The position numbers and the translations under genes are program-made. Under the pieces are notes generated by a model. The model saw only the letters and a program-made list of their open reading frames with translations, was not told the origin of the DNA and ran no database searches. Shown here piece after piece: positions 1-58,663 of a DNA stretch of 58,663 bases. Position 1 is the stretch's first letter; each line of letters starts with the position of its first letter. The stretch is from Patescibacteria group bacterium (GTDB taxonomy: Bacteria; Patescibacteriota; Minisyncoccia; Phycocordibacterales; Phycocordibacteraceae). Where the stretch lies: the NCBI GenBank assembly GCA_038062735.1, contig JBBTWN010000002.1, forward strand, positions 1 to 58,663, written 5' to 3'.

Positions 1-1943
1 GGGATGCGACGGAGGTAGAAGACGGCGACTACTATCTTCGTGCTTCGGTGTATGACGGCATCGTTACAGCGTATACTGATCCCATTCATATATTAGTACG
101 GAACACGCTTCCATTGTTTCGTTTCGAAGATGGGAGAAAAACCATTGTGAGTAAATTTACGGCGACACTCGTGGGTCGCGTTTTGACGCCGGAGTCCGTC
201 TCACCTCGTCCCACAGTACTCAAAGCAGAATATAGTGTCGATAGCGGCAAGCGGTGGATCCCAGTCAAATTTACGTCGGGTAGTAATACTCCAGAAGCAC
301 GTTTCTCCATTGCTGTGAGCGGTCTCAAGGAGGGCATCAATACAACGCTCTGGCGAGTCAAAGACTCTCGGGGTCTTCTCGGGCGCTCTTCGCATAGCAT
401 TATCGTTGACACCGACCCGCCTCCTCCACCAGTGGTGAGCAGTAACCAAAAAAATAGAGTTACCAACGAACATGATGTTGATCGTTCAAAAAAGGGACTC
501 CAGATTGATCTGTCGGGTACTGCAGAACCACAGAGTGTCGTAACGCTTACTGGTCTCACTGACCGCGTCAGTGTCACAACGTCAATTCTCGGGACTTTCC
601 TTTTCCACGGACTTGAGGTGGCGACCCGCGGTGTACATGAGGTGCGATTAGTAGCTACTGACCAAGCAGGAAATGTTAGTACAGAATCGATCGACTCATT
701 TATATACGATAATCCGCCGGTAATTACGTTTATTAAGCCAAAGCAATTTCGAGGTCTGCAAGGTGCAGCACGTGTTCAGTGGAAGATCACCGACATCGAT
801 AACGACCCGATTCGTGATGTGCTGCTCATGTATCGCCGAGGTAATGGAACATGGACACAGATACCCGTTGATTCTACAAAAGGTGGGGTCGACTGGGATA
901 CGACTCGTCTGGTCGAAGCACGCGATTATCAACTGCGCCTTGAAGCAAGTGATGGCATCGCGTCATCCAGTGCTGTCGTTGATTTTGCGATTGACAGCTC
1001 GTCCCCTCTAGTACAGGCATTTCAACTCAAAAAGAATGTGATAGGAGCGTCTGACACCTTTGAAGGGAGTGGCGTGGCTGAAGACGCTGGGTCTGGAATC
1101 GAATATGTTGAATACGCACTTGTTTCTGAACCATTTACAGACAATACTGCCGATTGGGTGCGCGCGACTATTACTAACGGTTTTTTGGGCACCACCGCGA
1201 AGTTTCTGGTGAAGCATCCGACGATTCTTGTGGATGGTGTGTATAAAATATTAGTTCGAGCGACGGATGCCGCGGGGAATGTATCGTCCATACACTCGGA
1301 TATGCTCACTATAGATACAACGCCGCCTCGCGTTGGGGCATTTTCTGCCTCTCTTGGCGGTGGTGTAAGCATTTCGCCCGACAAGAACGGGATGTTAACA
1401 CTCTATACAGGCAGTGCTCTTCTCTTTGGAGTATCACTCGAGTCTGATACGGTGCGTGCATCACTTGCTATCGAGAGCAATGTCTTTCCACTCCAACAGA
1501 GTATTGCAACTGGCCTCTGGGAGGGTCCCGTTTCTATCACCGGTAGTTCATCAGCTACACTTCTTCTCACTGCTGAAGATGAGCGGCACAATGTTCTACA
1601 AGACAAAAATATTGGTATGGTGATACCCGTTCGGCGAGGCACCATCACCGATGGCACACGGCCTGTCGTTGGCGCGCAGGTAACAGCAGAGTCCATTGAC
1701 GATCAATCAGCAGTGCAACAAGGTACAATTGAAGTTATGTCACAAGAAGATGGAACGTACGAGCTTGTGCTACCCGCCGGCACGTACCGCCTGAGAATGC
1801 GTCAGTCTGGTTATCGCACTGAAGAAACAATGTTGACACTCCCACAAGCGGCTTTTGTCACCGCATCATTTGTCACAGAACAGATATCAGTGATACGTCA
1901 GGTGTGGCAGTCTATTATTGAATACGTGTACGACGCGTTATGA
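1..1943 (+). CDS. Large secreted/surface protein, 5'-truncated by the window edge: tandem bacterial Ig-like domains plus a C-terminal CarboxypepD_reg-like beta-sandwich
   Basis: The frame of track ORF 48..1943 stays open back to nt 3 (DATEVEDGDYYLRASVYDG...), so the gene starts upstream of the window. Domain-end motifs 'ATDxAGNxS...DxxPP' repeat (LVATDQAGNVS..DNPP; VRATDAAGNVSS..DTTPP; IIVDTDPPPPP). The tail 'GTITDG..VVGAQV..EDGTYELVLPAGTYRLRMRQSGY' fits the carboxypeptidase-regulatory-like fold. Confidence 0.6.
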   Translation, partial: DATEVEDGDYYLRASVYDGIVTAYTDPIHILVRNTLPLFRFEDGRKTIVSKFTATLVGRVLTPESVSPRPTVLKAEYSVDSGKRWIPVKFTSGSNTPEARFSIAVSGLKEGINTTLWRVKDSRGLLGRSSHSIIVDTDPPPPPVVSSNQKNRVTNEHDVDRSKKGLQIDLSGTAEPQSVVTLTGLTDRVSVTTSILGTFLFHGLEVATRGVHEVRLVATDQAGNVSTESIDSFIYDNPPVITFIKPKQFRGLQGAARVQWKITDIDNDPIRDVLLMYRRGNGTWTQIPVDSTKGGVDWDTTRLVEARDYQLRLEASDGIASSSAVVDFAIDSSSPLVQAFQLKKNVIGASDTFEGSGVAEDAGSGIEYVEYALVSEPFTDNTADWVRATITNGFLGTTAKFLVKHPTILVDGVYKILVRATDAAGNVSSIHSDMLTIDTTPPRVGAFSASLGGGVSISPDKNGMLTLYTGSALLFGVSLESDTVRASLAIESNVFPLQQSIATGLWEGPVSITGSSSATLLLTAEDERHNVLQDKNIGMVIPVRRGTITDGTRPVVGAQVTAESIDDQSAVQQGTIEVMSQEDGTYELVLPAGTYRLRMRQSGYRTEETMLTLPQAAFVTASFVTEQISVIRQVWQSIIEYVYDAL

Positions 1944-2524
1944 AATCTATACTATCACCAGCAGCTGTGGTTGTCGGCATCGCATTACTTTTTTTTGTTT
2001 TATATCAGCAGGGGAGTACGATCATCCCTGGACTTGCCGGTGAAGTGCCATCAATGGAAGCATCGGATACGGAGGCAACGGATATGTCGCTTTTGAATGT
2101 TCGTGCACCATACTTTGACTTACCAAACATAAACGGCGATCACGTAACGCTTGATTCGTTCTCGAACACACCGCTCGTTGTCGTTTTTTGGACGACAACG
2201 AGTGGAGATGGTGCTGATCAAATTAAGATACTCGACGACTACCTCGCGTCACCTGATGTTGATCAACAGCTTGTTCAGGTCGTCGCGATCAATAGCCAAG
2301 AAGAAAAAAGTGTCATTACCGCATTCATGCGTCGCGGTGGCTATACGGTACCAACGCTCATCGATAGTAGGGGGGTGGTCACAGAACAATATAAAGTTCG
2401 CGGCATTCCTGTTTTTTATTTTCTTGATGGAGGCGGTGTCGTCCGAGAGATTTATACGGGCATACTCAGCGCTCGAATGGTGGGGGATAAGGTAGAACAA
2501 CTGCTCCGAGGAGCTACACTGTAG
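1940..2524 (+). CDS. Membrane-anchored TlpA/ResA-like thioredoxin-fold protein lacking the CxxC active site
   Basis: N-terminal TM helix (AAVVVGIALLFFVLY). The redoxin-type block 'PLVVVFWTTTSGDGADQ...VVAINSQEE...GIPVFYFLD' has SGDG where TlpA-like proteins carry CxxC. ATGA overlap with the upstream gene. Confidence 0.6.
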   Translation: MKSILSPAAVVVGIALLFFVLYQQGSTIIPGLAGEVPSMEASDTEATDMSLLNVRAPYFDLPNINGDHVTLDSFSNTPLVVVFWTTTSGDGADQIKILDDYLASPDVDQQLVQVVAINSQEEKSVITAFMRRGGYTVPTLIDSRGVVTEQYKVRGIPVFYFLDGGGVVREIYTGILSARMVGDKVEQLLRGATL

Positions 2525-2530
2525 GGGGAT

Positions 2531-4027
2531 ATGTCACTGTACTTTCTTTTTAATAACATCCACTTTGCCCTTGAACTCATGGGTGCCGTTGCATTTTTGA
2601 TGGCGGCGTGGCTAACGTTTGATACCTACACGCTACGAAAAGATGGCTCGGTACTCATGCGAAGTATTGGTTTTGGCTTCTTCGCTGTGTGGCAGGTGGT
2701 GTATGCCGTTACCGCAGGGAACGATATTCTCTCGTATATAGGCTCGGTCATACTCCTCATCGCACTCGCGCTTATTGCGGGGAGTTTCCTCAAGCATCAA
2801 GAGCTTCATGTACAGGCAGTTATTGTGCTTCCCGCCTTTTCGCTCTGGAGTGGTGTCATTCAGACTGCAGCTGCAATGTTCTTTTTTATTACCGCCTATC
2901 TGTCGTATCGTCGCTCAGTGCAAGAAATGAACGTCACCTGGAGACCGTTCTACCTCTCGTTTGCGTGTCTTGGACTCGCCGCGGTTCTCTCAGTTTTTGT
3001 TAAAGAAAATCAAATTGGCATCATTGCAACAGGACAATATCTTTTTCAGTTCGTCGGATTTGCACTCTTGGCGTGGTGGGTCTGGCAATATTTGCAGCTC
3101 AGGATCCGAGAAAGCTTAATACTCATCTTTATATCCGCTGCACTGTTCCTTTCGACGGTTGTGACGCTAGCGTTTTCTACGATTCTCATCAGTCAGATAA
3201 CTGAGCAAACACAGAGCAATCTATTGACCGATGCACGCGTTCTCGATCTCGCCATCAAGAGTCTTCAGGAAGAGTCGCTTGCCAAAGTAGAGATTATTTC
3301 ACTTGACACAGGTATACAAGAAGCGATTCAGGAGAACGACTTTGTTCGTCTCGATGAGGTTGCAGAGTCATTTATGGAGGAGTATCGTCTTGGATTTTTA
3401 ACTATTGCAGATAAAGATGGCAGTGTATTAGTACGCGCCCACGCGCTCTCAAGAAAGGGAGACTCATTAATAGGAGAACGTGCATTTGAAGAGGCAATCC
3501 AGGGTAAAACGTTTGTAACCATTGAAAATAGTATTGTTGAAAAGCTATCTATAAGGGCAGGCGCGCCGCTGGTACGGGATGGACAACCCATGGGCGTCGT
3601 CATTGCGGGGTATCAACTCGATAATGCACTCGTCGACCGTATGAAGCGTGTGACGGGGCTCGAGATGCTTATTTATAATAAGAATACTTCAGTCGCCGCA
3701 ACTGCACTCGCTGCGGACGGTCGCACGCGCGTAACGGGCGTTCCTGTTTCTAATAGTGAGGTCGAGCAGACCGTCTTAGTTGATGGCAAGAGCATGACCG
3801 CTGAGTCACGATTTTATGGTGCCCCGTATCAGTCAAGTTTTTTGCCGCTGGTGAATGGTGACAAGAAAATCGTTGGTATGATTTCAGCCGCGAAACCAGA
3901 ACAAGATATTCTTGACATTGCAAACGCCACCAATCGACTCACACTCATTACTATTATCATCATTATGCTTGCACTTGCATATCCTATTTACTTCCTCACC
4001 AGACGTTTGACCAGTGAGGGAGCATAG
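2531..4027 (+). CDS. Multi-pass membrane sensor module (about 7 TM helices + extracytoplasmic Cache/PDC-like domain + terminal TM) without any output domain
   Basis: Hydrophobic N-terminal half. It is followed by a ~270-aa soluble region with a Cache-like pattern (..FLTIADKDGSVLVRAH..GVVIAGYQLDN..IVGMISAAKP..) and a last TM (LTLITIIIIMLALAYPIYFL). The protein ends 10 aa after that TM. Confidence 0.55.
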   Translation: MSLYFLFNNIHFALELMGAVAFLMAAWLTFDTYTLRKDGSVLMRSIGFGFFAVWQVVYAVTAGNDILSYIGSVILLIALALIAGSFLKHQELHVQAVIVLPAFSLWSGVIQTAAAMFFFITAYLSYRRSVQEMNVTWRPFYLSFACLGLAAVLSVFVKENQIGIIATGQYLFQFVGFALLAWWVWQYLQLRIRESLILIFISAALFLSTVVTLAFSTILISQITEQTQSNLLTDARVLDLAIKSLQEESLAKVEIISLDTGIQEAIQENDFVRLDEVAESFMEEYRLGFLTIADKDGSVLVRAHALSRKGDSLIGERAFEEAIQGKTFVTIENSIVEKLSIRAGAPLVRDGQPMGVVIAGYQLDNALVDRMKRVTGLEMLIYNKNTSVAATALAADGRTRVTGVPVSNSEVEQTVLVDGKSMTAESRFYGAPYQSSFLPLVNGDKKIVGMISAAKPEQDILDIANATNRLTLITIIIIMLALAYPIYFLTRRLTSEGA

Positions 4028-4062
4028 GAGGATGATTCTGGTGCTACAATCCAAAGAGGAGC

Positions 4063-5271
4063 TTGAGTATGATTAAATACAGTATCGTCGCGTTCCTTCT
4101 CGTCGTTGTACTTGCAGCTGGAGGAGCGTACTACGTGTACATGCTCAATGGTGCATCTGCACCGGCCATACAAACAGGCTCAACTCCCGGTGTTACCGAT
4201 ACTGAAATACTCCTCGGGTCGTCCTCAGCTCTTTCAGGACCTGCAGCGAGCTTAGGTACCAACCTTATCTCAGGCGCAAATGTGGCGATTCGTGAGATTA
4301 ATGAAGCCGGAGGAGTGAATGGGAGAATACTCAAACTCGTTTCGTACGATGATCAGTATGACCCACCAAAAGCGGTAGAGAATACACAAAAGCTTATCAA
4401 CGAAGATAAGGTCTTTGTTCTTTTTAATTACGTCGGCACACCTACTGGTGTCAAAGTTATGCCTGTAGTCGCAGACGCCAAGGTTCCTCTGGTGGGGATG
4501 TTTACCGGTGCGGAGGCGTTTCGTAACCCATTACAGAGATATATTTTTAACATTCGAGGATCGTACTATCAGGAAACTGAGCTCGCCACGAGATATTTTG
4601 TTGACAATCTTGGATTGAAAAAAATTGCAGTGCTGTATCAGGCCGATGCGTTCGGCATTGCAGGATTTGAGGGGACAAAAATTGCTCTCGACAAGCGGGG
4701 ACTGAAACCTGTCGCCACGGGGACGTACGAGAGAAACACCGTGGATGTCGAAGAAGGAACGCGTGCGATTACGGCTTCTGACGCTCAAGCAGTTATTATG
4801 ATTGGGACATATTCGCCACTTGCCAAGTCTGTCGAGCTTATAAAAGGGGACAGGCCAGAAATGTTATTCCACACGGTTTCTTTTGTTGGGCCCGAGGCAT
4901 TCATACATGAGTTAAACGGAAAAACAGATAATGTCTTTGTGACTCAAGTCGTCCCCCCTACATACTATGGCGAGCTCTTTGATGCCGTTAAGAGATATAA
5001 CGACGGGCTCGCAAAATATTATCCCGACACTGAAGCTACGTTTGGCGGTCTTGAAGGATACGTCAATACAAAAATTCTGGCAGAGGGTATCCGTCTCGCA
5101 GGAACCGAACTTACCCGCGAGGGATTGGTGGGCGCACTCGAATCGCTGAAAAATTTTGATGTGGGTATCGGCGTCAACGTATCATTTAGTCCAACTAACC
5201 ACCAGGGTTTGGATAAGGTATACCTCACTGACTTTGATAAGGGTACCTTTGAGATTGTCCCTGTGAAGTAA
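4063..5271 (+). CDS. Type I periplasmic-binding-fold solute-binding protein (LivK / Peripla_BP_6-like, amino-acid-binding type), TM-anchored
   Basis: 'AIREINEAGGVNGRILKLVSYDDQYDPPKAVENTQKLINEDKVFVLFNYVGTPTG' is the characteristic LivJ/LivK-family N-lobe. N-terminal anchor IVAFLLVVVLAAGGAYYV. SD-like agaggag lies 8 nt upstream of the ATG. No ABC permease or ATPase gene nearby. Confidence 0.8.
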   Translation: MSMIKYSIVAFLLVVVLAAGGAYYVYMLNGASAPAIQTGSTPGVTDTEILLGSSSALSGPAASLGTNLISGANVAIREINEAGGVNGRILKLVSYDDQYDPPKAVENTQKLINEDKVFVLFNYVGTPTGVKVMPVVADAKVPLVGMFTGAEAFRNPLQRYIFNIRGSYYQETELATRYFVDNLGLKKIAVLYQADAFGIAGFEGTKIALDKRGLKPVATGTYERNTVDVEEGTRAITASDAQAVIMIGTYSPLAKSVELIKGDRPEMLFHTVSFVGPEAFIHELNGKTDNVFVTQVVPPTYYGELFDAVKRYNDGLAKYYPDTEATFGGLEGYVNTKILAEGIRLAGTELTREGLVGALESLKNFDVGIGVNVSFSPTNHQGLDKVYLTDFDKGTFEIVPVK

Positions 5272-5277
5272 TAATGC

Positions 5278-6159
5278 ATGGTCTGGGGACTCCGAACGAA
5301 GTTTTTTCTGGCTTTCGTGGGTCTCGTATTAGTGGCGTCAGCAATCAATTTGGTTGTTGCAGTTTCTGCTATTCAAAATAGTCTCACCGAAGATCTACTA
5401 CAAAGGCTGGTGGGTAACACAAAAGCACAAATAAATGACCTAACGAATTTCGTACTCATTGGTAATAAGGAGGGCCTCATCAACTCAATTTTTAACGAAA
5501 AGTCTTCTCGAAAAGATTTGGCCTACCAGCTGGTTTTAAATGAGAACAATCAGTTATTGGCGAGCACACTCGTTAATCAGGACCCTCAGCAGTTCGTTTC
5601 GTACAATGTTTTGCCAGACGGGGCCACAGAACACATTGAACTCGTGTCCTTGGACGATGGACAAACGGTATACGATATCGCGCTTCGACTAGATTACGAC
5701 AAAGGGATTGTTCGGGCTGGATATTTCAAAAATCAGATTGACGCGAGCGTTTTGAGTATCGTGTATCTTCTTATCCTCGGAGTCGTTGCTTCCATTGCGG
5801 TTGCACTCGCTGTTTCTTTTCTTTTCACTAAGAGTTTTTTCAAACCACTTGCTGAACTTAAGGTAGCGGTTGAAAAAGTATCAGCAGGAGATCTGTCAGT
5901 GCGAGCACGCGTAACCACCAACGACGAGCTTGGATACTTGGCGCTCGCATTTAATGCGATGGCATCTGAGATTCAAAAATCCTACCAACAGCTTGAGGGT
6001 AAGGTCGATGAAAGAACGTCCGAGCTCAATCTGAAACTTGATGAGCTCGGTAGACTCAACAGGCTTATGGTTGGTAGAGAGTTAAAGATGGTAGAATTAA
6101 AGCAACAGAACGCACATTTACTCGAACAGCTCACACTTAAAAATAATTATCATACATGA
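5278..6159 (+). CDS. TM - extracytoplasmic domain - TM - HAMP - coiled-coil transducer with no kinase/MCP/GGDEF output
   Basis: Two TM helices (FFLAFVGLVLVASAINLVVAV; VLSIVYLLILGVVASIAVALAVSFLF) flank ~130 aa. HAMP signature 'FKPLAELKVAVEKVSAGDLSVRARVTTNDELGYLALAFNAMASEI', then a heptad-rich tail. Confidence 0.65.
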   Translation: MVWGLRTKFFLAFVGLVLVASAINLVVAVSAIQNSLTEDLLQRLVGNTKAQINDLTNFVLIGNKEGLINSIFNEKSSRKDLAYQLVLNENNQLLASTLVNQDPQQFVSYNVLPDGATEHIELVSLDDGQTVYDIALRLDYDKGIVRAGYFKNQIDASVLSIVYLLILGVVASIAVALAVSFLFTKSFFKPLAELKVAVEKVSAGDLSVRARVTTNDELGYLALAFNAMASEIQKSYQQLEGKVDERTSELNLKLDELGRLNRLMVGRELKMVELKQQNAHLLEQLTLKNNYHT

Positions 6160-7298
6160 AAATCGAACAAAAAAAATGGACTCAAGAAGGTGGTTGGATA
6201 ACGACCTCAAAAGTGGCTCTCCCGAGCTCTCCCCAGCTCGTATTGGTATTTGGTGCAAGTGCACTCGTGAGTCAGGAGAGTGTGTTTAGTGAGGTGAAGG
6301 CGCAGTATCCATCGTCTCACATCATTATGATGTCGACCGCAGGGGAAATACTGGACACCTCAGTGTCGGACAACTCATTATCACTCTCTGCTCTCTATTT
6401 TGAGAAGACCACGCTTAATGTGAGACAAGTCGAGATTACCAATTCTGCAGAAACCAAGACTGTCGCAGAAGCTCTCGCGCACTCAATTCCAACAGAAAAG
6501 TTGGTGCACGTTATGGTATTTTCTGACGGTCTCAAGGTTAATGGCACAACACTTGTTGAAGGTATCACTTCGGTATTACCAAGGAGGGTGGGGCTCACCG
6601 GGGGGCTCGTTGGAGATGGGGCAGATTTTAAACATACCTACGTTGGACTCGATCAAGTAGCAACCGAAGGAAAGATAGTCGCCGTGGGTTTTTATGGTGA
6701 TGCACTTAAAGTGAGCTATGGGTCAATGGGAGGGTGGGATCCCTTTGGTCCCGAACGGACGATCACCAAAGCGAAAGACAATGTGCTCTATGAGCTTGAT
6801 GGGAAACCAGCACTTGAAATTTATAAGGAATATCTTGGCGATAAGGCCAAAGAGCTCCCTGGATCGGGCCTACTCTTTCCACTTTCTCTAAGCCTTCCAG
6901 GCACGGACGGTGTGTCACAAGTTGTTCGGACTATTCTTGCGGTCAACGAGACTGATCACAGCATGACCTTTGCAGGCACAATGCCCGAAGGTGTGAAAGC
7001 GCAGCTTATGAAGGCAAATTTTGAACGACTCGTCGGTGGAGCGTCTAGTGCAGCCAGTATGATTAAAGAGTTCAACGCGCGGGCAGAGCTCGCCATCCTC
7101 ATTAGCTGCGTTGGAAGAAAATTGGTACTCAAGGAGAGAATTGAAGAAGAAACAGAGGCGATACGAGAGGTATTTGGTCCTGACACGGTGCTCGCTGGCT
7201 TTTATTCATATGGCGAGATATCGCCCGGATCGCCCACCGCAAGCCAGTGCGAGCTCCACAATCAGACAATGACTATCACCACATTTGAAGAAAGGTGA
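6156..7298 (+). CDS. FIST-domain sensory protein (FIST_N + FIST_C)
   Basis: The C-terminal block 'AELAILISCVGRKLVL...VLAGFYSYGEISP....CELHNQTMTITTF' is the typical FIST_C signature. The N-terminal half has 'PQLVLVFGA...MMSTAGEIL'. ATGA overlap with the HAMP gene. Confidence 0.8.
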   Translation: MKIEQKKWTQEGGWITTSKVALPSSPQLVLVFGASALVSQESVFSEVKAQYPSSHIIMMSTAGEILDTSVSDNSLSLSALYFEKTTLNVRQVEITNSAETKTVAEALAHSIPTEKLVHVMVFSDGLKVNGTTLVEGITSVLPRRVGLTGGLVGDGADFKHTYVGLDQVATEGKIVAVGFYGDALKVSYGSMGGWDPFGPERTITKAKDNVLYELDGKPALEIYKEYLGDKAKELPGSGLLFPLSLSLPGTDGVSQVVRTILAVNETDHSMTFAGTMPEGVKAQLMKANFERLVGGASSAASMIKEFNARAELAILISCVGRKLVLKERIEEETEAIREVFGPDTVLAGFYSYGEISPGSPTASQCELHNQTMTITTFEER

Positions 7299-7305
7299 GA
7301 GCAGA

Positions 7306-8688
7306 ATGAATAAGGTCCTTGAACGACAGATCAAAAAGGTCTTCGGAAGTGTCGATAATGTTCCGAAAGACTTCCTACCACTTATCGAGTTGATTAGCAC
7401 TACCTATGACCACAGCGAGGAAGATCGACTCTTGGTGGAGCGGTCGTTTGATCTCAACTCCAAGGAGATGTCAGAACTCAATGAAAAGCTTAAAGTAGAA
7501 ACGGCAAGCTTGGAAACTCGTACAAAGGAGGCAGAAGACACCAAACATGCGGTCCTCAACTTGCTTGAAGACATCGAGGAAGAAAAAAAGAAGGTCGACC
7601 AACTCGTCATTCTGCGTACGAAGGAACTTGATGATGAAAAGGCTCGTCTCCTCGCCTCCATTAACAGCCTTTCGTTCGGGTTTATTATTGCGGGCATTGA
7701 CCACACCATTCTTCTCAATAACAGATCCGCTGTGGAGCTGTTTGGGTTTAAAGAAAATGAACATATTACGTTCCAAGCAATGTCAGCAAAGTTTGGAGAA
7801 AAATTTGATATTGCTGCAGAGGCTGAGCGATGCGTTAAAAGCGGTAAGGTATGCAACTTTAAGGAAATATTGTTTGAGAAAAAAGTACTGCGAGGTATTA
7901 TCTCTCCCATTATTCAGAAACAGGGCACCGAACTGGTGATCGGATACGTACTTCTTTTGGAAGACGTGACGGAAGCGCGGGCACTTGAGCGGAGCCGTGA
8001 CGAGTTCTTCTCTATCGCGTCCCACGAACTTCGTACGCCGTTGACGGCCATACGCGGCAACGCGGACATGATACTCGATATGTACGCTGACAAACTCGTT
8101 GACAAAGATATGAAGGAGATGCTGGTGGACATTAACACCTCGAGTGTTCGATTGATCGATATCGTCAACGACTTTCTTGAAGTGTCTCGTTTGGAGCAGG
8201 GCAGATTTGAACTCAAAAAAGAATGTTTTGATATACGCGAAGTCGTTGACAAGGTTGTTCGTGATCTTAAAAGCATGACTGAGCAAAATGGTGTTGCACT
8301 CCTCTACATCCCGCCGGGAACGCCACAACCACCGGTGTGCGCTGACAAAAACCGCGTCGAGCAGGTACTCGTTAATCTGGTCGGTAATTCTGCTAAATTT
8401 ACCAAAGCGGGAAGCATCACTATCCACACAGAAATCATAGGACGTTTCCTTAAACTCCAAGTCATTGACACTGGTATAGGTATTTCAGAACAAAACCAAA
8501 ACCTTCTCTTTCGAAAATTCCAGCAAGCCGGCGAGAGCACGCTCGCGAGAGATGTTACGCAGGGGACGGGACTCGGCCTCTATATTTGTCTTCTCCTCAT
8601 CTCCGGTATGGGGGGCACTATTGGGGTTGAAAAAAGCGAGCTAGGAAAGGGCAGTACATTCGCCTTTTCTCTCCCGCTCTTTGAGTGA
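7306..8688 (+). CDS. Soluble sensor histidine kinase (coiled coil + PAS + HisKA + HATPase_c)
   Basis: H-box 'FFSIASHELRTPLTAIRGNAD', N-box 'VLVNLVGNSAKFT', G1 'VIDTGIGI', G2 'GTGLGLYI'. PAS-like 'GFIIAGIDHTILLNNRSAVELFGF'. No TM segment. I prefer ATG 7306 (SD-like aaggtgag 7 nt upstream) over the track's TTG at 7285. Confidence 0.85.
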   Translation: MNKVLERQIKKVFGSVDNVPKDFLPLIELISTTYDHSEEDRLLVERSFDLNSKEMSELNEKLKVETASLETRTKEAEDTKHAVLNLLEDIEEEKKKVDQLVILRTKELDDEKARLLASINSLSFGFIIAGIDHTILLNNRSAVELFGFKENEHITFQAMSAKFGEKFDIAAEAERCVKSGKVCNFKEILFEKKVLRGIISPIIQKQGTELVIGYVLLLEDVTEARALERSRDEFFSIASHELRTPLTAIRGNADMILDMYADKLVDKDMKEMLVDINTSSVRLIDIVNDFLEVSRLEQGRFELKKECFDIREVVDKVVRDLKSMTEQNGVALLYIPPGTPQPPVCADKNRVEQVLVNLVGNSAKFTKAGSITIHTEIIGRFLKLQVIDTGIGISEQNQNLLFRKFQQAGESTLARDVTQGTGLGLYICLLLISGMGGTIGVEKSELGKGSTFAFSLPLFE

Positions 8689-8707
8689 TACACTAAGCAA
8701 AAGACCC

Positions 8708-9100
8708 ATGGGCAAAATATTTATAGTTGAGGATGATCAGTATGTCAGTCGCATGTATGAGCGCATCTTCCGTCTCGGGGGGCACGATGTAGTGTTTGCC
8801 ACTGATGGCGAGTCGGCACTCAAAGTGCTTATGAATGCAAATCCCTTACCTGGTGTTATTCTTCTTGACCTCGTCTTGCCCAAAAAGAGCGGTCTCGAAG
8901 TTCTTACAGAGGTGCGAAGCGATACGAAGTATGACTCGATCCCTATTGCGATTCTTACGAATTCAGTACACCCGGAGGAGGCTGAGAAGTATCTTGCGCT
9001 CGGCGCGGATAAGTATGTGATAAAGATGGACAGCCAAGCAAAGGACGTTATGGCGCTCGCTGAGGAGCTTATGAGCAAGGGGCGTTCCACCTCAAAATAG
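8708..9100 (+). CDS. Single-domain response regulator (receiver only)
   Basis: 'MGKIFIVEDD...ILLDLVLPKKSG...PIAILTN...YVIK' gives the canonical DD/D/T/K receiver residues. There is no DNA-binding or other output domain. The track start at 8681 is TTG; ATG 8708 gives the usual receiver N-terminus. Confidence 0.8.
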   Translation: MGKIFIVEDDQYVSRMYERIFRLGGHDVVFATDGESALKVLMNANPLPGVILLDLVLPKKSGLEVLTEVRSDTKYDSIPIAILTNSVHPEEAEKYLALGADKYVIKMDSQAKDVMALAEELMSKGRSTSK

Positions 9101-9102
9101 AG

Positions 9103-9108
9103 TAGAAT
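9103..9108 (+). promoter_or_regulatory. -10 box TAGAAT exactly 6 nt upstream of ATG 9115 (leaderless-type promoter)
   Basis: Read directly: tagaat-aggcat-ATG. The same TAnnnT-N6-start geometry recurs at >=16 starts in this window. Confidence 0.5.
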
Positions 9109-9114
9109 AGGCAT

Positions 9115-9672
9115 ATGGCAAAACTTTTTATTGCTGAAGACGATCCATTGATGAGTCGAATGTACGAGAAGGCGTTTCGTTTAGGCGGTCATGAGGTGAC
9201 CATGGCATTTGATGGCGAAGAGGCGCTGGCCTCGCTCCAAAAGATGGATCCAAAGCCAGTACTTATCCTGCTTGATGTAATGATGCCGAAGATGAGTGGT
9301 TTTGACGTACTGAGAAAGCTCAAAGAAGACGAAAAGATGAAAGCAATTCCCGTTATTATGCTCACCAACCTTGCGGGTCAGCAAGATGCTGAGAAGGGGC
9401 TCGAGCTTGGCGCGGTGACCTACCTCGTAAAAAGTCAGTACAAGCCACAGCAGGTTGTAAAGAAAGTTGAAGAGATTATGCAAGCATCAACGCATGGTGC
9501 TGCAGAGGTGCCGCAAGTTGCAGTAGAAGTAAAAGATATCACCACCCCTCTTGTGATGCCGGCACCACCACCCGCGCCAACGCCGACTCCTGCCCCAGCC
9601 CCAGCTCCGACTCCAGCTCCTGCACAGCCTCCATCACCACCCCCGCCTCCAACGCCTACAACGTTCCCGTAA
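9115..9672 (+). CDS. Response regulator receiver domain with a C-terminal Pro/Ala/Thr low-complexity tail
   Basis: 'KLFIAEDD...ILLDVMMPKMSG...PVIMLTN...YLVK' receiver, followed by 'PAPPPAPTPTPAPAPAPTPAPAQPPSPPPPPTPTTFP'. Confidence 0.8.
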   Translation: MAKLFIAEDDPLMSRMYEKAFRLGGHEVTMAFDGEEALASLQKMDPKPVLILLDVMMPKMSGFDVLRKLKEDEKMKAIPVIMLTNLAGQQDAEKGLELGAVTYLVKSQYKPQQVVKKVEEIMQASTHGAAEVPQVAVEVKDITTPLVMPAPPPAPTPTPAPAPAPTPAPAQPPSPPPPPTPTTFP

Positions 9673-9722
9673 AGGCAATCTCAGCTTGAAGAAAGTCACT
9701 GACTCCAACTATGTGATGGGCG

Positions 9723-9728
9723 TATACT
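9723..9728 (+). promoter_or_regulatory. -10 box TATACT 6 nt upstream of ATG 9735
   Basis: tatact-gatagt-ATG read directly. Confidence 0.5.
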
Positions 9729-9734
9729 GATAGT

Positions 9735-10979
9735 ATGCATTCGGCGCGCCCCATTATTGCACTTGCTGTGGCGATCCTTGTTATTGTTGCGGGCTGGTTT
9801 GTACTTACATACTTCAAACCAACAAATCTTCACGCGCTGGCTCTCTCCGCTCTCGACAAAAGCGCAACGGATCAACTTCTGGCGAATCGAACTATCGTCG
9901 ACTTTGGATACAATCGAGACGGAACAATCTCGTATACCTACTTGGCGGAGCCACTGCCAGAGAGGCTCGCCGAGAACGAAGTACCAGAACTCAGAACTGA
10001 AAACTCATACACTAAATTTAACGGAGTAATAGAAAATGGTTTAGATCAAAAAATTCAACTGACTAGCGTTTTCTACTCTCAGCCTACGTTTGCACAAGAC
10101 GAGGATGGTACGTGGAGGTACCTTGAATATGCAACAACCACCCAAGAATCATTCAGAAATCGTGACACCACACTCCTTCGACGCATCACAGAAGTGTTGG
10201 TGCATACTGCGTATGCCGACTCTATCTCACCATTTTCTGAAGCAGGAGATGGGTACGTTTCGGGTCTGGGAGGTGGCGTCAATGCAACAGAGAGCACCTG
10301 CCTCAACAATGCGTGGTCTAGCGTTTCAGGTAGCACGGCAGATGCAGTCGGAGCCACCATGGTTGTGTCTGGGACGATCAGTGATTTTAACGAGCCTCCG
10401 TGGCAGTGCGACGCTGCTGTCGATCGATCCTTCACCCCCTTTGACACCTCTGCTATGCCTGGGGGCTCAACGGTTACGGCCGCAACTCTCAATGTGTATG
10501 TAACAGCAACAGTAGATGAAGACAATGACGGAACAGACTATATCACTGTGCAGCAGACGTCGCAGGCGACACACACTACGCTCGTTGCGGCGGACTACGA
10601 CAATATGTCAGCGGAGGGAATTGATAGTGGTCAGCGCAAGGACATTACCTCCATCTCTACTTCTGCATACCTTGTGTTTACGCTAAACAGCACCGGGATG
10701 GGTTGGGTTAAAGGCAGTGGGCAAGCATCGAATTGTTCTGCCACTGCGGGCATCAGCTGTTTCGGTCTTGTTGAGGGCCATGACATTACTGGGTCGAGGA
10801 TTGCCACTTTTACTACCAATTCAGTAAGTATGAGAACTTCAGAACAAGCTGGCACCACACAGGATCCGTACCTTGAGGTGACGTATACAGTAGCTGCGTC
10901 AAGCGCAGTTCAGACTGGTATAAAAGTCGGTGGCGGGGGTGGGCTCCGTGTTGTGGGTGGAAAACTCAAAATGCAATGA
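9735..10979 (+). CDS. Membrane-anchored/secreted protein of unknown function, with a C-terminal basic Gly tail shared with the LamG-like paralogues
   Basis: N-terminal anchor IIALAVAILVIVAGWFVLTYF. The Thr/Ser/Gly-rich extracellular part contains 'GSTVTAATLNVYVTATVDEDNDGTDYITVQQ'. The protein ends 'GGGGGLRVVGGKLKMQ'. ATGA overlap with the next gene. Confidence 0.5.
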   Translation: MHSARPIIALAVAILVIVAGWFVLTYFKPTNLHALALSALDKSATDQLLANRTIVDFGYNRDGTISYTYLAEPLPERLAENEVPELRTENSYTKFNGVIENGLDQKIQLTSVFYSQPTFAQDEDGTWRYLEYATTTQESFRNRDTTLLRRITEVLVHTAYADSISPFSEAGDGYVSGLGGGVNATESTCLNNAWSSVSGSTADAVGATMVVSGTISDFNEPPWQCDAAVDRSFTPFDTSAMPGGSTVTAATLNVYVTATVDEDNDGTDYITVQQTSQATHTTLVAADYDNMSAEGIDSGQRKDITSISTSAYLVFTLNSTGMGWVKGSGQASNCSATAGISCFGLVEGHDITGSRIATFTTNSVSMRTSEQAGTTQDPYLEVTYTVAASSAVQTGIKVGGGGGLRVVGGKLKMQ

Positions 10980-12265
10980 AATACTTTTTTATTTTCATTG
11001 CAATCGCTCTTATGTCACTGCCATCGTCTGTGCACGCGGCGCGGCTGTGGTCGAGCGGATTTGAGCTTAGCTCGGTTACTGCTGGTGTTGAAATTACATC
11101 AACTGGTGGCGCTACCGCGCCGACCATATCGAGCAGCAATGTGCGGAGTGGCGCGTATGCCCTTCGCGTAAATCCCTCCTTGAGCGACACGGTGATGAAT
11201 TATGACTTCGAAGGAACTGATATTGACATCGCGTACACGCGATTTTATCTCTACATCGCTTCAGCTCCGTCGTCTGACACCAGTATTGTTGAATTCACTG
11301 CGAATGGCTCAGACACGACCGTGTGCGGGATACGCCTCAACGCAAACAACACCTTGCGGCTCTATGCCGATGATTCCTCGACCCCGATTGGAAGTGCTTC
11401 GTCAGCACTCTCGACTGGGACGTGGTACCGCATCGAACTCACTTGTGATGCCACTAACAATTCAGACTTTGCGGCCACAGGACGAATCGACGGCACACAA
11501 TTCGCCTCTGGGTCTCTGGGGTCAGGGAGCGCGACTAACATCGGTCGCCTTGAATTAGGCGTGGACGCCGGTAACTGGGGAGACACCGCGAGCGCCGACC
11601 TCTATTTTGATGACGCGGCGGTCAACGATACGAACGGATCTGATCAAACATCATGGCCGGGTACCGGTTCTATTGTCCATATGCAGCCCGATTCTGCAGG
11701 GGACACCAACAACTGTACGACTGGTGATTATACAAGCATTGATGAGATTACGCCGGATGATGCAGCTACGGTGTGTGTCCTTGATACCAACGGCGATATT
11801 CTGGAAGTCAATGTAGAGAGTGCACTGAGCGCAGGTATTGATTATTACGACACCGTGAGTGTGGTGATGATAGGTACCCGTGAGGCACAAGCATCAGCGA
11901 GTTCAGACACATTAGCCCCGCTCATACGTTCAGCGTCGGGCGGCACGAGATTGTCTGGGACATCATACACACACAACGATGTCACCTACCGCACAAACGG
12001 AGACACACTACCGCGTAATCACAAACTCTCGACCACCACAGACCCAACCACTGGTGTCGCCTGGACACCAACGGGTACCAATTCTTTGGACAATCTACAA
12101 TTTGGATTCAACTGTAGCACCTGCACTGTCGCCACCAATCTTTCAACACTCTGGGCGCTCGTTGAGTATGTTGATGGAGTTCCGCCCGCGGTCAAAAATC
12201 GCCTCAACCTTCGTGGCACACTCAAGATCAGGGGCGGAGGGAGAGTGCAGATTCGAGCAAATTAA
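10976..12265 (+). CDS. Secreted LamG/concanavalin-A-like jelly-roll protein, paralogue 1
   Basis: Signal peptide ends ..SSVHA|ARLWSSGFEL. LamG-like pattern 'YTRFYLYIAS...TWYRIELTCD...IDGTQF...ADLYFDDAAVND'. The C-terminal half is strongly similar to 13682..15004 (SWPGxGSIVHMQPD, DExTPDD, YRTNGD, WTPTGTNSLDN, LWALVEYVDG). Confidence 0.6.
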   Translation: MKYFFIFIAIALMSLPSSVHAARLWSSGFELSSVTAGVEITSTGGATAPTISSSNVRSGAYALRVNPSLSDTVMNYDFEGTDIDIAYTRFYLYIASAPSSDTSIVEFTANGSDTTVCGIRLNANNTLRLYADDSSTPIGSASSALSTGTWYRIELTCDATNNSDFAATGRIDGTQFASGSLGSGSATNIGRLELGVDAGNWGDTASADLYFDDAAVNDTNGSDQTSWPGTGSIVHMQPDSAGDTNNCTTGDYTSIDEITPDDAATVCVLDTNGDILEVNVESALSAGIDYYDTVSVVMIGTREAQASASSDTLAPLIRSASGGTRLSGTSYTHNDVTYRTNGDTLPRNHKLSTTTDPTTGVAWTPTGTNSLDNLQFGFNCSTCTVATNLSTLWALVEYVDGVPPAVKNRLNLRGTLKIRGGGRVQIRAN

Positions 12266-12266
12266 A

Positions 12267-12482
12267 ATGAAAAAAATTCTTTTTATCACCGTGCTTATTC
12301 TCCTCACGATGCCGTTCTCGGCGGACGCAGCGCGGCTGTGGTCGGGCGGGTTTGAACTCAACTCGTGTGTTGCTGCAGAGGAGGTAACTGCGTGCACTTG
12401 GGATGGGAGCGAAACAGCCACAATAGTGTCAACACCGGTTCGCACCGGTACCTATTCAAATGATGCGAATGCCTCAATATGA
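12267..12482 (+). pseudogene. Truncated third copy of the LamG-like paralogue family (signal peptide + first ~50 mature residues only)
   Basis: 'MKKILFITVLILLTMPFSADA|ARLWSGGFELNS...STPVRTGTYS' parallels the N-termini of 10976 and 13682. It hits a stop after 71 codons, with ~100 nt of non-coding sequence behind it. Confidence 0.5.
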
Positions 12483-12581
12483 AATTACCCAGCGCACATA
12501 AGTCGACCATACTCATGGGCAGCGGGTGGACGCGACTTCTGAGTGTACAATAGTTGTATTAGCCATCTAACGCATTCGAGC

Positions 12582-13673
12582 ATGAAAAGACTTTCAATAT
12601 TTTTTCTTCTAGCAATATTTTTGGCTAGCAGTCCATTTCCAGCAAGTGCTGTAGTGAACTCAATAAACGGGCAGACGGATGCTGCTCAACTCCTGGTCGC
12701 TCCGTCGTCAAGCGCGACAAATACGATGCACATGGAAATCGTACCCATCGGCAGTGATCGAAATCGATTCAGATGGGATGGCACACCTTGGCGAGTCGAT
12801 CAAGGTGGTACTGGTGTCCAGTCGGTGCCTTCAGGGGCGTTACTTTTTGGCAACGGCACCGGAGCATTAGGTATGACATATGCGCCGACGTTCAGCTTTG
12901 TAACGGCCACCTCAACTAGCGCCACTTCGAGCCTTCAAAATTTGAGCACCGCCCAACTTTCAATTGAGTCACTGCAGGGAGTTGTAAAGGCTGTAAACGG
13001 ATTTCTGATGTCTGGTTTAATTGACCTAGCAAGCGAGGTTTCAGGAGTGCTCGGTGTTGGCTTCGGCGGTACAGGTACGATCATGTTACCAAGCTTCGGG
13101 CAATTATTAATGGGTAACGGGCTCGGTGGGTATGATCTGGTATCAACATCGTCTCTGAATATTAGCGCAGCAGCAATACCGGGCGGTAGTAATGGGCATA
13201 TACAATTCAATGACAACGGCACTTTTGGAGGAATGGCTATTAGTTATTTTCAAACCGCACATCAGCGAATATTAAAAACAGACAGCGCTCCAAATGGTAG
13301 TGGCTACCTCACCGCACTTCGCGGTGCCGATGCAGTAGAAAGTGGCGCGGGAGGAAGGTACTTGGTGGCTGCAGGTGATGGACCGGATGGGCAGCTTGGG
13401 GCGACGATATATTTGTTCGGAGGTTCTGCTGATGGCAGTGGTGACGGAACAGGCGATATCGAGTTTTATTCAGGCACAATATCAGATTCGGAAACGCCCG
13501 GCAGTTTCAAGTTCAGAACCTGGCTCCAAGCTGCGACCACCACGATTGACTTCGGAGAAATTGGAAACACTGATTCTCGAGTTTGCTTTAACACAAAGAA
13601 TACCGACGGGCAGGATATCTCATTTTATTTCGTTGGGACTTCCATGGTGATTGAGGCGAACCCCTGTCTCTGA
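12582..13673 (+). CDS. Secreted protein with phage-tail-fibre-like 'GGTG ... G.LL.GNG' motifs and a Gly/Asp-rich C-terminal region
   Basis: Signal peptide MKRLSIFFLLAIFLASSPFPASA. There are two copies of the motif (VDQGGTGVQSVPSGALLFGNGTG; GFGGTGTIMLPSFGQLLMGNGLG), which I know from tail-fibre/collar-type proteins. ATG 12582 is preferred to the track's GTG at 12543. Confidence 0.5.
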   Translation: MKRLSIFFLLAIFLASSPFPASAVVNSINGQTDAAQLLVAPSSSATNTMHMEIVPIGSDRNRFRWDGTPWRVDQGGTGVQSVPSGALLFGNGTGALGMTYAPTFSFVTATSTSATSSLQNLSTAQLSIESLQGVVKAVNGFLMSGLIDLASEVSGVLGVGFGGTGTIMLPSFGQLLMGNGLGGYDLVSTSSLNISAAAIPGGSNGHIQFNDNGTFGGMAISYFQTAHQRILKTDSAPNGSGYLTALRGADAVESGAGGRYLVAAGDGPDGQLGATIYLFGGSADGSGDGTGDIEFYSGTISDSETPGSFKFRTWLQAATTTIDFGEIGNTDSRVCFNTKNTDGQDISFYFVGTSMVIEANPCL

Positions 13674-13681
13674 ATGGTCAC

Positions 13682-15004
13682 ATGATGGTACGCACACTGG
13701 CGTTTTTACTGTTGATACTACTCATCTCTTTCGTGCCCACCCCGCTCTTTGCAGCGCGACTGTGGTCGTCGGGGTGCGAGCTCCAGGGAGACGCTCCGGG
13801 GTCAGCGACAACCGGTATGGAATTTGATGTGACAACGTCCGGTGCAGGTTCCACAGCTCAAATCAGCGCCACAACACTGAGAACCGGGTTGTCCTCGTGC
13901 CGAAACGCAGCAACTGGGTCCGGCTGGACAGTCTTCAGTCAGCAGTTTCTCGGGACCGCAGCAGGCGGACCATACTATTTTCGATTCTATATGTACATCG
14001 AGTCCAGTCCATCGACAAATGTATCGATTGCGCTGTGGATCAACTCAAGTGATTCTCGAAACTTCCTTAGACTGAATTCTGACCGGACACTCGATATGAT
14101 GGATGCTGACGATACAACGGTATTGGATTCATACGCGACCCCGCTTAGCACTGGGACTTGGTATCGCGTAGAATTGAAATATGACAGCGCATTAAACGGC
14201 ATGGAAGCGAAGCTCGATGGGACTACTATTTTGGGTCCCGCGGACTGTACAGGGTGTGGCAGTGTCAACGAACTTGACTTCGGTCTCAACGACTATGCGG
14301 ACGCTCCAACGGGGACAATATATTTTGATGATTTGGCGGTGAATGATTCTTCTGGAGGCTCACAGACCTCTTGGCCCGGTGTAGGTTCTATCGTACATAT
14401 GCAACCCGACGGGGTCGGAGACAACAGTGGGTGCGGTGCTGGTGACTACTCTAGCGTCGATGAAGTGACACCTGACGATGGGACAACAACTTGCACATTA
14501 ACCACAGATGGAGGGGGCGACATTCTCGACGTTACAGCCGAATCTCCGTCATCTGCAGGCATTGATTCCTATGACACGGTATCTTTGGTCCAGGTGGGCA
14601 TGCGCGAGGCCACAATCACCGGTGGGGGCACGGGGAGTCAGTCAAAGAATGTTCGAGTAAAATCTGCGTCTGGTGGCACGGTGTCGAGTGGTACGGCGAC
14701 CACGCACAACGACACTACGTATAGGACGAACGGTGATGTGGCACCGCGCAACTACACGCTCACCTCATACACCGACCCAACGACCAGTATCGCTTGGACG
14801 CCAACCGGCACAAACTCGCTCGACAACATGCAAGTTGGCATCACCTCTGTTGATGGCAACCCAGATATCAGCGTGTCGACAATCTGGGCCTTGGTTGAGT
14901 ATGTGGACGGGTCGCCGCCTGCGGCGCTTGATAAGATGCGTGCGCTATTAAATGGTGGGCGATTTAAGGTACAGGGTAACAGATTCAAGCTCCAATCAAA
15001 TTAA
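13682..15004 (+). CDS. Secreted LamG/concanavalin-A-like jelly-roll protein, paralogue 2
   Basis: Signal peptide ..PTPLFA|ARLWSSGCEL. 'YYFRFYMYIES...TWYRVELKYD...LDGTTI...IYFDDLAVND'. The C-terminal half is collinear with 10976..12265. It ends 'NGGRFKVQGNRFKLQSN'. Confidence 0.6.
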   Translation: MMVRTLAFLLLILLISFVPTPLFAARLWSSGCELQGDAPGSATTGMEFDVTTSGAGSTAQISATTLRTGLSSCRNAATGSGWTVFSQQFLGTAAGGPYYFRFYMYIESSPSTNVSIALWINSSDSRNFLRLNSDRTLDMMDADDTTVLDSYATPLSTGTWYRVELKYDSALNGMEAKLDGTTILGPADCTGCGSVNELDFGLNDYADAPTGTIYFDDLAVNDSSGGSQTSWPGVGSIVHMQPDGVGDNSGCGAGDYSSVDEVTPDDGTTTCTLTTDGGGDILDVTAESPSSAGIDSYDTVSLVQVGMREATITGGGTGSQSKNVRVKSASGGTVSSGTATTHNDTTYRTNGDVAPRNYTLTSYTDPTTSIAWTPTGTNSLDNMQVGITSVDGNPDISVSTIWALVEYVDGSPPAALDKMRALLNGGRFKVQGNRFKLQSN

Positions 15005-15051
15005 AGAGAATTCTAAAATATCCACATACTGCGGGCTAAAATACGCTGGTG

Positions 15052-15057
15052 TATAGT
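15052..15057 (+). promoter_or_regulatory. -10 box TATAGT 6 nt upstream of ATG 15064
   Basis: gtgtatagt-ggcagg-ATG read directly. Confidence 0.5.
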
Positions 15058-15063
15058 GGCAGG

Positions 15064-15609
15064 ATGGACCATCGTGAGCTTATTAAGAAAGCAAAAGAGG
15101 GCGACCGCCCGGCGTTTGATGAACTGTATCGCACGGTATACGCGCCGGTATATCGTTTTATTGTCATGCGCGTGAAGTCAAAAGACGAAGCAGAAGATTT
15201 ATGTCAAATCGTGTTTACCAAATTTTTTATTGCACTCCCGAGCTATCGAGACTCTGGCCCATCCGTGCTTCCGTATTTGTTTACAATGGCGCGAAATGCC
15301 ATCATTGATGAAACCAGAAAACGAAAACCGATCTACGATGATGATGCGCTCTGGAGTATCGCCGACCAAAGTCCAAGCGCCGAACAAAACTCGATGCAGC
15401 ACGAAGAGGTGATGACCGTGCTCAATGCCATGCAGGCGTGTTCTGAGGCAGAGGAGGCGGTCCTCAAACTGAGGTACCTCGACGGATTCTCGACTGCTGA
15501 GGTCGCTGCACTTCTTGAAAAGAGCCCCGAGGCCATCCGCCAACTCTTGTCACGGGCGCTCCGGCACATCCGTACATACCTTAGAGGGACAACTCGTTCG
15601 TATGAATAA
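15064..15609 (+). CDS. ECF-type RNA polymerase sigma factor (sigma-70 regions 2 and 4)
   Basis: 'AFDELYRTVYAPVYRFIVMRVKSKDEAEDLCQIVFTKFF' (region 2) and 'LKLRYLDGFSTAEVAALLEKSPEAIRQLLSRALRHIR' (region 4 HTH). Confidence 0.85.
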   Translation: MDHRELIKKAKEGDRPAFDELYRTVYAPVYRFIVMRVKSKDEAEDLCQIVFTKFFIALPSYRDSGPSVLPYLFTMARNAIIDETRKRKPIYDDDALWSIADQSPSAEQNSMQHEEVMTVLNAMQACSEAEEAVLKLRYLDGFSTAEVAALLEKSPEAIRQLLSRALRHIRTYLRGTTRSYE

Positions 15610-16201
15610 TCAACACACTCACATTGACGAGATCGTGGCGGGTGCGCTCAAACGCTCTGATGAGGATCAGGGCCTAACCGCGTACCTCCGCTCACACCCC
15701 CTCGAGAGAGATGAGGTCGATGCTATACTAGCATCGAGTGTGCGCATTGAGCGGGTAGGTGCCCGACTCGCGCCGCGGGCGGAGGGTTTACACAAGGCCC
15801 TCGGGCTCACAGAGCCCGAGCCCGTACTCTCACCATTATTTATAAGTTCATTTATCATGAATTCAACTTCAAAGATTGCAGCAGGCGTACTCGCACTCGT
15901 CGTTGTTATTGGCGGTGGGTACCTCGTCACCATGCCCGGTGAACAACTCGTCGTCGAGTCTGACTCAGAAGCGATGGTTGCGGACGATACTTCGTCCTCA
16001 GATACTCGTGTGATGACGGATGTCTCACCGACGCCGCAGGCTCCAACGGGCGATATTGATGAGATACGTGCCGCTATTGATGGCGAGTTGGCAGCAGAAA
16101 ACGCTGGACTTGCTGCGTTTGACCAGGAGGTCAACGCCGACGTCGCCGCGACCGAAGCACTTACCACCACTAACGACATGAACTATGACGAAAGCATCTA
16201 A
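15602..16201 (+). CDS. Putative anti-sigma factor (single-pass membrane protein) coupled to the ECF sigma
   Basis: ATG 15602 overlaps the sigma stop (tATGaataa). It has a short cytoplasmic N-terminus, one TM (IAAGVLALVVVIGGGYLV) and an acidic extracytoplasmic tail. The call rests on position and topology only. Confidence 0.55.
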   Translation: MNNQHTHIDEIVAGALKRSDEDQGLTAYLRSHPLERDEVDAILASSVRIERVGARLAPRAEGLHKALGLTEPEPVLSPLFISSFIMNSTSKIAAGVLALVVVIGGGYLVTMPGEQLVVESDSEAMVADDTSSSDTRVMTDVSPTPQAPTGDIDEIRAAIDGELAAENAGLAAFDQEVNADVAATEALTTTNDMNYDESI

Positions 16202-16967
16202 CACTGCTGCACGACTTCTTGCACTCGCGCTCATGTGCGCGCTCGTCGTTCCAACGTTCGTGTTTGCTGAAGAGGCGAGCACTACTCCCCGTGGACCAAA
16301 AGCTCCTGGCGCCGCAGCCGCAGCAAATTTCTGTACCAATATCGACACCATGGCCGCTCGTATTATGGGTGGCATCGGTACTCGCGAGGACAAGATGAAG
16401 GAGCGCCGTGACGTCCGTACCCTCAGAAAAGATACGAAGCGCGACACACGCGACGACAAGCTCGTCACCAACCGCGATAAGTGGGACGATAATCGCACTG
16501 ACCGCTATGTAAAACTTGAGGCACGTGCCTCAACGACTGAACAAAAAGCAGCGGTCACCGCGTACAAGACGGCGCTTGAAGCTGCCGTGAAGACGCGAAA
16601 AGCTGCAGTAGACGCCGCGCTCGCTGCGTACCGCACGGGTGTGGATGCTGCCATTGCAGAAAATCAGACGGCGATTGATGCCGCAGCAGCGACTTTCAAA
16701 TCTGCCATTGACACAGCGATTGCAAAAGCAAAGGCAGATTGTGCAAGTGGTGTTGCAGCAGCGACTATCCGTGACACATTGAAGGCATCTATTAAAGCCG
16801 CACAAGATGCGCACAAGGCATCACTCGGTAGTTTGAAGGGCACGCTCGAGCCAAAAATCGCAGCGCTTAAAGCGACACGCGACGCTGCGGTGAAAGCAGC
16901 ACTCGACGGATTCAAGACCGCGCACGAAGCAGCGCTCGCCGCGCTTAAAGCCGCGTTCGGTCTCTAA
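16185..16967 (+). CDS. Secreted Ala-rich, repeat-containing alpha-helical protein
   Basis: Signal peptide AARLLALALMCALVVPTFVFA|EE. A charged R/D/K segment is followed by degenerate repeats 'AAVxAAL.AY.TGVDAAI / AIDTAIAKAKAD / AAVKAALDGFKTAHEAAL'. Confidence 0.5.
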   Translation: MTKASNTAARLLALALMCALVVPTFVFAEEASTTPRGPKAPGAAAAANFCTNIDTMAARIMGGIGTREDKMKERRDVRTLRKDTKRDTRDDKLVTNRDKWDDNRTDRYVKLEARASTTEQKAAVTAYKTALEAAVKTRKAAVDAALAAYRTGVDAAIAENQTAIDAAAATFKSAIDTAIAKAKADCASGVAAATIRDTLKASIKAAQDAHKASLGSLKGTLEPKIAALKATRDAAVKAALDGFKTAHEAALAALKAAFGL

Positions 16968-16986
16968 AGATGCGATGAACTAACAC

Positions 16987-17013
16987 AAACCCCGGTGCAC
17001 AACCCGGGGTTTT
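16987..17013 (+). terminator. Rho-independent terminator
   Basis: ACCCCGG-tgcacaac-CCGGGGT stem-loop followed by TTTT, 20 nt after the stop at 16967. Confidence 0.7.
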
Positions 17014-17077
17014 GTTATTGTCTTTTGTATGCTATAATACAAAGAACAGGCCAAGTCCCTCCACGGTTTGTACATTC

Positions 17078-18403
17078 ATGTTTCCACAACGAAGTTCAGG
17101 TTCATCAGGCGGCTTTAGGCGTTCTGGTCCTCCGCGAAGAGCGCCATATGGTGCAGCGAGACCAGGCGTACCTACTGGTCGTCCGGGCGGCCGCCCAGTA
17201 TTTAGACGAAAACCTTTTTCTGGTGGTGGTCGTTCGCGCCCCGGTGGCTTTAGCGGAAATCGTGGTGGCGCGCCACGCGGACCTCGCTTTGGAAAGTATA
17301 TAGATCCTGCGCTCTTTGTAAACAGAGCGACCATCACTGAAGAGATACCCGAGTTTAAACCCGAGCACGCATTCACCGATTTCAACATCCAGCCCGAGCT
17401 TAAAGCAAACATCGTTAAAAAGGGCTACGTGCTTCCAACGCCCATCCAGGATCGCGCCATTCCACACGTACTTCAGGGCGTCGACGTCGTGGGTATCGCA
17501 AACACCGGCACGGGGAAGACCGCCGCATTTTTAATCCCCCTCATCAACAAGATGATACAAAATCGCGACGAGCAGGCGCTCGTCATGGTGCCGACGCGCG
17601 AACTCGCGCTCCAGATTAACGAAGAGTTTCGCGCGCTCACTCCCGGCCTTCGCCTCTTTTCAGCATCGTTTGTTGGGGGCACGTCTGTCTACCGCGATGT
17701 GCAAAAGGCGCGTCAGCATAACCACCTCATCATCGGCACACCAGGACGTCTTAAAGATTTGTTAGAGCGGAAGGCACTGAACATCACCCACGTTCGCTCG
17801 GTCGTTCTCGACGAGGCAGACCGTATGCTCGACATGGGTTTCATCCACGACATGCGCACCATGCTCGGTTCCATGCCGAAGGACAAGCAGGGCCTCTTTT
17901 TCTCAGCGACGTTGACGCGTGACATTCAAGCGCTCATCTCAGACTTTCTCCGCTCTCCCGTCACGATCTCGGTGAAGACACAGGATACCGCAGACTCCAT
18001 CGATCAGGATGTCGTCAAACTTTCACCGCAGGACAGCAAAATCGATAAACTCACAGAACTCCTTGCGCAGCCAGGTTTTGACAAAGTATTAGTGTTTGGT
18101 CAAACAAAGCACGGCGTCGAAAAGCTAGCGATTGAGCTGTCACGTCGCGGCATCCGCGCAGAATCAATACACGGAAACAAAACGCACGGCAAGCGTCAGA
18201 ATGCGTTGCGTATGTTTAAAGACTCACACGTACAGGTTTTAATTGCGACTGACGTTGCTGCCCGCGGCCTCGATATCGCCGGCGTCTCACACGTGATCAA
18301 CTTTGATATCCCAGCGACCTACGAGGACTACGTCCACCGTATCGGCCGCACCGGTCGCGCCGGGAAAAAGGGCAAGGCGCTCACCTTCGTTGTGGTACGA
18401 TAG
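17078..18403 (+). CDS. DEAD-box ATP-dependent RNA helicase with an N-terminal Arg/Gly-rich extension
   Basis: Q-motif 'FTDFNIQPEL...PTPIQ', motif I 'ANTGTGKT', 'PTRELA', DEAD 'VLDEADRML', 'SAT', 'HGN...R', 'ATDVAARGLD', 'HRIGRTGRAG'. I prefer ATG 17078 (MFPQRSSG...) over the track's TTG at 17012. Confidence 0.9.
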   Translation: MFPQRSSGSSGGFRRSGPPRRAPYGAARPGVPTGRPGGRPVFRRKPFSGGGRSRPGGFSGNRGGAPRGPRFGKYIDPALFVNRATITEEIPEFKPEHAFTDFNIQPELKANIVKKGYVLPTPIQDRAIPHVLQGVDVVGIANTGTGKTAAFLIPLINKMIQNRDEQALVMVPTRELALQINEEFRALTPGLRLFSASFVGGTSVYRDVQKARQHNHLIIGTPGRLKDLLERKALNITHVRSVVLDEADRMLDMGFIHDMRTMLGSMPKDKQGLFFSATLTRDIQALISDFLRSPVTISVKTQDTADSIDQDVVKLSPQDSKIDKLTELLAQPGFDKVLVFGQTKHGVEKLAIELSRRGIRAESIHGNKTHGKRQNALRMFKDSHVQVLIATDVAARGLDIAGVSHVINFDIPATYEDYVHRIGRTGRAGKKGKALTFVVVR

Positions 18404-18429
18404 AGGTATTATCCTTACAACGTTTACAT

Positions 18430-19005
18430 ATGAATAATTCTCAAATTATTGGTGTAGTTGTTGTCGCACTCATCGTTATTGGCGGCGGCTACTATCTCAT
18501 GACCGGCGGCACCGTCGGCGATTCAATGATGACTCAGGATGAAGCAGAGGGAAAGATGATGTCAGGCGCCTTTACCGGTTCGTGGAAGGAGCTCGCCCTG
18601 CGTGGCGGAAATTACGTCTGTGATATTAATCAATCCGCGATGAATACCGATACAACGGGTACCATCTATGTTATGGGTAACAAACTCCGCGGCGAGTTCA
18701 TGACACAGTCGGCGACGGGTATCGACACGAGCTACATGCTCAAAGACGCTGATACGATTTACATCTGGTCGTCGGCGATGCCACAGGGGATTATTATGAA
18801 AGCGTCTGCGATCGAGGGGTCAGGCGCAGAATCAACGTCAGCACAAATCGAAAATCAGAATCTCGCCTACGACTGGAGTTGTCGCGCGACGGGCTCAGAC
18901 AGCGCGCTCTTTATGAAGCCAGCAGATGTTGAGTTTGTTGACATGGAGCTGATGATGCAGGGCAGTATGCAGGGGCAGATACCTCCCGGCATGATGGGGA
19001 ATTAG
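18430..19005 (+). CDS. Membrane-anchored extracytoplasmic protein of unknown function, Met-rich
   Basis: Anchor 'IIGVVVVALIVIGGGYYL' is nearly identical in pattern to the anchor of 19617..20132. Met-rich ends (DSMMTQDEAEGKMMSG; ELMMQGSMQGQIPPGMMGN). Confidence 0.45.
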   Translation: MNNSQIIGVVVVALIVIGGGYYLMTGGTVGDSMMTQDEAEGKMMSGAFTGSWKELALRGGNYVCDINQSAMNTDTTGTIYVMGNKLRGEFMTQSATGIDTSYMLKDADTIYIWSSAMPQGIIMKASAIEGSGAESTSAQIENQNLAYDWSCRATGSDSALFMKPADVEFVDMELMMQGSMQGQIPPGMMGN

Positions 19006-19013
19006 TTTTTTGC

Positions 19014-19019
19014 TATAGT
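19014..19019 (+). promoter_or_regulatory. -10 box TATAGT (TGc-extended) 6 nt upstream of GTG 19026
   Basis: tgctatagt-cagtag-GTG read directly. Confidence 0.5.
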
Positions 19020-19025
19020 CAGTAG

Positions 19026-19220
19026 GTGGTAAAAAATAAGGTAGAAAAGTATCGTCTTGATGCAGGGTTCACGCAGGTTGCGCTTGCGGACAAGGTGGGC
19101 GTGACGCGTCAGACTGTTATCGCTATAGAAAAAGGTGACTACACCCCGTCGGTAGCGCTCGCCTTGCGGCTCGCGAAGGTCTTTAAAACCTCGGTTGAGG
19201 ATTTATTTGCGTTATGCTAA
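19026..19220 (+). CDS. XRE/Cro-family helix-turn-helix transcriptional regulator (64 aa)
   Basis: 'YRLDAGFTQVALADKVGVTRQTVIAIEKGDYTPSVALALRLAKVFKTSVEDLF' is the canonical HTH_3 pattern. Confidence 0.8.
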   Translation: MVKNKVEKYRLDAGFTQVALADKVGVTRQTVIAIEKGDYTPSVALALRLAKVFKTSVEDLFALC

Positions 19221-19224
19221 CTCT

Positions 19225-19575
19225 ATGAACGATCTCACCCAGAACATCATTGCATCGCTCGCCCTCGTCATAGCGCTCATATTTTTATGGAACCCATTCG
19301 ACTTTTGGATGCCGTCAGAGTTTCAAATAGTGGTCGCTGGTGCCGTCGCCGTACTCGCTGCGGTATTTGTCGGGCTTGTGTTTAAGGACGAAGGGCGTGA
19401 TGAGCGCGAGGTGGCGCTCCGGGGCACGTCAGCTCGCGTTGGGTACATCGCGGGAGTTGCGGTCCTCACGCTGTGTGTGGTGGTCGCTCTGGTACTCGGC
19501 GAGCAGGTGAACCTGTGGGTCTTGGGTGCACTTGCTGCTATGATACTCACTCGTGTTATACACAGAGCAATGTAA
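19225..19575 (+). CDS. Small multi-TM membrane protein paired with the XRE regulator
   Basis: ATG 19225 is 5 nt after the XRE stop. There are three or four hydrophobic helices (IIASLALVIALIFLW; VVAGAVAVLAAVFVGLVF; IAGVAVLTLCVVVALVLG; VLGALAAMILT). Confidence 0.55.
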   Translation: MNDLTQNIIASLALVIALIFLWNPFDFWMPSEFQIVVAGAVAVLAAVFVGLVFKDEGRDEREVALRGTSARVGYIAGVAVLTLCVVVALVLGEQVNLWVLGALAAMILTRVIHRAM

Positions 19576-19604
19576 AGGGTACTTTACATTCTTTTTAGAC
19601 CGAG

Positions 19605-19610
19605 TACACT
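19605..19610 (+). promoter_or_regulatory. -10 box TACACT 6 nt upstream of ATG 19617
   Basis: tacact-gatcgt-ATG read directly. Confidence 0.5.
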
Positions 19611-19616
19611 GATCGT

Positions 19617-20132
19617 ATGAATACAACAAGCATTATCGCGGTTATCGCGCTGTTCGTTATTATTGGTGGTGGTATTTATTACAACACGATGACCCCAGCC
19701 TCAGAGGTCATGATGGAAAAGGGGGGCGCCATGATGGACGAGGGCGAAAAGATGATGGAGAAGGGAGACGACATGGTGGACGAGGGCGAAATGATGAAGA
19801 AAGAGGGTGAGGCGATGATGTCAGTCGGGAGTTATGAGGCGTATGCACCAGAGAAACTTGCAAAAGCTACAGAAGGCGACGTGGTACTCTTCTTTCGTGC
19901 TTCGTGGTGTCCGACGTGTCGTGCACTTGATACTGACATACGAGCACACCTCAAGGATATCCCCGCAGGAGTCACTATTCTTGATGTAGACTATGATACT
20001 TCGACAGAGCTCAAGAAGAAGTACGGCGTTACCTATCAGCACACGTTCGTGCAGGTCGATGCAGAGGGAAATCAGATTACCAAATGGTCGGGCTCTCCGA
20101 CTCTCGCTTCCTTTCTGGCGAACATTAAATAA
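19617..20132 (+). CDS. Membrane-anchored thioredoxin-family protein (WCPTC) with a Met/Glu-rich heptad-like linker
   Basis: Anchor IIAVIALFVIIGGGIYY. Linker 'MMEKGGA MMDEGEK MMEKGDD MVDEGE MMKKEGEA MM'. Thioredoxin core 'VVLFFRASWCPTCRALD...GVTYQHTFVQVD'. Confidence 0.75.
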   Translation: MNTTSIIAVIALFVIIGGGIYYNTMTPASEVMMEKGGAMMDEGEKMMEKGDDMVDEGEMMKKEGEAMMSVGSYEAYAPEKLAKATEGDVVLFFRASWCPTCRALDTDIRAHLKDIPAGVTILDVDYDTSTELKKKYGVTYQHTFVQVDAEGNQITKWSGSPTLASFLANIK

Positions 20133-21794
20133 ATGACGTTTCTCGTTATTTCGTTTATTGCGGGAGTCCTCACGGTTTTGGCGCCGTGTATACTCCCGCT
20201 TCTGCCGGTGGTCATCGGCTCGTCCTTAAGTGGTCGGAGCTGGTGGACGCCGTACATTGTGGTGGGCTCCTTGGCCGCATCGGTCATTGTCTTTACCTTT
20301 GTATTGAAGGTTTCGACCGCGTTTATTACGATACCGCCCGAGGTGTGGTCGTACCTATCAGCTGTCATCGTGATATTTTTTGGCGTCACACTTGCGTTTC
20401 CTGGGCTTTGGGAGCGTATTCCTGGCATGGCTCGACTTTCAACGCGTTCAAACAAACTCGTAGGGAGTGGCTATCAAAAGAAGAGCGTCTGGGGTGACAT
20501 CATCATTGGTGCCGCGCTCGGCCCCGTTTTTTCTACCTGCTCGCCGACCTACTTTGTGATCCTCGCGTCGGTTCTCCCAGCGAGCTTTTTCTTAGGGACG
20601 GCATATCTCCTCGCGTATGTGCTCGGCCTTTCGCTCATGTTACTTTTGATTGCAGTCCTCGGTGAGCGATTTGTCGGTAGGCTTAACATGTTTGCAAATC
20701 CCCACTCGTGGTTTAAGCGGGGACTGGGCGTATTGTTTATTCTCGTGGGGCTTTTCATTGCGTTTGGGTTTGATAAAAAATTGCAGACCGCGATACTCGA
20801 CGCCGGTTTTTTTGATGTGACAAAGATAGAAGAGATGCTTCTTATGGATGACGCAGAGGTGGACACTTTTCGCTATCGAGAAATTGTAAGGCCATCTGGC
20901 TTTGTGAACACGGACGGTGCACCGGTGACGATCGGTCAGTACGTGGGGAACAAGGTGATACTCCTCGACATTATGACCTATAGCTGCATTAACTGTCAGC
21001 GCACCTTTCCGTTCGTGACCAAGTGGTACGAGGAGTACAAGAACGACGGGTTTATCGTCATCGGCATCCATACACCAGAATTTGCATTTGAAAAAGATAT
21101 TGCTAACGTGGCTGCTGCGATGCAAAAGTTTGGTATCACCTACCCCGTAGTGCTTGATAACGACTATGCGACATGGAATGCGTACGGTAATCAGTACTGG
21201 CCGCGAAAATATCTCATCGATATTCACGGCAACGTCGTCTACGACCACATTGGCGAAGGTGGCTACGAGGAGACCGAGAATAAAATAGTAGAACTCTTAA
21301 ACGAGCGCAAGCGTGTACTCAATGAAGAGGGTACGGTCGAAATGGCTGGTTCAGTACCCCTTGAAGCGGTGATGGTCGATTTTGAAAAAGTGCGCACTCG
21401 CGAGACCTACCTTGGCTCGGCGCGAAGCGAGTTTCAAAAAAATGCACCACAGTCGTGTACAAACGGCGTGTGTACCTACCAGTTCACCAAGCAGAGTGAG
21501 TTTCGCGGCTACGAGCTCTCGGGCGCATGGCAGATTTTGCCCGAGTCGGCGCACCTCGCGGGCCCTGGGTCCATTCGCATCAACTTTGAGGCGAGCGTAG
21601 TCAACCTGGTCGCGGGAGCTGACACATCCGTTCGCGCCCGCATTCTCATCGACGACGTCATCCAGGGTGAAATCACTATAGAGGCGCATACGCTCTATAA
21701 GCTCGTCGATCTCAAGGGAGAGTATGGCTCGCATATGCTTGAAATCCAGTTTTTGGACCCAGGCGTTGACGCCTACGCCTTCACGTTCGGTTAA
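20133..21794 (+). CDS. DipZ-like fusion: CcdA/DsbD-type transmembrane reductant transporter + thioredoxin-like (redoxin) domain + C-terminal beta domain
   Basis: CcdA-type N-terminus 'FIAGVLTVLAPCILPLLPVVIG' and a second Cys in 'GPVFSTCSPTY'. Redoxin block 'KVILLDIMTYSCINCQRTFP...VIGIHTPEFAFEKD...YPVVLDNDY..W..Y.NQYWPRKYLID'. Starts 1 nt after the stop of the thioredoxin gene. Confidence 0.75.
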   Translation: MTFLVISFIAGVLTVLAPCILPLLPVVIGSSLSGRSWWTPYIVVGSLAASVIVFTFVLKVSTAFITIPPEVWSYLSAVIVIFFGVTLAFPGLWERIPGMARLSTRSNKLVGSGYQKKSVWGDIIIGAALGPVFSTCSPTYFVILASVLPASFFLGTAYLLAYVLGLSLMLLLIAVLGERFVGRLNMFANPHSWFKRGLGVLFILVGLFIAFGFDKKLQTAILDAGFFDVTKIEEMLLMDDAEVDTFRYREIVRPSGFVNTDGAPVTIGQYVGNKVILLDIMTYSCINCQRTFPFVTKWYEEYKNDGFIVIGIHTPEFAFEKDIANVAAAMQKFGITYPVVLDNDYATWNAYGNQYWPRKYLIDIHGNVVYDHIGEGGYEETENKIVELLNERKRVLNEEGTVEMAGSVPLEAVMVDFEKVRTRETYLGSARSEFQKNAPQSCTNGVCTYQFTKQSEFRGYELSGAWQILPESAHLAGPGSIRINFEASVVNLVAGADTSVRARILIDDVIQGEITIEAHTLYKLVDLKGEYGSHMLEIQFLDPGVDAYAFTFG

Positions 21795-21816
21795 TGTTCT
21801 CGGAGGGGGTTTGCGG

Positions 21817-21822
21817 TATAAT
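21817..21822 (+). promoter_or_regulatory. -10 box TATAAT 6 nt upstream of ATG 21829
   Basis: ggtataat-acctta-ATG read directly. Confidence 0.5.
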
Positions 21823-21828
21823 ACCTTA

Positions 21829-22278
21829 ATGGGTAAATATGCATGGGCATTAATGGGTCTCGGTATTATTCTAATTGGTATAGCATTATTTCTTATTTAT
21901 TCGTCCTTTCAGGCTGTCCAGGAAGGAGTAACATACGAGAACGCAAACGCAGACGATATCACGATTGAACTCCCATTTCCGGGGGCTACCGTTGGACACA
22001 CTTTCAGCGTCTTGGGGGCAGCGCGTGGTCGGTGGTTTACGAACGGTTCGTTCCCGGTCGTGGTGTTAAGCCCTGCGGGGGACGTAGTTGGGGGGAGTGG
22101 CGCAGCAACCAATCCGCCGGGCGGCGACTGGATGACAGACGAATTTGTGAACTACAAAACAACGATTGTCCTGCCCGACACGTTTAAAGGTCCAGCGACG
22201 TTAGTCTTAAAAAAAGATAACCTCTCTGGTCTCGCGAGAAACGACGGTTCTATAAGTATCCAGATCACGGTACAATAA
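21829..22278 (+). CDS. Membrane-anchored Gmad2-type Ig-like domain protein, paralogue 1
   Basis: 'ITIELPFPGATVGHTFSVLGAARGRWFTNGSFPVVVL...DWMTDEFVNYKTTIVLP..FKGPATLVLKKDN' fits the Gmad2 pattern. The start is taken at MGKYAWAL.., not the track's 21724. Confidence 0.6.
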   Translation: MGKYAWALMGLGIILIGIALFLIYSSFQAVQEGVTYENANADDITIELPFPGATVGHTFSVLGAARGRWFTNGSFPVVVLSPAGDVVGGSGAATNPPGGDWMTDEFVNYKTTIVLPDTFKGPATLVLKKDNLSGLARNDGSISIQITVQ

Positions 22279-22285
22279 AACCATC

Positions 22286-22771
22286 ATGAAAAAAACAATC
22301 TGGCTTGGTATCGGGATACTCGTTGTCGCGGGTCTCGTGTACGCGGTAGTCGCCGTGCCTCAAGCCGAGGCACCAACTGGCGATCTCCCCATCATCGACG
22401 GATCACAGGTCGGTCAGCCTGAGTATGAAAACAGCTCGCCCGACGACATTGTCGTGACGCTCCCATTTCCGGGCGCGGTCACCGGTAAAGATTTTTCTGT
22501 TCGTGGCCGTGCGCGCGGTACGTGGTTTTTTGAGGCCAGCTTTCCCGTGTTCTTGATCGATGAGGAGGGTAACCAACTCGCGGTTGCACTCGCGAGCCCC
22601 GAGCCTCCCGGCACCGAGTGGATGACAAGCGAGTTTATTGGTTTTAAAGCTGATATGGTGGTGCCTGCCGACTTTACGGGTCCTGCGCTACTAATACTCC
22701 AAAACGATAATCCATCAGGCCTGCCGGAAAATCAAAAGACGGTGAGCTTTCCGATAATCATCGAATACTAG
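22286..22771 (+). CDS. Membrane-anchored Gmad2-type Ig-like domain protein, paralogue 2
   Basis: 'IVVTLPFPGAVTGKDFSVRGRARGTWFFEASFPVFLI...EWMTSEFIGFKADMVVP..FTGPALLILQNDN' is collinear with 21829..22278. Confidence 0.6.
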   Translation: MKKTIWLGIGILVVAGLVYAVVAVPQAEAPTGDLPIIDGSQVGQPEYENSSPDDIVVTLPFPGAVTGKDFSVRGRARGTWFFEASFPVFLIDEEGNQLAVALASPEPPGTEWMTSEFIGFKADMVVPADFTGPALLILQNDNPSGLPENQKTVSFPIIIEY

Positions 22772-22772
22772 T

Positions 22773-23027
22773 ATGCTGACGAACGCAGTCCCCCTAGAAC
22801 AGCTTGCAATCTATTTAGGCCTCGATGCCTGGATGGTCGTGGTGCTCATCGTTGTGCTCGCGCTCTGGTCTGTTGTGTGGAAGGGGTGGGCGATGTGGCT
22901 CGCTGCGCGCCGTACTGAAAAAGTGTGGTTTATACTTCTCCTCATCATCAACACCGCCGGCATTCTTGAAATCATCTACATCTTCCTCATCGCTAAACGA
23001 AACGATTTGCAAAAACTGAGTTCGTGA
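22773..23027 (+). CDS. DUF5652-like small membrane protein
   Basis: 'LWSVVWKGWAMWLAARRTEKVWFILLLIINTAGILEIIYIFLI' matches my recollection of the DUF5652 signature (W.A.r...WF...L..NT.GILE..Y). Confidence 0.6.
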   Translation: MLTNAVPLEQLAIYLGLDAWMVVVLIVVLALWSVVWKGWAMWLAARRTEKVWFILLLIINTAGILEIIYIFLIAKRNDLQKLSS

Positions 23028-23028
23028 G

Positions 23029-23139
23029 ATGAAAGGGACACTCACCATTTGTTCGCGTGGCCACAAATTCTTTAAATCAAAGGACCGACCGGTCTGTCCT
23101 CAGTGCTGGCCCGGCCGCTATAAAAAAGCTTCAAAAGCA
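23029..23139 (+). CDS. Small (36 aa) putative zinc-ribbon protein, absent from the ORF track
   Basis: ATG 23029 is 1 nt after the upstream stop, and its TGA overlaps the ATG of the SDR gene (gcATGA). Translation: MKGTLTICSRGHKFFKSKDRPVCPQCWPGRYKKASKA, with a C-x2-H ... C-x2-C arrangement. Confidence 0.4.
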
Positions 23140-23816
23140 TGAATAAAGTAGTGGTGATAACTGGCGGGAGCAAGGGCATAGGTAAGGCGCTCGCGGTAGC
23201 GTTCATTGTAAAAGGCGCACAGGTTGTTATCAGTAGTCGAAGCAAAGTAGAACTCGATGCTGCCGCGAAAGAGATTGGTGCGACGCCATTTGTCGCTGAT
23301 GTGACGAAATCTGGGGACGTCGCCGCGCTCGCCGCTTTTACCGTTAAAACATTTGACCGCATTGATATCTGGATTAACAACGCCGGCGTGTGGATGCCAC
23401 ACTCGCCACTTCAAAATCTCGACCTCGAGCGCGTGCGACAGATGTTCGACATCAATGTGTTTGGCCTCATGTACGGCACCAAAGTCGCGCTCATTGAAAT
23501 GCAAAAACAGGGGAGTGGAACCATAATAAACATCAGTTCAACGAGCGGACTTTCAGGTAAACCAAACTCGTCAGGCTATGCATCGAGTAAGTGGGCAGTT
23601 CGCGGCTTCACCGACTCCATTCGCGAGGAGTGCAAGGGCACAAACATAAAGATCTTAACCGTTTACCCGGGCGGGACAAAGACTAATCTTTTTGACGAGG
23701 CACCGCGCGCAGACTACAAAGATTTTATGACTCCAGAATCTGTCGCTGAAAAAATCGTCATCAACCTCGAGCTCCCCAATCCCGAGCCAGAGCTCATAAT
23801 CAATCGCCCCAAATGA
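23139..23816 (+). CDS. Short-chain dehydrogenase/reductase (classical SDR)
   Basis: 'VVVITGGSKGIGKA' (TGxxxGxG), 'NNAG', catalytic 'SGYASSKWAV' (YxxxK), and 'PGGTKT'. Confidence 0.85.
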   Translation: MNKVVVITGGSKGIGKALAVAFIVKGAQVVISSRSKVELDAAAKEIGATPFVADVTKSGDVAALAAFTVKTFDRIDIWINNAGVWMPHSPLQNLDLERVRQMFDINVFGLMYGTKVALIEMQKQGSGTIINISSTSGLSGKPNSSGYASSKWAVRGFTDSIREECKGTNIKILTVYPGGTKTNLFDEAPRADYKDFMTPESVAEKIVINLELPNPEPELIINRPK

Positions 23817-24184
23817 AAAAAGTACATGGCTCATCAGAGACTTCGACTGCGCCGCTCTCTGCGGCGGTAGAAGCAAATGGTTTAGTCTTTGTGTCAGGCC
23901 AGATACACGCAGACAAAGAGTGGAATCTAGTAGGTACAACCATTGAAGATCGATTTACGGCTGCGATGGCTAGCATCGAACGCATTCTCGCCGAGGCTGG
24001 TTTGTCGCGAGGGGATATAGTCCACGTTCGTCTTTACCTGACTGATCTGTCAGAGCTCCCAGCTTTGAACGACGTATACAAAGCCAGTTTTACCCACCCG
24101 CTCCCAGCGCGCACCGCCGTCGGCGTCGCCCGCCTCCCCTTGGGCGCGAGCTTAGAGATTGAAGTAACCGCCGCCCGCCCATGA
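23813..24184 (+). CDS. RidA/YjgF/TdcF-family (endoribonuclease L-PSP fold) protein
   Basis: 'AVEANGLVFVSGQI........IVHVRLYLTDL.....N.VY...F....PARTAVGVARLPLGASLEIEV' is the typical RidA layout. ATGA overlaps on both sides. Confidence 0.8.
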   Translation: MKKVHGSSETSTAPLSAAVEANGLVFVSGQIHADKEWNLVGTTIEDRFTAAMASIERILAEAGLSRGDIVHVRLYLTDLSELPALNDVYKASFTHPLPARTAVGVARLPLGASLEIEVTAARP

Positions 24185-24600
24185 TCCGCGGTTACACCGA
24201 CGTCGACTATGATCAGGTGAAAGCTCTGTACGAGCAGACGCAGCTGTTCGGCGGGCAGTTTGATGAAAATCGTGACTCCCGCGATAGACTCCGCGTACAG
24301 AGTACGGCTGACGCAGAATCCATTCTTGTCTCAGAAGTCGACAACAAAATCGTCGGCACCATTTCTCTAATTGTCGATCAGCGTGTCGCATGGCTCTTTC
24401 GCTTCGCAGTCGTTCAGGGCGAGCATGAGGCAGAAGTCACTAAAGAGCTCTATGACAGAGCGGTCACAACCCTAAAGGCTCGCGGGCATAACCAAGTTCT
24501 CGTCTATTCGCCAGTAGAGGACCCGCCCCTCGACGCTCGCTACGCCACCCTCGGTTTTTCCAAAGGCACCGATTTTACATGTTTTTGGAGAGATATTTAG
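24181..24600 (+). CDS. GNAT-like N-acetyltransferase (divergent)
   Basis: Size and pattern fit ('IVGTISLIVDQRVAWLFRFAV...ELYDRAVTTLKARGHNQVLVY...YATLGF'), but the Q/RxxGxG/A acetyl-CoA loop is not canonical. Confidence 0.5.
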   Translation: MIRGYTDVDYDQVKALYEQTQLFGGQFDENRDSRDRLRVQSTADAESILVSEVDNKIVGTISLIVDQRVAWLFRFAVVQGEHEAEVTKELYDRAVTTLKARGHNQVLVYSPVEDPPLDARYATLGFSKGTDFTCFWRDI

Positions 24601-24712
24601 TCTCCTAGTTTTTATTTTTAGAAGGAGTAGAATGAGTTCGTACTCGTCATAAACAAGACTTACTGTGGCCTGGACCCGTTTGGACCTTTAAGAAGAGATC
24701 AATCGCACTGCT

Positions 24713-25993
24713 ATGGAAAATGAGATTAAAAAAATTTCCGATTCGCCAGTCTATTTTTTGGGATTGTGCGAAAGGTTTAATGAGCCAACCATAGGAAATG
24801 TTGGCGAGCATAAAATCAAAAGAACTGACTTAATTGGGCTTAGATTTATTTTTCTTTCCTCGATCTTTCCATTTTCTTCAGAGAGCTTTTATCTCACTTT
24901 TTTGCTTGACAACCATTTTGTATCAGACGGGGGCAGTCTCACATTAAAAGTTAGACATCGCGATAGCGGTGAAGAGGTGGGTAGTATTTCGATTACGGCT
25001 CATGTACTAGGTGCAGGAAATAGGCTTGCGTCGCGCTTCACCCTTGGCGCAGCAAAAATTCCTGGGAATTATCCTTTGCCGGGAAGCTACGAAGTCTTTT
25101 TAAAATCCAGTGATAGTGAGGTTGTAGTTGGTGGGTTTGATTTGATTCATATACCCGCACTCCCCCTAACTCCAGAAAGAGTGAAAGCACTCAAGTCAGA
25201 TCCCACAGCAGCAAAATACATTCGTTTCGAACTCACCTGCAATGATTGTCATGATTCAATAAAAGCATGGGTTGGGATAAATGGTAAGGAAGATAACAAG
25301 AATGAGGATGGGTATATTTGGTATGAGGATCTTCCGGAAGACTTCGTTTGTTCTTGCGGGAGGATAAAAAGGAGTTTAAAATATCTCAGAGAAAATCTAC
25401 ACGGGATTCTAGGGCATAAACCATCCCCATTTTCTTCCGAAGAAGAGATCGAAAGAAATTATACAAGTGCAGCATTAAAAACTACGCTTCGTGACTTTGA
25501 GGAGGTAATTGAGCATTCGAAAACCGAGGAGGAGATTCAAAAATTTATTGAACTGCATCCAATAGTGTTAGCGTGCTTTTCGCCAGAATTTCTCAAATTT
25601 AAAGCTCCCGCTACTGCTAAATTTAAAACTGATTTTGCACTTCTAAATCAAAAGGGCGAGCTGGTTTTGATTGAGATCGAGAAAGCGAATACCCCGCTCT
25701 TCACCAAGATGGGCACACAGCACTCAAAACTCACTCAAGCAATTGGTCAGGTAGAGGACTGGCTTAAAGAGGCAAGGAGAAACAAACTTGGCGTTATCGA
25801 TGATTTAGGTATTAATGGGGTGAGCATCGACATGGTGACAGCCGTCAAGGGAGTGGTTATCGCAGGTAGATCCTTGAAAAAATATGACACACACATTGAA
25901 AAACTTCATGCGCGCCAAGATATCAGCTTCTTTACTTTTGACGACCTTTTAAAGTCTTTGAGGAATATCGTTTTAAGAGTTGAAGAAATATAG
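24713..25993 (+). CDS. Shedu-like protein: unrecognised N-terminal region + C-terminal DUF4263 / PD-(D/E)xK nuclease domain
   Basis: C-terminal blocks: 'EEEIQKFIELHPIVLACF', 'KTDFALLNQKGELVLIEIEKANTPLF', 'LTQAIGQVEDWL', 'VVIAGRS', 'ISFFTFDDLL'. A four-Cys cluster CNDC...CSCG sits at about residues 177-216. The gene is visibly AT-richer than its flanks. Confidence 0.6.
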   Translation: MENEIKKISDSPVYFLGLCERFNEPTIGNVGEHKIKRTDLIGLRFIFLSSIFPFSSESFYLTFLLDNHFVSDGGSLTLKVRHRDSGEEVGSISITAHVLGAGNRLASRFTLGAAKIPGNYPLPGSYEVFLKSSDSEVVVGGFDLIHIPALPLTPERVKALKSDPTAAKYIRFELTCNDCHDSIKAWVGINGKEDNKNEDGYIWYEDLPEDFVCSCGRIKRSLKYLRENLHGILGHKPSPFSSEEEIERNYTSAALKTTLRDFEEVIEHSKTEEEIQKFIELHPIVLACFSPEFLKFKAPATAKFKTDFALLNQKGELVLIEIEKANTPLFTKMGTQHSKLTQAIGQVEDWLKEARRNKLGVIDDLGINGVSIDMVTAVKGVVIAGRSLKKYDTHIEKLHARQDISFFTFDDLLKSLRNIVLRVEEI

Positions 25994-26084
25994 TCGTTCA
26001 AAGTAAATCAAATCACCGTGTCGAATGGTAAGCTCAAAACTTGTGACTATCTAACCTGGAAAATTTTAAGATTAAGTAGGCAGA

Positions 26085-26501
26085 TTATTTAGGTTCTAGA
26101 TCACTGTCATTTATCTCGTTGAGTATTTTTTCGAGAGTTTGGTTGTCTCGATAGTAGACATTTATTGACTCTTCAAATAGCCGGTCGATAGCAAAAATCG
26201 AAGTTACAAGTAGGCCAACCACAACTAGGGGATAGATCACTTCATAGCCCTTGAACCAGTCATGAACAATATTTACAAGGAGCCCAATGAGTAGGGCGAT
26301 AACAGCTGCAAGAAAAAAGAGACCAAACTCGAAAGAGCGATTACGCATAGCGCTGACAATAGCCGGAAAGGTGGTGGGCGAATTGTTAAGTGATTTGTTG
26401 GACCAAGCGACCACTTGATCTTGCACTTCAGGAGTGAGATCTATCCACTGCTGTCCATATACTCTTTTAAGTCTCTTTTTTAGTTCGTCGTTATCAGTCA
26501 T
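26085..26501 (-). CDS. Two-TM membrane protein of unknown function, convergent with the Shedu-like gene
   Basis: 'FEFGLFFLAAVIALLIGLLVNIV' and 'IYPLVVVGLLVTSIFAI' helices. Start taken at MTDNDELKK (26501), which has a TAGTGT -10 box 7 nt upstream on the minus strand. The track start 26537 is also possible. Confidence 0.5.
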   Translation of the reverse strand: MTDNDELKKRLKRVYGQQWIDLTPEVQDQVVAWSNKSLNNSPTTFPAIVSAMRNRSFEFGLFFLAAVIALLIGLLVNIVHDWFKGYEVIYPLVVVGLLVTSIFAIDRLFEESINVYYRDNQTLEKILNEINDSDLEPK

Positions 26502-26508
26502 ATACGCC

Positions 26509-26514
26509 ACACTA
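26509..26514 (-). promoter_or_regulatory. -10 box TAGTGT (minus strand) 7 nt upstream of ATG 26501
   Basis: The reverse complement reads tagtgt-ggcgtat-ATG. Confidence 0.4.
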
Positions 26515-26621
26515 CTCCTGCGTGGCAGATAAATCAAATAGCGGCGGTGGGATCGTTAAAGGAATCGAGATCTTAAATAACTATTTTGTGAGGGCTGGAG
26601 TATGGTGTAGGTGGGACTTGC

Positions 26622-26627
26622 TATAAT
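26622..26627 (+). promoter_or_regulatory. -10 box TATAAT (TGc-extended) 6 nt upstream of ATG 26634
   Basis: tgctataat-tacaat-ATG read directly. Confidence 0.55.
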
Positions 26628-26633
26628 TACAAT

Positions 26634-27170
26634 ATGAAAAAAGGTTTGGTATGGGTGGGGGTTGGAGTTGTGGTGGTGGCGCTTGGAGTGGCGGCGGCGT
26701 TGTATGCTGAGCAGCATCCTGCTGGGCCGCTCACGGGGTATACGAGGGATTCAAACTATGAATATACGCTCGGCGTAGCGACAGGCATTGCAGGTTCGTC
26801 ATACACCATCCCCGCAGCTTTAGCTGAAGGTACAAACTTGAGTACGGACACCTATATAAGCTACGAGGAGCTGCCGAGCCCAGTCACATGCGATCCGACT
26901 GAGTTTCTAGATGGTGAGCCGGAGGTGACAGGGGTTGTCGATGGCGGCACCATGTATCTTGTCGCACACTCGGTGGGTGCGGGGGCCGGGAATAGGTATG
27001 AGGAGACAGTTTATGTGTTTAAAGACTATACGCCATGCACCGCTATCCGCTACTTCATCCACTATGGCGTTATCGAGAACTATCCAGAAGGAACAGTCAC
27101 AGAGTTCGACCACGCGACGCTCGTCGCACAGTTTGACGACATCCGTCGCCTCCTCGCCCGTAGCCGCTAA
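26634..27170 (+). CDS. Membrane-anchored extracytoplasmic protein of unknown function
   Basis: Anchor 'LVWVGVGVVVVALGVAAALY' followed by a 150-aa soluble domain. I recognise no family. Confidence 0.5.
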   Translation: MKKGLVWVGVGVVVVALGVAAALYAEQHPAGPLTGYTRDSNYEYTLGVATGIAGSSYTIPAALAEGTNLSTDTYISYEELPSPVTCDPTEFLDGEPEVTGVVDGGTMYLVAHSVGAGAGNRYEETVYVFKDYTPCTAIRYFIHYGVIENYPEGTVTEFDHATLVAQFDDIRRLLARSR

Positions 27171-27207
27171 TTTCCTTATAGGCTAATTCGCCCGAATATG
27201 TCCTATA
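27171..27207 (+). repeat. Palindromic intergenic box, copy A (core TTATAGGCTAATTCGCCCGAATATGTCCTATA at 27176-27207)
   Basis: Starts 1 nt after the stop at 27170. Identical over 37 nt to copy B. Inverted arms TATAGG/CCTATA and ATTCG/CGAAT around a CC centre. Confidence 0.9.
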
Positions 27208-27301
27208 TGCAGAAAATCGCAGGCTCGATTCGCGTCCAGACGTCCAGAATGGTTGGTATAATTACAGAAAGGAGGAATTAACTCCTAAATAACTATTTTA
27301 T

Positions 27302-27685
27302 ATGGACGTAACAATGTTTTTGGCGCAAATTTGGGGTCCGATTATGCTCGCCGTCGGCCTTGGTATTTTTTCAAGTCGTAAGCACTATGTGCACGTGTAC
27401 AAAGATTTAGATAAAGAGACGTTTGCAGTATTCACGTTCGCCATGATGGCGATCACGATTGGTATACTCCACATCAATATTCACAATGTCTGGAATACCT
27501 TGCCGCAGATAGTGGTGAGTATCCTCGGTTGGGGACTTTTGGTTAAGGGTGCAATGTTTGCTATCGCCCCGCACTATGCTGACAAGTGGGGTAACTGGGC
27601 AGCAGACTCAAAGTTCATCTCTATCGTCGGCGCAGCACTCTTGGTCATCGGCCTCTACCTCTCGTGGCTCGGCTACCTTGGCTAA
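27302..27685 (+). CDS. Four-TM membrane protein of unknown function
   Basis: Helices IWGPIMLAVGLGIFS, FAVFTFAMMAITIGILHI, IVVSILGWGLLVKGAMFAI, IVGAALLVIGLYLSWLGY. Upstream there is an extended -10 tggtataat and an AGGAGG that lies in a small hairpin (aggag-gaattaa-ctcct). Confidence 0.55.
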   Translation: MDVTMFLAQIWGPIMLAVGLGIFSSRKHYVHVYKDLDKETFAVFTFAMMAITIGILHINIHNVWNTLPQIVVSILGWGLLVKGAMFAIAPHYADKWGNWAADSKFISIVGAALLVIGLYLSWLGYLG

Positions 27686-27688
27686 ACA

Positions 27689-27985
27689 ATGTTTGAGGAC
27701 CACATCGCGTACCTAAAAGATAATCCAAAAGGATACTGGTTCAAGGCGCGTCTGTACGGCTGGGGTTGGGTGCCGGTTAGGTGGCAGGGCTGGGCGGTTA
27801 TTGGTGCATACGTTGTGCTTATGATTCTGCTCGGGCTCACCATCGACGAGGCATCGCCGCCGCGCGAGATCGCGTTCACTTTTTTCATCCCCGCAGCTAT
27901 TTTGACTGCGCTCCTCCTTCGCATCTGCTACAAAAAAGGCGAGCGACCCCACTGGCAGTGGGGCCCACCCAAATCCAAAAAATAA
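27689..27985 (+). CDS. Small two-TM membrane protein of unknown function
   Basis: 'YWFKARLYGWGWVPVRWQGWAVIGAYVVLMILLGL' and 'IAFTFFIPAAILTALLLRI'. Starts 3 nt after the previous stop. Confidence 0.5.
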   Translation: MFEDHIAYLKDNPKGYWFKARLYGWGWVPVRWQGWAVIGAYVVLMILLGLTIDEASPPREIAFTFFIPAAILTALLLRICYKKGERPHWQWGPPKSKK

Positions 27986-27996
27986 TCGCGCCCCAC

Positions 27997-28033
27997 TTTC
28001 CTTATAGGCTAATTCGCCCGAATATGTCCTATA
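27997..28033 (+). repeat. Palindromic intergenic box, copy B (core 28002-28033)
   Basis: Begins 12 nt after the stop at 27985. The 37 nt tttccttataggctaattcgcccgaatatgtcctata are identical to copy A. Confidence 0.9.
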
Positions 28034-28067
28034 GTCGGCGGACGCTTTTCTCGTATAAGCTGGAAGA

Positions 28068-28466
28068 GTGTTTACATTTATTGTCAGACGCAGAAAGGTA
28101 CGCCGGCGGCGCAAGGTGAGTGTAGCCAAGCGCAAGCACTATGTGTTGAATAAAGAAGTTGCGCGACGCGCTATTGTTGCACGCGTCGCCGAGCTTAATC
28201 AGCACTACAACTTTACGCATGGACGGATTTCAATACGTTCTCAGCGTTCGCGCTGGGGCAGCTGCTCTAAGAAGGGGAACTTGAATTTTAATTATATGAT
28301 CGCATCTCTTCCGCCCGCACTCATGGACTATGTGATTGTGCACGAGATGTGCCACCTTTCCGTCTTTAATCACTCACCATCCTTTTGGGCTAGGGTCGCG
28401 GAGCTCGTTTCAAACCACCGCGCGCTCCGTGCATCGCTGCGCACCCACGGCCACCTCATCCGCTAA
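28068..28466 (+). CDS. DUF45 / YgjP-like (M48-related) zinc metallopeptidase, short form lacking the usual N-terminal half
   Basis: 'RISIRSQRSRWGSCSKKGNLNFNYMIASLPPALMDYVIVHEMCHLSVFNHSPSFW' shows the WGSC and HExxH hallmarks of DUF45. GTG start. Basic N-terminus RRRKVRRRRKV. Confidence 0.75.
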   Translation: MFTFIVRRRKVRRRRKVSVAKRKHYVLNKEVARRAIVARVAELNQHYNFTHGRISIRSQRSRWGSCSKKGNLNFNYMIASLPPALMDYVIVHEMCHLSVFNHSPSFWARVAELVSNHRALRASLRTHGHLIR

Positions 28467-28476
28467 TCCACCCTAC

Positions 28477-28511
28477 TCCTTGTAGGCTAATTCGCCCGAA
28501 CATGTCCTGTA
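28477..28511 (+). repeat. Palindromic intergenic box, copy C (variant; core 28480-28511)
   Basis: TTGTAGGCTAATTCGCCCGAACATGTCCTGTA has three substitutions relative to A/B/D. It lies 10 nt after the stop at 28466 and directly upstream of, and in frame with, the ArsR ORF. Confidence 0.85.
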
Positions 28512-28549
28512 TGGTGGCAAAGTGTCGACCGCTGTGGTTAGATGTGGTC

Positions 28550-28819
28550 ATGGCAAAAGACAAGGATATCGAGCGAGTGTTAAAAGCTTTGGCGAATAAA
28601 AGGAGATTAATGATTGTCCGACTCCTCAAAAAGCATAAAATGATGAACGTGGGGGATATTGCCACAGAAATAAATCTTTCATTCCGCGCGACATCGCGAC
28701 ACCTCGGCGTCCTTCTTTCAGCGGGCATTTTGGAACGCGAGCAGCAAAGTCTTAACATGTTTTACCGCATACACGCGGGGCTACCTGAGATAGCTGGACG
28801 AATAATCTCCGCTCTTTAA
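28550..28819 (+). CDS. ArsR/SmtB-family winged-helix transcriptional regulator
   Basis: 'VLKALANKRRLMIVRLLKKHKMMNVGDIATEINLSFRATSRHLGVLLSAGILEREQQSLNMFYRI' is the canonical ArsR HTH_5/HTH_20 pattern. I see no obvious metal-site Cys (alpha3 CxC) or alpha5 His/Asp cluster. Start ATG 28550 preferred; the track's ATG 28502 lies inside box C. Confidence 0.75.
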   Translation: MAKDKDIERVLKALANKRRLMIVRLLKKHKMMNVGDIATEINLSFRATSRHLGVLLSAGILEREQQSLNMFYRIHAGLPEIAGRIISAL

Positions 28820-28821
28820 TT

Positions 28822-28855
28822 TGTTATAGGCTAATTCGCCCGAATATGTCCTATA
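28822..28855 (+). repeat. Palindromic intergenic box, copy D (core 28824-28855)
   Basis: Begins 3 nt after the ArsR stop at 28819. The core is identical to copies A and B. Confidence 0.9.
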
Positions 28856-29089
28856 GTGTGGGTTCATCCATATTTCACCCTGCATTGGGTATGGTTAAGG
28901 GCCTTAACAGTCGTTAACCAAACCCACCATGCATGCAAAAAAAGACAAAGATCATAGCAAAGAAGGCAATGATCAAGGTAGCAAAGGTGATTCGCCAGTT
29001 CAAAGTCCGTATCCTGACGAGCGGGAGGAAAGCTGGGCCGCGTGAAGAGCGTGAGGTCGGCGTGTAATGAATAATGAGCGTCGCTGTAG

Positions 29090-29095
29090 TATGAT
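29090..29095 (+). promoter_or_regulatory. -10 box TATGAT 6 nt upstream of ATG 29102
   Basis: gtagtatgat-ggtggc-ATG read directly. Confidence 0.45.
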
Positions 29096-29101
29096 GGTGG
29101 C

Positions 29102-29548
29102 ATGATAAAAAATCTCATCATTGCAGTCGTTGGACTCCTGATACTCGGCGGTGTGTTTGTCTATATTGTGCCCATGCTCGACGATGAGTCAGCACAGGTC
29201 GCGTGCACACAAGAGGCGATGCTCTGTCTTGATGGAAGTTATGTCGGCCGCACTGGCCCAAGCTGCGAGTTTGCTGCGTGCCCTGCGCTACCGCCTGCCG
29301 TCTATTCGTGCGACAACGACAAATCTGTCACCGTGACCTTTGCAAGTGAAACTGCAATGGTAGAACTTTCTGACGGCCGCACAATGTTGCTAACACTCAA
29401 AGAAGCCGCCTCAGGTGCAAAGTATACAAACTCTGATGAGTCATTCGTCTTTTGGACGCAGGACTATGGTGCCTTTATAGAAGAAAATGGTGTCACCACT
29501 TTCGCTGCGTGCCACATAGATGACCTCACATTTCCAGAAGTGAACTAG
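29102..29548 (+). CDS. Membrane-anchored protein with a Cys-rich mini-domain and an MliC-like (C-type lysozyme inhibitor) domain
   Basis: 'VYSCDNDKSVTVTFASETAMVELSDGRTMLLTLKEAASGAKYTNSDESFVFWTQDYGAFIEENG' fits the MliC pattern (Y.C....v.v.f...a.l.......L....SGakY......fw.kg..a). It is preceded by 'CTQEAMLCLDGSYVGRTGPSCEFAACP'. Confidence 0.55.
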   Translation: MIKNLIIAVVGLLILGGVFVYIVPMLDDESAQVACTQEAMLCLDGSYVGRTGPSCEFAACPALPPAVYSCDNDKSVTVTFASETAMVELSDGRTMLLTLKEAASGAKYTNSDESFVFWTQDYGAFIEENGVTTFAACHIDDLTFPEVN

Positions 29549-29556
29549 GAGTTGTT

Positions 29557-29585
29557 TTGACTAAGAGATAATTTTGTGTTATTGT
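29557..29585 (+). promoter_or_regulatory. Sigma-70-type promoter TTGACT-N17-TATTGT, 7 nt upstream of GTG 29593
   Basis: ttgact-aagagataattttgtgt-tattgt-ttcaagc-GTG read directly. Confidence 0.55.
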
Positions 29586-29592
29586 TTCAAGC

Positions 29593-30138
29593 GTGGAAAA
29601 ACGTCTTTCTCCTCATGCGCATCGAGAATCTGACATACACGAACATGTACAGCGCCTCGCGTTAGATGCGCTACATGACACTGTCGAAACATCCTCGACA
29701 TCTGTAGTGATGGCGACCAATAGAAAGCCGCACATTTTGACGCGCAAAAATATGATGCGCCCGATTATGTCTGACCCGCGTCGTCGCACCAAAGAAATGC
29801 TTTTGTACGAGCTCTTAGGTATCCGCGCCTTTAAAATTCTGTGGGAACTCTGGATGCGCGGTACGACATGGATCTTCAGGCAGGACAAAACCAAAATAAA
29901 ATTCTTACGTCGTGATGCGGACGAAAATTATCCCTATGCCATGTTCAGCTACATGGCCTTCATAATTCATTTTTTTAGCTTTGCAGGTATTGCAGTAATA
30001 ACCCCGTTTATGGGGCCGTGGTTCTGGCCTATGTTTGCTTTGAACATCCTTATGAATGTCTATCCGTGCATGCTCCAGCGCTACAACTGGCTGCGCCTCA
30101 AGCGTGCAAAGTTGAATCCGGATCTCTCAATAAGTTAG
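29593..30138 (+). CDS. Membrane protein with a CrtO-like (glycosyl-4,4'-diaponeurosporenoate acyltransferase family) C-terminal region
   Basis: 'FIIHFFSFAGIAVITPFMGPWFWPMFALNILMNVYPCMLQRYNWLRLKR' resembles the 'N.P.I.VQRYNRPRL' end of staphylococcal CrtO, as far as I recall that sequence. Confidence 0.4.
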   Translation: MEKRLSPHAHRESDIHEHVQRLALDALHDTVETSSTSVVMATNRKPHILTRKNMMRPIMSDPRRRTKEMLLYELLGIRAFKILWELWMRGTTWIFRQDKTKIKFLRRDADENYPYAMFSYMAFIIHFFSFAGIAVITPFMGPWFWPMFALNILMNVYPCMLQRYNWLRLKRAKLNPDLSIS

Positions 30139-30141
30139 TGC

Positions 30142-30147
30142 TAGTGT
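30142..30147 (+). promoter_or_regulatory. -10 box TAGTGT (TGc-extended) 6 nt upstream of ATG 30154
   Basis: tgctagtgt-gagcgt-ATG read directly. Confidence 0.5.
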
Positions 30148-30153
30148 GAGCGT

Positions 30154-31413
30154 ATGAGAGATGCAGATTTGTACGATGTGGCCGTTTTGGGCGGTGGAGC
30201 GTCGGGCATGTTTGCAGCTTGTATTGCTGCATCACGCGGTGCACGCGTGGTCGTCATCGATAAAAATAAGTCGCTCGGCGAGAAGCTCGCGATCACCGGT
30301 GGAGGCCGCTGTAATATCACGAACGCCGAGTATGACATCCATGCACTCCTAAAAAACTATGGCGCTGACGCCAAGTTTTTATATTCCCCCTTCTCGCAGT
30401 TTGGCGTTGAGGACACGTTTAAGTACTTTTCTGCGCGCGGGCTGCCACTCGTTATAGAGGCGAGAGGCCGCGCCTTTCCCGAGACACAAAAAGCGACCGA
30501 TGTAGTCAAAGTATTAGAAAAAGAACTTAAAAAACACAAAGTCAGCGTTGTTCGAGCCACTGTTAAACGAATTGTCAGTGATAGCGGTTTCATCGAGCGA
30601 GTTGAAACGACTGGCGGAGACATCCGTGCGCGTGCCTATATCCTCGCGACGGGTGGCGCGTCACACAAGGAGACCGGCTCCACCGGCGATGGCTTTACAT
30701 TTTTGAAAAGCATCGGACACACGGTGAAAGATCCAACACCGACCATCGTGCCACTTTCTGTCCGCGACCGGTGGATTAAGATACTCGCTGGCGTGTCGCT
30801 TAAGAAAGTCTCGATAACCTTTTTTCTCGACGACAAAAAACAGTTTTCAAAAACGGGGGATATGTTGTGTACTCACTTTGGCTTGTCTGGCCCTACGATA
30901 TTAAATAGTGCAAGCGCGGTGAGTCATTTATTAGAAGGCGGTGGCGCGGTGACGGCACGCATCGATGCGCACCCTACGCTTGACCTCGGCGCGCTTGAAA
31001 AGAAGGTGATCGCCGTCTTTGATGCAAACAAAAACAAAACGCTAAAGACGGTATTTAAAGAATTGTGTCCGGTGGGGAGCGCAAAAGGCGTCCAGACACT
31101 GCTCACGAACATTAATTTTGAAACAAAAGTGCACAGCGTGAGCAAGGATGACAGAAAAAAGATAGTGCGGCTGTTAAAAGCGCTCCCCGTTTCAATCCTT
31201 GGGCTCATGGGCTATGATCGCGCAGTCGTTGCAGATGGCGGCGTGCCCCTTTCTGAGATTGATACACGCACGATGCGCTCTTTGAAGTACGATAATTTAT
31301 TTGTGACAGGCGACTTGCTCCACATTAACCGGCCGTCCGGCGGCTACTCGCTCCAACTCTGTTGGACGACGGGGTTTGTGGCCGGCACTGCCGCGTCACT
31401 TATCAAGGCGTAG
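30154..31413 (+). CDS. HI0933/BaiN-like NAD(P)/FAD-dependent oxidoreductase
   Basis: 'YDVAVLGGGASGMFAA' dinucleotide-binding motif, 'ITGGGRCNITN', 'ILATGG.S...TGSTGDGF', and C-terminal 'LFVTGDLLHINRPSGGYSLQLCWTTG'. Confidence 0.85.
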   Translation: MRDADLYDVAVLGGGASGMFAACIAASRGARVVVIDKNKSLGEKLAITGGGRCNITNAEYDIHALLKNYGADAKFLYSPFSQFGVEDTFKYFSARGLPLVIEARGRAFPETQKATDVVKVLEKELKKHKVSVVRATVKRIVSDSGFIERVETTGGDIRARAYILATGGASHKETGSTGDGFTFLKSIGHTVKDPTPTIVPLSVRDRWIKILAGVSLKKVSITFFLDDKKQFSKTGDMLCTHFGLSGPTILNSASAVSHLLEGGGAVTARIDAHPTLDLGALEKKVIAVFDANKNKTLKTVFKELCPVGSAKGVQTLLTNINFETKVHSVSKDDRKKIVRLLKALPVSILGLMGYDRAVVADGGVPLSEIDTRTMRSLKYDNLFVTGDLLHINRPSGGYSLQLCWTTGFVAGTAASLIKA

Positions 31414-32865
31414 CTCTTCATCGATTCTAATTTGGCTCACAAACTCGGGCACGTGTGAGACGAGTACCATCGCGCCTTCATATTGATCGAGCGCACGTGC
31501 AATAACCGGTAGATGGCGAAAGTTAATATGGTTTGTTGGCTCGTCGAGAATTAAAAGTCCAGGTTTTTGAAGTACGAGACGCGCAAACGCGACCAGACCT
31601 TTTTGGCCTTCAGACAAACTGCCGACCGTGGCGCGGAGCATGTCGGAGGTGATCAAAAAGCCCGCCGCGACTGAGCGGAGGTTCTCTTCAATCTGGCGCT
31701 CCATGACCGACATGAGGGACTCGTGTACGGTGTCGTTAAAATTTAAGGTTGAAAAGTCCTGTCGGTAGTAGCCGACGGTGATGCCGGGCGCTATAGTGGC
31801 ACCGTCTGCCGTGCCATTCGCAAGGGATTCAAGGAGGGTAGTCTTTCCTATGCCGTTGGGGCCAGAGAGGAGGAGATGCATCCTCTTTTTGAGGATGATA
31901 TTGGTTTTGTGTGACACCACTTTGTGCGTTTTTGGATTCATGATGGAGTAGGCGGTCAGCGTCAGTATCTCGCCCAGGGTGTCGCCCGCAGGGATAATAA
32001 ACGAGCGAATGGTTTTATCCTCTTTTCGCACATCCACTTTTTGCTCAGCCAGCTCTTCTGCATATTCCCGCATGCGCTTGGCCACGACGCGCATCTGTCC
32101 GCCCTTTTGTGCAAAGACATTCGCCTGTGCTTTCTTGGCGTCTATTTCTTTGGCCAAGCGCGCGTTCTTTATATTTTCTTTTTCGATGCGCGCGGCGATT
32201 TCTGCCTGCACATCGGTGTAGGTGCCCACGTACTGCTCGATGGTGCGAGTGAATATGTCGAGGTACAAGACGCCCTGGGTGAACGCGTTTAAAAATTCTG
32301 CATCATGCGAGATCACGATACAGGTTTTTTTATATTCGACGAGAAACTTCGTGAGGTGTTCGATGCCCGCATGATCTAGATTGTTCGTCGGCTCATCCAA
32401 CAAAAGGATGTCAGGGTTTTGTATGAGTGCGGATGCGAGAAGGAGCCGCGCTTGCTGGCCGCCAGAGAGTGTTTTTATTTTGCGATCGTAGATTGGTGTA
32501 TGTGAGTGGACGTGGAGATTCACCGCTTCAAGTACGGTGTCTATGCGCGGATCGATGTCATATATTTTTTTAGAAAAGCACGCTTGAAAAAACTCGCGCA
32601 CCGTCATGTCCATCTCTGCACGCGGGATAACTTGGCGCGCGGTCGCGATCGTTGATCCGCGATCGATGTGAATTTTTCCCGCGTCAGGCTTTAAGGTGCC
32701 AGTGATGAGTCCAAAAAGAGTGGATTTGCCCGCGCCATTTTGTCCCATGAGTGCGATTTTTGCTCCACGCCGTACGGGAAAGCTCACCTCGCGCACAATC
32801 GGGTGTGTGTAGCTATATTCAAACGAGACACCCTCGAATCGGATAATCACTTCTTGTTTACTCAC
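31396..32865 (-). CDS. ABC-F family ATPase (two ABC cassettes, no TM domain)
   Basis: Walker A 'GQNGAGKST' and 'GPNGIGKTT', signatures 'LSGGQQARL' and 'LSEGQKGLV', Walker B 'LLLDEPTNNLD' and 'LILDEPTNHIN'. GTG start. Its 3' end overlaps the convergent flavoprotein gene by 18 nt. Confidence 0.85.
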   Translation of the reverse strand: MSKQEVIIRFEGVSFEYSYTHPIVREVSFPVRRGAKIALMGQNGAGKSTLFGLITGTLKPDAGKIHIDRGSTIATARQVIPRAEMDMTVREFFQACFSKKIYDIDPRIDTVLEAVNLHVHSHTPIYDRKIKTLSGGQQARLLLASALIQNPDILLLDEPTNNLDHAGIEHLTKFLVEYKKTCIVISHDAEFLNAFTQGVLYLDIFTRTIEQYVGTYTDVQAEIAARIEKENIKNARLAKEIDAKKAQANVFAQKGGQMRVVAKRMREYAEELAEQKVDVRKEDKTIRSFIIPAGDTLGEILTLTAYSIMNPKTHKVVSHKTNIILKKRMHLLLSGPNGIGKTTLLESLANGTADGATIAPGITVGYYRQDFSTLNFNDTVHESLMSVMERQIEENLRSVAAGFLITSDMLRATVGSLSEGQKGLVAFARLVLQKPGLLILDEPTNHINFRHLPVIARALDQYEGAMVLVSHVPEFVSQIRIDEELRLDK

Positions 32866-32890
32866 AGTGTCAAGCGTACCGTATGTGCGC

Positions 32891-32896
32891 TAAAAT
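32891..32896 (+). promoter_or_regulatory. -10 box TAAAAT 6 nt upstream of ATG 32903
   Basis: gcgctaaaat-agatag-ATG read directly. Confidence 0.45.
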
Positions 32897-32902
32897 AGAT
32901 AG

Positions 32903-33676
32903 ATGCAGTTTGACTACAAAGAGATTCACAAGCGACTCACTACGGCGACCGCCGTTTTTTCTGATTCGTCTTCAACGATAGATAGGGCACGCGCTGCAGT
33001 ATCACTTCTCGTGGGTATTAGTCCACGCACTGATGCACTGTGTACTGAATGTCTACGACATCTCGACACCATCGGTCACATCGAGCGTGGTGAGCTCACC
33101 GAGATTGGGGTGCACGCGCTTTCAGAAGAAACTGAGGACCAAAAGCGGCGGAAAAAAGCACTGCTTCTTCTCCTTAAGGGCTGGAAAGACTTGCAGGCAG
33201 AAGTAGCACGGGTACAGCAGGAATTTCAGAACCAAAAACAAGGCGGGAGTCATAGCTCTATGTGGGGGAGGATATTCAGCGCTGCAAAAGGCCCTCTGGC
33301 ACTCATCACTATCGTTGCGGTTGGTATTGCCGCGATGAGTGCGACCTCTGTCGATGTCGTTATCGAAAACGAAGGATGTGGCACATTTGTTTCAAACACC
33401 TCGGTCCCGATATCGATGCCTGGTCTCGTCATACCGTCGGACCCTATAGAGTCTGGTGGCTCTGCGGTCGCGACGATTCCACCGCTCACGCTCACCATTG
33501 ACGGATCAAATCCAAATGAATTAAAAATTTCTTCGCTCAAAGTATCTTTTTCTATACAACTATCGTCTGCAGTGAGTGACGTTCGTGTTGATGGTGCATC
33601 AGTGGTAGGTCAGGTGCGTGAACTAAAACTTTCAGACGCAGATATACACACCGTGCGCGTTGTCTGCGGAGTTTGA
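32903..33676 (+). CDS. Hypothetical single-pass membrane protein
   Basis: The cytoplasmic N-terminal half carries a Cys pair (CTECLRHLDTIGH). One TM (GPLALITIVAVGIAAMSA). The C-terminal external domain matches no family I recognise. Confidence 0.45.
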   Translation: MQFDYKEIHKRLTTATAVFSDSSSTIDRARAAVSLLVGISPRTDALCTECLRHLDTIGHIERGELTEIGVHALSEETEDQKRRKKALLLLLKGWKDLQAEVARVQQEFQNQKQGGSHSSMWGRIFSAAKGPLALITIVAVGIAAMSATSVDVVIENEGCGTFVSNTSVPISMPGLVIPSDPIESGGSAVATIPPLTLTIDGSNPNELKISSLKVSFSIQLSSAVSDVRVDGASVVGQVRELKLSDADIHTVRVVCGV

Positions 33677-33682
33677 TATACT
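33677..33682 (+). promoter_or_regulatory. -10 box TATACT 7 nt upstream of ATG 33690
   Basis: tgatatact-gagagtc-ATG read directly. It lies at the 3' end of the preceding ORF. Confidence 0.4.
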
Positions 33683-33689
33683 GAGAGTC

Positions 33690-34700
33690 ATGAAGCTGAG
33701 ACAAGTCGCTGAGCGGCTCATGATGCAGGGCAAAGGCATACTCGCCGCCGACGAGTCAGAAAAAACGATGACACCGCGACTTCTGTCGCGCGGCGTCGAG
33801 TCGTCACCAGAGACGCGCAGACGTTTCCGCGAACTTTTGGTGACAACTGCTGGCATCGATGAGTATGTCTCCGGTGTTATTTTTTATGACGAGACCTTAC
33901 GACAGACGCTCGCGGACGGTACACCGTTTGCAGATGCACTCGTTGCACAAAATATTTTACCCGGCATCAAAGTTGATGCAGGGTTACAAGACGACTCTCA
34001 GTTTGAAGGAGGGCAAGTAACCGATGGACTGGAAGGATTAGCCGAGCGACTTGTCGAATATAAAACTATGGGTGTGCGTTTTACAAAATGGCGGAGTGTT
34101 TCGCATGTGCATGACATCCCGGGGAACCCCGCGATGCGTGAAAATGCGAGTCGATTGGCTGCATATGCTGCGCTAGTACTTGAGGCTGAGCTTGTTCCTA
34201 TTGTCGAGGCAGAAGTAGTGATGAGTGGGATGCACACCGCAGCAGAAGCAGAGAGCGCCATCGTTGAATTTCTCTCGGTGGTGGTTGATGCGCTCTCGGC
34301 GAAGCGCATAGATTTGAAAAATGTCATTTTTAAAACATCGATGGCAGTGTCGGGCGCAGAATCCGACTTCAGAGTACCGCACGCAGAGGTCGCTGAGCGC
34401 ACCGTGCGCGCACTTTCTGCTGCGCTTCCAGAAGAAATTGGTGGTGTCGTCTTTTTATCTGGCGGTCAAGAGCCTGACGAGGCGCTCGCAAACCTAAATG
34501 CGATCGCGCGACTCGAACCACTCCCGTGGCCGATCACATATTCTTTCTCACGCGCGATTCAAGACCCGGTGATGGATACATGGAGTGGGAATGAAGACAA
34601 CGTGGGCGAGGCACAGGGCATTTTTCTTCAACGTTTGTCACTTCTTAAACTCGCGGACGCCGCGGGGTACGTTTCTGGCCAAAATATTAGTGGCGCGTAG
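33690..34700 (+). CDS. Class I fructose-bisphosphate aldolase
   Basis: 'GKGILAADES..T...R' N-terminal signature, 'LPGIKVD.G', 'FTKWRSV', and 'FKTSMAVSG'. Start at MKLRQVAERL (33690). Confidence 0.85.
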   Translation: MKLRQVAERLMMQGKGILAADESEKTMTPRLLSRGVESSPETRRRFRELLVTTAGIDEYVSGVIFYDETLRQTLADGTPFADALVAQNILPGIKVDAGLQDDSQFEGGQVTDGLEGLAERLVEYKTMGVRFTKWRSVSHVHDIPGNPAMRENASRLAAYAALVLEAELVPIVEAEVVMSGMHTAAEAESAIVEFLSVVVDALSAKRIDLKNVIFKTSMAVSGAESDFRVPHAEVAERTVRALSAALPEEIGGVVFLSGGQEPDEALANLNAIARLEPLPWPITYSFSRAIQDPVMDTWSGNEDNVGEAQGIFLQRLSLLKLADAAGYVSGQNISGA

Positions 34701-34765
34701 TGGCTCTGTGGTGCCGCGATACGCCACCCGTTTTGACAAATGACTTTTTTGTATCGTTTCAAGGC

Positions 34766-34787
34766 TTATCCACACGACTGCGGATAA
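34766..34787. promoter_or_regulatory. Two convergent DnaA-box-like 9-mers upstream of nrdA
   Basis: TTATCCACA (34766-34774, + strand) is a perfect consensus DnaA box. tgcggataa (34779-34787) reads TTATCCGCA on the minus strand. Together they form TTATCC-N10-GGATAA, about 50 nt upstream of the nrdA ATG. Confidence 0.5.
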
Positions 34788-34834
34788 CTGGTCACGAGCG
34801 TTATGCCGCGCGTGGGGGTACAATGCAATGACCT

Positions 34835-37750
34835 ATGTCTCTCACGATTAAAATCAAGAAGCGAAACGGAGCCATCGTTGATTTTGATCAATCAAAAATA
34901 GCCCATGCTATCCAAATGGCATTTCTTGAGGTCCTCCACGAACCAAGGGTCGACGAATCAGCGTCAATCGCGTCCGGTGTCGCAGAGATGGTGATGGCTC
35001 GCTATGGCGGATCAGTTAATTTTCCTAATGTTGAAGAGATTCAGGACCTCGTAGAGCGCGGCCTCATGAGTCGCGGGTACTTTGATGTTGCAAAATCATA
35101 CATTATATATAGGTACGAGCACGCGAAGATGCGTGAAGAGGCACAAGAGGAGGTGGTCAAGAAGATAGAGGAGCGCGGCCTCGTCATTATCAAGCGAAAT
35201 GGCGATCGAGAGATCTTTTCTATCGACAAAGTCCGTGGACTCATCGAACATTCGATGTCAGCAGCGGATCGTTCAGTCGTTGATATCGATGCAGTGATGA
35301 ATCAGGTGCAGCTCCAAGTGCGTGACGGCATCACGACCGCAGAACTTGAACAAACGCTGATCATGGTCGCGCGTTCGATGATCGAGCGCGACCCCGCGTA
35401 CGACCGACTCGCTGCACGGTTGTTGTTGAGCACGTTATACAAAGATGGTATCAACGTTGATGTCCTCGAGGCAGATGTTGAGACCAAATTCCGTGCTGCG
35501 TTTGTGGCGAGTATCAAACAGGGCGTCGCAGAAAAGTTGTACGACGAGCGACTCTTGACGTTTGATCTTGAACGCGTCGCGCGTGAGCTCGACATGAGCC
35601 GCGACCTCCATCTCAAATATCTTGGCGTCGCCACGCTCGCTGATCGTTATTTTGTAAAAGCAAAGTCAACTAAAAAATATCTTGAAGTGCCACAGTTCTT
35701 TTGGATGCGTGTGGCTTTGGGTGTCGCGCTCGCTGAAACGGGTGCGCGCGAGGAGTGGGCGATACAGTTTTACAATATTGTCTCGACGCTTCGCTTTGTC
35801 CCATCGACGCCAACCTTGTTTCACTCTGGCACACCCAAGCCACAACTTTCAAGCTGTTATTTAAACGTCGTTGATGATGATCTCGAACACATCTTTAAAG
35901 TGTATGGCGACAACGCGCAGCTCTCTAAGTGGGCGGGCGGTATCGGCACCGCGTGGAGCAAGCTCCGCGGTACCGGAGCCCTCATTAAGAAGAGCGGCAC
36001 GGCGAGTCAGGGCGTCATCCCATTTTTGAAGATTGCAAACGATGTCACTGTCGCGATTAACCGCTCGGGTCGCAGGCGTGGCGCGACCGCCGTGTACCTT
36101 GAAGCATGGCACTACGATTTTGAGGACTTCTTGGAGCTCCGTAAAAACACAGGGGACGAGCGTCGTCGGACCCATGACATCAACACCGCCTCGTGGATCC
36201 CCGACCTTCTTATGAAGCGTGTTCGTGAGGACGGCTATTGGACATTCTTCTCTCCAGATGAGGTACCCGATCTCACCGAGCTCTACGGCAAGAAGTTTGA
36301 AGAGGCGTACGCCCGCTATGAGGAGATGGCTGCAAAGGGCGATATCCGTCTTTTTAAGAAGGTAAAGGCCGCAGAAGTATGGAAGAAGATGCTCGGCATG
36401 CTTTTTGAGACCGGCCACCCATGGATCACCTTCAAAGATCCATCAAACATCCGCTCACCACAGGACCACGTCGGCGTCGTTCATAATTCGAACCTCTGCA
36501 CTGAGATTACACTCAACACGTCAGCAGAGGAGACGGCGGTGTGTAACTTGGGCTCCGTTAACTTTGCAGTCCACGTGACGAATGGTGTTTTTGATACAAA
36601 TAAGATAAAAGAAACCGTGACCGTCGGTATGCGCATGCTCGATAACGTCGTCGATATCAACTTCTATCCAACCAAAGAGGCGCAAACTTCAAACATGCGT
36701 CATCGTCCCGTGGGTCTTGGCGTGATGGGCTTCCAAGACGCACTCTACATGCTCAACATTGATTTTGCATCAGAACGCTGTGTGCAGTTTGCCGATACGT
36801 CGATGGAGGTGGTTTCATATTACGCGATTTTGGCATCAGTCGCGCTCGCACGCGAGCGTGGCGCGTACACCACATTTGCAGGTTCAAAGTGGGATCGCGG
36901 CATCCTACCCGTTGATACGGTACGGCTTATGGAAGAGGAGCGTGGCGAGGCGATAGAAGTGTCGCGCGATACGACGCTCGACTGGGTTGCTGTCCGCGCC
37001 GCGATCAAGCAGTACGGGATGAGAAATTCTAACTGTATGGCTATCGCACCGACCGCGACGATTTCTAACATTGCAGGCTCGATCCCCGCTATCGAGCCCA
37101 TCTATAAAAATATTTATGTGGAGTCAAACATCAGTGGTGACTTTACGGTAGTCAATCCATACCTTGTCGAAGATTTGAAGAAGATGAATCTCTGGAACGG
37201 TGCCATTTTAAATGAACTCAAAGCAAAAGACGGTTCCATCGCGACCATCGCCGGCATCCCCGAAGCGATTAAGAATAAGTACAAAGAAGTATTTGAAATA
37301 GATATGCGCTGGATTGTCCGCTCTGCAGCGTACCGGGGTAAGTGGATAGACCAGTCGCAGTCGCTGAACATCTTCTTTCGCGGCACGTCGGGTAGGGAGC
37401 TGTCAGAGGTGTACTTTTACGCGTGGCGCATGGGTCTTAAGACTACCTACTACCTCCGTACACTCGCGGCGACCCAGGTTGAAAAGTCGACCGTCTCAAC
37501 CGCAGAGTACGGTGCGACTCACAAGCGTGACACATCGTCTCTTGTTTCTCAGTCGACCGTCGAGATGATGCGCACGCCAGACGCCATGCTCCCTAGGGTC
37601 CCCGAACAGGCAGTACTGACCGCCGTGATGGCACCTGAGCTCGCCCCCGTCGCTGTGGCAACCCAGCCAGCCCCTGTATTTGCCCAACCAACCTCGACCC
37701 AATATGTCCTCCATCGTGCACCAGAAGTAACCTGCGAATCGTGTCAGTAG
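34835..37750 (+). CDS. nrdA: Class I ribonucleoside-diphosphate reductase alpha subunit with two N-terminal ATP-cones
   Basis: ATP-cone 1 'IKKRNGAIVDFDQSKIAHAI', ATP-cone 2 'IIKRNGDREIFSIDKVRGLI'. Catalytic 'NSNLCTEITL', 'CNLGS', 'MAIAPTATIS', C-terminal Cys pair 'CESCQ'. Followed by nrdB. Confidence 0.9.
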   Translation: MSLTIKIKKRNGAIVDFDQSKIAHAIQMAFLEVLHEPRVDESASIASGVAEMVMARYGGSVNFPNVEEIQDLVERGLMSRGYFDVAKSYIIYRYEHAKMREEAQEEVVKKIEERGLVIIKRNGDREIFSIDKVRGLIEHSMSAADRSVVDIDAVMNQVQLQVRDGITTAELEQTLIMVARSMIERDPAYDRLAARLLLSTLYKDGINVDVLEADVETKFRAAFVASIKQGVAEKLYDERLLTFDLERVARELDMSRDLHLKYLGVATLADRYFVKAKSTKKYLEVPQFFWMRVALGVALAETGAREEWAIQFYNIVSTLRFVPSTPTLFHSGTPKPQLSSCYLNVVDDDLEHIFKVYGDNAQLSKWAGGIGTAWSKLRGTGALIKKSGTASQGVIPFLKIANDVTVAINRSGRRRGATAVYLEAWHYDFEDFLELRKNTGDERRRTHDINTASWIPDLLMKRVREDGYWTFFSPDEVPDLTELYGKKFEEAYARYEEMAAKGDIRLFKKVKAAEVWKKMLGMLFETGHPWITFKDPSNIRSPQDHVGVVHNSNLCTEITLNTSAEETAVCNLGSVNFAVHVTNGVFDTNKIKETVTVGMRMLDNVVDINFYPTKEAQTSNMRHRPVGLGVMGFQDALYMLNIDFASERCVQFADTSMEVVSYYAILASVALARERGAYTTFAGSKWDRGILPVDTVRLMEEERGEAIEVSRDTTLDWVAVRAAIKQYGMRNSNCMAIAPTATISNIAGSIPAIEPIYKNIYVESNISGDFTVVNPYLVEDLKKMNLWNGAILNELKAKDGSIATIAGIPEAIKNKYKEVFEIDMRWIVRSAAYRGKWIDQSQSLNIFFRGTSGRELSEVYFYAWRMGLKTTYYLRTLAATQVEKSTVSTAEYGATHKRDTSSLVSQSTVEMMRTPDAMLPRVPEQAVLTAVMAPELAPVAVATQPAPVFAQPTSTQYVLHRAPEVTCESCQ

Positions 37751-37786
37751 ACAGCATCTTTATTAGCGCTATAGTTTAGAGACCTT

Positions 37787-38821
37787 ATGTCCATACAAAA
37801 AAACGCTGGAGCGGTCGACATCAACAAGCGCCGCATTATAAATGGAAAGGAGGCTGACGTTATTCAGCTCTATCCGATGCGTCACAAATTTGCATGGGAG
37901 TATTATAACCGCGCAAACGCGAACCACTGGCTCCCGACAGAAATCTCTATGCAGCTCGACATCGAGACGTGGAAGAGTCCGACCGCACTCACTGCTGACG
38001 AACGTTCTGCGTTTGAAACGGTGCTCGGCTTTTTCACCACCGCTGACTCGATCGCTGCAAACAACATCGTGATGGGCTTCTACTCGCACGTCACCTCACC
38101 TGAAGTGCGCATGTATCTCCTTCGACAAGCGTATGAGGAGGCGATACATACGCACGCGTACCAGTACATCGTTGAGTCTCTTGGCATGGACGAAAGCAAG
38201 ATTTTCAACATGTATCGAAACATCGATGCCATCTACGACAAACAAGAATTCATTCTTGGATTCAACGAAGGCATCTTTGATGGCTCGTTCAAGACCGGCA
38301 CGTTCGCCGCAGATCAAAAGTTTCTTGAAAACTGGTGCGTGTTCTCGCTCATTCTTGAAGGCATCTTCTTCTACTCATCGTTCGCGGTTATTCTCGGCTT
38401 CAAGCGACAGAATAAACTCACGGGCTCCGCTGAGCAAATCGAGTACATCATGCGCGACGAGTCGATGCATCTTAACTTTGGTCTTGAAGTTATCCTCGCC
38501 ATCCGCGAAGAGAATCCAGAATTGTGGACCCCCGAGTTCCAAGCGCGCATCATCGACCTCGTCTGCAAAGCGACGAAGCTCGAATACACGTATGCGAAAG
38601 AAGTATTTCCTCGCGGCATATTTGGTCTCACGGCTGAGGGCTTTGAACAGTACATTAAGCACATCGCAGACAGGCGCCTCGAGCGCGTGGGACTCCCCGC
38701 GCAGTTTAATGTTGCAAACCCTTTCCCTTGGATGAGCGAGGCCATCGACCTCTCAAAGAAAAAGAACTTCTTTGAAACTCGTGTCACCGAGTACCAGACG
38801 GGTGGCGCATTGAATTGGTGA
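37787..38821 (+). CDS. nrdB: Class I ribonucleotide reductase beta subunit (di-iron/tyrosyl radical)
   Basis: 'FWLPTEI', 'EAIHTHAYQYI' (ExxH), 'LEGIFFYSSFA', and 'IMRDESMHLNFG' (ExxH) iron-ligand motifs. Confidence 0.9.
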   Translation: MSIQKNAGAVDINKRRIINGKEADVIQLYPMRHKFAWEYYNRANANHWLPTEISMQLDIETWKSPTALTADERSAFETVLGFFTTADSIAANNIVMGFYSHVTSPEVRMYLLRQAYEEAIHTHAYQYIVESLGMDESKIFNMYRNIDAIYDKQEFILGFNEGIFDGSFKTGTFAADQKFLENWCVFSLILEGIFFYSSFAVILGFKRQNKLTGSAEQIEYIMRDESMHLNFGLEVILAIREENPELWTPEFQARIIDLVCKATKLEYTYAKEVFPRGIFGLTAEGFEQYIKHIADRRLERVGLPAQFNVANPFPWMSEAIDLSKKKNFFETRVTEYQTGGALNW

Positions 38822-38846
38822 GCAAGAGGGTGTATAGTCTGTCTTA

Positions 38847-39059
38847 ATGGCTTGGCGAAAAGGAGATCTAGTGGTGTTGAATCGAGCAGAATCTGACTTT
38901 TTAGATGTTTTGTTACGCAGAGTTCCCAATTGCATTGATCCTAAAAAAATGGCTAGGGACGCTCGCAAGTATATTGCGCGTACTAACCCAAAACTCAAAG
39001 GACTTTCCATCCCCGAACGTCGTCGTCGTCACGTTCATCCACCCGTTAAGATGCTCTGA
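38847..39059 (+). CDS. Small basic protein (70 aa), paralogue of 39314..39520
   Basis: 'IDPKKMARDARKYIARTNPKLKGLSIPERRRRH' aligns with 'IDIDKIGRDVRKYVARKNPELQGLGLSVSERRRRH' of the next small ORF. A TATAGT -10 lies 8 nt upstream of the ATG. Confidence 0.45.
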   Translation: MAWRKGDLVVLNRAESDFLDVLLRRVPNCIDPKKMARDARKYIARTNPKLKGLSIPERRRRHVHPPVKML

Positions 39060-39089
39060 GTCCTGTGACACAGAAGTAGCGTAGACAAC

Positions 39090-39124
39090 GGGTCCTTTGA
39101 ACAAGCAATCAAAAGAAAGGACCC
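39090..39124 (+). other. Perfect 9-bp-stem hairpin (GGGTCCTTT-N17-AAAGGACCC), followed by the 16-nt palindrome ACACTCAtcTGAGTGT (39127-39142)
   Basis: Read directly, 31 nt after the stop at 39059. No U-tract follows, so it is not a classical terminator. Confidence 0.6.
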
Positions 39125-39313
39125 AGACACTCATCTGAGTGTTGCAGACAAAATGCTGCGCAGACTACGACAGGCACGGCGCGGCGGGACAATGGACGTA
39201 CCTATGCAGCGACAAATGGCAATCGCAGATAGATTTCGAAGAGGTAAAATTTGAGCAATGCTGCATCAACAGAGAAGCTTGAGGTAGCAGGTAATGTGGT
39301 GTATCGTGGGGTC

Positions 39314-39520
39314 ATGGAAAACGTGCCAGAACAAAAGAGACAAGCCCGGCTCGGCCTCGCTATTACAGCCTTTCATAAAGTGCCAGGTCTTATCGATATA
39401 GATAAGATAGGGAGGGACGTCAGAAAGTATGTCGCACGCAAGAACCCCGAGCTTCAGGGCTTGGGTCTTTCTGTATCAGAGCGCCGTCGCCGACATCCAG
39501 CGCTCTGTATTCTAAAATAG
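39314..39520 (+). CDS. Small basic protein (68 aa from ATG 39314), paralogue of 38847..39059
   Basis: Shared C-terminal block (see 38847). The track start 39251 is TTG; ATG 39314 gives a protein of the same size as its paralogue. Confidence 0.4.
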   Translation: MENVPEQKRQARLGLAITAFHKVPGLIDIDKIGRDVRKYVARKNPELQGLGLSVSERRRRHPALCILK

Positions 39521-39546
39521 TGCATGCAGACAAAGTTCTAAAGACC

Positions 39547-39753
39547 ATGGAAAAGGGACAGAAGTTAGGACTGAAACTCAGCTTGAGCATGAGTTTGGTG
39601 CCACAAAAACCTCGCCGTCCGGGTACGCGTGTGTGGCCGACAAAGTTTCAACGTTTAGCGCCACCGCCGGGCGATCACTACCATGAGCCACCACTTGATG
39701 GCTACTGGGCCACCGTCCCGCCCAGAACTAAAACTGTTGATACAAACTCCTAG
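39547..39753 (+). CDS. Possible small Pro/basic-rich ORF (weak call)
   Basis: Open frame MEKGQKLGLKLSL...PPPGDHYHEPPLDGYW.. No recognisable motif or promoter. It overlaps the 3' end of the convergent gene by 4 nt. Confidence 0.2.
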   Translation: MEKGQKLGLKLSLSMSLVPQKPRRPGTRVWPTKFQRLAPPPGDHYHEPPLDGYWATVPPRTKTVDTNS

Positions 39754-40190
39754 AGTCGTGAGCGCCACCAAATTTTGTATACCCCCAGAAGAATTTTTGT
39801 CATTGCGGCGAGGAGGATAGCCGCAAACACCGCGTATGAGACGAACGTGAACATAGCCATAAGCGGTCCTGCAGCAAGAATGCCGCTGATGCTACCAAAA
39901 AACTCGAATGCAACGCCTGTCGCCATAGCGCTAAATGCACCAGCGAGTGCCGCGACAGGAAGTATCGCGAGAAGGACCTTAAGCCACTTGAGTCCTCGTT
40001 TTTCATTTCTGTAGCTTGGGATGGGTGACCATATCTCAGGGCGCGGACGATTAAAAGCACGCGTCTCTGTCTGCAACTTTTGTTCACGTATAACTCCAGG
40101 GACTGTACGCACTAGGTCATAAACCCGCGACCCCTCGTGGGCTGGGGGAGCCTCTGCGTGTAGCGTTTGAGATGTGAGGCCCTCTCGCAT
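39750..40190 (-). CDS. Orphan membrane protein (soluble N-terminus + 3 Ala/Gly-rich TM helices)
   Basis: 'LKVLLAILPVAALAGAFSAMATGVAFEFFGSISGILAAGPLMAMFTFVSYAVFAAILLAAMTKILLGV'. A perfect leaderless promoter lies upstream on the minus strand. Confidence 0.6.
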   Translation of the reverse strand: MREGLTSQTLHAEAPPAHEGSRVYDLVRTVPGVIREQKLQTETRAFNRPRPEIWSPIPSYRNEKRGLKWLKVLLAILPVAALAGAFSAMATGVAFEFFGSISGILAAGPLMAMFTFVSYAVFAAILLAAMTKILLGVYKIWWRSRL

Positions 40191-40196
40191 TTTCGT

Positions 40197-40224
40197 ATTA
40201 TAGCACGAATGGTTTGTGTGTCAA
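40197..40224 (-). promoter_or_regulatory. Promoter TTGACA-N16-TATAAT (minus strand), -10 box 6 nt upstream of ATG 40190
   Basis: The reverse complement reads ttgaca-cacaaaccattcgtgc-tataat-acgaaa-ATG. Confidence 0.65.
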
Positions 40225-40243
40225 ATTGGCCTGATCTCCTCAC

Positions 40244-40272
40244 TTGACAATATCTTATTTATAGTGTACCAT
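40244..40272 (+). promoter_or_regulatory. Promoter TTGACA-N17-TACCAT, -10 box 6 nt upstream of ATG 40279 (divergent from 40197-40224)
   Basis: ttgaca-atatcttatttatagtg-taccat-ccatca-ATG read directly. Confidence 0.6.
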
Positions 40273-40278
40273 CCATCA

Positions 40279-40776
40279 ATGGCGAAAACCTCATTTTTAA
40301 GTCCTGAAACGCAAGGAGCACGAACGACAGAAGCGAGAGCTCGCGGTGGGAGTGCGCTCGAGCGCGAAGTGAGAGTAATGGCAGAGCGGGCAGTTGGCGT
40401 GAGTCAGGTCCGCGAGACTCGCGCGTTTGCTGATACGGGTAGCCGATTCTCACGGGTAGCGGATTTTTTACAGCAGCCTGCAAGTAATCTCGGTGAGCAA
40501 CTCGCCGGTGGAAAATTTCACAGCGGACTAAGTTGGTCAGGGATTTTCTTGCGTGCGCTTGGTATTGGCTCAGCAGCTGCACTCGGTGTCTTTTCAACGC
40601 TGGCGTATTTTGGAGCCATTGCTCTGCCACAAATATTTATTCCGCCAGCATTGTTTACTACCGCATTCTGGCTTATCGCGCCGTCCTTGTGGGTGCCGAT
40701 AACAATATTTGTGGGCGCGGGGCTCTTGTTTGGACTTTTCTCTCATTTGCTTGATCGAGGGCTGGAGAGCAACTAG
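40279..40776 (+). CDS. Orphan membrane protein (soluble N-terminus + 3-4 TM helices)
   Basis: Start at MAKTSFLSPE. TM-rich C-terminal half 'GIFLRALGIGSAAALGVFSTLAYFGAIALPQIFIPPALFTTAFWLIAPSLWVPITIFVGAGLLFGLF'. Confidence 0.55.
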   Translation: MAKTSFLSPETQGARTTEARARGGSALEREVRVMAERAVGVSQVRETRAFADTGSRFSRVADFLQQPASNLGEQLAGGKFHSGLSWSGIFLRALGIGSAAALGVFSTLAYFGAIALPQIFIPPALFTTAFWLIAPSLWVPITIFVGAGLLFGLFSHLLDRGLESN

Positions 40777-40790
40777 TACGTTACACCATC

Positions 40791-41189
40791 ATGCCATCGC
40801 CTGCTGAACACGGACCGATAATTGCTGAAAAGGTAATTGAATTAGACCGACTGATAGATGAGGTTAATGGAGAATCTCCGGTACAACCAAAGCGTGAGGT
40901 CGTACAGCCAGTTCCAGTGCCAGCTCCTGTTCGCGCGCCACTATCGAAGAAAGATAGGCTGAGAAAAGAATATAGTGATGCTGAACAGAGAATGGCAGGT
41001 AGGGGTAACCGTTATATGATTTTTTTCTATGGTGCGCCACTTCCTGCGGTGCTTACGGCGTCACTTGTCGGCTGGTGGGGCGGTTCTTTTGCACTTCTTA
41101 CACCAGTGGGGTGGATTCTGTGGGGGGTTGTAGCCGCCGCAGCTGTTGCTGCGGCGATTCGCTACCTTACACTCGAACGATGGCACTAA
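40791..41189 (+). CDS. Orphan membrane protein (soluble Pro-rich N-terminus + 2 TM helices)
   Basis: 'YMIFFYGAPLPAVLTASLVGWWGG' and 'VGWILWGVVAAAAVAAAIRYL'. Confidence 0.5.
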   Translation: MPSPAEHGPIIAEKVIELDRLIDEVNGESPVQPKREVVQPVPVPAPVRAPLSKKDRLRKEYSDAEQRMAGRGNRYMIFFYGAPLPAVLTASLVGWWGGSFALLTPVGWILWGVVAAAAVAAAIRYLTLERWH

Positions 41190-41190
41190 C

Positions 41191-41219
41191 TTGACAAAAT
41201 ATGTTCTTTAATATATAAT
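41191..41219 (+). promoter_or_regulatory. Promoter TTGACA-N17-TATAAT upstream of 41246 (26-nt leader)
   Basis: ttgaca-aaatatgttctttaata-tataat read directly, starting 2 nt after the stop at 41189. Confidence 0.65.
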
Positions 41220-41245
41220 GTGACGAATCACTAATCAATAAAATT

Positions 41246-41638
41246 ATGAGACGAGAACGAAATAACATATCAGTAGGAGAAAAAGCAGATCAGTTTTTCA
41301 ATGCGTTCTTTGGAGGTATTCCAGAAGCGCTAGGCTCATTGTTTGGTATCAAGCCATTTGCAGATGCGTACAATGTTATCCCAGACGAGGGTGAAAAAAT
41401 CCCCCAGGACGTTGAAGCAGCACAAAGAAACAGGATGTTTGGCATGCTCGCTGCAACAGTAGTTGCCGGTCTCTTTAGTGCTGCAACCTTACTCACGGTG
41501 CCAGCAATTGGTGTTATTGCAACTGCAGGACTCATTGCAGCCGGCGCTCTGTTCACCGTCATGACTTCGAATCTTGTGTTTGCTAATGTGGCAAAAGGTA
41601 TTTACGGGATTAGACGAATGCTCAAGGTGTCTGCATAG
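41246..41638 (+). CDS. Orphan membrane protein (soluble N-terminus + 2 TM helices)
   Basis: 'MFGMLAATVVAGLFSAATLLTVPAIGVIATAGLIAAGALFTVMTSNLVF'. Confidence 0.5.
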   Translation: MRRERNNISVGEKADQFFNAFFGGIPEALGSLFGIKPFADAYNVIPDEGEKIPQDVEAAQRNRMFGMLAATVVAGLFSAATLLTVPAIGVIATAGLIAAGALFTVMTSNLVFANVAKGIYGIRRMLKVSA

Positions 41639-41654
41639 ATAGCACACAACAAAC

Positions 41655-41679
41655 AAACCCGCCTTATCGGCGGGTTTTT
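41655..41679 (+). terminator. Rho-independent terminator
   Basis: CCCGCC-ttatc-GGCGGG stem-loop followed by TTTTT, 17 nt after the stop at 41638. Confidence 0.8.
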
Positions 41680-41681
41680 GC

Positions 41682-41687
41682 TATACT
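41682..41687 (+). promoter_or_regulatory. -10 box TATACT (TGc-extended) 6 nt upstream of the cysS ATG 41694
   Basis: tgctatact-gaccac-ATG read directly. Confidence 0.55.
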
Positions 41688-41693
41688 GACCAC

Positions 41694-43127
41694 ATGTTTG
41701 GTTGGTTTAAAAAGAAACCGAAGACGGAAATTCAGCTTTTCAATACCCACGGAAGAAAAAAAGAAATTTTTGAGCCGATGCGGCGCGGCCGCGTCTCTAT
41801 GTACAACTGCGGACCCACAGTCTATAACTATACGCATATTGGTAACTTTCGTGCGTTTCTCCTCGGCGACATCATTCGCCGTACACTTGAGCACGCTGGC
41901 TACCGTGTGACCCAGGTGATGAACATCACTGACTTTGGTCACCTTGTTGGTGACGCTGATGATACTGAGGACAAGATGCTCGTGGGGCTCAAACGCGAGG
42001 GCCTCGCGCTCACCATGGAAAATATGTTCGCACTCGCGTCTAAGTATGTGGATGCGTTCAAAGAAGATGCCGCAGCGCTCAATTTAAAAGTACCGCACGC
42101 GATGCCGAGAGCGTCAGAGCATGTGCCGGGGATGATCGCCTATATTCAGCAATTGTTGAATAAAGGTTTTGCATACAAAACATCAGATGGGGTATATTTT
42201 GATGTCGCCAACTTTGGCGACTACGACTATTTTGTAACGAGCCACCCCGATGGTGAGTCTCGTATCGGTGCACATAGCGAAAAGCATGACTCGCGTGACT
42301 TTGCGCTGTGGAAGTTTGCAGAAGCAGGTTCCACTATGGGCTGGGAGGCACCGTGGGGTCGCGGATTCCCGGGCTGGCACATTGAGTGTACGGCAATGTC
42401 GACGCGCTACCTTGGAAAAAGTTTTGACATTCACACGGGCGGCATCGACCACATTGCAATTCATCATACGAATGAGCGCGCACAGGCAGAAGCCGCTAAT
42501 GGAAAACAGTATGCACGTTACTGGCTTCATAATGAGTTTATTACGATTGATGGCACCAAACTTTCAAAATCGTTAGGAAACGAGTTAACGCTGCGGCAGC
42601 TCCGCGATCAGGGTGTCTCGCCCTTGGCATATCGCTATTGGCTTCTCACGGGTCACTATCGCCAGTCAATGAACTTTACACTCGACGCAGTTATGGCAGC
42701 ACAGACGGCGCTCCATCGCGCCCTTCGTTTTTTTGTTGATGCACCCCTCTATGGAAACGTACATCGCGAATACATGCACAAATTTGATACGGCGCTCAAT
42801 GATGACCTTAGTACTCCAGAAGCGATAAGCGTCATGTGGGCGATGATCAAGGACGATAGTGTCCCGCTTGGTGATCGCCGCGCGACCATGCTCGCTATGG
42901 ACGAGGTGTTAGGACTTGGGTTTTATGAGACAGCGACGCAGCATATGACACTGGTGTCCGCCGTTCCATCCCATGTCAAAGAGCTCGTTCGCGCCCGCGA
43001 TCTCGCTCGAGAGAAGAAAGATTTTGCAGAATCAGACCGTATCCGCGCTAAAATACTAGACGCGGGGTATGAAGTGCTTGATACCGCAGGGGGGTCAGAG
43101 GTGCGCCCAGTTGACGTGGTACACTAG
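41694..43127 (+). CDS. cysS: Cysteine--tRNA ligase
   Basis: Class I 'HIGN' ([10 protein letters not shown]) and 'KLSKS' motifs. Zn-site context 'MYNCGPTVY', '[10 protein letters not shown]', '[16 protein letters not shown]'. Confidence 0.95.
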
Positions 43128-43156
43128 CACTATTAGCCCTAAGGTGAGGTTTTCGT

Positions 43157-43660
43157 ATGAAGAAGAATATGTATATTGGAGCCGCAGTCGCTGTTGTTGT
43201 CATTATCGCTCTTATCTATTTTGGTTTTTTTAATTTTAATCGCAGCACACAAACGGTAACTCCTGCCGCGACAAACAACAGTGCACAGGCACTCTTGGAT
43301 GAGATACGTTCGACTGGCACAGTGGCGGCGCTGCGTGTGGTCACTACAGTGACCAGTACGTCCACTGAGCGAGGTGCAGTCGCGGGTGATACGGTCAGCG
43401 TCAATTATGTTGGCGTATTGCCGGACGGTACCATGTTTGACGCGTCTGCAAACCATGGCGGTCCGTTTAGTTTTATTTTGGGTATTGATCCCGTTATTCA
43501 GGGTTGGCAGCAAGGTATTGTCGGTATGAAAGTGGGTGAGCGACGACTCCTCGCTATCCCGCCGGCACTCGGCTATGGAGACCGAGGACAGGGCGCTATC
43601 CCACCAAACTCGACGCTGTTGTTTGATGTAGAGATGGTACAAATTGAGCCGGCGGAGTAG
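43157..43660 (+). CDS. Membrane-anchored FKBP-type peptidyl-prolyl cis-trans isomerase
   Basis: 'GDTVSVNYVGVLPDGTMFDAS......F.LG...VI.GWQQGIVGMKVGERRLLAIPPALGYGDRG....IPPNSTLLFDVEMV' is the canonical FKBP_C pattern. SD-like aaggtgagg lies 8 nt upstream. Confidence 0.85.
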   Translation: MKKNMYIGAAVAVVVIIALIYFGFFNFNRSTQTVTPAATNNSAQALLDEIRSTGTVAALRVVTTVTSTSTERGAVAGDTVSVNYVGVLPDGTMFDASANHGGPFSFILGIDPVIQGWQQGIVGMKVGERRLLAIPPALGYGDRGQGAIPPNSTLLFDVEMVQIEPAE

Positions 43661-44851
43661 ATGTCAGCGATTCGCTTTGAGATAGTTAAGAAATCCGGCG
43701 CGAGCCAGGCTCGCGCCGGCGTGATACATACAGCACACGGCGCATTCTCTACGCCTGCATTTTCAACGGTCGGGACCAAGGGCACAGTAAAAGGGATACT
43801 GCCCGACGATTTACGTGAGCTCGGTGTCGAGGTCGCACTCTCTAATACCTACCATCTCTTTTTGCAACCGGGTGAGGATGTGATTAAAACGATGGGCGGG
43901 CTCCACGAGTTTATGCGCTGGCAGGGGCCGCTGATTACAGACTCGGGCGGCTTTCAGGTTTTTTCTTTGGGCGTCGCGTACAACCAGGATATGTCAAAGT
44001 TTGTTGCACGCGGTGAGGCGGCTGGGGCAGCTCCTGCTGTATATTACGAGGACGTCGCGGGCGTGCACGGGAAGCTCGCCATCGTCGACGATGAGGGGGT
44101 GACCTTTACCTCGCACATTGACGGCTCGCTCCACCGCTTCACCCCCGAGCGTTCGATTGAAATCCAACACAAACTCGGCGCAGACATCTTTTTTGCATTC
44201 GATGATTTTGTAAGCCCCGTGGCTCCTGAGGAAGAGCAGATTAAAAGCATGAAGCGCACGCATGCGTGGGCACGTCGGTCGCTCGATGCGCACAGCAGAA
44301 ATTTACAAGCGATGAAGCAGCAGGCTATTTTTGGCATCATTCAGGGTGGACGATATCCGCACCTTCGACGTGAAAGTGCCGCCGAGATTGGTGCGATGCC
44401 ATTTGACGGCTTTGGCATCGGCGGCTCTTTTTCAAAAGAAGATCTTGGCGAGGCGCTTCAAGCGGCGATTGAACCGCTCCCCGCTGATAAGCCACGACAC
44501 CTTTTAGGCATCGGTGAGCCAGAGGATTTGTTTGAAGGGGTAGCGAACGGCATAGATATGTTCGACTGCGTGCTCCCGACACGTCTTGGCCGCACGGGCA
44601 CCATCTACACTTTGGCGGGGAAGATAGACCTCCGCAAGGATATATATAAGACGGATACTCGTGAGACGCTTGGGTACAGTTATGCGTACCTGCACCACCT
44701 GTTTCGTGCGCACGAGATGCTGGGGCCCATCATTGCTTCAATGCACAATGTGCGTTTTATCGTGGGACTCGTCGCAGATATCCGCCAGTCCATTTTGGAC
44801 GACCGTTTTGACGACTTCCGCGCCGACTTCCTCTCTACCTACAAAACTTGA
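43661..44851 (+). CDS. tgt: Queuine tRNA-ribosyltransferase
   Basis: 'ARAGVIHTAHGAFSTPAF..VGT.GTVK', 'TDSGGFQVFSL', 'GIIQGG', 'GFGIGG', 'LLGIGEPEDL', 'DMFDCVLPTR..R.G' are typical TGT blocks. Confidence 0.95.
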   Translation: MSAIRFEIVKKSGASQARAGVIHTAHGAFSTPAFSTVGTKGTVKGILPDDLRELGVEVALSNTYHLFLQPGEDVIKTMGGLHEFMRWQGPLITDSGGFQVFSLGVAYNQDMSKFVARGEAAGAAPAVYYEDVAGVHGKLAIVDDEGVTFTSHIDGSLHRFTPERSIEIQHKLGADIFFAFDDFVSPVAPEEEQIKSMKRTHAWARRSLDAHSRNLQAMKQQAIFGIIQGGRYPHLRRESAAEIGAMPFDGFGIGGSFSKEDLGEALQAAIEPLPADKPRHLLGIGEPEDLFEGVANGIDMFDCVLPTRLGRTGTIYTLAGKIDLRKDIYKTDTRETLGYSYAYLHHLFRAHEMLGPIIASMHNVRFIVGLVADIRQSILDDRFDDFRADFLSTYKT

Positions 44852-44875
44852 CACAAGTAAAATAAGTGGTATCAT
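44848..44875 (+). promoter_or_regulatory. Promoter TTGACA-N16-TATCAT upstream of 44905
   Basis: ttgaca-caagtaaaataagtgg-tatcat read directly. The -35 overlaps the tgt stop codon. Confidence 0.5.
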
Positions 44876-44904
44876 ACCTCTATTAACATAGAACTACAGT
44901 AGGT

Positions 44905-45432
44905 ATGGATACCAGAAAACGAGAGGGGATAGAAGCAGGCATTACCACAGTAAAAGTGGACTCTGGCATGGGTCGCGATCAGACCATGTTTGTCCCTCGA
45001 GAGGGGGTAGCCTTTGCAGCCGCAGGAAGGGTTAAGACTAAACCTGAAGCTAAAATAGTAACAACTAAGTACGTTACTGAAGTTAAGCGAAGAGAAAATC
45101 CACATTTTGAATCAAGAATGAGGCGGTTTAAGCCCCTCGCTGACAATGTGCCAGCTGCATTTCTTTTTGCGTTCATTTCATGGTTCGGAGTGTCAATGGC
45201 AAAGTTATTGATTCTAACTCCAGCTGTTGCTACCTTCTTAACTGGTGTAGGCGTCAGCGTAGGTACTATGGCGTTTCTCACTGCATTTGTGCCTCTCGTT
45301 GCAGCCGCAGCGGGAGCAGTCGCTGTAGGGCTAATCTTGTCTACGTTTTTCCTCTCGATTATTCAGCCCAGTAAAGGCAGAATTCTTGGCATCAAGCGGT
45401 ACCAGGAGCCAGCAGTAGAAGCAGCGCGATAA
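44905..45432 (+). CDS. Orphan membrane protein (about 85-aa soluble N-terminus + 3 TM helices)
   Basis: 'AAFLFAFISWFGVSMAKLLILTPAVATFLTGVGVSVGTMAFLTAFVPLVAAAAGAVAVGLILSTFFL'. Confidence 0.5.
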   Translation: MDTRKREGIEAGITTVKVDSGMGRDQTMFVPREGVAFAAAGRVKTKPEAKIVTTKYVTEVKRRENPHFESRMRRFKPLADNVPAAFLFAFISWFGVSMAKLLILTPAVATFLTGVGVSVGTMAFLTAFVPLVAAAAGAVAVGLILSTFFLSIIQPSKGRILGIKRYQEPAVEAAR

Positions 45433-45440
45433 ATCAAAAC

Positions 45441-45468
45441 TTGACTATACAACGTGGTGTGTTATAAT
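45441..45468 (+). promoter_or_regulatory. Promoter TTGACT-N16-TATAAT, 10 nt upstream of ATG 45479
   Basis: ttgact-atacaacgtggtgtgt-tataat-gtaacacact-ATG read directly. Confidence 0.6.
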
Positions 45469-45478
45469 GTAACACACT

Positions 45479-47332
45479 ATGTCCGAGAAGGCTGATCGAC
45501 TGCATTTGATTGGACACGATCACGGTGTGCTGGCGCGACGCCTTGAAGTGCTCACCGACAACTGGCAAAAGTTAAAAATGACCAAGGCCGAGTGGCGCGA
45601 ATATCGCGCTGCGGTTGATCAGTATCTGGCGTACGCTGAACACGTTATAACGACGGTGCCACCAGCTAATCCGATGCGCCAAACGGTACGTACGCTACGC
45701 GCTGACTATCTTTCAAAAATAATTAACTTCGAACGCCAGTACGGCACGTGGACAAAGTGGGCCGGCACGCGAACACGCGAGTGGTTTTTAACGCTCTCGT
45801 CAAAAGCACAAAAGCGAATTATGTACGGCGCTATCGCCGCATCTTTGACGTACTCATATGCAATGCGGACCATGGCGCTGGGCCCGGTTGCGGCACTGTT
45901 TGCCGTTGTCGCTGCGTTTGGCGGTGGCAAAATGATGCGCGAATTTTTACACAAACAGGCAGAGTCGGGTGGGACGAATCGTATAACTCGCTGGGTGCTC
46001 AATACAAAAAAAGTTGAATCAGCGGAACATGAACTCCAAGCAGCGCTCGCTGAATATACAGACACCGATCGACATAATGGCGTGCGTCGCATCGCACGCG
46101 CGATGGCAAAAAAGCGCGCAGCCCTCCTTGATCGCAAGACAAGTATCATGGTCGCTGGTGCACTCACGGGTTCAAGCTCCGGTATTGGAACGGGCGTGCT
46201 GGTGCAGGACGTTTTACACATGGGCGACATCGGTACAGCTCGCGCAGCGACTGGTCACACCTATGATGATAAGAGTAACTTTACTAGTGAATATGGCCCG
46301 CGCTCGCCAACAGGATTGTTAGAGCTCATTGGAAATGGATATAACGGCTGGTTTGTGGTGCGACACGGATCGACGTACGACGTGTACTACGTAGCCAACG
46401 ACAGCCAGCACACGGTGCATCATGCGCTCTCTAACGTGTCACGACTTCAGATTATGGGCGCCGGTGGCGTGCTTGAGCTTACACAGCGTGAGTTTGAATC
46501 GATAGCGCCGAGCGTGCCGCTCGTCGCATGGCTTACTGAGCTCACTGGATTTGCCAAACCGCCTGAGGCTCTTGAGAATCTCTACCAGATGACTCCCATT
46601 GAGAATCAAGATCAGCTTGCACCTAACTACCACAGCGAGATTATGTACAAAATCTCAAACATAATTGCCGATCCCAAGAACGGTCCTCTGTATCAACTCC
46701 CCTCCACAAAAATAAGTTTTGATGGAAAGGTCTTTTCGACTCTGTTTAACATACCGCTCAACTCGAGCGAGGGGTTGGGCTCTGAGCAGGTATGGGCGCT
46801 CGCCAAGGCGCTTTTTAGACGTATAGAGCATATTGATGGGTTTACCCTCATCGGTGGTGAAAAAGCTAACGCAACTTTTTTTATTGAGACCGATCTTTTA
46901 GGTGGCAACGGCGGGTTGATCATGCAACTCACCGACATGTATGATGCCCAGTCTGGTGGAGACAAAATGGCTACCCTCGCGCACGAAGTGTCGCATGCGA
47001 TGTACGTGCTTCTTGGGGTGAGCGACCACTTCAAGGCGCTACCGCTTACAGAGCGTGCAGCGATTATGGAAGAACTCTACCGCTTTCATGACTTTTTGGA
47101 GAGTCCACGTGCTCACGCAGCACTTGGTGAATACAAGGGGAGTCCAGATGCTCTCCGCCTTTTGTCCCACCACCAGTCACAGCATCGAAACGACGAGATG
47201 TTTGCTGACGCATTTGCTAAGCTCATGACCTATCCAAAGTTGACACGCCAAGAATGCCCCCAGTTTGCTGCGTTTATGCAGCGCCTTATTGCAGAGAATC
47301 CAAAAATGCGCAGCTTGATCGCACTGTCGTAA
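45479..47332 (+). CDS. Membrane-anchored protein with a C-terminal HExxH zinc-metalloprotease domain resembling the anthrax-lethal-factor / M34 (ATLF-like) family
   Basis: TM pair around 'IMYGAIAASLTYSYAMRTMALGPVAALFAVVAAFGGG'. 'MATLAHEVSHAMY' (HExxH), and about 70 aa later 'NDEMFADAFAKLMTYP', which recalls the 'EFFAEAFRLM' third-ligand helix of lethal factor and PPEP-type M34 proteases. Confidence 0.5.
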   Translation: MSEKADRLHLIGHDHGVLARRLEVLTDNWQKLKMTKAEWREYRAAVDQYLAYAEHVITTVPPANPMRQTVRTLRADYLSKIINFERQYGTWTKWAGTRTREWFLTLSSKAQKRIMYGAIAASLTYSYAMRTMALGPVAALFAVVAAFGGGKMMREFLHKQAESGGTNRITRWVLNTKKVESAEHELQAALAEYTDTDRHNGVRRIARAMAKKRAALLDRKTSIMVAGALTGSSSGIGTGVLVQDVLHMGDIGTARAATGHTYDDKSNFTSEYGPRSPTGLLELIGNGYNGWFVVRHGSTYDVYYVANDSQHTVHHALSNVSRLQIMGAGGVLELTQREFESIAPSVPLVAWLTELTGFAKPPEALENLYQMTPIENQDQLAPNYHSEIMYKISNIIADPKNGPLYQLPSTKISFDGKVFSTLFNIPLNSSEGLGSEQVWALAKALFRRIEHIDGFTLIGGEKANATFFIETDLLGGNGGLIMQLTDMYDAQSGGDKMATLAHEVSHAMYVLLGVSDHFKALPLTERAAIMEELYRFHDFLESPRAHAALGEYKGSPDALRLLSHHQSQHRNDEMFADAFAKLMTYPKLTRQECPQFAAFMQRLIAENPKMRSLIALS

Positions 47333-47388
47333 TGAAGCGTGCAGTAGAGTGGGTGCGCAAGGTCACTCTGGGGTAATAGCGGTTTTGC

Positions 47389-47394
47389 TATAGT
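47389..47394 (+). promoter_or_regulatory. -10 box TATAGT (TGc-extended) 6 nt upstream of the uvrB ATG 47401
   Basis: tgctatagt-gcatag-ATG read directly. Confidence 0.55.
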
Positions 47395-47400
47395 GCATAG

Positions 47401-49452
47401 ATGAGCGTATTTAAACTAAAATCAAACCATACGCCAGCGGGTGACCAGCCAGTGGCTATTGATGCACTCGTGAAAGGCGTTAAGGCGGGCGAACGGTATC
47501 AAACATTGCTCGGTGTAACTGGCTCGGGTAAGACATTTACCGCGGCAAACGTTATCGCTCAGATTGGACGACCAACGCTCGTCATCGCGCATAACAAAAC
47601 GCTCGCGGCGCAGCTCACTCAAGAGTATCGAGATATTTTCCCCGATAACGCGGTGCACTACTTTGTCTCCTACTACGACTATTATCAGCCCGAGGCGTAC
47701 ATGCCGGTCACCGACACGTACATCGAAAAGGAGGCGATGATTAACCAAGAGATAGATCGCCTTCGTCACGCATCAACGCAGGCGCTCCTCACGCGCGAGG
47801 ACGTGATCATCGTCGCGTCGGTGTCCTGCATTTATGGTCTCGGCTCTCCAGACGAGTATAAAAAGGTGCATCGCCATATTGCAGTGGGACAAAAATTTGA
47901 GCGTGCTGAGTTTATGCGTTTTCTAGTCTCACTCCAGTTTGAACGCACGAACGCTGACCTAACCCCCGGCACGTTTCGAGCAGTCGGGCCCACCGTCGAA
48001 GTCATGCCCGTGAACGAGACCATTGTGTATCGTGTAGAACCAGAAGATGGAAGGATTGGAAAAATATCAAAATTAAATGCAGTGAGCCGTACCTTGGTTG
48101 AGTCCCCTCGCGAGTTTTTTCTTTTTCCCGCAAAGCACTACGTCACCGCGCCAGAAGAGCGTGAGCGCGCCGTGCATGATATCGAGGTCGAACTTGAAGA
48201 GCAGCTCAAAGTCTTTGCAAAAGAGGGCAAGATCCTTGAAGCAGAGCGCATTAAGCGCCGCACGCGCTACGATCTCGCGTTGATCCGCGAGATCGGCTAC
48301 TGTAACGGCATTGAAAACTACTCGCGACATTTTGATGGACGAACGGTCGGTGAGCCTCCGTACACACTACTGTCATATTTTCCTAAGGGTTTTTTGACGA
48401 TTATCGATGAGTCGCATGTGACAGTACCGCAGATAGGTGGTATGTATGCCGGAGATCAGTCCAGAAAAAAGACACTCGTCGATCACGGCTTTCGCCTGCC
48501 TTCTGCAAAGGATAACCGCCCGCTCACGTTTAAAGAATTTGAATCGACCGTAGGACAAGTCATATTCACCTCTGCGACACCGGGGTCGTTTGAACTCGAG
48601 CATTCGGGCAAGCCGATAGAACAAGTCATCCGTCCGACGGGCCTCATCGATCCAGAAATTATCGTGCGTCCTGTGTCTGGCGGCGTTAACGATGGTCAGG
48701 TAGAAGACTTTATTCAAGAGACAGAAGAGGTGGTAACTGGTGGAGGACGCGTGTTGGTGACGACGCTCACCAAAAAAATGGCAGAAGATTTAGCAGAATT
48801 TTTAAAGGGGCGAGGAGTCAAGGCAGAATACATCCACTCTGATATAAAAACGATAGAGCGCATCAATATTTTAACCAAGTTTAGGCGTGGCGAGTTTGAT
48901 GCTTTGGTGGGCGTTAACCTTCTTCGCGAAGGACTGGATTTGCCCGAGGTAGAGCTCGTCGGTATTCTCGACGCAGATAAAGAGGGTTTTCTCCGCAGCG
49001 AGACCGCGCTTATCCAAACTATAGGCCGCGCCGCGCGCAACGTGAAGGGTCGCGTCATTCTGTACGCTGATCAATCGACCGGCTCCTTGGATAGGGCAAT
49101 TAAGGAGACAAATCGGCGTCGCGGTGTGCAACTCGCCTACAATACAAAGCACGGCATTACACCAGAGACTATCACCAAGCTCATTAGCGATATCACCGAT
49201 ACGCTGCAGGCCGAGCGCGCCGCCACTGTCGACATGCTCCTCACTATGGACCTCGCAAGTGGCGATGATCCAAAGCGATTAAAGACCGTGATTGAACAAA
49301 AGCGCGAGCAGATGGAGCGCGCCGTTGAAGTTTTAGACTTTGAAACAGCTGCGCTTATCCGCGACGAAATCTATAAATTAGAGGCAAAGCTCCCCGAGCC
49401 TAAAAAAAGAAAAGGGAAACCAAACCCGCGTCGTATATATCTTGACGAGTAA
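47401..49452 (+). CDS. uvrB: Excinuclease ABC subunit B
   Basis: 'PAGDQP.AI..L', 'GVTGSGKTFT', 'YFVSYYDYYQPEAY', 'DESHVT.PQ', 'VLVTTLTKKMAEDL..FL', 'GINLLREGLDLPEV', and a C-terminal UVR motif 'LDFE.AA.IRDEI'. Confidence 0.95.
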   Translation: MSVFKLKSNHTPAGDQPVAIDALVKGVKAGERYQTLLGVTGSGKTFTAANVIAQIGRPTLVIAHNKTLAAQLTQEYRDIFPDNAVHYFVSYYDYYQPEAYMPVTDTYIEKEAMINQEIDRLRHASTQALLTREDVIIVASVSCIYGLGSPDEYKKVHRHIAVGQKFERAEFMRFLVSLQFERTNADLTPGTFRAVGPTVEVMPVNETIVYRVEPEDGRIGKISKLNAVSRTLVESPREFFLFPAKHYVTAPEERERAVHDIEVELEEQLKVFAKEGKILEAERIKRRTRYDLALIREIGYCNGIENYSRHFDGRTVGEPPYTLLSYFPKGFLTIIDESHVTVPQIGGMYAGDQSRKKTLVDHGFRLPSAKDNRPLTFKEFESTVGQVIFTSATPGSFELEHSGKPIEQVIRPTGLIDPEIIVRPVSGGVNDGQVEDFIQETEEVVTGGGRVLVTTLTKKMAEDLAEFLKGRGVKAEYIHSDIKTIERINILTKFRRGEFDALVGVNLLREGLDLPEVELVGILDADKEGFLRSETALIQTIGRAARNVKGRVILYADQSTGSLDRAIKETNRRRGVQLAYNTKHGITPETITKLISDITDTLQAERAATVDMLLTMDLASGDDPKRLKTVIEQKREQMERAVEVLDFETAALIRDEIYKLEAKLPEPKKRKGKPNPRRIYLDE

Positions 49453-49485
49453 TGCGCTGAGTGGTATCACTAACCCCTGAAGCAT

Positions 49486-49695
49486 ATGACATACCGGCCG
49501 GGGTTATTTAATGTGGCAGAGGCCGATCTTCGATTGAAGATCGCCAGTCGCTATGCGGGCAAGTCACCGGCAGAAGTTTTGGCAAGAAGGAAGATAGCTA
49601 AGTGGTGGGCATCATACTTGGTTAATAATTTTTCTATAGCTGAAATGGAGGAGGTGGGCATTGATATCCGTGATATCCATGAGAGCCACAAGTAG
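49486..49695 (+). CDS. Small hypothetical protein (69 aa)
   Basis: An open frame with no recognisable motif, sitting alone between uvrB and uvrA. Confidence 0.35.
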   Translation: MTYRPGLFNVAEADLRLKIASRYAGKSPAEVLARRKIAKWWASYLVNNFSIAEMEEVGIDIRDIHESHK

Positions 49696-49715
49696 GTCCT
49701 GCACGCATCGGGTGC

Positions 49716-49743
49716 TTGACAAATAGAAAATACGTGCTACTCT
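49716..49743 (+). promoter_or_regulatory. Promoter TTGACA-N16-TACTCT, 8 nt upstream of ATG 49752
   Basis: ttgaca-aatagaaaatacgtgc-tactct-gctcatgt-ATG read directly. Confidence 0.5.
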
Positions 49744-49751
49744 GCTCATGT

Positions 49752-49901
49752 ATGTCATTCAAAGCAAAAAACGGCCTCCTTCGTCGCACGTGGCGTGAGT
49801 GGGGGACAAAGGCAGACAGCAAGAGTCCCAAAAAAGCACGCGATACTGTCGGCGGTTGGGCCACAGGAATTGGCGGACTCGCTGTTTTTCTCATCCCGTA
49901 A
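49752..49901 (+). CDS. Small basic protein with a C-terminal TM helix (49 aa)
   Basis: MSFKAKNGLLRRTWREWGTKADSKSPKKARDTVGGWATGIGGLAVFLIP. In frame with track ORF 49716..49901, whose TTG is actually the -35 box. Confidence 0.4.
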   Translation: MSFKAKNGLLRRTWREWGTKADSKSPKKARDTVGGWATGIGGLAVFLIP

Positions 49902-49924
49902 ATAATCTGTTTGTGCTAGTATAA

Positions 49925-49951
49925 GGGTACCGCCACATCGGCGGCCCTTTT
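49925..49951 (+). terminator. GC hairpin + T-run between the small ORF and uvrA. It could be a terminator for 49752..49901 or a structured uvrA leader.
   Basis: CCGCC-acatc-GGCGG with flanking GGG/CCC, followed by TTTT and ending 5 nt before the uvrA ATG. A candidate -10 (tgctagtat, 49915-49923) lies upstream of the hairpin. Confidence 0.45.
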
Positions 49952-49955
49952 ACGT

Positions 49956-52652
49956 ATGAGCCCTAAAAAAGACGAACATTCTCACGACCCCGACCTCGGC
50001 ACCAATAAAATTGTGGTCCGAGGGGCCAAGACGCACAACTTGAAAAACATAGACGTCGAGATGCCGCGAAATAAACTCGTGGTTATTACGGGTGTATCAG
50101 GATCGGGCAAATCCTCTTTGGCATTCGACACCATCTTTGCTGAGGGACAACGCCGATACGTAGAGTCACTCTCGGCCTATGCGCGACAGTTTTTGAACCA
50201 GATGCAAAAACCGGATGTCGAAGAAATCACGGGCCTCTCGCCCGCAATCGCAATAGATCAGAAGTCTCGATCAAACAACCCCCGTTCGACGGTAGCGACG
50301 ATAACCGAGATTTATGACTACATGCGCATTTTGTATGCGCGTGTAGGTACGCCATACTGTTTACACGATGACGTCGCTATTCAAAAACTTTCAAAAGAGG
50401 AGATACTTAAAATCATTTTGCGTACCGTCGAATCAGTAGATGTAAAAAGTGGTTCGAAAAAAGCCGTTGGTGTCGCTTATTCTGATCAAAAGATACGCAT
50501 TTTAGCTCCGATCGTGCTAGGGCGGAAAGGCGAGTACTATCAGATGCTTTATGATCTTCTGGGTAAGGGGTATGAAGAGGTGGTGATTGATGGCAAGAAG
50601 CATAAGCTTCGTGAGCGCATCGAGCTCGATAAAAACAAAGTGCACGACATAGACGTGTTGGTGGATGAAATATTTATTAGCGAATTTGAAAAATCAAAAG
50701 TTGATGCTCGTGAACGTTTATCAGAGGCGGTCGAGCTCGCGCTTAAAGAGTCAAACGGATTAGTTAAAATCATTAATCCCTCTGGCGATGAGAGACTTTT
50801 GTCCGCAAAATTTATCTGTCCTATCGATGGGTCGTCATTTCCTGAAGTTGAGCCGCGGCTCTTTTCATTCAACTCGCCGTATGGTGCGTGCCCCGAGTGT
50901 AATGGGCTCGGCACCGTTGGTTTTTTCAACCTTGATGAGTGCCCCAAGTGTATGGGCGCACGCCTGCGCCCCGAGGCGCTTCGCGTCTACTTATCAAAAG
51001 CCCCCGCCTCTCTGAGCTCACTTTCTCGACCTTCAGGGAGGAGAGGGAACGGTGTCGAAAGTGACTCAGCAGAGACGGGGCCGGGGGTCAATATCGTAAC
51101 CCTTACACGTATGTCGATTATTGATGCGGCAGAGTACTTACAGACGCTGACCCTCACCAAGAAGCAAGAGGAGATATCGAATACGGTATTGAAGGAGATA
51201 CAAGCGCGTCTCCAGTTCATGATTAATGTCGGCATCGGTTATTTAACGCTCGATAGAACTGCAAACACGCTCTCCGGTGGTGAGGCACAGCGTATCCGCC
51301 TCGCGTCGCAACTGGGCTCGGGGCTCGTGGGAGCGCTCTATGTCTTGGACGAGCCGACCATTGGGCTCCACCAGCATGATAACGATCGGCTCATCAAAAC
51401 ACTCCTCAAACTGCGCGATCTTGGAAATACCATTATCGTCGTTGAACACGACGAAGACACCATTTACGCATCTGACTACATCGTAGATATCGGCCCCGGC
51501 GCGGGCGTGCATGGAGGGAACGTCGTCGTGACCGGGTGGCTGGATAAACTGTTAACGCAGAAAAAGAACGACTCGGATTCGTCAACACTCGCGTATTTGC
51601 GCGGCGAGAAAAAAATAAAAATCCCAAAGGAAAGGCGTGATAGTGAGCGCGGCGCTATAAAAGTGCGCCAGGCAAATATTTTTAATATTAAAAATATGGA
51701 CGTTGATATACCACTCGGGCGTCTCATTACCGTGACTGGTGTCTCGGGCTCGGGTAAGTCGTCATTCATGTATGAAATTCTTCATAAAAATCTCCGTGCA
51801 AAACTTGAGCGCAACTACCGCACGACCAAAGTGTATAACTGTTCGAGCTTTACAGGCACAGAATACTTATCACGGGTCATTCTCATTGATCAGTCGCCGA
51901 TTGGCCGCACCCCACGCTCAAACCCGGTGACGTACACGGGCGCTTTCACTCACATTCGTGACCTCTTTGCATCTTCGACCGAGGCACGCGCGAAAGGTTG
52001 GAAAGCATCGCGCTTTAGCTTCAATGTAAAAGGAGGGCGCTGTGAGGCATGCCAGGGTAACGGTACCGTCGCTGTCGAGATGCACTTTTTGCCCACGGTG
52101 TATGTCACGTGTGACGTGTGCGATGGCAAGCGATTTATGAAAGAGACTCTTGAAATCCAGTATAAGACAAAGAATATTGATGATGTGCTCCACATGACGA
52201 TTGAAGAGGCGCTCGACTTCTTTAAAGATATCCCCGCGATATCAGATCGGCTCGAGACCCTCATGAGCGTAGGCTTAGGCTATCTCGAACTGGGGCAGAG
52301 TGCGACGACGCTCTCGGGCGGTGAGGCGCAGCGCGTAAAAATATCTTCAGAAATGTATCGCCGGCACACGGAAAAAACAATCTATCTACTCGACGAGCCG
52401 ACTATCGGTCTCCACTACGACGATGTTAAAAAGCTTATTGAAATTTTACAAGGGCTCGTTGATAAAGGAAACACCGTTATGGTCATCGAGCACAATATGG
52501 ATCTTATAAAAAGTGCAGACCACATCATCGACATAGGGCCTGTGGGCGGAGTCGGTGGTGGAAAGGTTGTCGCTCGTGGCACGCCAGAAGAAGTGGCGCG
52601 CACCAAGGGCTCCTATACGGGTGACTACTTGAAAAAAGTCCTTAAGGCCTAG
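49956..52652 (+). CDS. uvrA: Excinuclease ABC subunit A
   Basis: Two ABC cassettes ('GVSGSGKSSLAFDT', 'GVSGSGKSSFMYE'; 'LSGGEAQRIRLA', 'LSGGEAQRVKIS'; 'YVLDEPTIGLH', 'YLLDEPTIGLH') plus zinc modules ('CPECNGLG', 'CEACQGNG...CDVCDGKR'). Confidence 0.95.
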   Translation: MSPKKDEHSHDPDLGTNKIVVRGAKTHNLKNIDVEMPRNKLVVITGVSGSGKSSLAFDTIFAEGQRRYVESLSAYARQFLNQMQKPDVEEITGLSPAIAIDQKSRSNNPRSTVATITEIYDYMRILYARVGTPYCLHDDVAIQKLSKEEILKIILRTVESVDVKSGSKKAVGVAYSDQKIRILAPIVLGRKGEYYQMLYDLLGKGYEEVVIDGKKHKLRERIELDKNKVHDIDVLVDEIFISEFEKSKVDARERLSEAVELALKESNGLVKIINPSGDERLLSAKFICPIDGSSFPEVEPRLFSFNSPYGACPECNGLGTVGFFNLDECPKCMGARLRPEALRVYLSKAPASLSSLSRPSGRRGNGVESDSAETGPGVNIVTLTRMSIIDAAEYLQTLTLTKKQEEISNTVLKEIQARLQFMINVGIGYLTLDRTANTLSGGEAQRIRLASQLGSGLVGALYVLDEPTIGLHQHDNDRLIKTLLKLRDLGNTIIVVEHDEDTIYASDYIVDIGPGAGVHGGNVVVTGWLDKLLTQKKNDSDSSTLAYLRGEKKIKIPKERRDSERGAIKVRQANIFNIKNMDVDIPLGRLITVTGVSGSGKSSFMYEILHKNLRAKLERNYRTTKVYNCSSFTGTEYLSRVILIDQSPIGRTPRSNPVTYTGAFTHIRDLFASSTEARAKGWKASRFSFNVKGGRCEACQGNGTVAVEMHFLPTVYVTCDVCDGKRFMKETLEIQYKTKNIDDVLHMTIEEALDFFKDIPAISDRLETLMSVGLGYLELGQSATTLSGGEAQRVKISSEMYRRHTEKTIYLLDEPTIGLHYDDVKKLIEILQGLVDKGNTVMVIEHNMDLIKSADHIIDIGPVGGVGGGKVVARGTPEEVARTKGSYTGDYLKKVLKA

Positions 52653-53041
52653 CGGCCGCGTTTACCGAGGTCGTCTCGTTTTCGTTTGTTCTTCCAATGT
52701 TTTGTGTCTTTAAAGATCTTATCGTCAGGGCTTTGTCGTTGAACCACAGGAGCATGCTCATGTTTTGCTATGTCCTTGCGAGGAAGCGCTGTTATAAGCC
52801 GGTCGGTTTTTTCTTTGTACACCACTGGCACCATCTGGCCTTGTATGCGCGCATAATAGTTGTGCGCACCCGTTGGACCTTTAACCCGAAGTGGTGCGAT
52901 GCCAGATTTCAAATCATTTTTGAGCTGGTCAACTTCTGCTCGGCTGAGCACAATTCCAAAACGATCAAATAGATTCTTCAAAAAATGCCATTCACGACTT
53001 GGTGAGAATGGATACTCCGACTGCTCCTCACCTCGGGCCAT
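52649..53041 (-). CDS. Hypothetical basic protein (130 aa), convergent with uvrA
   Basis: Clean ORF with a lysine/arginine-rich C-terminus (KHWKNKRKRDDLGKRGR). I recognise no motif. 4-nt tail overlap with uvrA. Confidence 0.4.
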   Translation of the reverse strand: MARGEEQSEYPFSPSREWHFLKNLFDRFGIVLSRAEVDQLKNDLKSGIAPLRVKGPTGAHNYYARIQGQMVPVVYKEKTDRLITALPRKDIAKHEHAPVVQRQSPDDKIFKDTKHWKNKRKRDDLGKRGR

Positions 53042-53125
53042 AGACTATCTATTGTTCAAGGCTGGTGAATGGCCCGTCTGACATATAGTCTGTATACCCT
53101 GTGTGGATAGGCTTTGTCAACGTGA

Positions 53126-53154
53126 TTGACAGGTAAAATACAGAGGTATACACT
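53126..53154 (+). promoter_or_regulatory. Promoter TTGACA-N17-TACACT upstream of 53181 (26-nt leader)
   Basis: ttgaca-ggtaaaatacagaggta-tacact read directly. Confidence 0.6.
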
Positions 53155-53180
53155 GCACCAATCAATAAAAATTTATAGGT

Positions 53181-53660
53181 ATGCCACAACGCGAACAAAA
53201 AGTTTTTGGACAAGTAGGTGAAGCACGAGCACGGCATAACGTCCGCGAGCTCGTCAAAAAAGTAGGCGAACCACTTCCTGCTCGCGAAATACATGCAGCC
53301 AATCAACCACCTGCTGCGCCCGACGAAGAAGTGTGGGAGACGCAGACGATTGTTCGTCGAACGGTGAATCCAGAACGTGACAAGGCATGGGTCAATCATG
53401 AGCGAATGACGGGTCGTTTGTTGGTTGGATTAATAGCCGGGGCTGTTACGGCATTTATTGCTGGCATTGAATCTCTTACTCTCCCTGTAACAGCAGTAGC
53501 TGCTATGTCGGGTTTTGTCGCCCTAGCATGGTTGGGGCTCGTGGTTACGGGTGTATGCGCTCTGGCGCTTCTTTGTAACTCGCTTGGAGCAGCATTTACA
53601 GGAATCAAACAGCCGCCGTACCCTGACTTCGAACACAAAGAACCCAAAAGAATAAGATAA
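53181..53660 (+). CDS. Orphan membrane protein (about 85-aa soluble N-terminus + 2-3 TM helices + 'PPY' tail)
   Basis: 'LLVGLIAGAVTAFIAGIESLTLPVTAVAAMSGFVALAWLGLVVTGVCALALLC' followed by 'IKQPPYPDFEHKEPKRIR'. Confidence 0.5.
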   Translation: MPQREQKVFGQVGEARARHNVRELVKKVGEPLPAREIHAANQPPAAPDEEVWETQTIVRRTVNPERDKAWVNHERMTGRLLVGLIAGAVTAFIAGIESLTLPVTAVAAMSGFVALAWLGLVVTGVCALALLCNSLGAAFTGIKQPPYPDFEHKEPKRIR

Positions 53661-53669
53661 TTCTATAGT

Positions 53670-54158
53670 ATGACCACTAAACAATTTGAACGCGTTAAGG
53701 TTGTAGAAAGAGTTAGTGCTAAGGGTCTCCGTGAGCTCGTAGCCCCATTTGAGGCGATGCCGCCAACTGAGTCGTTTGCTGCTGCGAAACCAAGGCCCGG
53801 CGATCGCAAAGAGGTAACTGTTTATAAAAAACGCCTTATCTACAAAAGGGATGATGCAAGAGAAGAGCAAGAATTACAGGCAAAAACAATGTATCGAAGA
53901 GCCGTGTGGTCAGGTATTCTCGCAGCTGCCCTCGTTATTTTTGGGCTGGTGGGTAAATTTGTAAGCGCTAAAGTTCTCGTTGGACTAGGATATGCGTCAG
54001 CGGCTGCCATAGTACATACGCTTGCAGTCTGGTCGTTTCCTCTTGTAATTCCAGCAATTTTGCTGACATTCGCTTTTGCAGCTTTGGGCGATGCACGTAA
54101 GCCTCCGTATCGACATCCATTACGAACTGAGGAGGAGAAGGAGACAACGATAGAATAA
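53670..54158 (+). CDS. Orphan membrane protein, likely paralogue of 53181..53660
   Basis: Same architecture. 'GLRELV' matches 'VRELV', TM block 'VWSGILAAALVIFGLVGKFVSAKVLVGLGYASAAAIVHTLAVWSFPLVIPAILLTFAFAAL', tail 'ARKPPYRHPLRTEEEKE'. Confidence 0.5.
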   Translation: MTTKQFERVKVVERVSAKGLRELVAPFEAMPPTESFAAAKPRPGDRKEVTVYKKRLIYKRDDAREEQELQAKTMYRRAVWSGILAAALVIFGLVGKFVSAKVLVGLGYASAAAIVHTLAVWSFPLVIPAILLTFAFAALGDARKPPYRHPLRTEEEKETTIE

Positions 54159-54176
54159 AAGACCTAGTTTCTTTGG

Positions 54177-54182
54177 TAGAAT
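54177..54182 (+). promoter_or_regulatory. -10 box TAGAAT 6 nt upstream of ATG 54189
   Basis: ggtagaat-tgatgc-ATG read directly. Confidence 0.5.
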
Positions 54183-54188
54183 TGATGC

Positions 54189-56372
54189 ATGCTGTTGAAT
54201 CGGTTAGACGTAACCGGCTTTAAGTCGTTTGCTAAAAAAACGTCATTTGATTTTGCGACCCCCGTGGTTGCTATTGTCGGCCCCAATGGGAGTGGAAAGA
54301 GTAACGTCGCCGAGTCCATCCGCTTTGTCTTAGGCGAGCAGAGCATGAAAAGCATGCGCGGTAAGCGCGGTGAGGACCTTATCTGGAACGGTACTGACCA
54401 GGTGGCGCGTGCGGGTAGGGCCTCGGTCGCGCTCGCGTTTGATAACCAAAAACGCTTTCTCCCCATCGACTTTGACGAGGTGGTTGTGGAGCGTGTCGTG
54501 CATCGTGACGGAGTGAACGAATACAAGCTGAACGGCTCGGTGGTGCGCCTCAAAGACATACTCGAGCTTTTGGCAGCAGCAAACATCGGCGAGAGTGGCC
54601 ACCACATCATCAGCCAGGGAGAAGCGGACCGCATCCTCACCGCCAGTCCAAAGGATAGACGCGAGATGCTTGAAGATGCGCTCGGCCTCAAAATGTACCA
54701 ATATCGGAAAGAAGAGGCGATACGTAAGTTAGACAAAACAGCAGAGAATATCCGCCAGGTAGAGGCCCTGATGCGCGAGGTTGCGCCACACATTCGATTT
54801 TTGAAAAAAGCAGTAGAAAAAATAGAGCGGGCAGAAGAAATCCGTGTCGCCGCACTCGACCGTTACCGGGTATATTTCAAACGTGAAGATGAGTACTTGA
54901 AGGGTCGTCGTGAGCATTTGAGTCACGAGTCAGCGAGCAAAAAATCACATCTCACGCTCATCGAGTCAAAGGTAAACGAGGCAAAGCAGACGCTTAAAAG
55001 CGGGGCCGCCGATCAGCGTGGCGCAGCTATCGTGACCTTGTCCCGTGATTTAGATGCAGCTCGCGCGCAGCATGCGACGGCGAGTTCACGCGCCGCGCGC
55101 ATTGATGGCCAGCTCGAGACGCTGCAAAAAGTGGTGCTCCGCGCCTCAGTCTCAGCTGAGGAGGTGGTTCGTCTCGCATCAGAGGGCGAAGCTCTGGTCG
55201 CCTCGTTTAAGGCTGGAACACTTAAAAATCCAGCCGAAGCGCTGCAAGCATTTATAGATCGCATCAAATCACTCACGCAGAGTGTCTCGAAGAGTGACGT
55301 CGACATTGATGCGTTAGTGCGCGAGCGCGAGGCAGCCGTGGCGGCTGAGGGCGAGGCTAAGAAAAAAGAAATTCAGCTTGAAGCTGAGCTCGCATCGATC
55401 CGTATTGAGCTCGAAGAAATGCGCAGTACTGATCGAGAGAAAGAGCGTATGCTCTTTGAACTCGCGAGCGAGGAGCGCGAGGTGCGCCATGAGCTTGCGA
55501 TCATGGACGCTGAAAAAGAGCGCCTTATGCTCGAAACACAAGAGTTTGAGCGAGAACTCGCAGAAGCGGTGCCTCTTATTGGGCGGGATGCTGTGCAGTA
55601 TCACGAAGTCGTTGCTGCGCCAGTAGAGCGTGTCGAACAAGAGCGTGAAAAGCGCGAGCTTGAAAAAATAAAAATTCGCCTTGAAGAGATGGGAGGAGCT
55701 GGCTCAGAAGATTTGATGAAAGAGTATACCGAGGCCAGCGAACGTGAAGCATACTTAACGCGCGAACTCGCCGATCTTTCAACTGCATCAGGTGAACTTC
55801 ATACCGTGATCGAGTCTTTGGAGTCAGAGCTACGCACCCGATTTGATTCTGGACTCGATGCAATTAATGACCAGTTCTCGCGTTTTTTTGGGTTGATGTT
55901 TGACGGCGGCTCGGCGAGCCTTGTGCGGCACAAAGAGCCGCTTAAAAAGCCGCGCATTACTGACGACGTTGAGGAAGAATATCAAGTCGAAGAAGACGAA
56001 GCGCCAACGGAGTTTGTCGAGGGTATTGAAGTGTCCCTCACCATCCCACGAAAGCGCATCAAATCACTCGTCATGCTCTCAGGGGGCGAGCGCGCGCTCA
56101 CGTCGATCGCACTTATCTTTGCAATGTCGAGTGTGAATCCACCACCGTTTCTTATTCTCGACGAGACCGATGCGGCACTCGACGAGGCGAACTCGAGGCG
56201 TTACGGCGACATGGTGAAGGCGCTCTCTGACAAGTCGCAACTCGTTGTTATCACGCACAACCGCGAGACCATGAGTAGGGCAGGTGTTTTGTACGGCGTC
56301 ACCATGGGCGGCGACGGTGTGTCTAAAGTTTTGTCGGTGAAGCTAGAAGAAGCCGTAAAGGTAGCAAAATAA
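54189..56372 (+). CDS. smc: SMC-family chromosome-condensation ATPase, unusually short (727 aa) with no recognisable hinge domain
   Basis: SMC N-head 'LDVTGFKSFAKKTSFDF...VAIVGPNGSGKSNVAESIRFVLGEQS'. C-head 'LSGGERALTSIALIFAM....PPPFLILDETDAALDEAN' and 'VITHNR.TM..A..LYGVTM'. The ~390 aa in between are almost entirely heptad-like Glu/Arg/Ala/Leu sequence. Confidence 0.8.
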   Translation: MLLNRLDVTGFKSFAKKTSFDFATPVVAIVGPNGSGKSNVAESIRFVLGEQSMKSMRGKRGEDLIWNGTDQVARAGRASVALAFDNQKRFLPIDFDEVVVERVVHRDGVNEYKLNGSVVRLKDILELLAAANIGESGHHIISQGEADRILTASPKDRREMLEDALGLKMYQYRKEEAIRKLDKTAENIRQVEALMREVAPHIRFLKKAVEKIERAEEIRVAALDRYRVYFKREDEYLKGRREHLSHESASKKSHLTLIESKVNEAKQTLKSGAADQRGAAIVTLSRDLDAARAQHATASSRAARIDGQLETLQKVVLRASVSAEEVVRLASEGEALVASFKAGTLKNPAEALQAFIDRIKSLTQSVSKSDVDIDALVREREAAVAAEGEAKKKEIQLEAELASIRIELEEMRSTDREKERMLFELASEEREVRHELAIMDAEKERLMLETQEFERELAEAVPLIGRDAVQYHEVVAAPVERVEQEREKRELEKIKIRLEEMGGAGSEDLMKEYTEASEREAYLTRELADLSTASGELHTVIESLESELRTRFDSGLDAINDQFSRFFGLMFDGGSASLVRHKEPLKKPRITDDVEEEYQVEEDEAPTEFVEGIEVSLTIPRKRIKSLVMLSGGERALTSIALIFAMSSVNPPPFLILDETDAALDEANSRRYGDMVKALSDKSQLVVITHNRETMSRAGVLYGVTMGGDGVSKVLSVKLEEAVKVAK

Positions 56373-56374
56373 TA

Positions 56375-56380
56375 TATACT
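56375..56380 (+). promoter_or_regulatory. -10 box TATACT 6 nt upstream of ATG 56387
   Basis: tatact-taattc-ATG read directly, 3 nt after the smc stop. Confidence 0.45.
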
Positions 56381-56386
56381 TAATTC

Positions 56387-56596
56387 ATGACGCAAGAATC
56401 TCAGAAAATTGCTGGCAAAAAACGTCCCATTTTCAATTTTCGAGTGGAGAAGGTTCCTATTCCTAATCTTTCTGAGGAGGCACAGCGTGATGTAGCTCGT
56501 TTTGTGAATCATGGGCTAGGCGTGATGCATCCCGACGATGTTGTTATCGGTGTAGAGGGATATCCCCGTACCGAATATATAAAAAAGTCTACATGA
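56387..56596 (+). CDS. Small hypothetical protein (69 aa)
   Basis: Open frame with a leaderless-type -10 box. No recognisable motif. Confidence 0.4.
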   Translation: MTQESQKIAGKKRPIFNFRVEKVPIPNLSEEAQRDVARFVNHGLGVMHPDDVVIGVEGYPRTEYIKKST

Positions 56597-56760
56597 TTGA
56601 AAATGCTTCAAAGCGTCTATCACTCCCACCGCTCGCGCCTGATCAGCGAGAATATTTGGAGCGATTATTGAAAGCGTCAGATATTCCAAAAGAGGAGCTA
56701 GATAAGGCTCGATTTTTCCCAAGCACTATTGTTGGTCCACCCTCGTTGCAATCAAAATAA
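56593..56760 (+). CDS. Possible small ORF (55 aa) translationally coupled to 56387..56596, absent from the track
   Basis: Its ATG overlaps the upstream TGA (acATGAtt). Translation: MIENASKRLSLPPLAPDQREYLERLLKASDIPKEELDKARFFPSTIVGPPSLQSK. Confidence 0.3.
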   Translation: MIENASKRLSLPPLAPDQREYLERLLKASDIPKEELDKARFFPSTIVGPPSLQSK

Positions 56761-56788
56761 GTAGTTTGCACAATAGAAATTTTTACGG

Positions 56789-56794
56789 CATACT
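56789..56794 (+). promoter_or_regulatory. -10-like box CATACT 6 nt upstream of ATG 56801
   Basis: catact-cgctgg-ATG read directly. Confidence 0.35.
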
Positions 56795-56800
56795 CGCTGG

Positions 56801-57052
56801 ATGGTAGAGCCGCGAAGATTTAGATTTAAGAGCGGGCCAGTGAGTCCACTCGAGCTCCAGCGCGAAGCGCTCCACACACGCATCGCAGAATTGCGAGCGA
56901 AAGCAAAGCGAGCAGGGCCACAGTTTGCAGCGGCACTCACGTCGTGCTCAAATCTCATTTGGGAGGAAAAAGGAAGAAAAGCACTTAATGCTCGCGCACG
57001 CATGCTTGATAGCATTGAAGTCAAAATTGAGAACGTGCTAAAGCACAGCTAG
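56801..57052 (+). CDS. Small hypothetical helical protein (83 aa)
   Basis: Open frame with a basic, helix-prone sequence (LELQREALHTRIAELRAKAKRAG...). Its stop abuts the stop of the convergent RNase R gene. Confidence 0.4.
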   Translation: MVEPRRFRFKSGPVSPLELQREALHTRIAELRAKAKRAGPQFAAALTSCSNLIWEEKGRKALNARARMLDSIEVKIENVLKHS

Positions 57053-58663
57053 TTACGCCAATCGAATGTCGATGGTGCGTTCTTCAAGTGATACTGCAAC
57101 AGCGCGATAGGTGACTGCGTCCCCTAGGCGATAGACTTTTTTCTTTTTTGAACCGACGACAGCATATTTTTTTGGTTCAAACGCATACATGTCGTCCTCC
57201 ATGCTCATGAGGCGCACCATACCATCAGCACCGCTTAGCTTATCAGCGACAAAAATACCAAACTCGGTGACGCCAGTGATGAGGCCAGCGCGCTCTTCGT
57301 TCAAATGCTCGGCCATATACTCAACGAGCTTCATTTTGACAGAGGCCCGCTCGGCCTCGGTGGCCTCGGCCTCGCGCGTCGACGTGTGGAGCGCGAGCTG
57401 GTCAGCCACGCTAGGATCAAGTGTCGGCTTTTCGCCGCGAAGCAGTGTGTCTAAAACGCGATGCACCATAACATCGGGGTAACGGCGGATCGGCGAGGTA
57501 AAGTGTGCATAATCTTTAAACGAGAGGCCAAAGTGACCAATGTTTTTTGTTGCATACACCGCCTTGGCCATCGTCCTGATGGTAGCGGTGCGAATGAGAG
57601 ACTCCTCGGGTGCGCCCTTAACAGACGCGAGCATACGATTCAATTCTTTTTGTGGCGACGTCTCACGGGAAAGCGTGAGCTGGTAACCGATAGCACGTAG
57701 GTACACCGCGAGCTCCTCGAGCCGGTCGTCGTTAGGGAGGTCATGGACCCGGTAGAGAAAGACGCGGCTCTTTTTGCCCATCGCACGCGACACAAATGAT
57801 GCGACTTCTCGGTTTGCGAGGAGCATCAACTCTTCAATGAGCTGGTGGCTCTCGGTGTAGCGATTCGTTTTAAAGTCGACAACCTTCTTTTGATCATTCA
57901 AAACGAGTTTTATTTCTTCAGAATCAAAAGCGATAGCACCGTACTCGGTTCGTTTTTCACGCAACTGATGCGCAAACTTCCAAAGCGCGTTTAGTTCGTC
58001 GTTCAGTGGATCAGCGCTATCCGCAAGTGCGCGGTCAGCTTCGTCGTAGGTGAAGCGGCGGCGAGAATGGATGATGGTGCGTCCAAACCAGCGATCCACT
58101 ATCCGTGTGCCGCTCACCGTAAAAATCGTTGAAAAACAGAGACGATCGACGTCGGGTTTCAGCGAACACAAGTCTTCTGAAAGCTGTGGCGGAAGCATAG
58201 GGATAGTACGGTCGACCAGATAGACGGATGTCGCACGTTTTACTGCTTCAGTATCGAGATGTGAGCCGGGGCGCACAAAGTACGATACGTCGGCGATGTG
58301 TACGCCAATTTCAGTTGTGCCGTCCGCATTCTTTTTGTATGAAATCGCATCGTCAAAGTCTTTTGCGTCGTCTGGATCAATGGTGAAGGTGAGTGTGTCG
58401 CGCATATCACGCCGCTCGTCTGTGCCATCAATGGTGAGTCCTTCAGCTTCCTGAATAACTGGGGCAGGAAAGTCGGTAGAAAACCCGTTCGATGCCAATA
58501 TCGCTTTTATTTCTGTCTCGTGGTGACCCTTGGGACCAAAGGATCGTTCGATCGACGCTTGAGGTGGGGCAGCGGTCCAACTCGATACGGTAATAAGCAC
58601 TTTCTGTCCAACGGGTGTAGGGATGCCACCGACGATCATAAAATCAAAATAGACTCGCCGGTC
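57053..58663 (-). CDS. rnr: Ribonuclease R / RNase II-family 3'-5' exoribonuclease, N-terminus cut by the window end
   Basis: RNB-domain blocks 'FTIDPDDAKDFDDAIS', 'IGVHIADVSYFV', 'RATSVYLVDRTIPMLP', 'HFGL....YAHFTSPIRRYPD..VHR', and a C-terminal S1 domain 'GLITGVTEFGIFV'. The frame stays open from the Met at 58639 to nt 58663 (DRRVYFDF-MIVGG..). Confidence 0.9.
   Translation of the reverse strand, partial: DRRVYFDFMIVGGIPTPVGQKVLITVSSWTAAPPQASIERSFGPKGHHETEIKAILASNGFSTDFPAPVIQEAEGLTIDGTDERRDMRDTLTFTIDPDDAKDFDDAISYKKNADGTTEIGVHIADVSYFVRPGSHLDTEAVKRATSVYLVDRTIPMLPPQLSEDLCSLKPDVDRLCFSTIFTVSGTRIVDRWFGRTIIHSRRRFTYDEADRALADSADPLNDELNALWKFAHQLREKRTEYGAIAFDSEEIKLVLNDQKKVVDFKTNRYTESHQLIEELMLLANREVASFVSRAMGKKSRVFLYRVHDLPNDDRLEELAVYLRAIGYQLTLSRETSPQKELNRMLASVKGAPEESLIRTATIRTMAKAVYATKNIGHFGLSFKDYAHFTSPIRRYPDVMVHRVLDTLLRGEKPTLDPSVADQLALHTSTREAEATEAERASVKMKLVEYMAEHLNEERAGLITGVTEFGIFVADKLSGADGMVRLMSMEDDMYAFEPKKYAVVGSKKKKVYRLGDAVTYRAVAVSLEERTIDIRLA

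What the first reader, a model, noticed from the sequence alone, without database searches (positions are those of the whole stretch)
24601..26620. AT-rich insert carrying a Shedu-like (DUF4263 / PD-(D/E)xK) nuclease with an unassignable N-terminal region
Base composition drops visibly between the GNAT gene (ends 24600) and the native-looking leaderless gene at 26634. There are long A/T runs and the proteins are rich in K, N, I and F. The TAnnnT-N6-ATG promoter geometry that dominates elsewhere is missing in front of 24713.

The 426-aa product ends with these blocks: 'EEEIQKFIELHPIVLACF', 'KTDFALLNQKGELVLIEIEKANTPLF', 'LTQAIGQVEDWL', 'VVIAGRS', 'ISFFTFDDLL'. As far as I recall, this is the order of conserved elements in the SduA (Shedu) C-terminal nuclease: an acidic residue, then a hydrophobic strand ending E-x-K, a Q-helix, 'vIiGR', and a terminal 'TyDdLL'.

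The first ~270 aa match nothing I can name. They contain a four-Cys cluster (CNDC...CSCG) that could be a zinc ribbon. A convergent two-TM protein gene (26085..26501) lies in the same insert.

Shedu itself is already described. What is new here is a divergent N-terminal sensor region, a possible membrane partner, and the presence of a dedicated immune nuclease in what looks like a minimal, symbiont-type genome.
Basis: partly seen in the sequence, partly recalled or inferred. Interest (0 to 1): 0.7.

Follow-up and report, generated by a model that had tools for sequence, protein, structure and literature searches.

The report
Acquired Shedu defence nuclease, variant type
A 2-kb low-GC insert in a groundwater Patescibacteria genome carries one gene of the known Shedu anti-phage nuclease family, from a widespread but unstudied subtype that has its own sensor domain and a glutamate where the catalytic lysine normally sits.

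Summary
Window 24571-26650 is the lowest-GC stretch of the 58.7 kb (40.4% against 50.4%). It contains a 426-aa ORF (24713-25993) and a convergent two-TM ORF (26085-26501).

The Shedu call is correct. Pfam SduA_C scores 72.5 bits (cut-off 27), 14 PADLOC SduA models match, and Foldseek matches the B. cereus and E. coli SduA structures.

- **N-terminal region.** It is not peculiar to this genome. A DUF6941-like beta-sandwich plus Cys4 zinc ribbon is fused to the nuclease in at least 500 protein clusters, in many bacterial phyla and one archaeon. It has so far been seen only with this nuclease.
- **Membrane partner.** The two-TM ORF has no homologue among 5.8 billion proteins and is absent from 32 other loci. 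No gene family recurs next to this Shedu type.
- **Defence in a reduced genome.** Dense defence systems in groundwater CPR bacteria are already published.

One point is new: motif III reads E-x-E-(K/R), not E-x-K. The lysine essential in E. coli SduA is glutamate in 73 of 74 relatives, as in BamHI.

Relatives that share the flanking backbone lack the block, so horizontal acquisition is supported. I read it as a functional single-gene defence nuclease of an uncharacterised Shedu subtype. Interest is modest.

The parts
24571..26650 (.). Low-GC segment (40.4% GC) that carries the Shedu gene and the two-TM ORF. It lies between the GNAT gene and the leaderless p178 gene.
   Evidence: Maximum-likelihood segment. 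Lowest 2-kb GC window of the 58.7 kb. DNA homology to relative L039 starts exactly at 26634.
24601..24712 (+). 112-nt spacer upstream of the Shedu gene. It has no TAnnnT-N6-ATG box and no Shine-Dalgarno motif at normal spacing. Read-through from the SDR-RidA-GNAT operon is possible but is an inference.
24713..25993 (+). sduA-type gene, 426 aa plus stop codon.
   Evidence: ORF. Pfam PF14082 E=5.7e-20. 14 PADLOC SduA models. AF2 pLDDT 91.7.
24749..25150 (+). N-terminal beta-sandwich, aa 13-146. It is DUF6941-like and resembles Ig-like and Wzt carbohydrate-binding folds.
   Evidence: AF2. Foldseek gives only generic beta-sandwich hits with E about 1e-3. DUF6941 matches 9 of 74 homologues; P0031 scores 30 bits against GA 27.
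25163..25417 (+). Cys4 zinc-ribbon-like subdomain, aa 151-235. It contains the near-invariant PLTPER..A..K.DP motif, cysteines C176, C179, C213 and C215, and conserved basic residues R156, K161, K168, R171, K192 and R226.
   Evidence: Invariant columns. Secondary structure. Conserved basic residues. Weak CXXC_Zn-b_euk and Rubredoxin hits.
25436..25516 (+). Long alpha-helical linker, aa 242-268, between the sensor module and the nuclease. E. coli SduA has the same arrangement.
   Evidence: AF2 helix 242-268. E. coli SduA architecture per 10.1101/2023.08.10.552762.
25520..25987 (+). SduA_C (DUF4263) nuclease domain, aa 270-425. Motif I is E272 (with Q276), motif II is D307, motif III is E321-x-E323, and motif IV is Q346. 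The VVIAGR and TFDDLL blocks follow.
25673..25684 (+). Motif III codons GAG ATC GAG AAA, encoding E321 I322 E323 K324. E323 occupies the position of the catalytic lysine of E. coli SduA (K285) and B. cereus SduA (K266).
   Evidence: Sequence. Profile alignments to 8ps4 and 8ti8. E323 is glutamate in 73 of 74 relatives. About 180 of 186 scorable family members read ExE.
26085..26501 (-). Convergent 138-aa ORF with two predicted TM helices. It has no homologue, shares the low GC, and shows no evidence of being part of the system.
   Evidence: The only family signal is a sub-threshold SLATT_1 hit, 13.5 bits against a cut-off of 41.
26622..26636 (+). TATAAT box, 6-nt spacer and ATG of the native leaderless gene p178. 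This marks the right edge of the variable DNA.

Best explanation
The block is horizontally acquired DNA that carries a single-gene Shedu-type immune nuclease (type I of Loeff et al., Type 1 of Gu et al.). The protein has three parts: a sensor and regulatory module (a DUF6941-like beta-sandwich plus a Cys4 zinc ribbon), a long helical linker, and a C-terminal DUF4263 PD-(D/E)xK-fold nuclease.

By analogy with the two solved Shedu enzymes, I infer the following mechanism. The nuclease domains build a homotetramer. The N-terminal modules keep it inactive on host DNA. When they recognise an invader-specific nucleic-acid feature, the invading DNA is nicked or cleaved in a metal-dependent reaction. 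The conserved basic residues around the zinc ribbon make a nucleic-acid signal the best guess.

The catalytic centre is a variant: E272/Q276, D307, E321-x-E323 and Q346. A glutamate replaces the canonical lysine, as in BamHI (D94/E111/E113).

**Shown here:** family membership of the nuclease domain, the domain architecture, conservation of the residues, patchy multi-phylum distribution, absence of a conserved partner, and atypical composition with non-syntenic placement.

**Inferred:** oligomeric state, autoinhibition by the N-terminal module, the identity of the trigger, catalytic competence of the ExE centre, and anti-phage function in this host.
For: **Nuclease identity**
- Pfam SduA_C 72.5 bits against GA 27; 14 PADLOC SduA models, best E=3.7e-15.
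- Foldseek hits 8ti9_C (B. cereus Shedu nuclease, TM 0.72 over the target, probability 1.0) and 8ps5_A (E. coli SduA).
- Profile alignments to 8ps4 and 8ti8 map E272, Q276, D307, E321 and Q346 onto the residues those papers showed to be essential. These residues are invariant or nearly so in 74 homologues.

**Architecture**
- The AF2 model has pLDDT 91.7 and shows sandwich, zinc ribbon, linker helix and nuclease in that order.
- The N-terminal module occurs only fused to this nuclease. Of 230 family proteins, 212 have both parts, and the other 18 are truncated fragments.

**Single-gene system**
- No recurrent neighbour family in 32 loci. Some loci sit beside CBASS, type IIG restriction-modification or DISARM genes.

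**Acquisition**
- The segment has 40.4% GC, and the gene is below its flanks in GC in all 12 loci checked.
- Relatives L040 and L041 keep the backbone from the sigma factor gene to Gmad2 and from aldolase to ribonucleotide reductase, but lack the block.
- Homology to L039 starts at the p178 ATG.
- The same architecture occurs in more than 12 phyla.

**Stability**
- The gene is identical in the six contigs on record for this population, from at least five samples.
Against: - The canonical motif III lysine is missing. K285A abolishes E. coli SduA activity, so activity of the ExE centre rests on the BamHI precedent and on conservation, not on data for this protein.
- The N-terminal module resembles neither solved Shedu N-terminal domain, so the trigger is unknown.
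- No promoter-like or ribosome-binding signal was found in front of 24713, and expression is unverified.
- No other defence genes, integrase, tRNA or flanking repeats mark the insert.
- An exact empty site was not found.
- No member of this subfamily has been tested experimentally, as far as the searchable literature shows.
Confidence: 0.75

Rival explanations
1. This is a two-gene system. The convergent two-TM protein (26085-26501) is a membrane effector or partner of the nuclease, in the manner of an abortive-infection system.
For: The ORF shares the low GC of the Shedu gene and lies 91 bp away in the same insert. It has two TM helices. There is a faint SLATT_1 hit at 13.5 bits against a cut-off of 41. 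Two-component Shedu systems exist, for example KELShedu (PMC12577705).
Against: The ORF has no homologue among 5.8 billion proteins other than itself. It is absent within 6-10 kb of 32 other loci of this Shedu type, and no neighbour family recurs there. Its orientation is convergent, so it is not in an operon with the nuclease. PADLOC finds nothing.
Confidence: 0.05
2. The Lys-to-Glu change has made the domain catalytically dead. The protein is then a DNA-binding or regulatory factor, or a decaying remnant, and not an active nuclease.
For: E323 replaces the lysine whose mutation abolishes E. coli SduA activity.
Against: All four metal and catalytic acidic or polar residues are invariant, and E323 itself is conserved in 73 of 74 relatives and about 180 of 186. 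That pattern indicates selection on an active centre. D...ExE is a working centre in BamHI (established knowledge; not tested here). The ORF is intact and identical across samples.
Confidence: 0.1
3. This is a housekeeping repair or recombination nuclease of the NucS/EndoMS or RecB kind that belongs to the host core genome.
For: Foldseek also hits EndoMS/NucS (5gke, 2vld) and nicking endonucleases. UvrA, UvrB and SMC genes lie in the same window.
Against: The distribution is patchy across unrelated phyla. The gene is absent from syntenic relatives. Its GC is atypical here and in the other hosts checked. The best matches are Shedu models and Shedu structures.
Confidence: 0.05
4. This is the selfish cargo of a small mobile element, for example a nuclease that serves element maintenance or exclusion, with no benefit to the host.
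For: The insert is low in GC and lies in a flexible region. One close homologue (L001) lies near resolvase genes. Shedu genes are often linked to transposons and prophages (Gu et al.).
Against: There is no integrase, transposase, tRNA or terminal repeat here. No relative was found in IMG/VR, PLSDB or INPHARED. The block is fixed and identical in the population.
Confidence: 0.05

Closest known systems
E. coli SduA (Shedu, PDB 8PS4/8PS5; Loeff et al., 10.1101/2023.08.10.552762)
   Same: Both have an N-terminal domain, a long helical linker and a C-terminal DUF4263 nuclease. E226/Q230/D269/E283/Q314 correspond to E272/Q276/D307/E321/Q346. The IIVGRD and LTYDDLL blocks align, and both are single-gene systems.
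   Different: The E. coli N-terminal domain, an end-binding clamp, has no detectable similarity to the sandwich plus zinc-ribbon module. The E. coli catalytic K285 is E323 here. Similarity is too low for a single-sequence search to detect (phmmer finds nothing at E<=10).
B. cereus B4264 SduA (PDB 8TI8/8TI9; Gu et al., 10.1101/2023.08.10.552793)
   Same: This is the best structural match of the nuclease domain (TM 0.72 over 8ti9_C). Motifs I-IV are in the same order. [quoted passage not shown]
   Different: The B. cereus N-terminal domain has an sPC4/Whirly-type fold (Type 1A). Here it is a beta-sandwich plus Cys4 ribbon. B. cereus K266 is E323 here.
Catalogue of Shedu N-terminal domains by Gu et al. 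(79 families, classes 1A-1G and 1X)
   Same: The principle is the same: a common DUF4263 core fused to diverse N-terminal sensor domains. The catalogue includes zinc-finger (1G) and unclassified (1X) types.
   Different: I could not map this module to any of their clusters because Supplemental Table S3 is not held. The module does not fit the descriptions of sPC4/Whirly, NRF1 or NRF2.
Pfam DUF6941 (PF22091)
   Same: The beta-sandwich of 9 of 74 relatives matches this family, one of them above the gathering score.
   Different: The window protein itself does not reach the model. The family has no known function and no paper mentions it.
BamHI-type PD-(D/E)xK active site (D94/E111/E113; established knowledge)
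   Same: The third catalytic position is glutamate instead of lysine: D...E-x-E.
   Different: This is a different family and fold elaboration. The resemblance concerns the motif only and was not tested structurally here.

Membership tests
Shedu (SduA) | DUF4263 / SduA_C domain above the curated threshold | tested here: met
   PF14082 scores 72.5 bits against a cut-off of 27, covering aa 270-413 and profile positions 2-159 of 159. All 74 relatives also match.
Shedu (SduA) | Recognised by defence-system HMMs (PADLOC SduA) | tested here: met
   14 SduA models match, best E=3.7e-15. Every match covers only aa ~220-423.
Shedu (SduA) | Nuclease fold matches solved Shedu structures | tested here: met
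   Foldseek: 8ti9_C E=6.4e-7, TM 0.72 over the target; 8ps5_A E=6.4e-7. The model has pLDDT 91.7.
Shedu (SduA) | Motif I (E), motif II (D), motif III (E) and motif IV (Q) present | tested here: met
   E272, D307, E321 and Q346 are invariant in 74 sequences, and Q276 is nearly so. They align to the E. coli and B. cereus catalytic residues.
Shedu (SduA) | Motif III lysine (E-x-K; E. coli K285, B. cereus K266) | tested here: not met
   The aligned residue is E323, which is glutamate in 73 of 74 relatives. K/R324 follows but is not invariant.
Shedu (SduA) | Type I architecture: N-terminal regulatory domain, helical linker, C-terminal nuclease | tested here: met
   AF2 domain order; compared with the published description.
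Shedu (SduA) | N-terminal domain homologous to a characterised Shedu N-terminal domain (E. coli clamp or sPC4/Whirly) | tested here: not met
   A Foldseek search with the N-terminal model alone returns only generic beta-sandwiches. PADLOC and Pfam Shedu models do not cover aa 1-220.
Shedu (SduA) | Single-gene system without an obligatory partner | tested here: met
   No recurrent neighbour family in 32 loci. The two-TM ORF has no homologue.
Shedu (SduA) | Homotetramer assembled through DUF4263 | not testable with these tools
   Only monomer prediction was available.
Shedu (SduA) | Protects against phage or foreign DNA; nuclease-dependent | not testable with these tools
   This needs an experiment. 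No member of this subfamily has been reported as tested.
Horizontally acquired island or insert | Atypical composition relative to the host | tested here: met
   40.4% against 50.4% GC; lowest 2-kb window of the 58.7 kb.
Horizontally acquired island or insert | Absent from relatives that share the flanking synteny | tested here: met
   L040 and L041 share the backbone but lack the block. L039 homology starts at 26634.
Horizontally acquired island or insert | Exact empty site, or mobility genes or repeats at the borders | tested here: not met
   No GNAT-p178 junction was found. There is no integrase, tRNA or significant flanking repeat.

The most novel reading that the evidence does not exclude
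The DUF6941-sandwich plus zinc-ribbon Shedu clade may be a mechanistically distinct class of Shedu. Its sensor, whose nearest folds are carbohydrate-binding and Ig-like sandwiches, would recognise something other than free DNA ends or single-stranded DNA, for example sugar-modified phage DNA or a phage protein. Its BamHI-like D/E-x-E centre would give a different cleavage chemistry or metal dependence from the characterised E-x-K Shedu enzymes.
Probability: 0.15. Interest if true: 0.55.

Novelty: new variant of a known kind. Interest (0 to 1): 0.33.

Why it matters
For the window, the result is mostly a clean annotation: a Shedu gene picked up by a groundwater Patescibacteria population. This fits published reports that CPR bacteria carry dense and rapidly exchanged defence repertoires.

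The more useful product concerns the subfamily, which is large (at least 500 clusters at 50% identity, in many phyla) and entirely uncharacterised. It has three consistent features:
- a two-part sensor (DUF6941-like sandwich plus invariant Cys4 ribbon) that is never seen apart from the nuclease;
- a conserved PLTPER...K.DP junction motif;
- systematic replacement of the catalytic lysine by glutamate.

This gives experimenters a defined target for asking how different Shedu sensors gate the common nuclease. It also corrects the mutagenesis design: mutate D307, E321 and E323, not K324.

Tried and rejected
- **Membrane partner.** tblastn of the 138-aa ORF against 32 other loci of this Shedu type, a search of 5.8 billion proteins, PADLOC, Pfam, NCBIfam and PHROGs, and a comparison with a similarly built two-TM ORF in L039 all found nothing significant.
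- **Conserved neighbour of any kind.** All-against-all clustering of flanking ORFs and family counts on 146 neighbours showed only scattered, non-recurrent defence genes.
- **Direct sequence match to solved structures.** phmmer found nothing. A family profile was needed.
- **TALE-repeat hits of the family profile.** These come from summing a short LTPExVxAIxS resemblance over many repeats. No single stretch is significant and the predicted structure differs.
- **N-terminal fold identification.** Foldseek against PDB and BFVD gave only generic beta-sandwiches with E about 1e-3.
- **Mapping the N-terminal domain to the N1-N59 clusters of Gu et al.** The supplement is not held.
- **Phage or plasmid origin.** No relatives in IMG/VR, PLSDB or INPHARED.
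- **Mobility signatures.** No tRNA, no Rfam family, and no meaningful flanking repeats.
- **Empty-site search.** I looked for the exact GNAT protein and for GNAT relatives in JGI metagenomes. The insert is fixed in this population, and more distant GNAT genes lie in unrelated contexts.
- **Literature on DUF6941 or Shedu with a zinc ribbon.** None found.
Full report
**1. What is in the sequence**

The window holds a 426-aa ORF at 24713..25993 (+) and a convergent ORF at 26085..26501 (-). The second ORF is 138 aa from its ATG, or 150 aa from an upstream TTG.

The interval 24601-26620 has 40.9% GC against 50.4% for the rest of the window. It is the lowest of all 2,020-bp windows, about 4 SD below the mean. 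GC3 is 0.38 for the Shedu gene and 0.40 for the two-TM ORF, against 0.52 +/- 0.07 for other genes. Four other small ORFs in the window are equally low.

The claimed leaderless promoter geometry is real. TAnnnT ends exactly 6 nt before the ATG at 15 of 56 crude genes, against 1-3 at any other spacing, and Shine-Dalgarno-like motifs are rare. The geometry is present at 26634 (TATAAT at 26622-26627) and absent at 24713. The upstream neighbour is a GNAT.

**2. Source and host**

The exact protein occurs on NCBI assembly GCA_964357475.1 (contig CAYHLL010000005.1, 72.6 kb). It also occurs on short contigs from Hainich well H41 groundwater, 0.1-um filter fraction. The downstream gene p178 belongs to a family whose named members are all Patescibacteria: Taylorbacteria, Paceibacterota and Minisyncoccota. 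The window also carries UvrA, UvrB, SMC, RNase II-type, aldolase and ribonucleotide reductase genes, so it is chromosomal. The reading "CPR-type genome" is therefore a reasonable inference.

**3. The C-terminal domain is a Shedu nuclease with a variant motif III**

- Pfam SduA_C matches aa 270-413 over the whole profile at 72.5 bits, against a cut-off of 27.
- Fourteen PADLOC SduA models match the C-terminal part.
- An AlphaFold2 model built on 74 homologues has mean pLDDT 91.7. Foldseek finds the B. cereus Shedu nuclease (8ti9_C, TM 0.72 over the target) and E. coli SduA (8ps5_A) as top hits, followed by nicking endonucleases and NucS/EndoMS.
- Family profiles align to the sequences of 8ps4 and 8ti8.

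Using the residue numbers given in the two papers, the mapping is as follows:

| Window residue | E. coli SduA | B. cereus SduA |
|---|---|---|
| E272 | E226 | E204 (by motif order only; neither profile alignment reaches it) |
| Q276 | Q230 | not given |
| D307 | D269 | D249 |
| E321 | E283 | E264 |
| E323 | K285 | K266 |
| Q346 | Q314 | Q295 |

E272, D307, E321 and Q346 are invariant, and Q276 is nearly so.

The canonical lysine is the exception. E. coli K285 and B. cereus K266 align with E323, which is glutamate in 73 of 74 homologues.

From established knowledge of the PD-(D/E)xK superfamily, a glutamate at this position is a working alternative: BamHI uses D94/E111/E113. Together with the strict conservation, this makes me consider the centre active. 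That conclusion is inferred, not shown.

**4. The N-terminal 240 residues**

The model shows four parts:
- a beta-sandwich at aa 13-146;
- a subdomain at aa 151-235 built around C176, C179, C213 and C215. The first three are invariant, and C215 is cysteine in 73 of 74 homologues;
- a long helix at aa 242-268;
- the nuclease domain.

No Pfam, NCBIfam, PADLOC or PHROGs model reaches the window protein's N-terminus. However, nine of the 74 homologues match Pfam DUF6941 over the sandwich, one of them above the gathering score. The sandwich is therefore a divergent DUF6941 domain. That family has no known function and no literature.

Foldseek with the N-terminal model alone finds only generic sandwiches at E about 1e-3: the Wzt carbohydrate-binding domain, PA1606, RhoGDI and an uncharacterised phage protein. 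Neither solved Shedu N-terminal domain appears. Conserved basic residues cluster in the ribbon subdomain at R156, K161, K168, R171, K192 and R226. This is weak support for nucleic-acid binding.

**5. The architecture is widespread, not new to this genome**

A search of 5.8 billion proteins returns 90 relatives, most of them full-length (420-440 aa, more than 95% coverage). They range from 77% down to about 30% identity.

Species-representative genomes carrying the architecture include Kaiserbacteria (48%), Peribacteria, Peregrinibacteria, Acidobacteriota, Desulfobacterales, Gammaproteobacteria, Chlorobium, a clostridial Gudongella, Myxococcota, Verrucomicrobiota, a cyanobacterium, Omnitrophota and a Thermoplasmatota archaeon. 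NCBI already names some of these proteins [quoted passage not shown].

A profile of the N-terminal module alone, searched against 1.84 billion cluster representatives, finds 502 clusters, 267 of them at E<=1e-30. Of the 230 family proteins in hand, 212 carry both modules. The 18 with only the N-terminal part are all short fragments that end with the module. The sensor module is therefore known only in fusion with this nuclease.

Gu et al. catalogued 79 N-terminal domain families in 7,687 Shedu proteins, including zinc-finger and unclassified classes. This module fits none of the folds they describe in text (sPC4/Whirly, NRF1, NRF2). Their table is not available to me, so I cannot say whether they listed it.

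**6. No partner**

The two-TM ORF has two clear hydrophobic segments but no homologue other than itself among 5.8 billion proteins. It is absent from the flanks of 32 other loci of this Shedu type.

Clustering of all flanking ORFs, and Pfam and PADLOC counts on 146 neighbours, show no recurrent family. Only occasional unrelated defence genes appear: a CBASS cyclase with a 2TM effector, a type IIG restriction-modification enzyme and DrmMI. A 13.5-bit SLATT_1 hit is far below its cut-off of 41. The ORF is probably a real orphan gene co-resident in the insert. Nothing ties it to Shedu.

**7. Acquired DNA**

Two relatives, L040 and L041, have p178 at 64-69% identity. They conserve the backbone from the sigma-70 gene through DEAD helicase, HTH, thioredoxin and DsbD/AhpC to Gmad2, and from aldolase to ribonucleotide reductase. 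They lack SDR, RidA, GNAT, Shedu and the two-TM ORF. The segment between Gmad2 and aldolase, about 11 kb in the window, is a flexible region.

In the closest relative, L039 (p127 at 91% identity), nucleotide homology begins exactly at the p178 start codon, and other small genes lie upstream. GNAT relatives in 15 other metagenomic loci are never next to Shedu or p178.

The Shedu gene is lower in GC than its flanks in all 12 homologous loci checked, by up to 20 points. Its closest homologues sit in unrelated contexts.

Within this population the insert is fixed. All six contigs that carry the exact GNAT protein continue into Shedu.

Three things were not found:
- an exact empty site;
- an integrase, tRNA or meaningful border repeat;
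- any relative in viral or plasmid collections.

The route of entry is therefore unknown.

**8. Mechanism**

*Shown:* a Shedu-fold nuclease with an intact, variant catalytic centre, fused through a helical linker to a conserved two-part N-terminal module. It is a single-gene unit that moves between lineages.

*Inferred from the two solved systems:* tetramerisation through the nuclease domain, autoinhibition by the N-terminal and linker regions, activation on recognition of an invader feature, and metal-dependent nicking or cleavage of foreign DNA.

The trigger is unknown. A nucleic-acid feature is the best guess given the zinc ribbon and basic residues. The carbohydrate-binding-like sandwich leaves room for recognition of modified DNA or of a protein.

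Confidence that this is a functional defence nuclease of the Shedu kind is about 0.75.

**9. Novelty and score**

The Shedu identification is routine: standard HMMs find it and relatives are already annotated. Defence systems in groundwater CPR bacteria are documented as dense and diverse (PMC12259885). The "new sensor" and "membrane partner" claims fall.

What remains is an uncharacterised, widespread Shedu subtype with a DUF6941-like sandwich plus zinc-ribbon sensor and an E-x-E catalytic motif. I file it as a new variant of a known kind, with interest 0.33.

Noticed in passing
window 25163-25204 (aa 151-164): The near-invariant motif PLTPERxxAxKSDP makes the family profile hit TALE-repeat proteins in the PDB (9jo8, Hax3), because it resembles the TALE repeat start LTPEQVVAIAS. 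Each repeat contributes only 1-4 bits and the predicted structure differs, so this is probably chance.
   Followed up: partly
window-wide; examples at 26622-26636, 9115, 15064, 47401: A leaderless-type geometry dominates first genes of operons. TAnnnT lies exactly 6 nt before the ATG at 15 of 56 crude genes, and Shine-Dalgarno-like motifs occur at only 6 of 56.
   Followed up: partly
window 22771-33690: The roughly 11 kb between Gmad2 and the aldolase gene is a flexible region. Relatives L040 and L041 keep the flanking backbone but carry different genes there; in L041 Gmad2 and aldolase are separated by a single ORF.
   Followed up: partly
window 26634-27170 and 29102-29548: p178 corresponds to the N-terminal half of ~300-aa Patescibacteria proteins that are fused to an MliC (lysozyme inhibitor) domain. 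In this genome a separate MliC gene lies 2 kb downstream.
   Followed up: no
window 21739-22278 and 22286-22771: Two adjacent genes, x179 and the Gmad2-like gene, are paralogues. Both hit the same single gene in the relatives.
   Followed up: no
window 26571-26587 / 27283-27299 and 26618-26631 / 27253-27266: Two short boxes recur upstream of p178 and p127: TCYTAAATAACTATTTT and TTGSTATAATTACA. They look like a shared promoter or operator arrangement.
   Followed up: no
window 40791-41189, 41246-41638, 53181-53660, 53670-54158: Four small ORFs have GC3 as low as the Shedu gene (0.36-0.38) and no Pfam match. They may be further acquired or orphan genes.
   Followed up: no
window 26085-26501 (-): The orphan two-TM protein gives a sub-threshold NCBIfam SLATT_1 hit (13.5 bits against a cut-off of 41). 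SLATT is a 2TM effector domain of defence systems. TM composition alone could explain the hit.
   Followed up: partly
P0017 (571 aa, JGI): One homologue carries a low-molecular-weight phosphatase (LMWPc) domain in front of the full Shedu architecture. This is either a real fusion or a merged gene call.
   Followed up: no
L001 1-2396: The 65%-identical homologue (GCA_024449705.1) lies about 8 kb from two resolvase/recombinase genes. This hints at a mobile context in that genome.
   Followed up: no

Follow-up and report, generated by a model that had tools for sequence, protein, structure and literature searches.

Palindromic boxes around an ArsR/HlyU-like gene of Patescibacteria are probable binding sites of the encoded protein

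REPtrons carry a single RAYT transposase gene flanked by short palindromic repeats (REPINs), and further copies of these repeats lie in intergenic regions, often just past stop codons. Integron arrays are made up of cassettes of small ORFs with an imperfect palindrome after each, the attC site with its R''/R' cores. Proteins of the SmtB/ArsR family (SmtB, ZiaR, AztR and AzuR) bind 12-2-12 imperfect inverted repeats (PMC8790569), and the site of Vibrio HlyU at exsBA consists of inverted repeats (ATATTAG/CTAATAT) on either side of a palindromic spacer and overlaps a locus that can form a cruciform (PMC10325908). In the present study we analysed a 58.7-kb stretch of DNA from a Paceibacteria/Parcubacteria (Patescibacteria) metagenome-assembled genome (the window), in which four copies of a palindromic box are spread over an array of small genes that includes one for an ArsR-like protein; a literature search yielded no description of this protein family or of its site. 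To our knowledge, next to nothing is known of how Patescibacteria (candidate phyla radiation), which cannot be grown alone, regulate their genes.

The box, TTATAGGCTAATTCGCCCGAATATGTCCTATA, occurred exactly at 27176-27207 (box A), 28002-28033 (box B) and 28824-28855 (box D), together with a variant carrying three transitions at 28480-28511 (box C), all on the + strand, which confirmed what a preliminary description of this DNA had reported. None of 100 shuffles contained a match to the 32-nt box, the chance expectation being none. Boxes A and B were indeed identical across 37 nt (27171-27207 and 27997-28033), and a mismatch search and a matrix scan found no fifth copy in the window. The inverted-repeat anatomy was also as described, with outer arms TATAGG/CCTATA and inner arms ATTCG/CGAAT about a CC centre (TATAGGCTAATTCG-CC-CGAATATGTCCTATA). 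All four copies follow the stops of + strand ORFs, which end at 27170, 27985, 28466 and 28819; the distance of 1-12 nt given previously fitted the 37-nt frame only roughly, while the 32-nt boxes begin 4-16 nt past the stop (box A 5 nt after ORF 26634-27170, box B 16 nt after ORF 27689-27985, box D 4 nt after the ArsR-like gene).

Between boxes A and B lie two small hydrophobic ORFs of the + strand (27302-27685 and 27689-27985), which had no Pfam or NCBIfam family match, and a TGgTATAAT promoter-like element at 27254-27262. The unit between boxes B and C (28068-28466, + strand) encodes a short-form YgjP/DUF45-like metallopeptidase with HEMCH (Pfam PF01863, E 5e-32, profile positions 101-207). 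The labels DUF45, ArsR and MliC given earlier to genes of the array were upheld by profile matches, but the DUF45 protein had been called truncated, and its homologue in a related locus, L003, is of the same length (136 aa), 67% identical and also followed by a palindrome; judging from this homologue, the gene is probably a conserved short form. Several units between the boxes have promoter-like elements of their own. For the ArsR-like gene we tentatively place an extended -10, TGgTTAGAT, at 28535-28543 on the + strand, 6 nt before the ATG at 28550, a spacing which matches the TGnTATAAT + 6-7 nt + ATG layout of homologous loci; it may represent a leaderless-type promoter with a weak hexamer (3/6). 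The ATG inside box C (28502) is in frame with this gene, as had been pointed out, but the family alignment puts the real start at 28550. In sigma-70 and terminator consensus scans the number of sites was not above that in shuffles and none fell at the boxes, and no recognisable promoter was located underneath boxes A, B and D. The right end of box B reads TATAGT, a -10-like hexamer.

The ArsR-like gene (28550-28819, + strand) encodes an ArsR/SmtB-family winged-helix protein of 89 aa, which scored 33.2 bits against Pfam HTH_5 (cut-off 22) and 66.9 bits against NCBIfam NF033788 (cut-off 55). Its PDB profile matches were HlyU, NolR, PagR, BigR, CzrA, CadC and SmtB, and the nearest solved relative by sequence was HlyU (3jth, E 7.7e-13). 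The AlphaFold2 model (pLDDT 78) reached 85-94 in the HTH part and 56-59 in the C-terminal 30 residues, where no wing was modelled, and Foldseek with this model returned generic winged-helix matches only (E at least 0.07). The family, of which we found 265 homologues, is widespread in Patescibacteria and hardly varies in its recognition helix, LSFKATSKHL. Cysteine is absent from the window protein, the sole invariant histidine of the family alignment sits in the recognition helix, and neither the alpha3/alpha3N cysteines nor the alpha5 Asp/His/His/Glu set of metal or metalloid ligands was conserved in that alignment. Since the family fold is kept without cysteine and without conserved metal ligands, the protein is probably not a metalloregulator, and it appears more likely to be a non-metal member, as HlyU, PagR and NolR are, than an arsenic or metal sensor. 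The neighbours of the gene were diverse, with no operon partner conserved across the family.

At essentially all 80 homologue loci the ArsR-like gene was flanked by sites with an ATTCG-NN-CGAAT core within a dyad of about 32 bp, the upstream site being present at 79 of 81 loci, the downstream site at 76 and both at 74. Under a strict dyad criterion, sites adjoined the gene in 54 of 82 loci; the 27 loci failing this criterion, which were absent from matrix construction, all gave scores of 14.8-49.7 close to the gene, and 26 of these loci did so on both of its sides. The background was five matches in 1.16 Mb of other Patescibacteria loci, and sites numbered 85 in the 68 kb that lie no more than 300 nt from the gene, compared with 15 in the 394 kb beyond. 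A matrix built without the window ranked boxes D, A, B and C as matches 1-4 of the 58.7 kb (scores 18.0, 17.8, 17.1 and 6.8, the next score being 1.7); box A exceeded all shuffles (maximum 8.9), whereas box C, the presumed autoregulatory copy and the weakest of the four, was the fourth best match in the window yet lay inside the shuffle range. In the reverse direction, the DNA pattern CCCTAATTCGNNCGAATTAGGG alone retrieved 51 sites, 15 of which adjoin an ArsR-like gene, and all 48 stretches carrying such sites were Patescibacteria. The exact 26-mer of the box had no match in species-representative genomes. In the relatives whose synteny was picked up via the HI0933-like gene (L002-L081), a search tolerating as many as 10 mismatches did not detect the window box, and the region from the p178 homologue to HI0933 was not conserved.

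At the homologous loci the upstream sites run up to or into leaderless-type promoter elements (TGnTATAAT or TAGAAT) located 6-7 nt 5' of the ATG, with site centres concentrated at -20, -31 to -34 and -40 to -56. The centre of box C lies 54 nt 5' of the ArsR-like start codon, with the weak -10 in between, so that the regulator gene has box C as its upstream site; its downstream site is box D. Among 87 family sites the ATTCG/CGAAT core showed no variation, and 83.7% of the dyad cells were paired about the 2-bp centre, a percentage that is inflated because only sites with 11 or more of 16 positions paired had been admitted. Covariation and arm conservation among homologous sites had been named beforehand as a check, and the arms indeed showed 222 double changes, where shuffles gave 84.6 +/- 9.1. 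An invariant core with co-varying arms, together with a nearly invariant recognition helix, would require a sequence-specific reader. The number of exact-type copies was 1-6 per genome, with four on the 831-kb JAIELV01 contig and four, in one cluster, in the window. On the evidence of these alignments and scans, the site and the gene travel together in Patescibacteria, few copies of the site occur per genome, and the upstream one lies on the promoter. The flanking copies were mostly in direct orientation, while the relative orientation of the 2-nt centre followed no rule between upstream and downstream copies (about 7 of 11 flipped), their spacing showed no helical phasing in a looping test (Rayleigh p 0.5-0.9), and arm type showed no clear pattern by eye with the residues of the recognition helix.

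Compared with REPtrons, the family shares a gene bracketed by palindromes, further intergenic copies often just past stop codons, and a homogenisation of the copies inside each genome but not from genome to genome; unlike in REPtrons, the gene is a winged-helix gene rather than an HUH/Y1 transposase gene, the copies number 1-6 rather than tens to hundreds, the flanking copies are mostly direct rather than inverted, and the GTAG head is absent from three of the four window copies. The likeness to integrons lies in small ORFs of the same strand with a near-identical imperfect palindrome close behind each and in a content that varies between relatives, whereas several of the window units carry their own promoter-like elements, unlike cassettes. 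Three classes of element were tried and set aside. The low copy number excludes the REP family, and the flanked gene is not a RAYT gene; for attC, the box of 32-37 nt compares with 57-141 nt and has no GTTRRRY/RYYYAAC pair, and neither an integrase nor a transposase lies within about 10 kb; for an intrinsic terminator, there was no call at any box, the fold was weak and no T-run followed.

As in SmtB/ArsR repressors (PMC8790569), the window protein belongs by sequence to the same family of small winged-helix proteins, the site has two imperfectly inverted arms of at least 12 about a centre of 2 bp, it lies at the regulator's own promoter in relatives, and one or two repeats occur per control region. 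In contrast, the window protein has neither metal-ligand residues nor cysteine, the half-site ATTCG-NN-CGAAT (TTC..GAA) has the opposite polarity to the SmtB consensus TGAACA-NN-TGTTCA (PMC8790569), the family site is longer (about 32 bp, with four ATTC/GAAT elements), and there is a nearly universal second site at the 3' end of the gene with extra copies just past the stops of other genes. With HlyU the protein shares its standing as a non-metal member of the ArsR family, and the window box has relatives that, as long perfect palindromes, could extrude. However, HlyU works by activation or anti-silencing of AT-rich virulence loci (PMC10325908), bracketing of the gene is unreported for it, and the window boxes, unlike its site, are poor hairpin formers.

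We presume, with a probability of about 0.75, that the 89-aa ArsR/HlyU-like protein binds the box in duplex DNA as its cognate site. The site would be a dyad of about 32 bp with an invariant inner ATTCG-NN-CGAAT and outer elements that are ATTC/GAAT-like or TATAGG/CCTATA; inner and outer pairs would give four half-sites, so that two dimers probably bind. As a rule, a gene of this family has one site just upstream and one at or just after its stop; in the window, boxes C and D form this pair, with boxes A and B as extra copies farther upstream. Binding of the protein at box C would repress its own leaderless promoter; at the stop-proximal boxes A, B and D the bound protein would keep transcription of one small unit from reading through into the next, in the manner of a roadblock or insulator and unlike a classical promoter operator. 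The ArsR-type operator with autoregulation suggested in the preliminary description gains strong support, at the level of sequence comparison, from the sites at essentially all 80 loci, which share its core and 2-bp centre, and from the upstream sites on the promoter.

The same description offered an RNA or ssDNA hairpin as the alternative, in which the boxes would be terminators, 3'-end stabilisers or REP-like elements after stop codons, independent of the ArsR-like protein. Such a function would suit the position 4-16 nt past the stops, the sites located between convergent genes and the strong compensatory variation at dyad positions, and the long perfect palindromes related to the window box fold strongly (z -6 to -10). 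The window copies themselves fold weakly (RNA z -0.2 to -1.2, DNA z -1.1) and box C not at all, and their imperfect sequence is conserved nonetheless: it recurs at 91-100% identity in four metagenome contigs with unrelated flanks, in one of them inverted relative to the flanking genes. This combination of weak folding and conserved imperfect sequence favours recognition of duplex DNA by a protein. Moreover, no box has a U-tract or a terminator call, and a hairpin needs neither the invariant ATTCG/CGAAT core nor a tie to one protein family. A search with Rfam at a permissive threshold over 24000-32000 gave two chance-level matches (E about 9), neither of them at a box. The argument that two substitutions in the variant copy turn A-T pairs into G-T pairs carries little weight, as it concerns two transitions only, and mismatches in the family are mainly non-wobble (GT/TG 36 and 34 against 101 and 112 others). 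We regard the hairpin as very improbable for the window copies. That some other protein binds the boxes, with an incidental or indirect link to the ArsR-like gene, is extremely unlikely: some genomes (L004, L089) do contain sites of two arm types, but gene and site are associated in 79-81 of 81 loci, their positions at gene start and stop stay fixed despite changing neighbours, and the enrichment from sites back to the ArsR-like gene is strong.

Another possibility is that the boxes delimit mobile or shuffled units, being sites for moving or copying small cassettes including the ArsR-like gene, with the protein as the element's own DNA-binding factor; integron attC arrays and the REP elements around a RAYT gene would be parallels. 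Loci L083 and L084 are 88.7% identical solely over the upstream site and the gene (2948-3291), with unrelated flanks; at L085 a site-ArsR-site unit stands between purE and purM, genes which overlap (ATGA) in L004 and L005; and in L003 the DUF45 gene with its trailing palindrome is located differently, and what lies there from the p178 homologue to the HI0933-like gene is wholly unlike the content in the window. Identical boxes of 30-49 nt in unrelated contexts and the varying ArsR neighbours point the same way. However, Pfam annotation revealed no recombinase, integrase or transposase within about 10 kb, there are no target-site duplications at the boxes and no attC core sites (RYYYAAC/GTTRRRY) in a box of only 32-37 nt, and the copy number is merely 1-6 per genome. 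In addition, several pairs of related genomes are fully syntenic across the ArsR-like gene, L004 and L005 keep orthologous sites at the same intergenic positions, and the 89-aa winged-helix protein has no catalytic domain. We consider mobility of this kind distinctly improbable.

Several observations nevertheless go beyond a plain promoter operator. Sites were mostly nearer to the upstream stop than to the downstream start (13 of 18 co-directional cases and all four in the window), about one-fifth lay between convergent genes, and the downstream site was as frequent with a convergent next gene (10 of 16) as with a co-directional one (24 of 47), the convergent and co-directional counts being approximate owing to the crude longest-ORF heuristic used for the related loci. 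This stop-proximal bias, the convergent sites, the 3' site irrespective of the orientation of the next gene and boxes A, B and D off promoters are unexpected of such an operator. Copies at unrelated loci were identical over 30-49 nt and conserved above the adjacent gene, which looks like copying rather than independent evolution of sites; in L089 and L004 the sites of one genome differ in their arms, each still being symmetric, and protein specificity alone does not explain this. We mention, as a speculation that we hold to be rather unlikely, a self-contained domesticated repeat system peculiar to Patescibacteria. In such a system the ArsR-like gene would invariably lie between its own sites, further copies would have been spread by copying to the 3' ends of other genes, and there the protein on its site, or an extruded cruciform, would terminate transcription conditionally or insulate tightly packed genes from one another, similar to a REPtron with a winged-helix protein instead of a transposase.

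The binding-site reading, at any rate, offers a regulator-site pair that can be read from sequence, recurs in about 80 species-level genomes and is located by a matrix with about five false matches per Mb, which makes it a first testable regulon for Patescibacteria. Its near-universal 3' site, the stop-proximal other copies and the near-identical copies at unrelated loci stand outside the textbook ArsR picture, and they may reflect protein-dependent gene insulation in very compact genomes.

The downstream site encodes the last residues of the protein in some lineages, and at locus L125 an identical 18-mer, CTAATTCGCCCGAATATG, stands just past the ArsR stop codon. In the window, a candidate decayed left arm of an older site overlaps the stop codon at 28806-28823 on the + strand (CTCCGCTCTTTAATTTG against ATTCTCTAATTCG in the family), a possible remnant suggested by 21 loci at which the centre of the downstream site falls 5 nt past the stop.

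The 32-mer TTATAGGCTAATTCGCCCGAATATGTCCTATA occurs exactly at 27176, 28002 and 28824 of the window (boxes A, B and D), and box C at 28480 is the same sequence with three transitions, which bears out the three exact copies and the one with 3 substitutions of the preliminary description. All four boxes lie on the + strand, identity between boxes A and B reaches 37 bases, 100 shuffles gave 0 matches, and no fifth copy was found in the 58.7-kb window, including with the family matrix described below. The boxes start 4-16 nt 3' of the stop codons of + strand ORFs, and the next plausible start follows at a distance of 34-246 nt. We also confirmed the ORF labels proposed earlier (two small hydrophobic proteins, a YgjP/DUF45-like metallopeptidase, an ArsR-family protein and an MliC-like protein); a 38-codon ORF stands between the ArsR-family gene (28550-28819, +) and the MliC-like gene. 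The DUF45 label holds. Since the homologue in L003, the nearest usable relative of this region, is equally long, the protein probably represents a short form that is conserved, not one newly truncated.

The 89-aa ArsR-family protein scores above the NCBIfam ArsR/SmtB cut-off and has 265 homologues at E < 1e-5, nearly all of 86-92 aa and from Patescibacteria. The family alignment shows hardly any variation in the recognition helix (LSFKATSKHL) and contains no conserved metal ligands. The closest solved structures by sequence are HlyU, Lmo1102, NolR, PagR, BigR and CzrA; the predicted structure is confident only across the helix-turn-helix part, and a Foldseek search with it returned nothing specific.

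We extracted 80 family-encoding loci together with 3-kb flanks and found a palindrome centred on TTC(G/T)-NN-(C/A)GAA within 250 nt of the gene (strict criterion) in 54/82 loci, on both sides in 30. When a weight matrix made from 87 such sites, without the window sequence, was run on the 27 loci which the strict criterion had missed, and which are thus not represented in the matrix, strong sites (14.8-49.7 bits) stood beside the gene in 27/27, on both sides in 26/27. An upstream site was present in 79/81 loci, a downstream site in 76/81 and both in 74/81, mostly oriented as the gene. At the matrix threshold, other Patescibacteria loci gave a background of 5 matches in 1.16 Mb. Site density within the ArsR loci was 85 per 68 kb near the gene versus 15 per 394 kb elsewhere. 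In the reverse direction, 185,579 species genomes were searched for CCCTAATTCGNNCGAATTAGGG, for which about 1 chance match is expected; 51 sites turned up in 48 stretches, every stretch belonging to a Patescibacteria MAG, with 1-6 copies per genome (four on one 831-kb contig); an ArsR-like gene (11 distinct genes) adjoins 15 of the 51, and the neighbours of the remaining sites are diverse.

Upstream sites abut or overlap TGnTATAAT or TAGAAT elements 6-7 nt 5' of the ATG (leaderless-type promoters), which is the classical layout of autorepression. In 21 loci the downstream site is centred 5 nt past the stop, and the TAA of CTAATTCG serves as the stop codon; in 10 it is centred 8 nt before the gene end, and the last residues of the protein, SNSLE, are encoded by the palindrome itself. 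Site and gene end are thus fused in both cases, each of which characterises a subfamily among the ArsR-homologue loci L082-L161 (for example L108, L143, L159; L095, L130). The downstream site was present with a co-directional next gene in 24/47 and with a convergent one in 10/16, and this indifference to orientation indicates that it belongs to the ArsR gene and not to a downstream promoter. Sites distant from ArsR genes likewise tend to be closer to the preceding stop than to the next start, and convergent gene pairs enclose some of them.

The window-free matrix placed the window boxes first to fourth (D 18.0, A 17.8, B 17.1, C 6.8 bits), with the fifth-best window match at 1.7 bits and a maximum over 20 shuffles of 8.9 bits; since the family median is 43 bits, they are weak family members. 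Their left arm TTCCTTATAGGCTAATTCG is typical of the family (cf. TTCCTTATACCCCTAATTCG) and their right arm is irregular; an identical 18-mer, CTAATTCGCCCGAATATG, lies directly 3' of the ArsR stop in the homologue locus L125. Boxes C and D are centred at -54 and +20, the usual upstream and downstream positions of the family. In the family site, the inner ATTCG/CGAAT shows zero variation and an outer ATTC/GAAT-like pair lies 8 nt beyond it on each side. Changes on both sides occur at 13/18 dyad pairs (222 cells versus 84.6 +/- 9.1 in shuffles), and 83.7% of dyad cells are paired, a value inflated by site pre-selection, versus 37-46% with the register slid.

The alternative put forward earlier, an RNA or ssDNA hairpin, finds no support in the window boxes. 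Single-strand folds are very strong in family relatives (z -6 to -10) and weak in the window boxes (RNA z -0.2 to -1.2, DNA z -1.1), and no stable fold was found for box C. Moreover, mismatches in the family dyads are mostly non-wobble, no U-tract or terminator call was found at the window boxes, and four metagenome contigs otherwise unlike the window carry the imperfect box with 91-100% conservation, one copy being inverted relative to its flanking genes. The weak folds, the conserved imperfect box, the non-wobble mismatches and the lack of terminator features together favour duplex DNA as the form in which the sequence is recognised. In the family relatives a cruciform may also contribute, as has been reported for HlyU (PMC10325908).

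We therefore consider the box most likely to be the site that the neighbouring ArsR/HlyU-like protein recognises; the ArsR-operator proposal of the preliminary description gains support from family sites that flank ArsR-like genes, the upstream ones at putative promoters. Box C would probably serve autorepression of the ArsR-like gene, and the role inferred for the stop-proximal boxes is probably that of protein-dependent roadblocks or insulators. Four features are unlike a plain operator. Box copies at unrelated loci are identical across 30-49 nt, better conserved than the neighbouring gene, and distinct sites of one genome each retain their own symmetric arms. The homologue loci L083 and L084 have only site and gene in common amid unrelated flanks, and the purE and purM genes, overlapping in L004 and L005, are separated in L085 by a site-gene-site unit. 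These findings suggest that sites and the bracketed gene were sometimes copied or moved, but a mobile element is argued against by the absence of a recombinase nearby, the low copy number and the persistence of orthologous sites between L004 and L005. The value of the recognition-site reading lies chiefly in giving Patescibacteria a first, predicted regulator-site pair that can be read from sequence.

By an identical-protein look-up, the window falls on contig CAYHLL010000005.1 of MAG GCA_964357475.1. The neighbouring HI0933-like gene led to relatives that are without exception Paceibacteria/Parcubacteria-type Patescibacteria MAGs; protein identity is 90% and about 70% for the closest. The window box is absent from all 80 of these syntenic loci, and L003 has a wholly different gene content between the conserved flanking genes. 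In L004, an ArsR homologue (50% identity) has the perfect palindrome TATACCCCTAATTCGCACGAATTAGGGGTAT on each side; its core, CTAATTCG-NN-CGAAT, is also that of the window box, and the upstream copy merges into a TATAAT element 7 nt 5' of the ATG. The orthologous family sites of the syntenic genomes L004 (5931-5960, 16500-16533) and L005 (603-630, 10103-10134) occupy two equivalent intergenic positions, 5' of a DUF1993 gene and 3' of a purQ-like gene, and their arm differences come as changes on both dyad sides. A separate 47-nt repeat with the palindrome CTTTGATATATCAAAG (L003 2375-2421 and 3466-3512), 15-18 nt past the stops of two consecutive genes, may serve a different regulator; it shows that repeated palindromes close to stop codons are a common feature of these genomes. 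Variant palindromes (L003 557-600, 9476-9511; L042, another relative, 7032-7073, 7335-7366), one of them 3' of the DUF45 homologue, share the outer arms (TTCCTTAT...) and differ in the core (GTTCTTGAGAAC or GTTCTTAAGAAC); a paralogous protein may read them. An 885-aa DnaB-like replicative helicase ORF at L162 3047-5704 has an apparent intein-type insertion.

In the window, an anti-phage defence gene (24713-25993, +) some 1.2 kb 5' of the boxes encodes a 426-aa protein whose nuclease domain is Shedu SduA_C (Pfam E 5.7e-20), and, inside a thioredoxin-like ORF, about five 21-nt units repeated in tandem (19710-19814) encode a Met/Gly/acidic heptapeptide repeat. Extended -10 elements (TGcTATAAT, TGgTATAAT and TATGAT) lie at 26619-26636, 27254-27262 and 29090-29104; two of the three sit exactly 6 nt 5' of an ATG, a spacing that suggests leaderless mRNAs, and an extended -10 with short spacing to the ATG also precedes most ArsR homologues of other genomes. 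A stable RNA structure 3' of box D (28850-28935, +; -31.2 kcal/mol, z -3.8), with 0 Rfam matches, pairs the ATG (28930) of the 38-codon ORF (28930-29046). In the leader (27263-27301) of the 127-aa membrane-protein gene, AAAGGAGGAATTAACTCCT forms a small hairpin that could sequester the leader's Shine-Dalgarno-like sequence.
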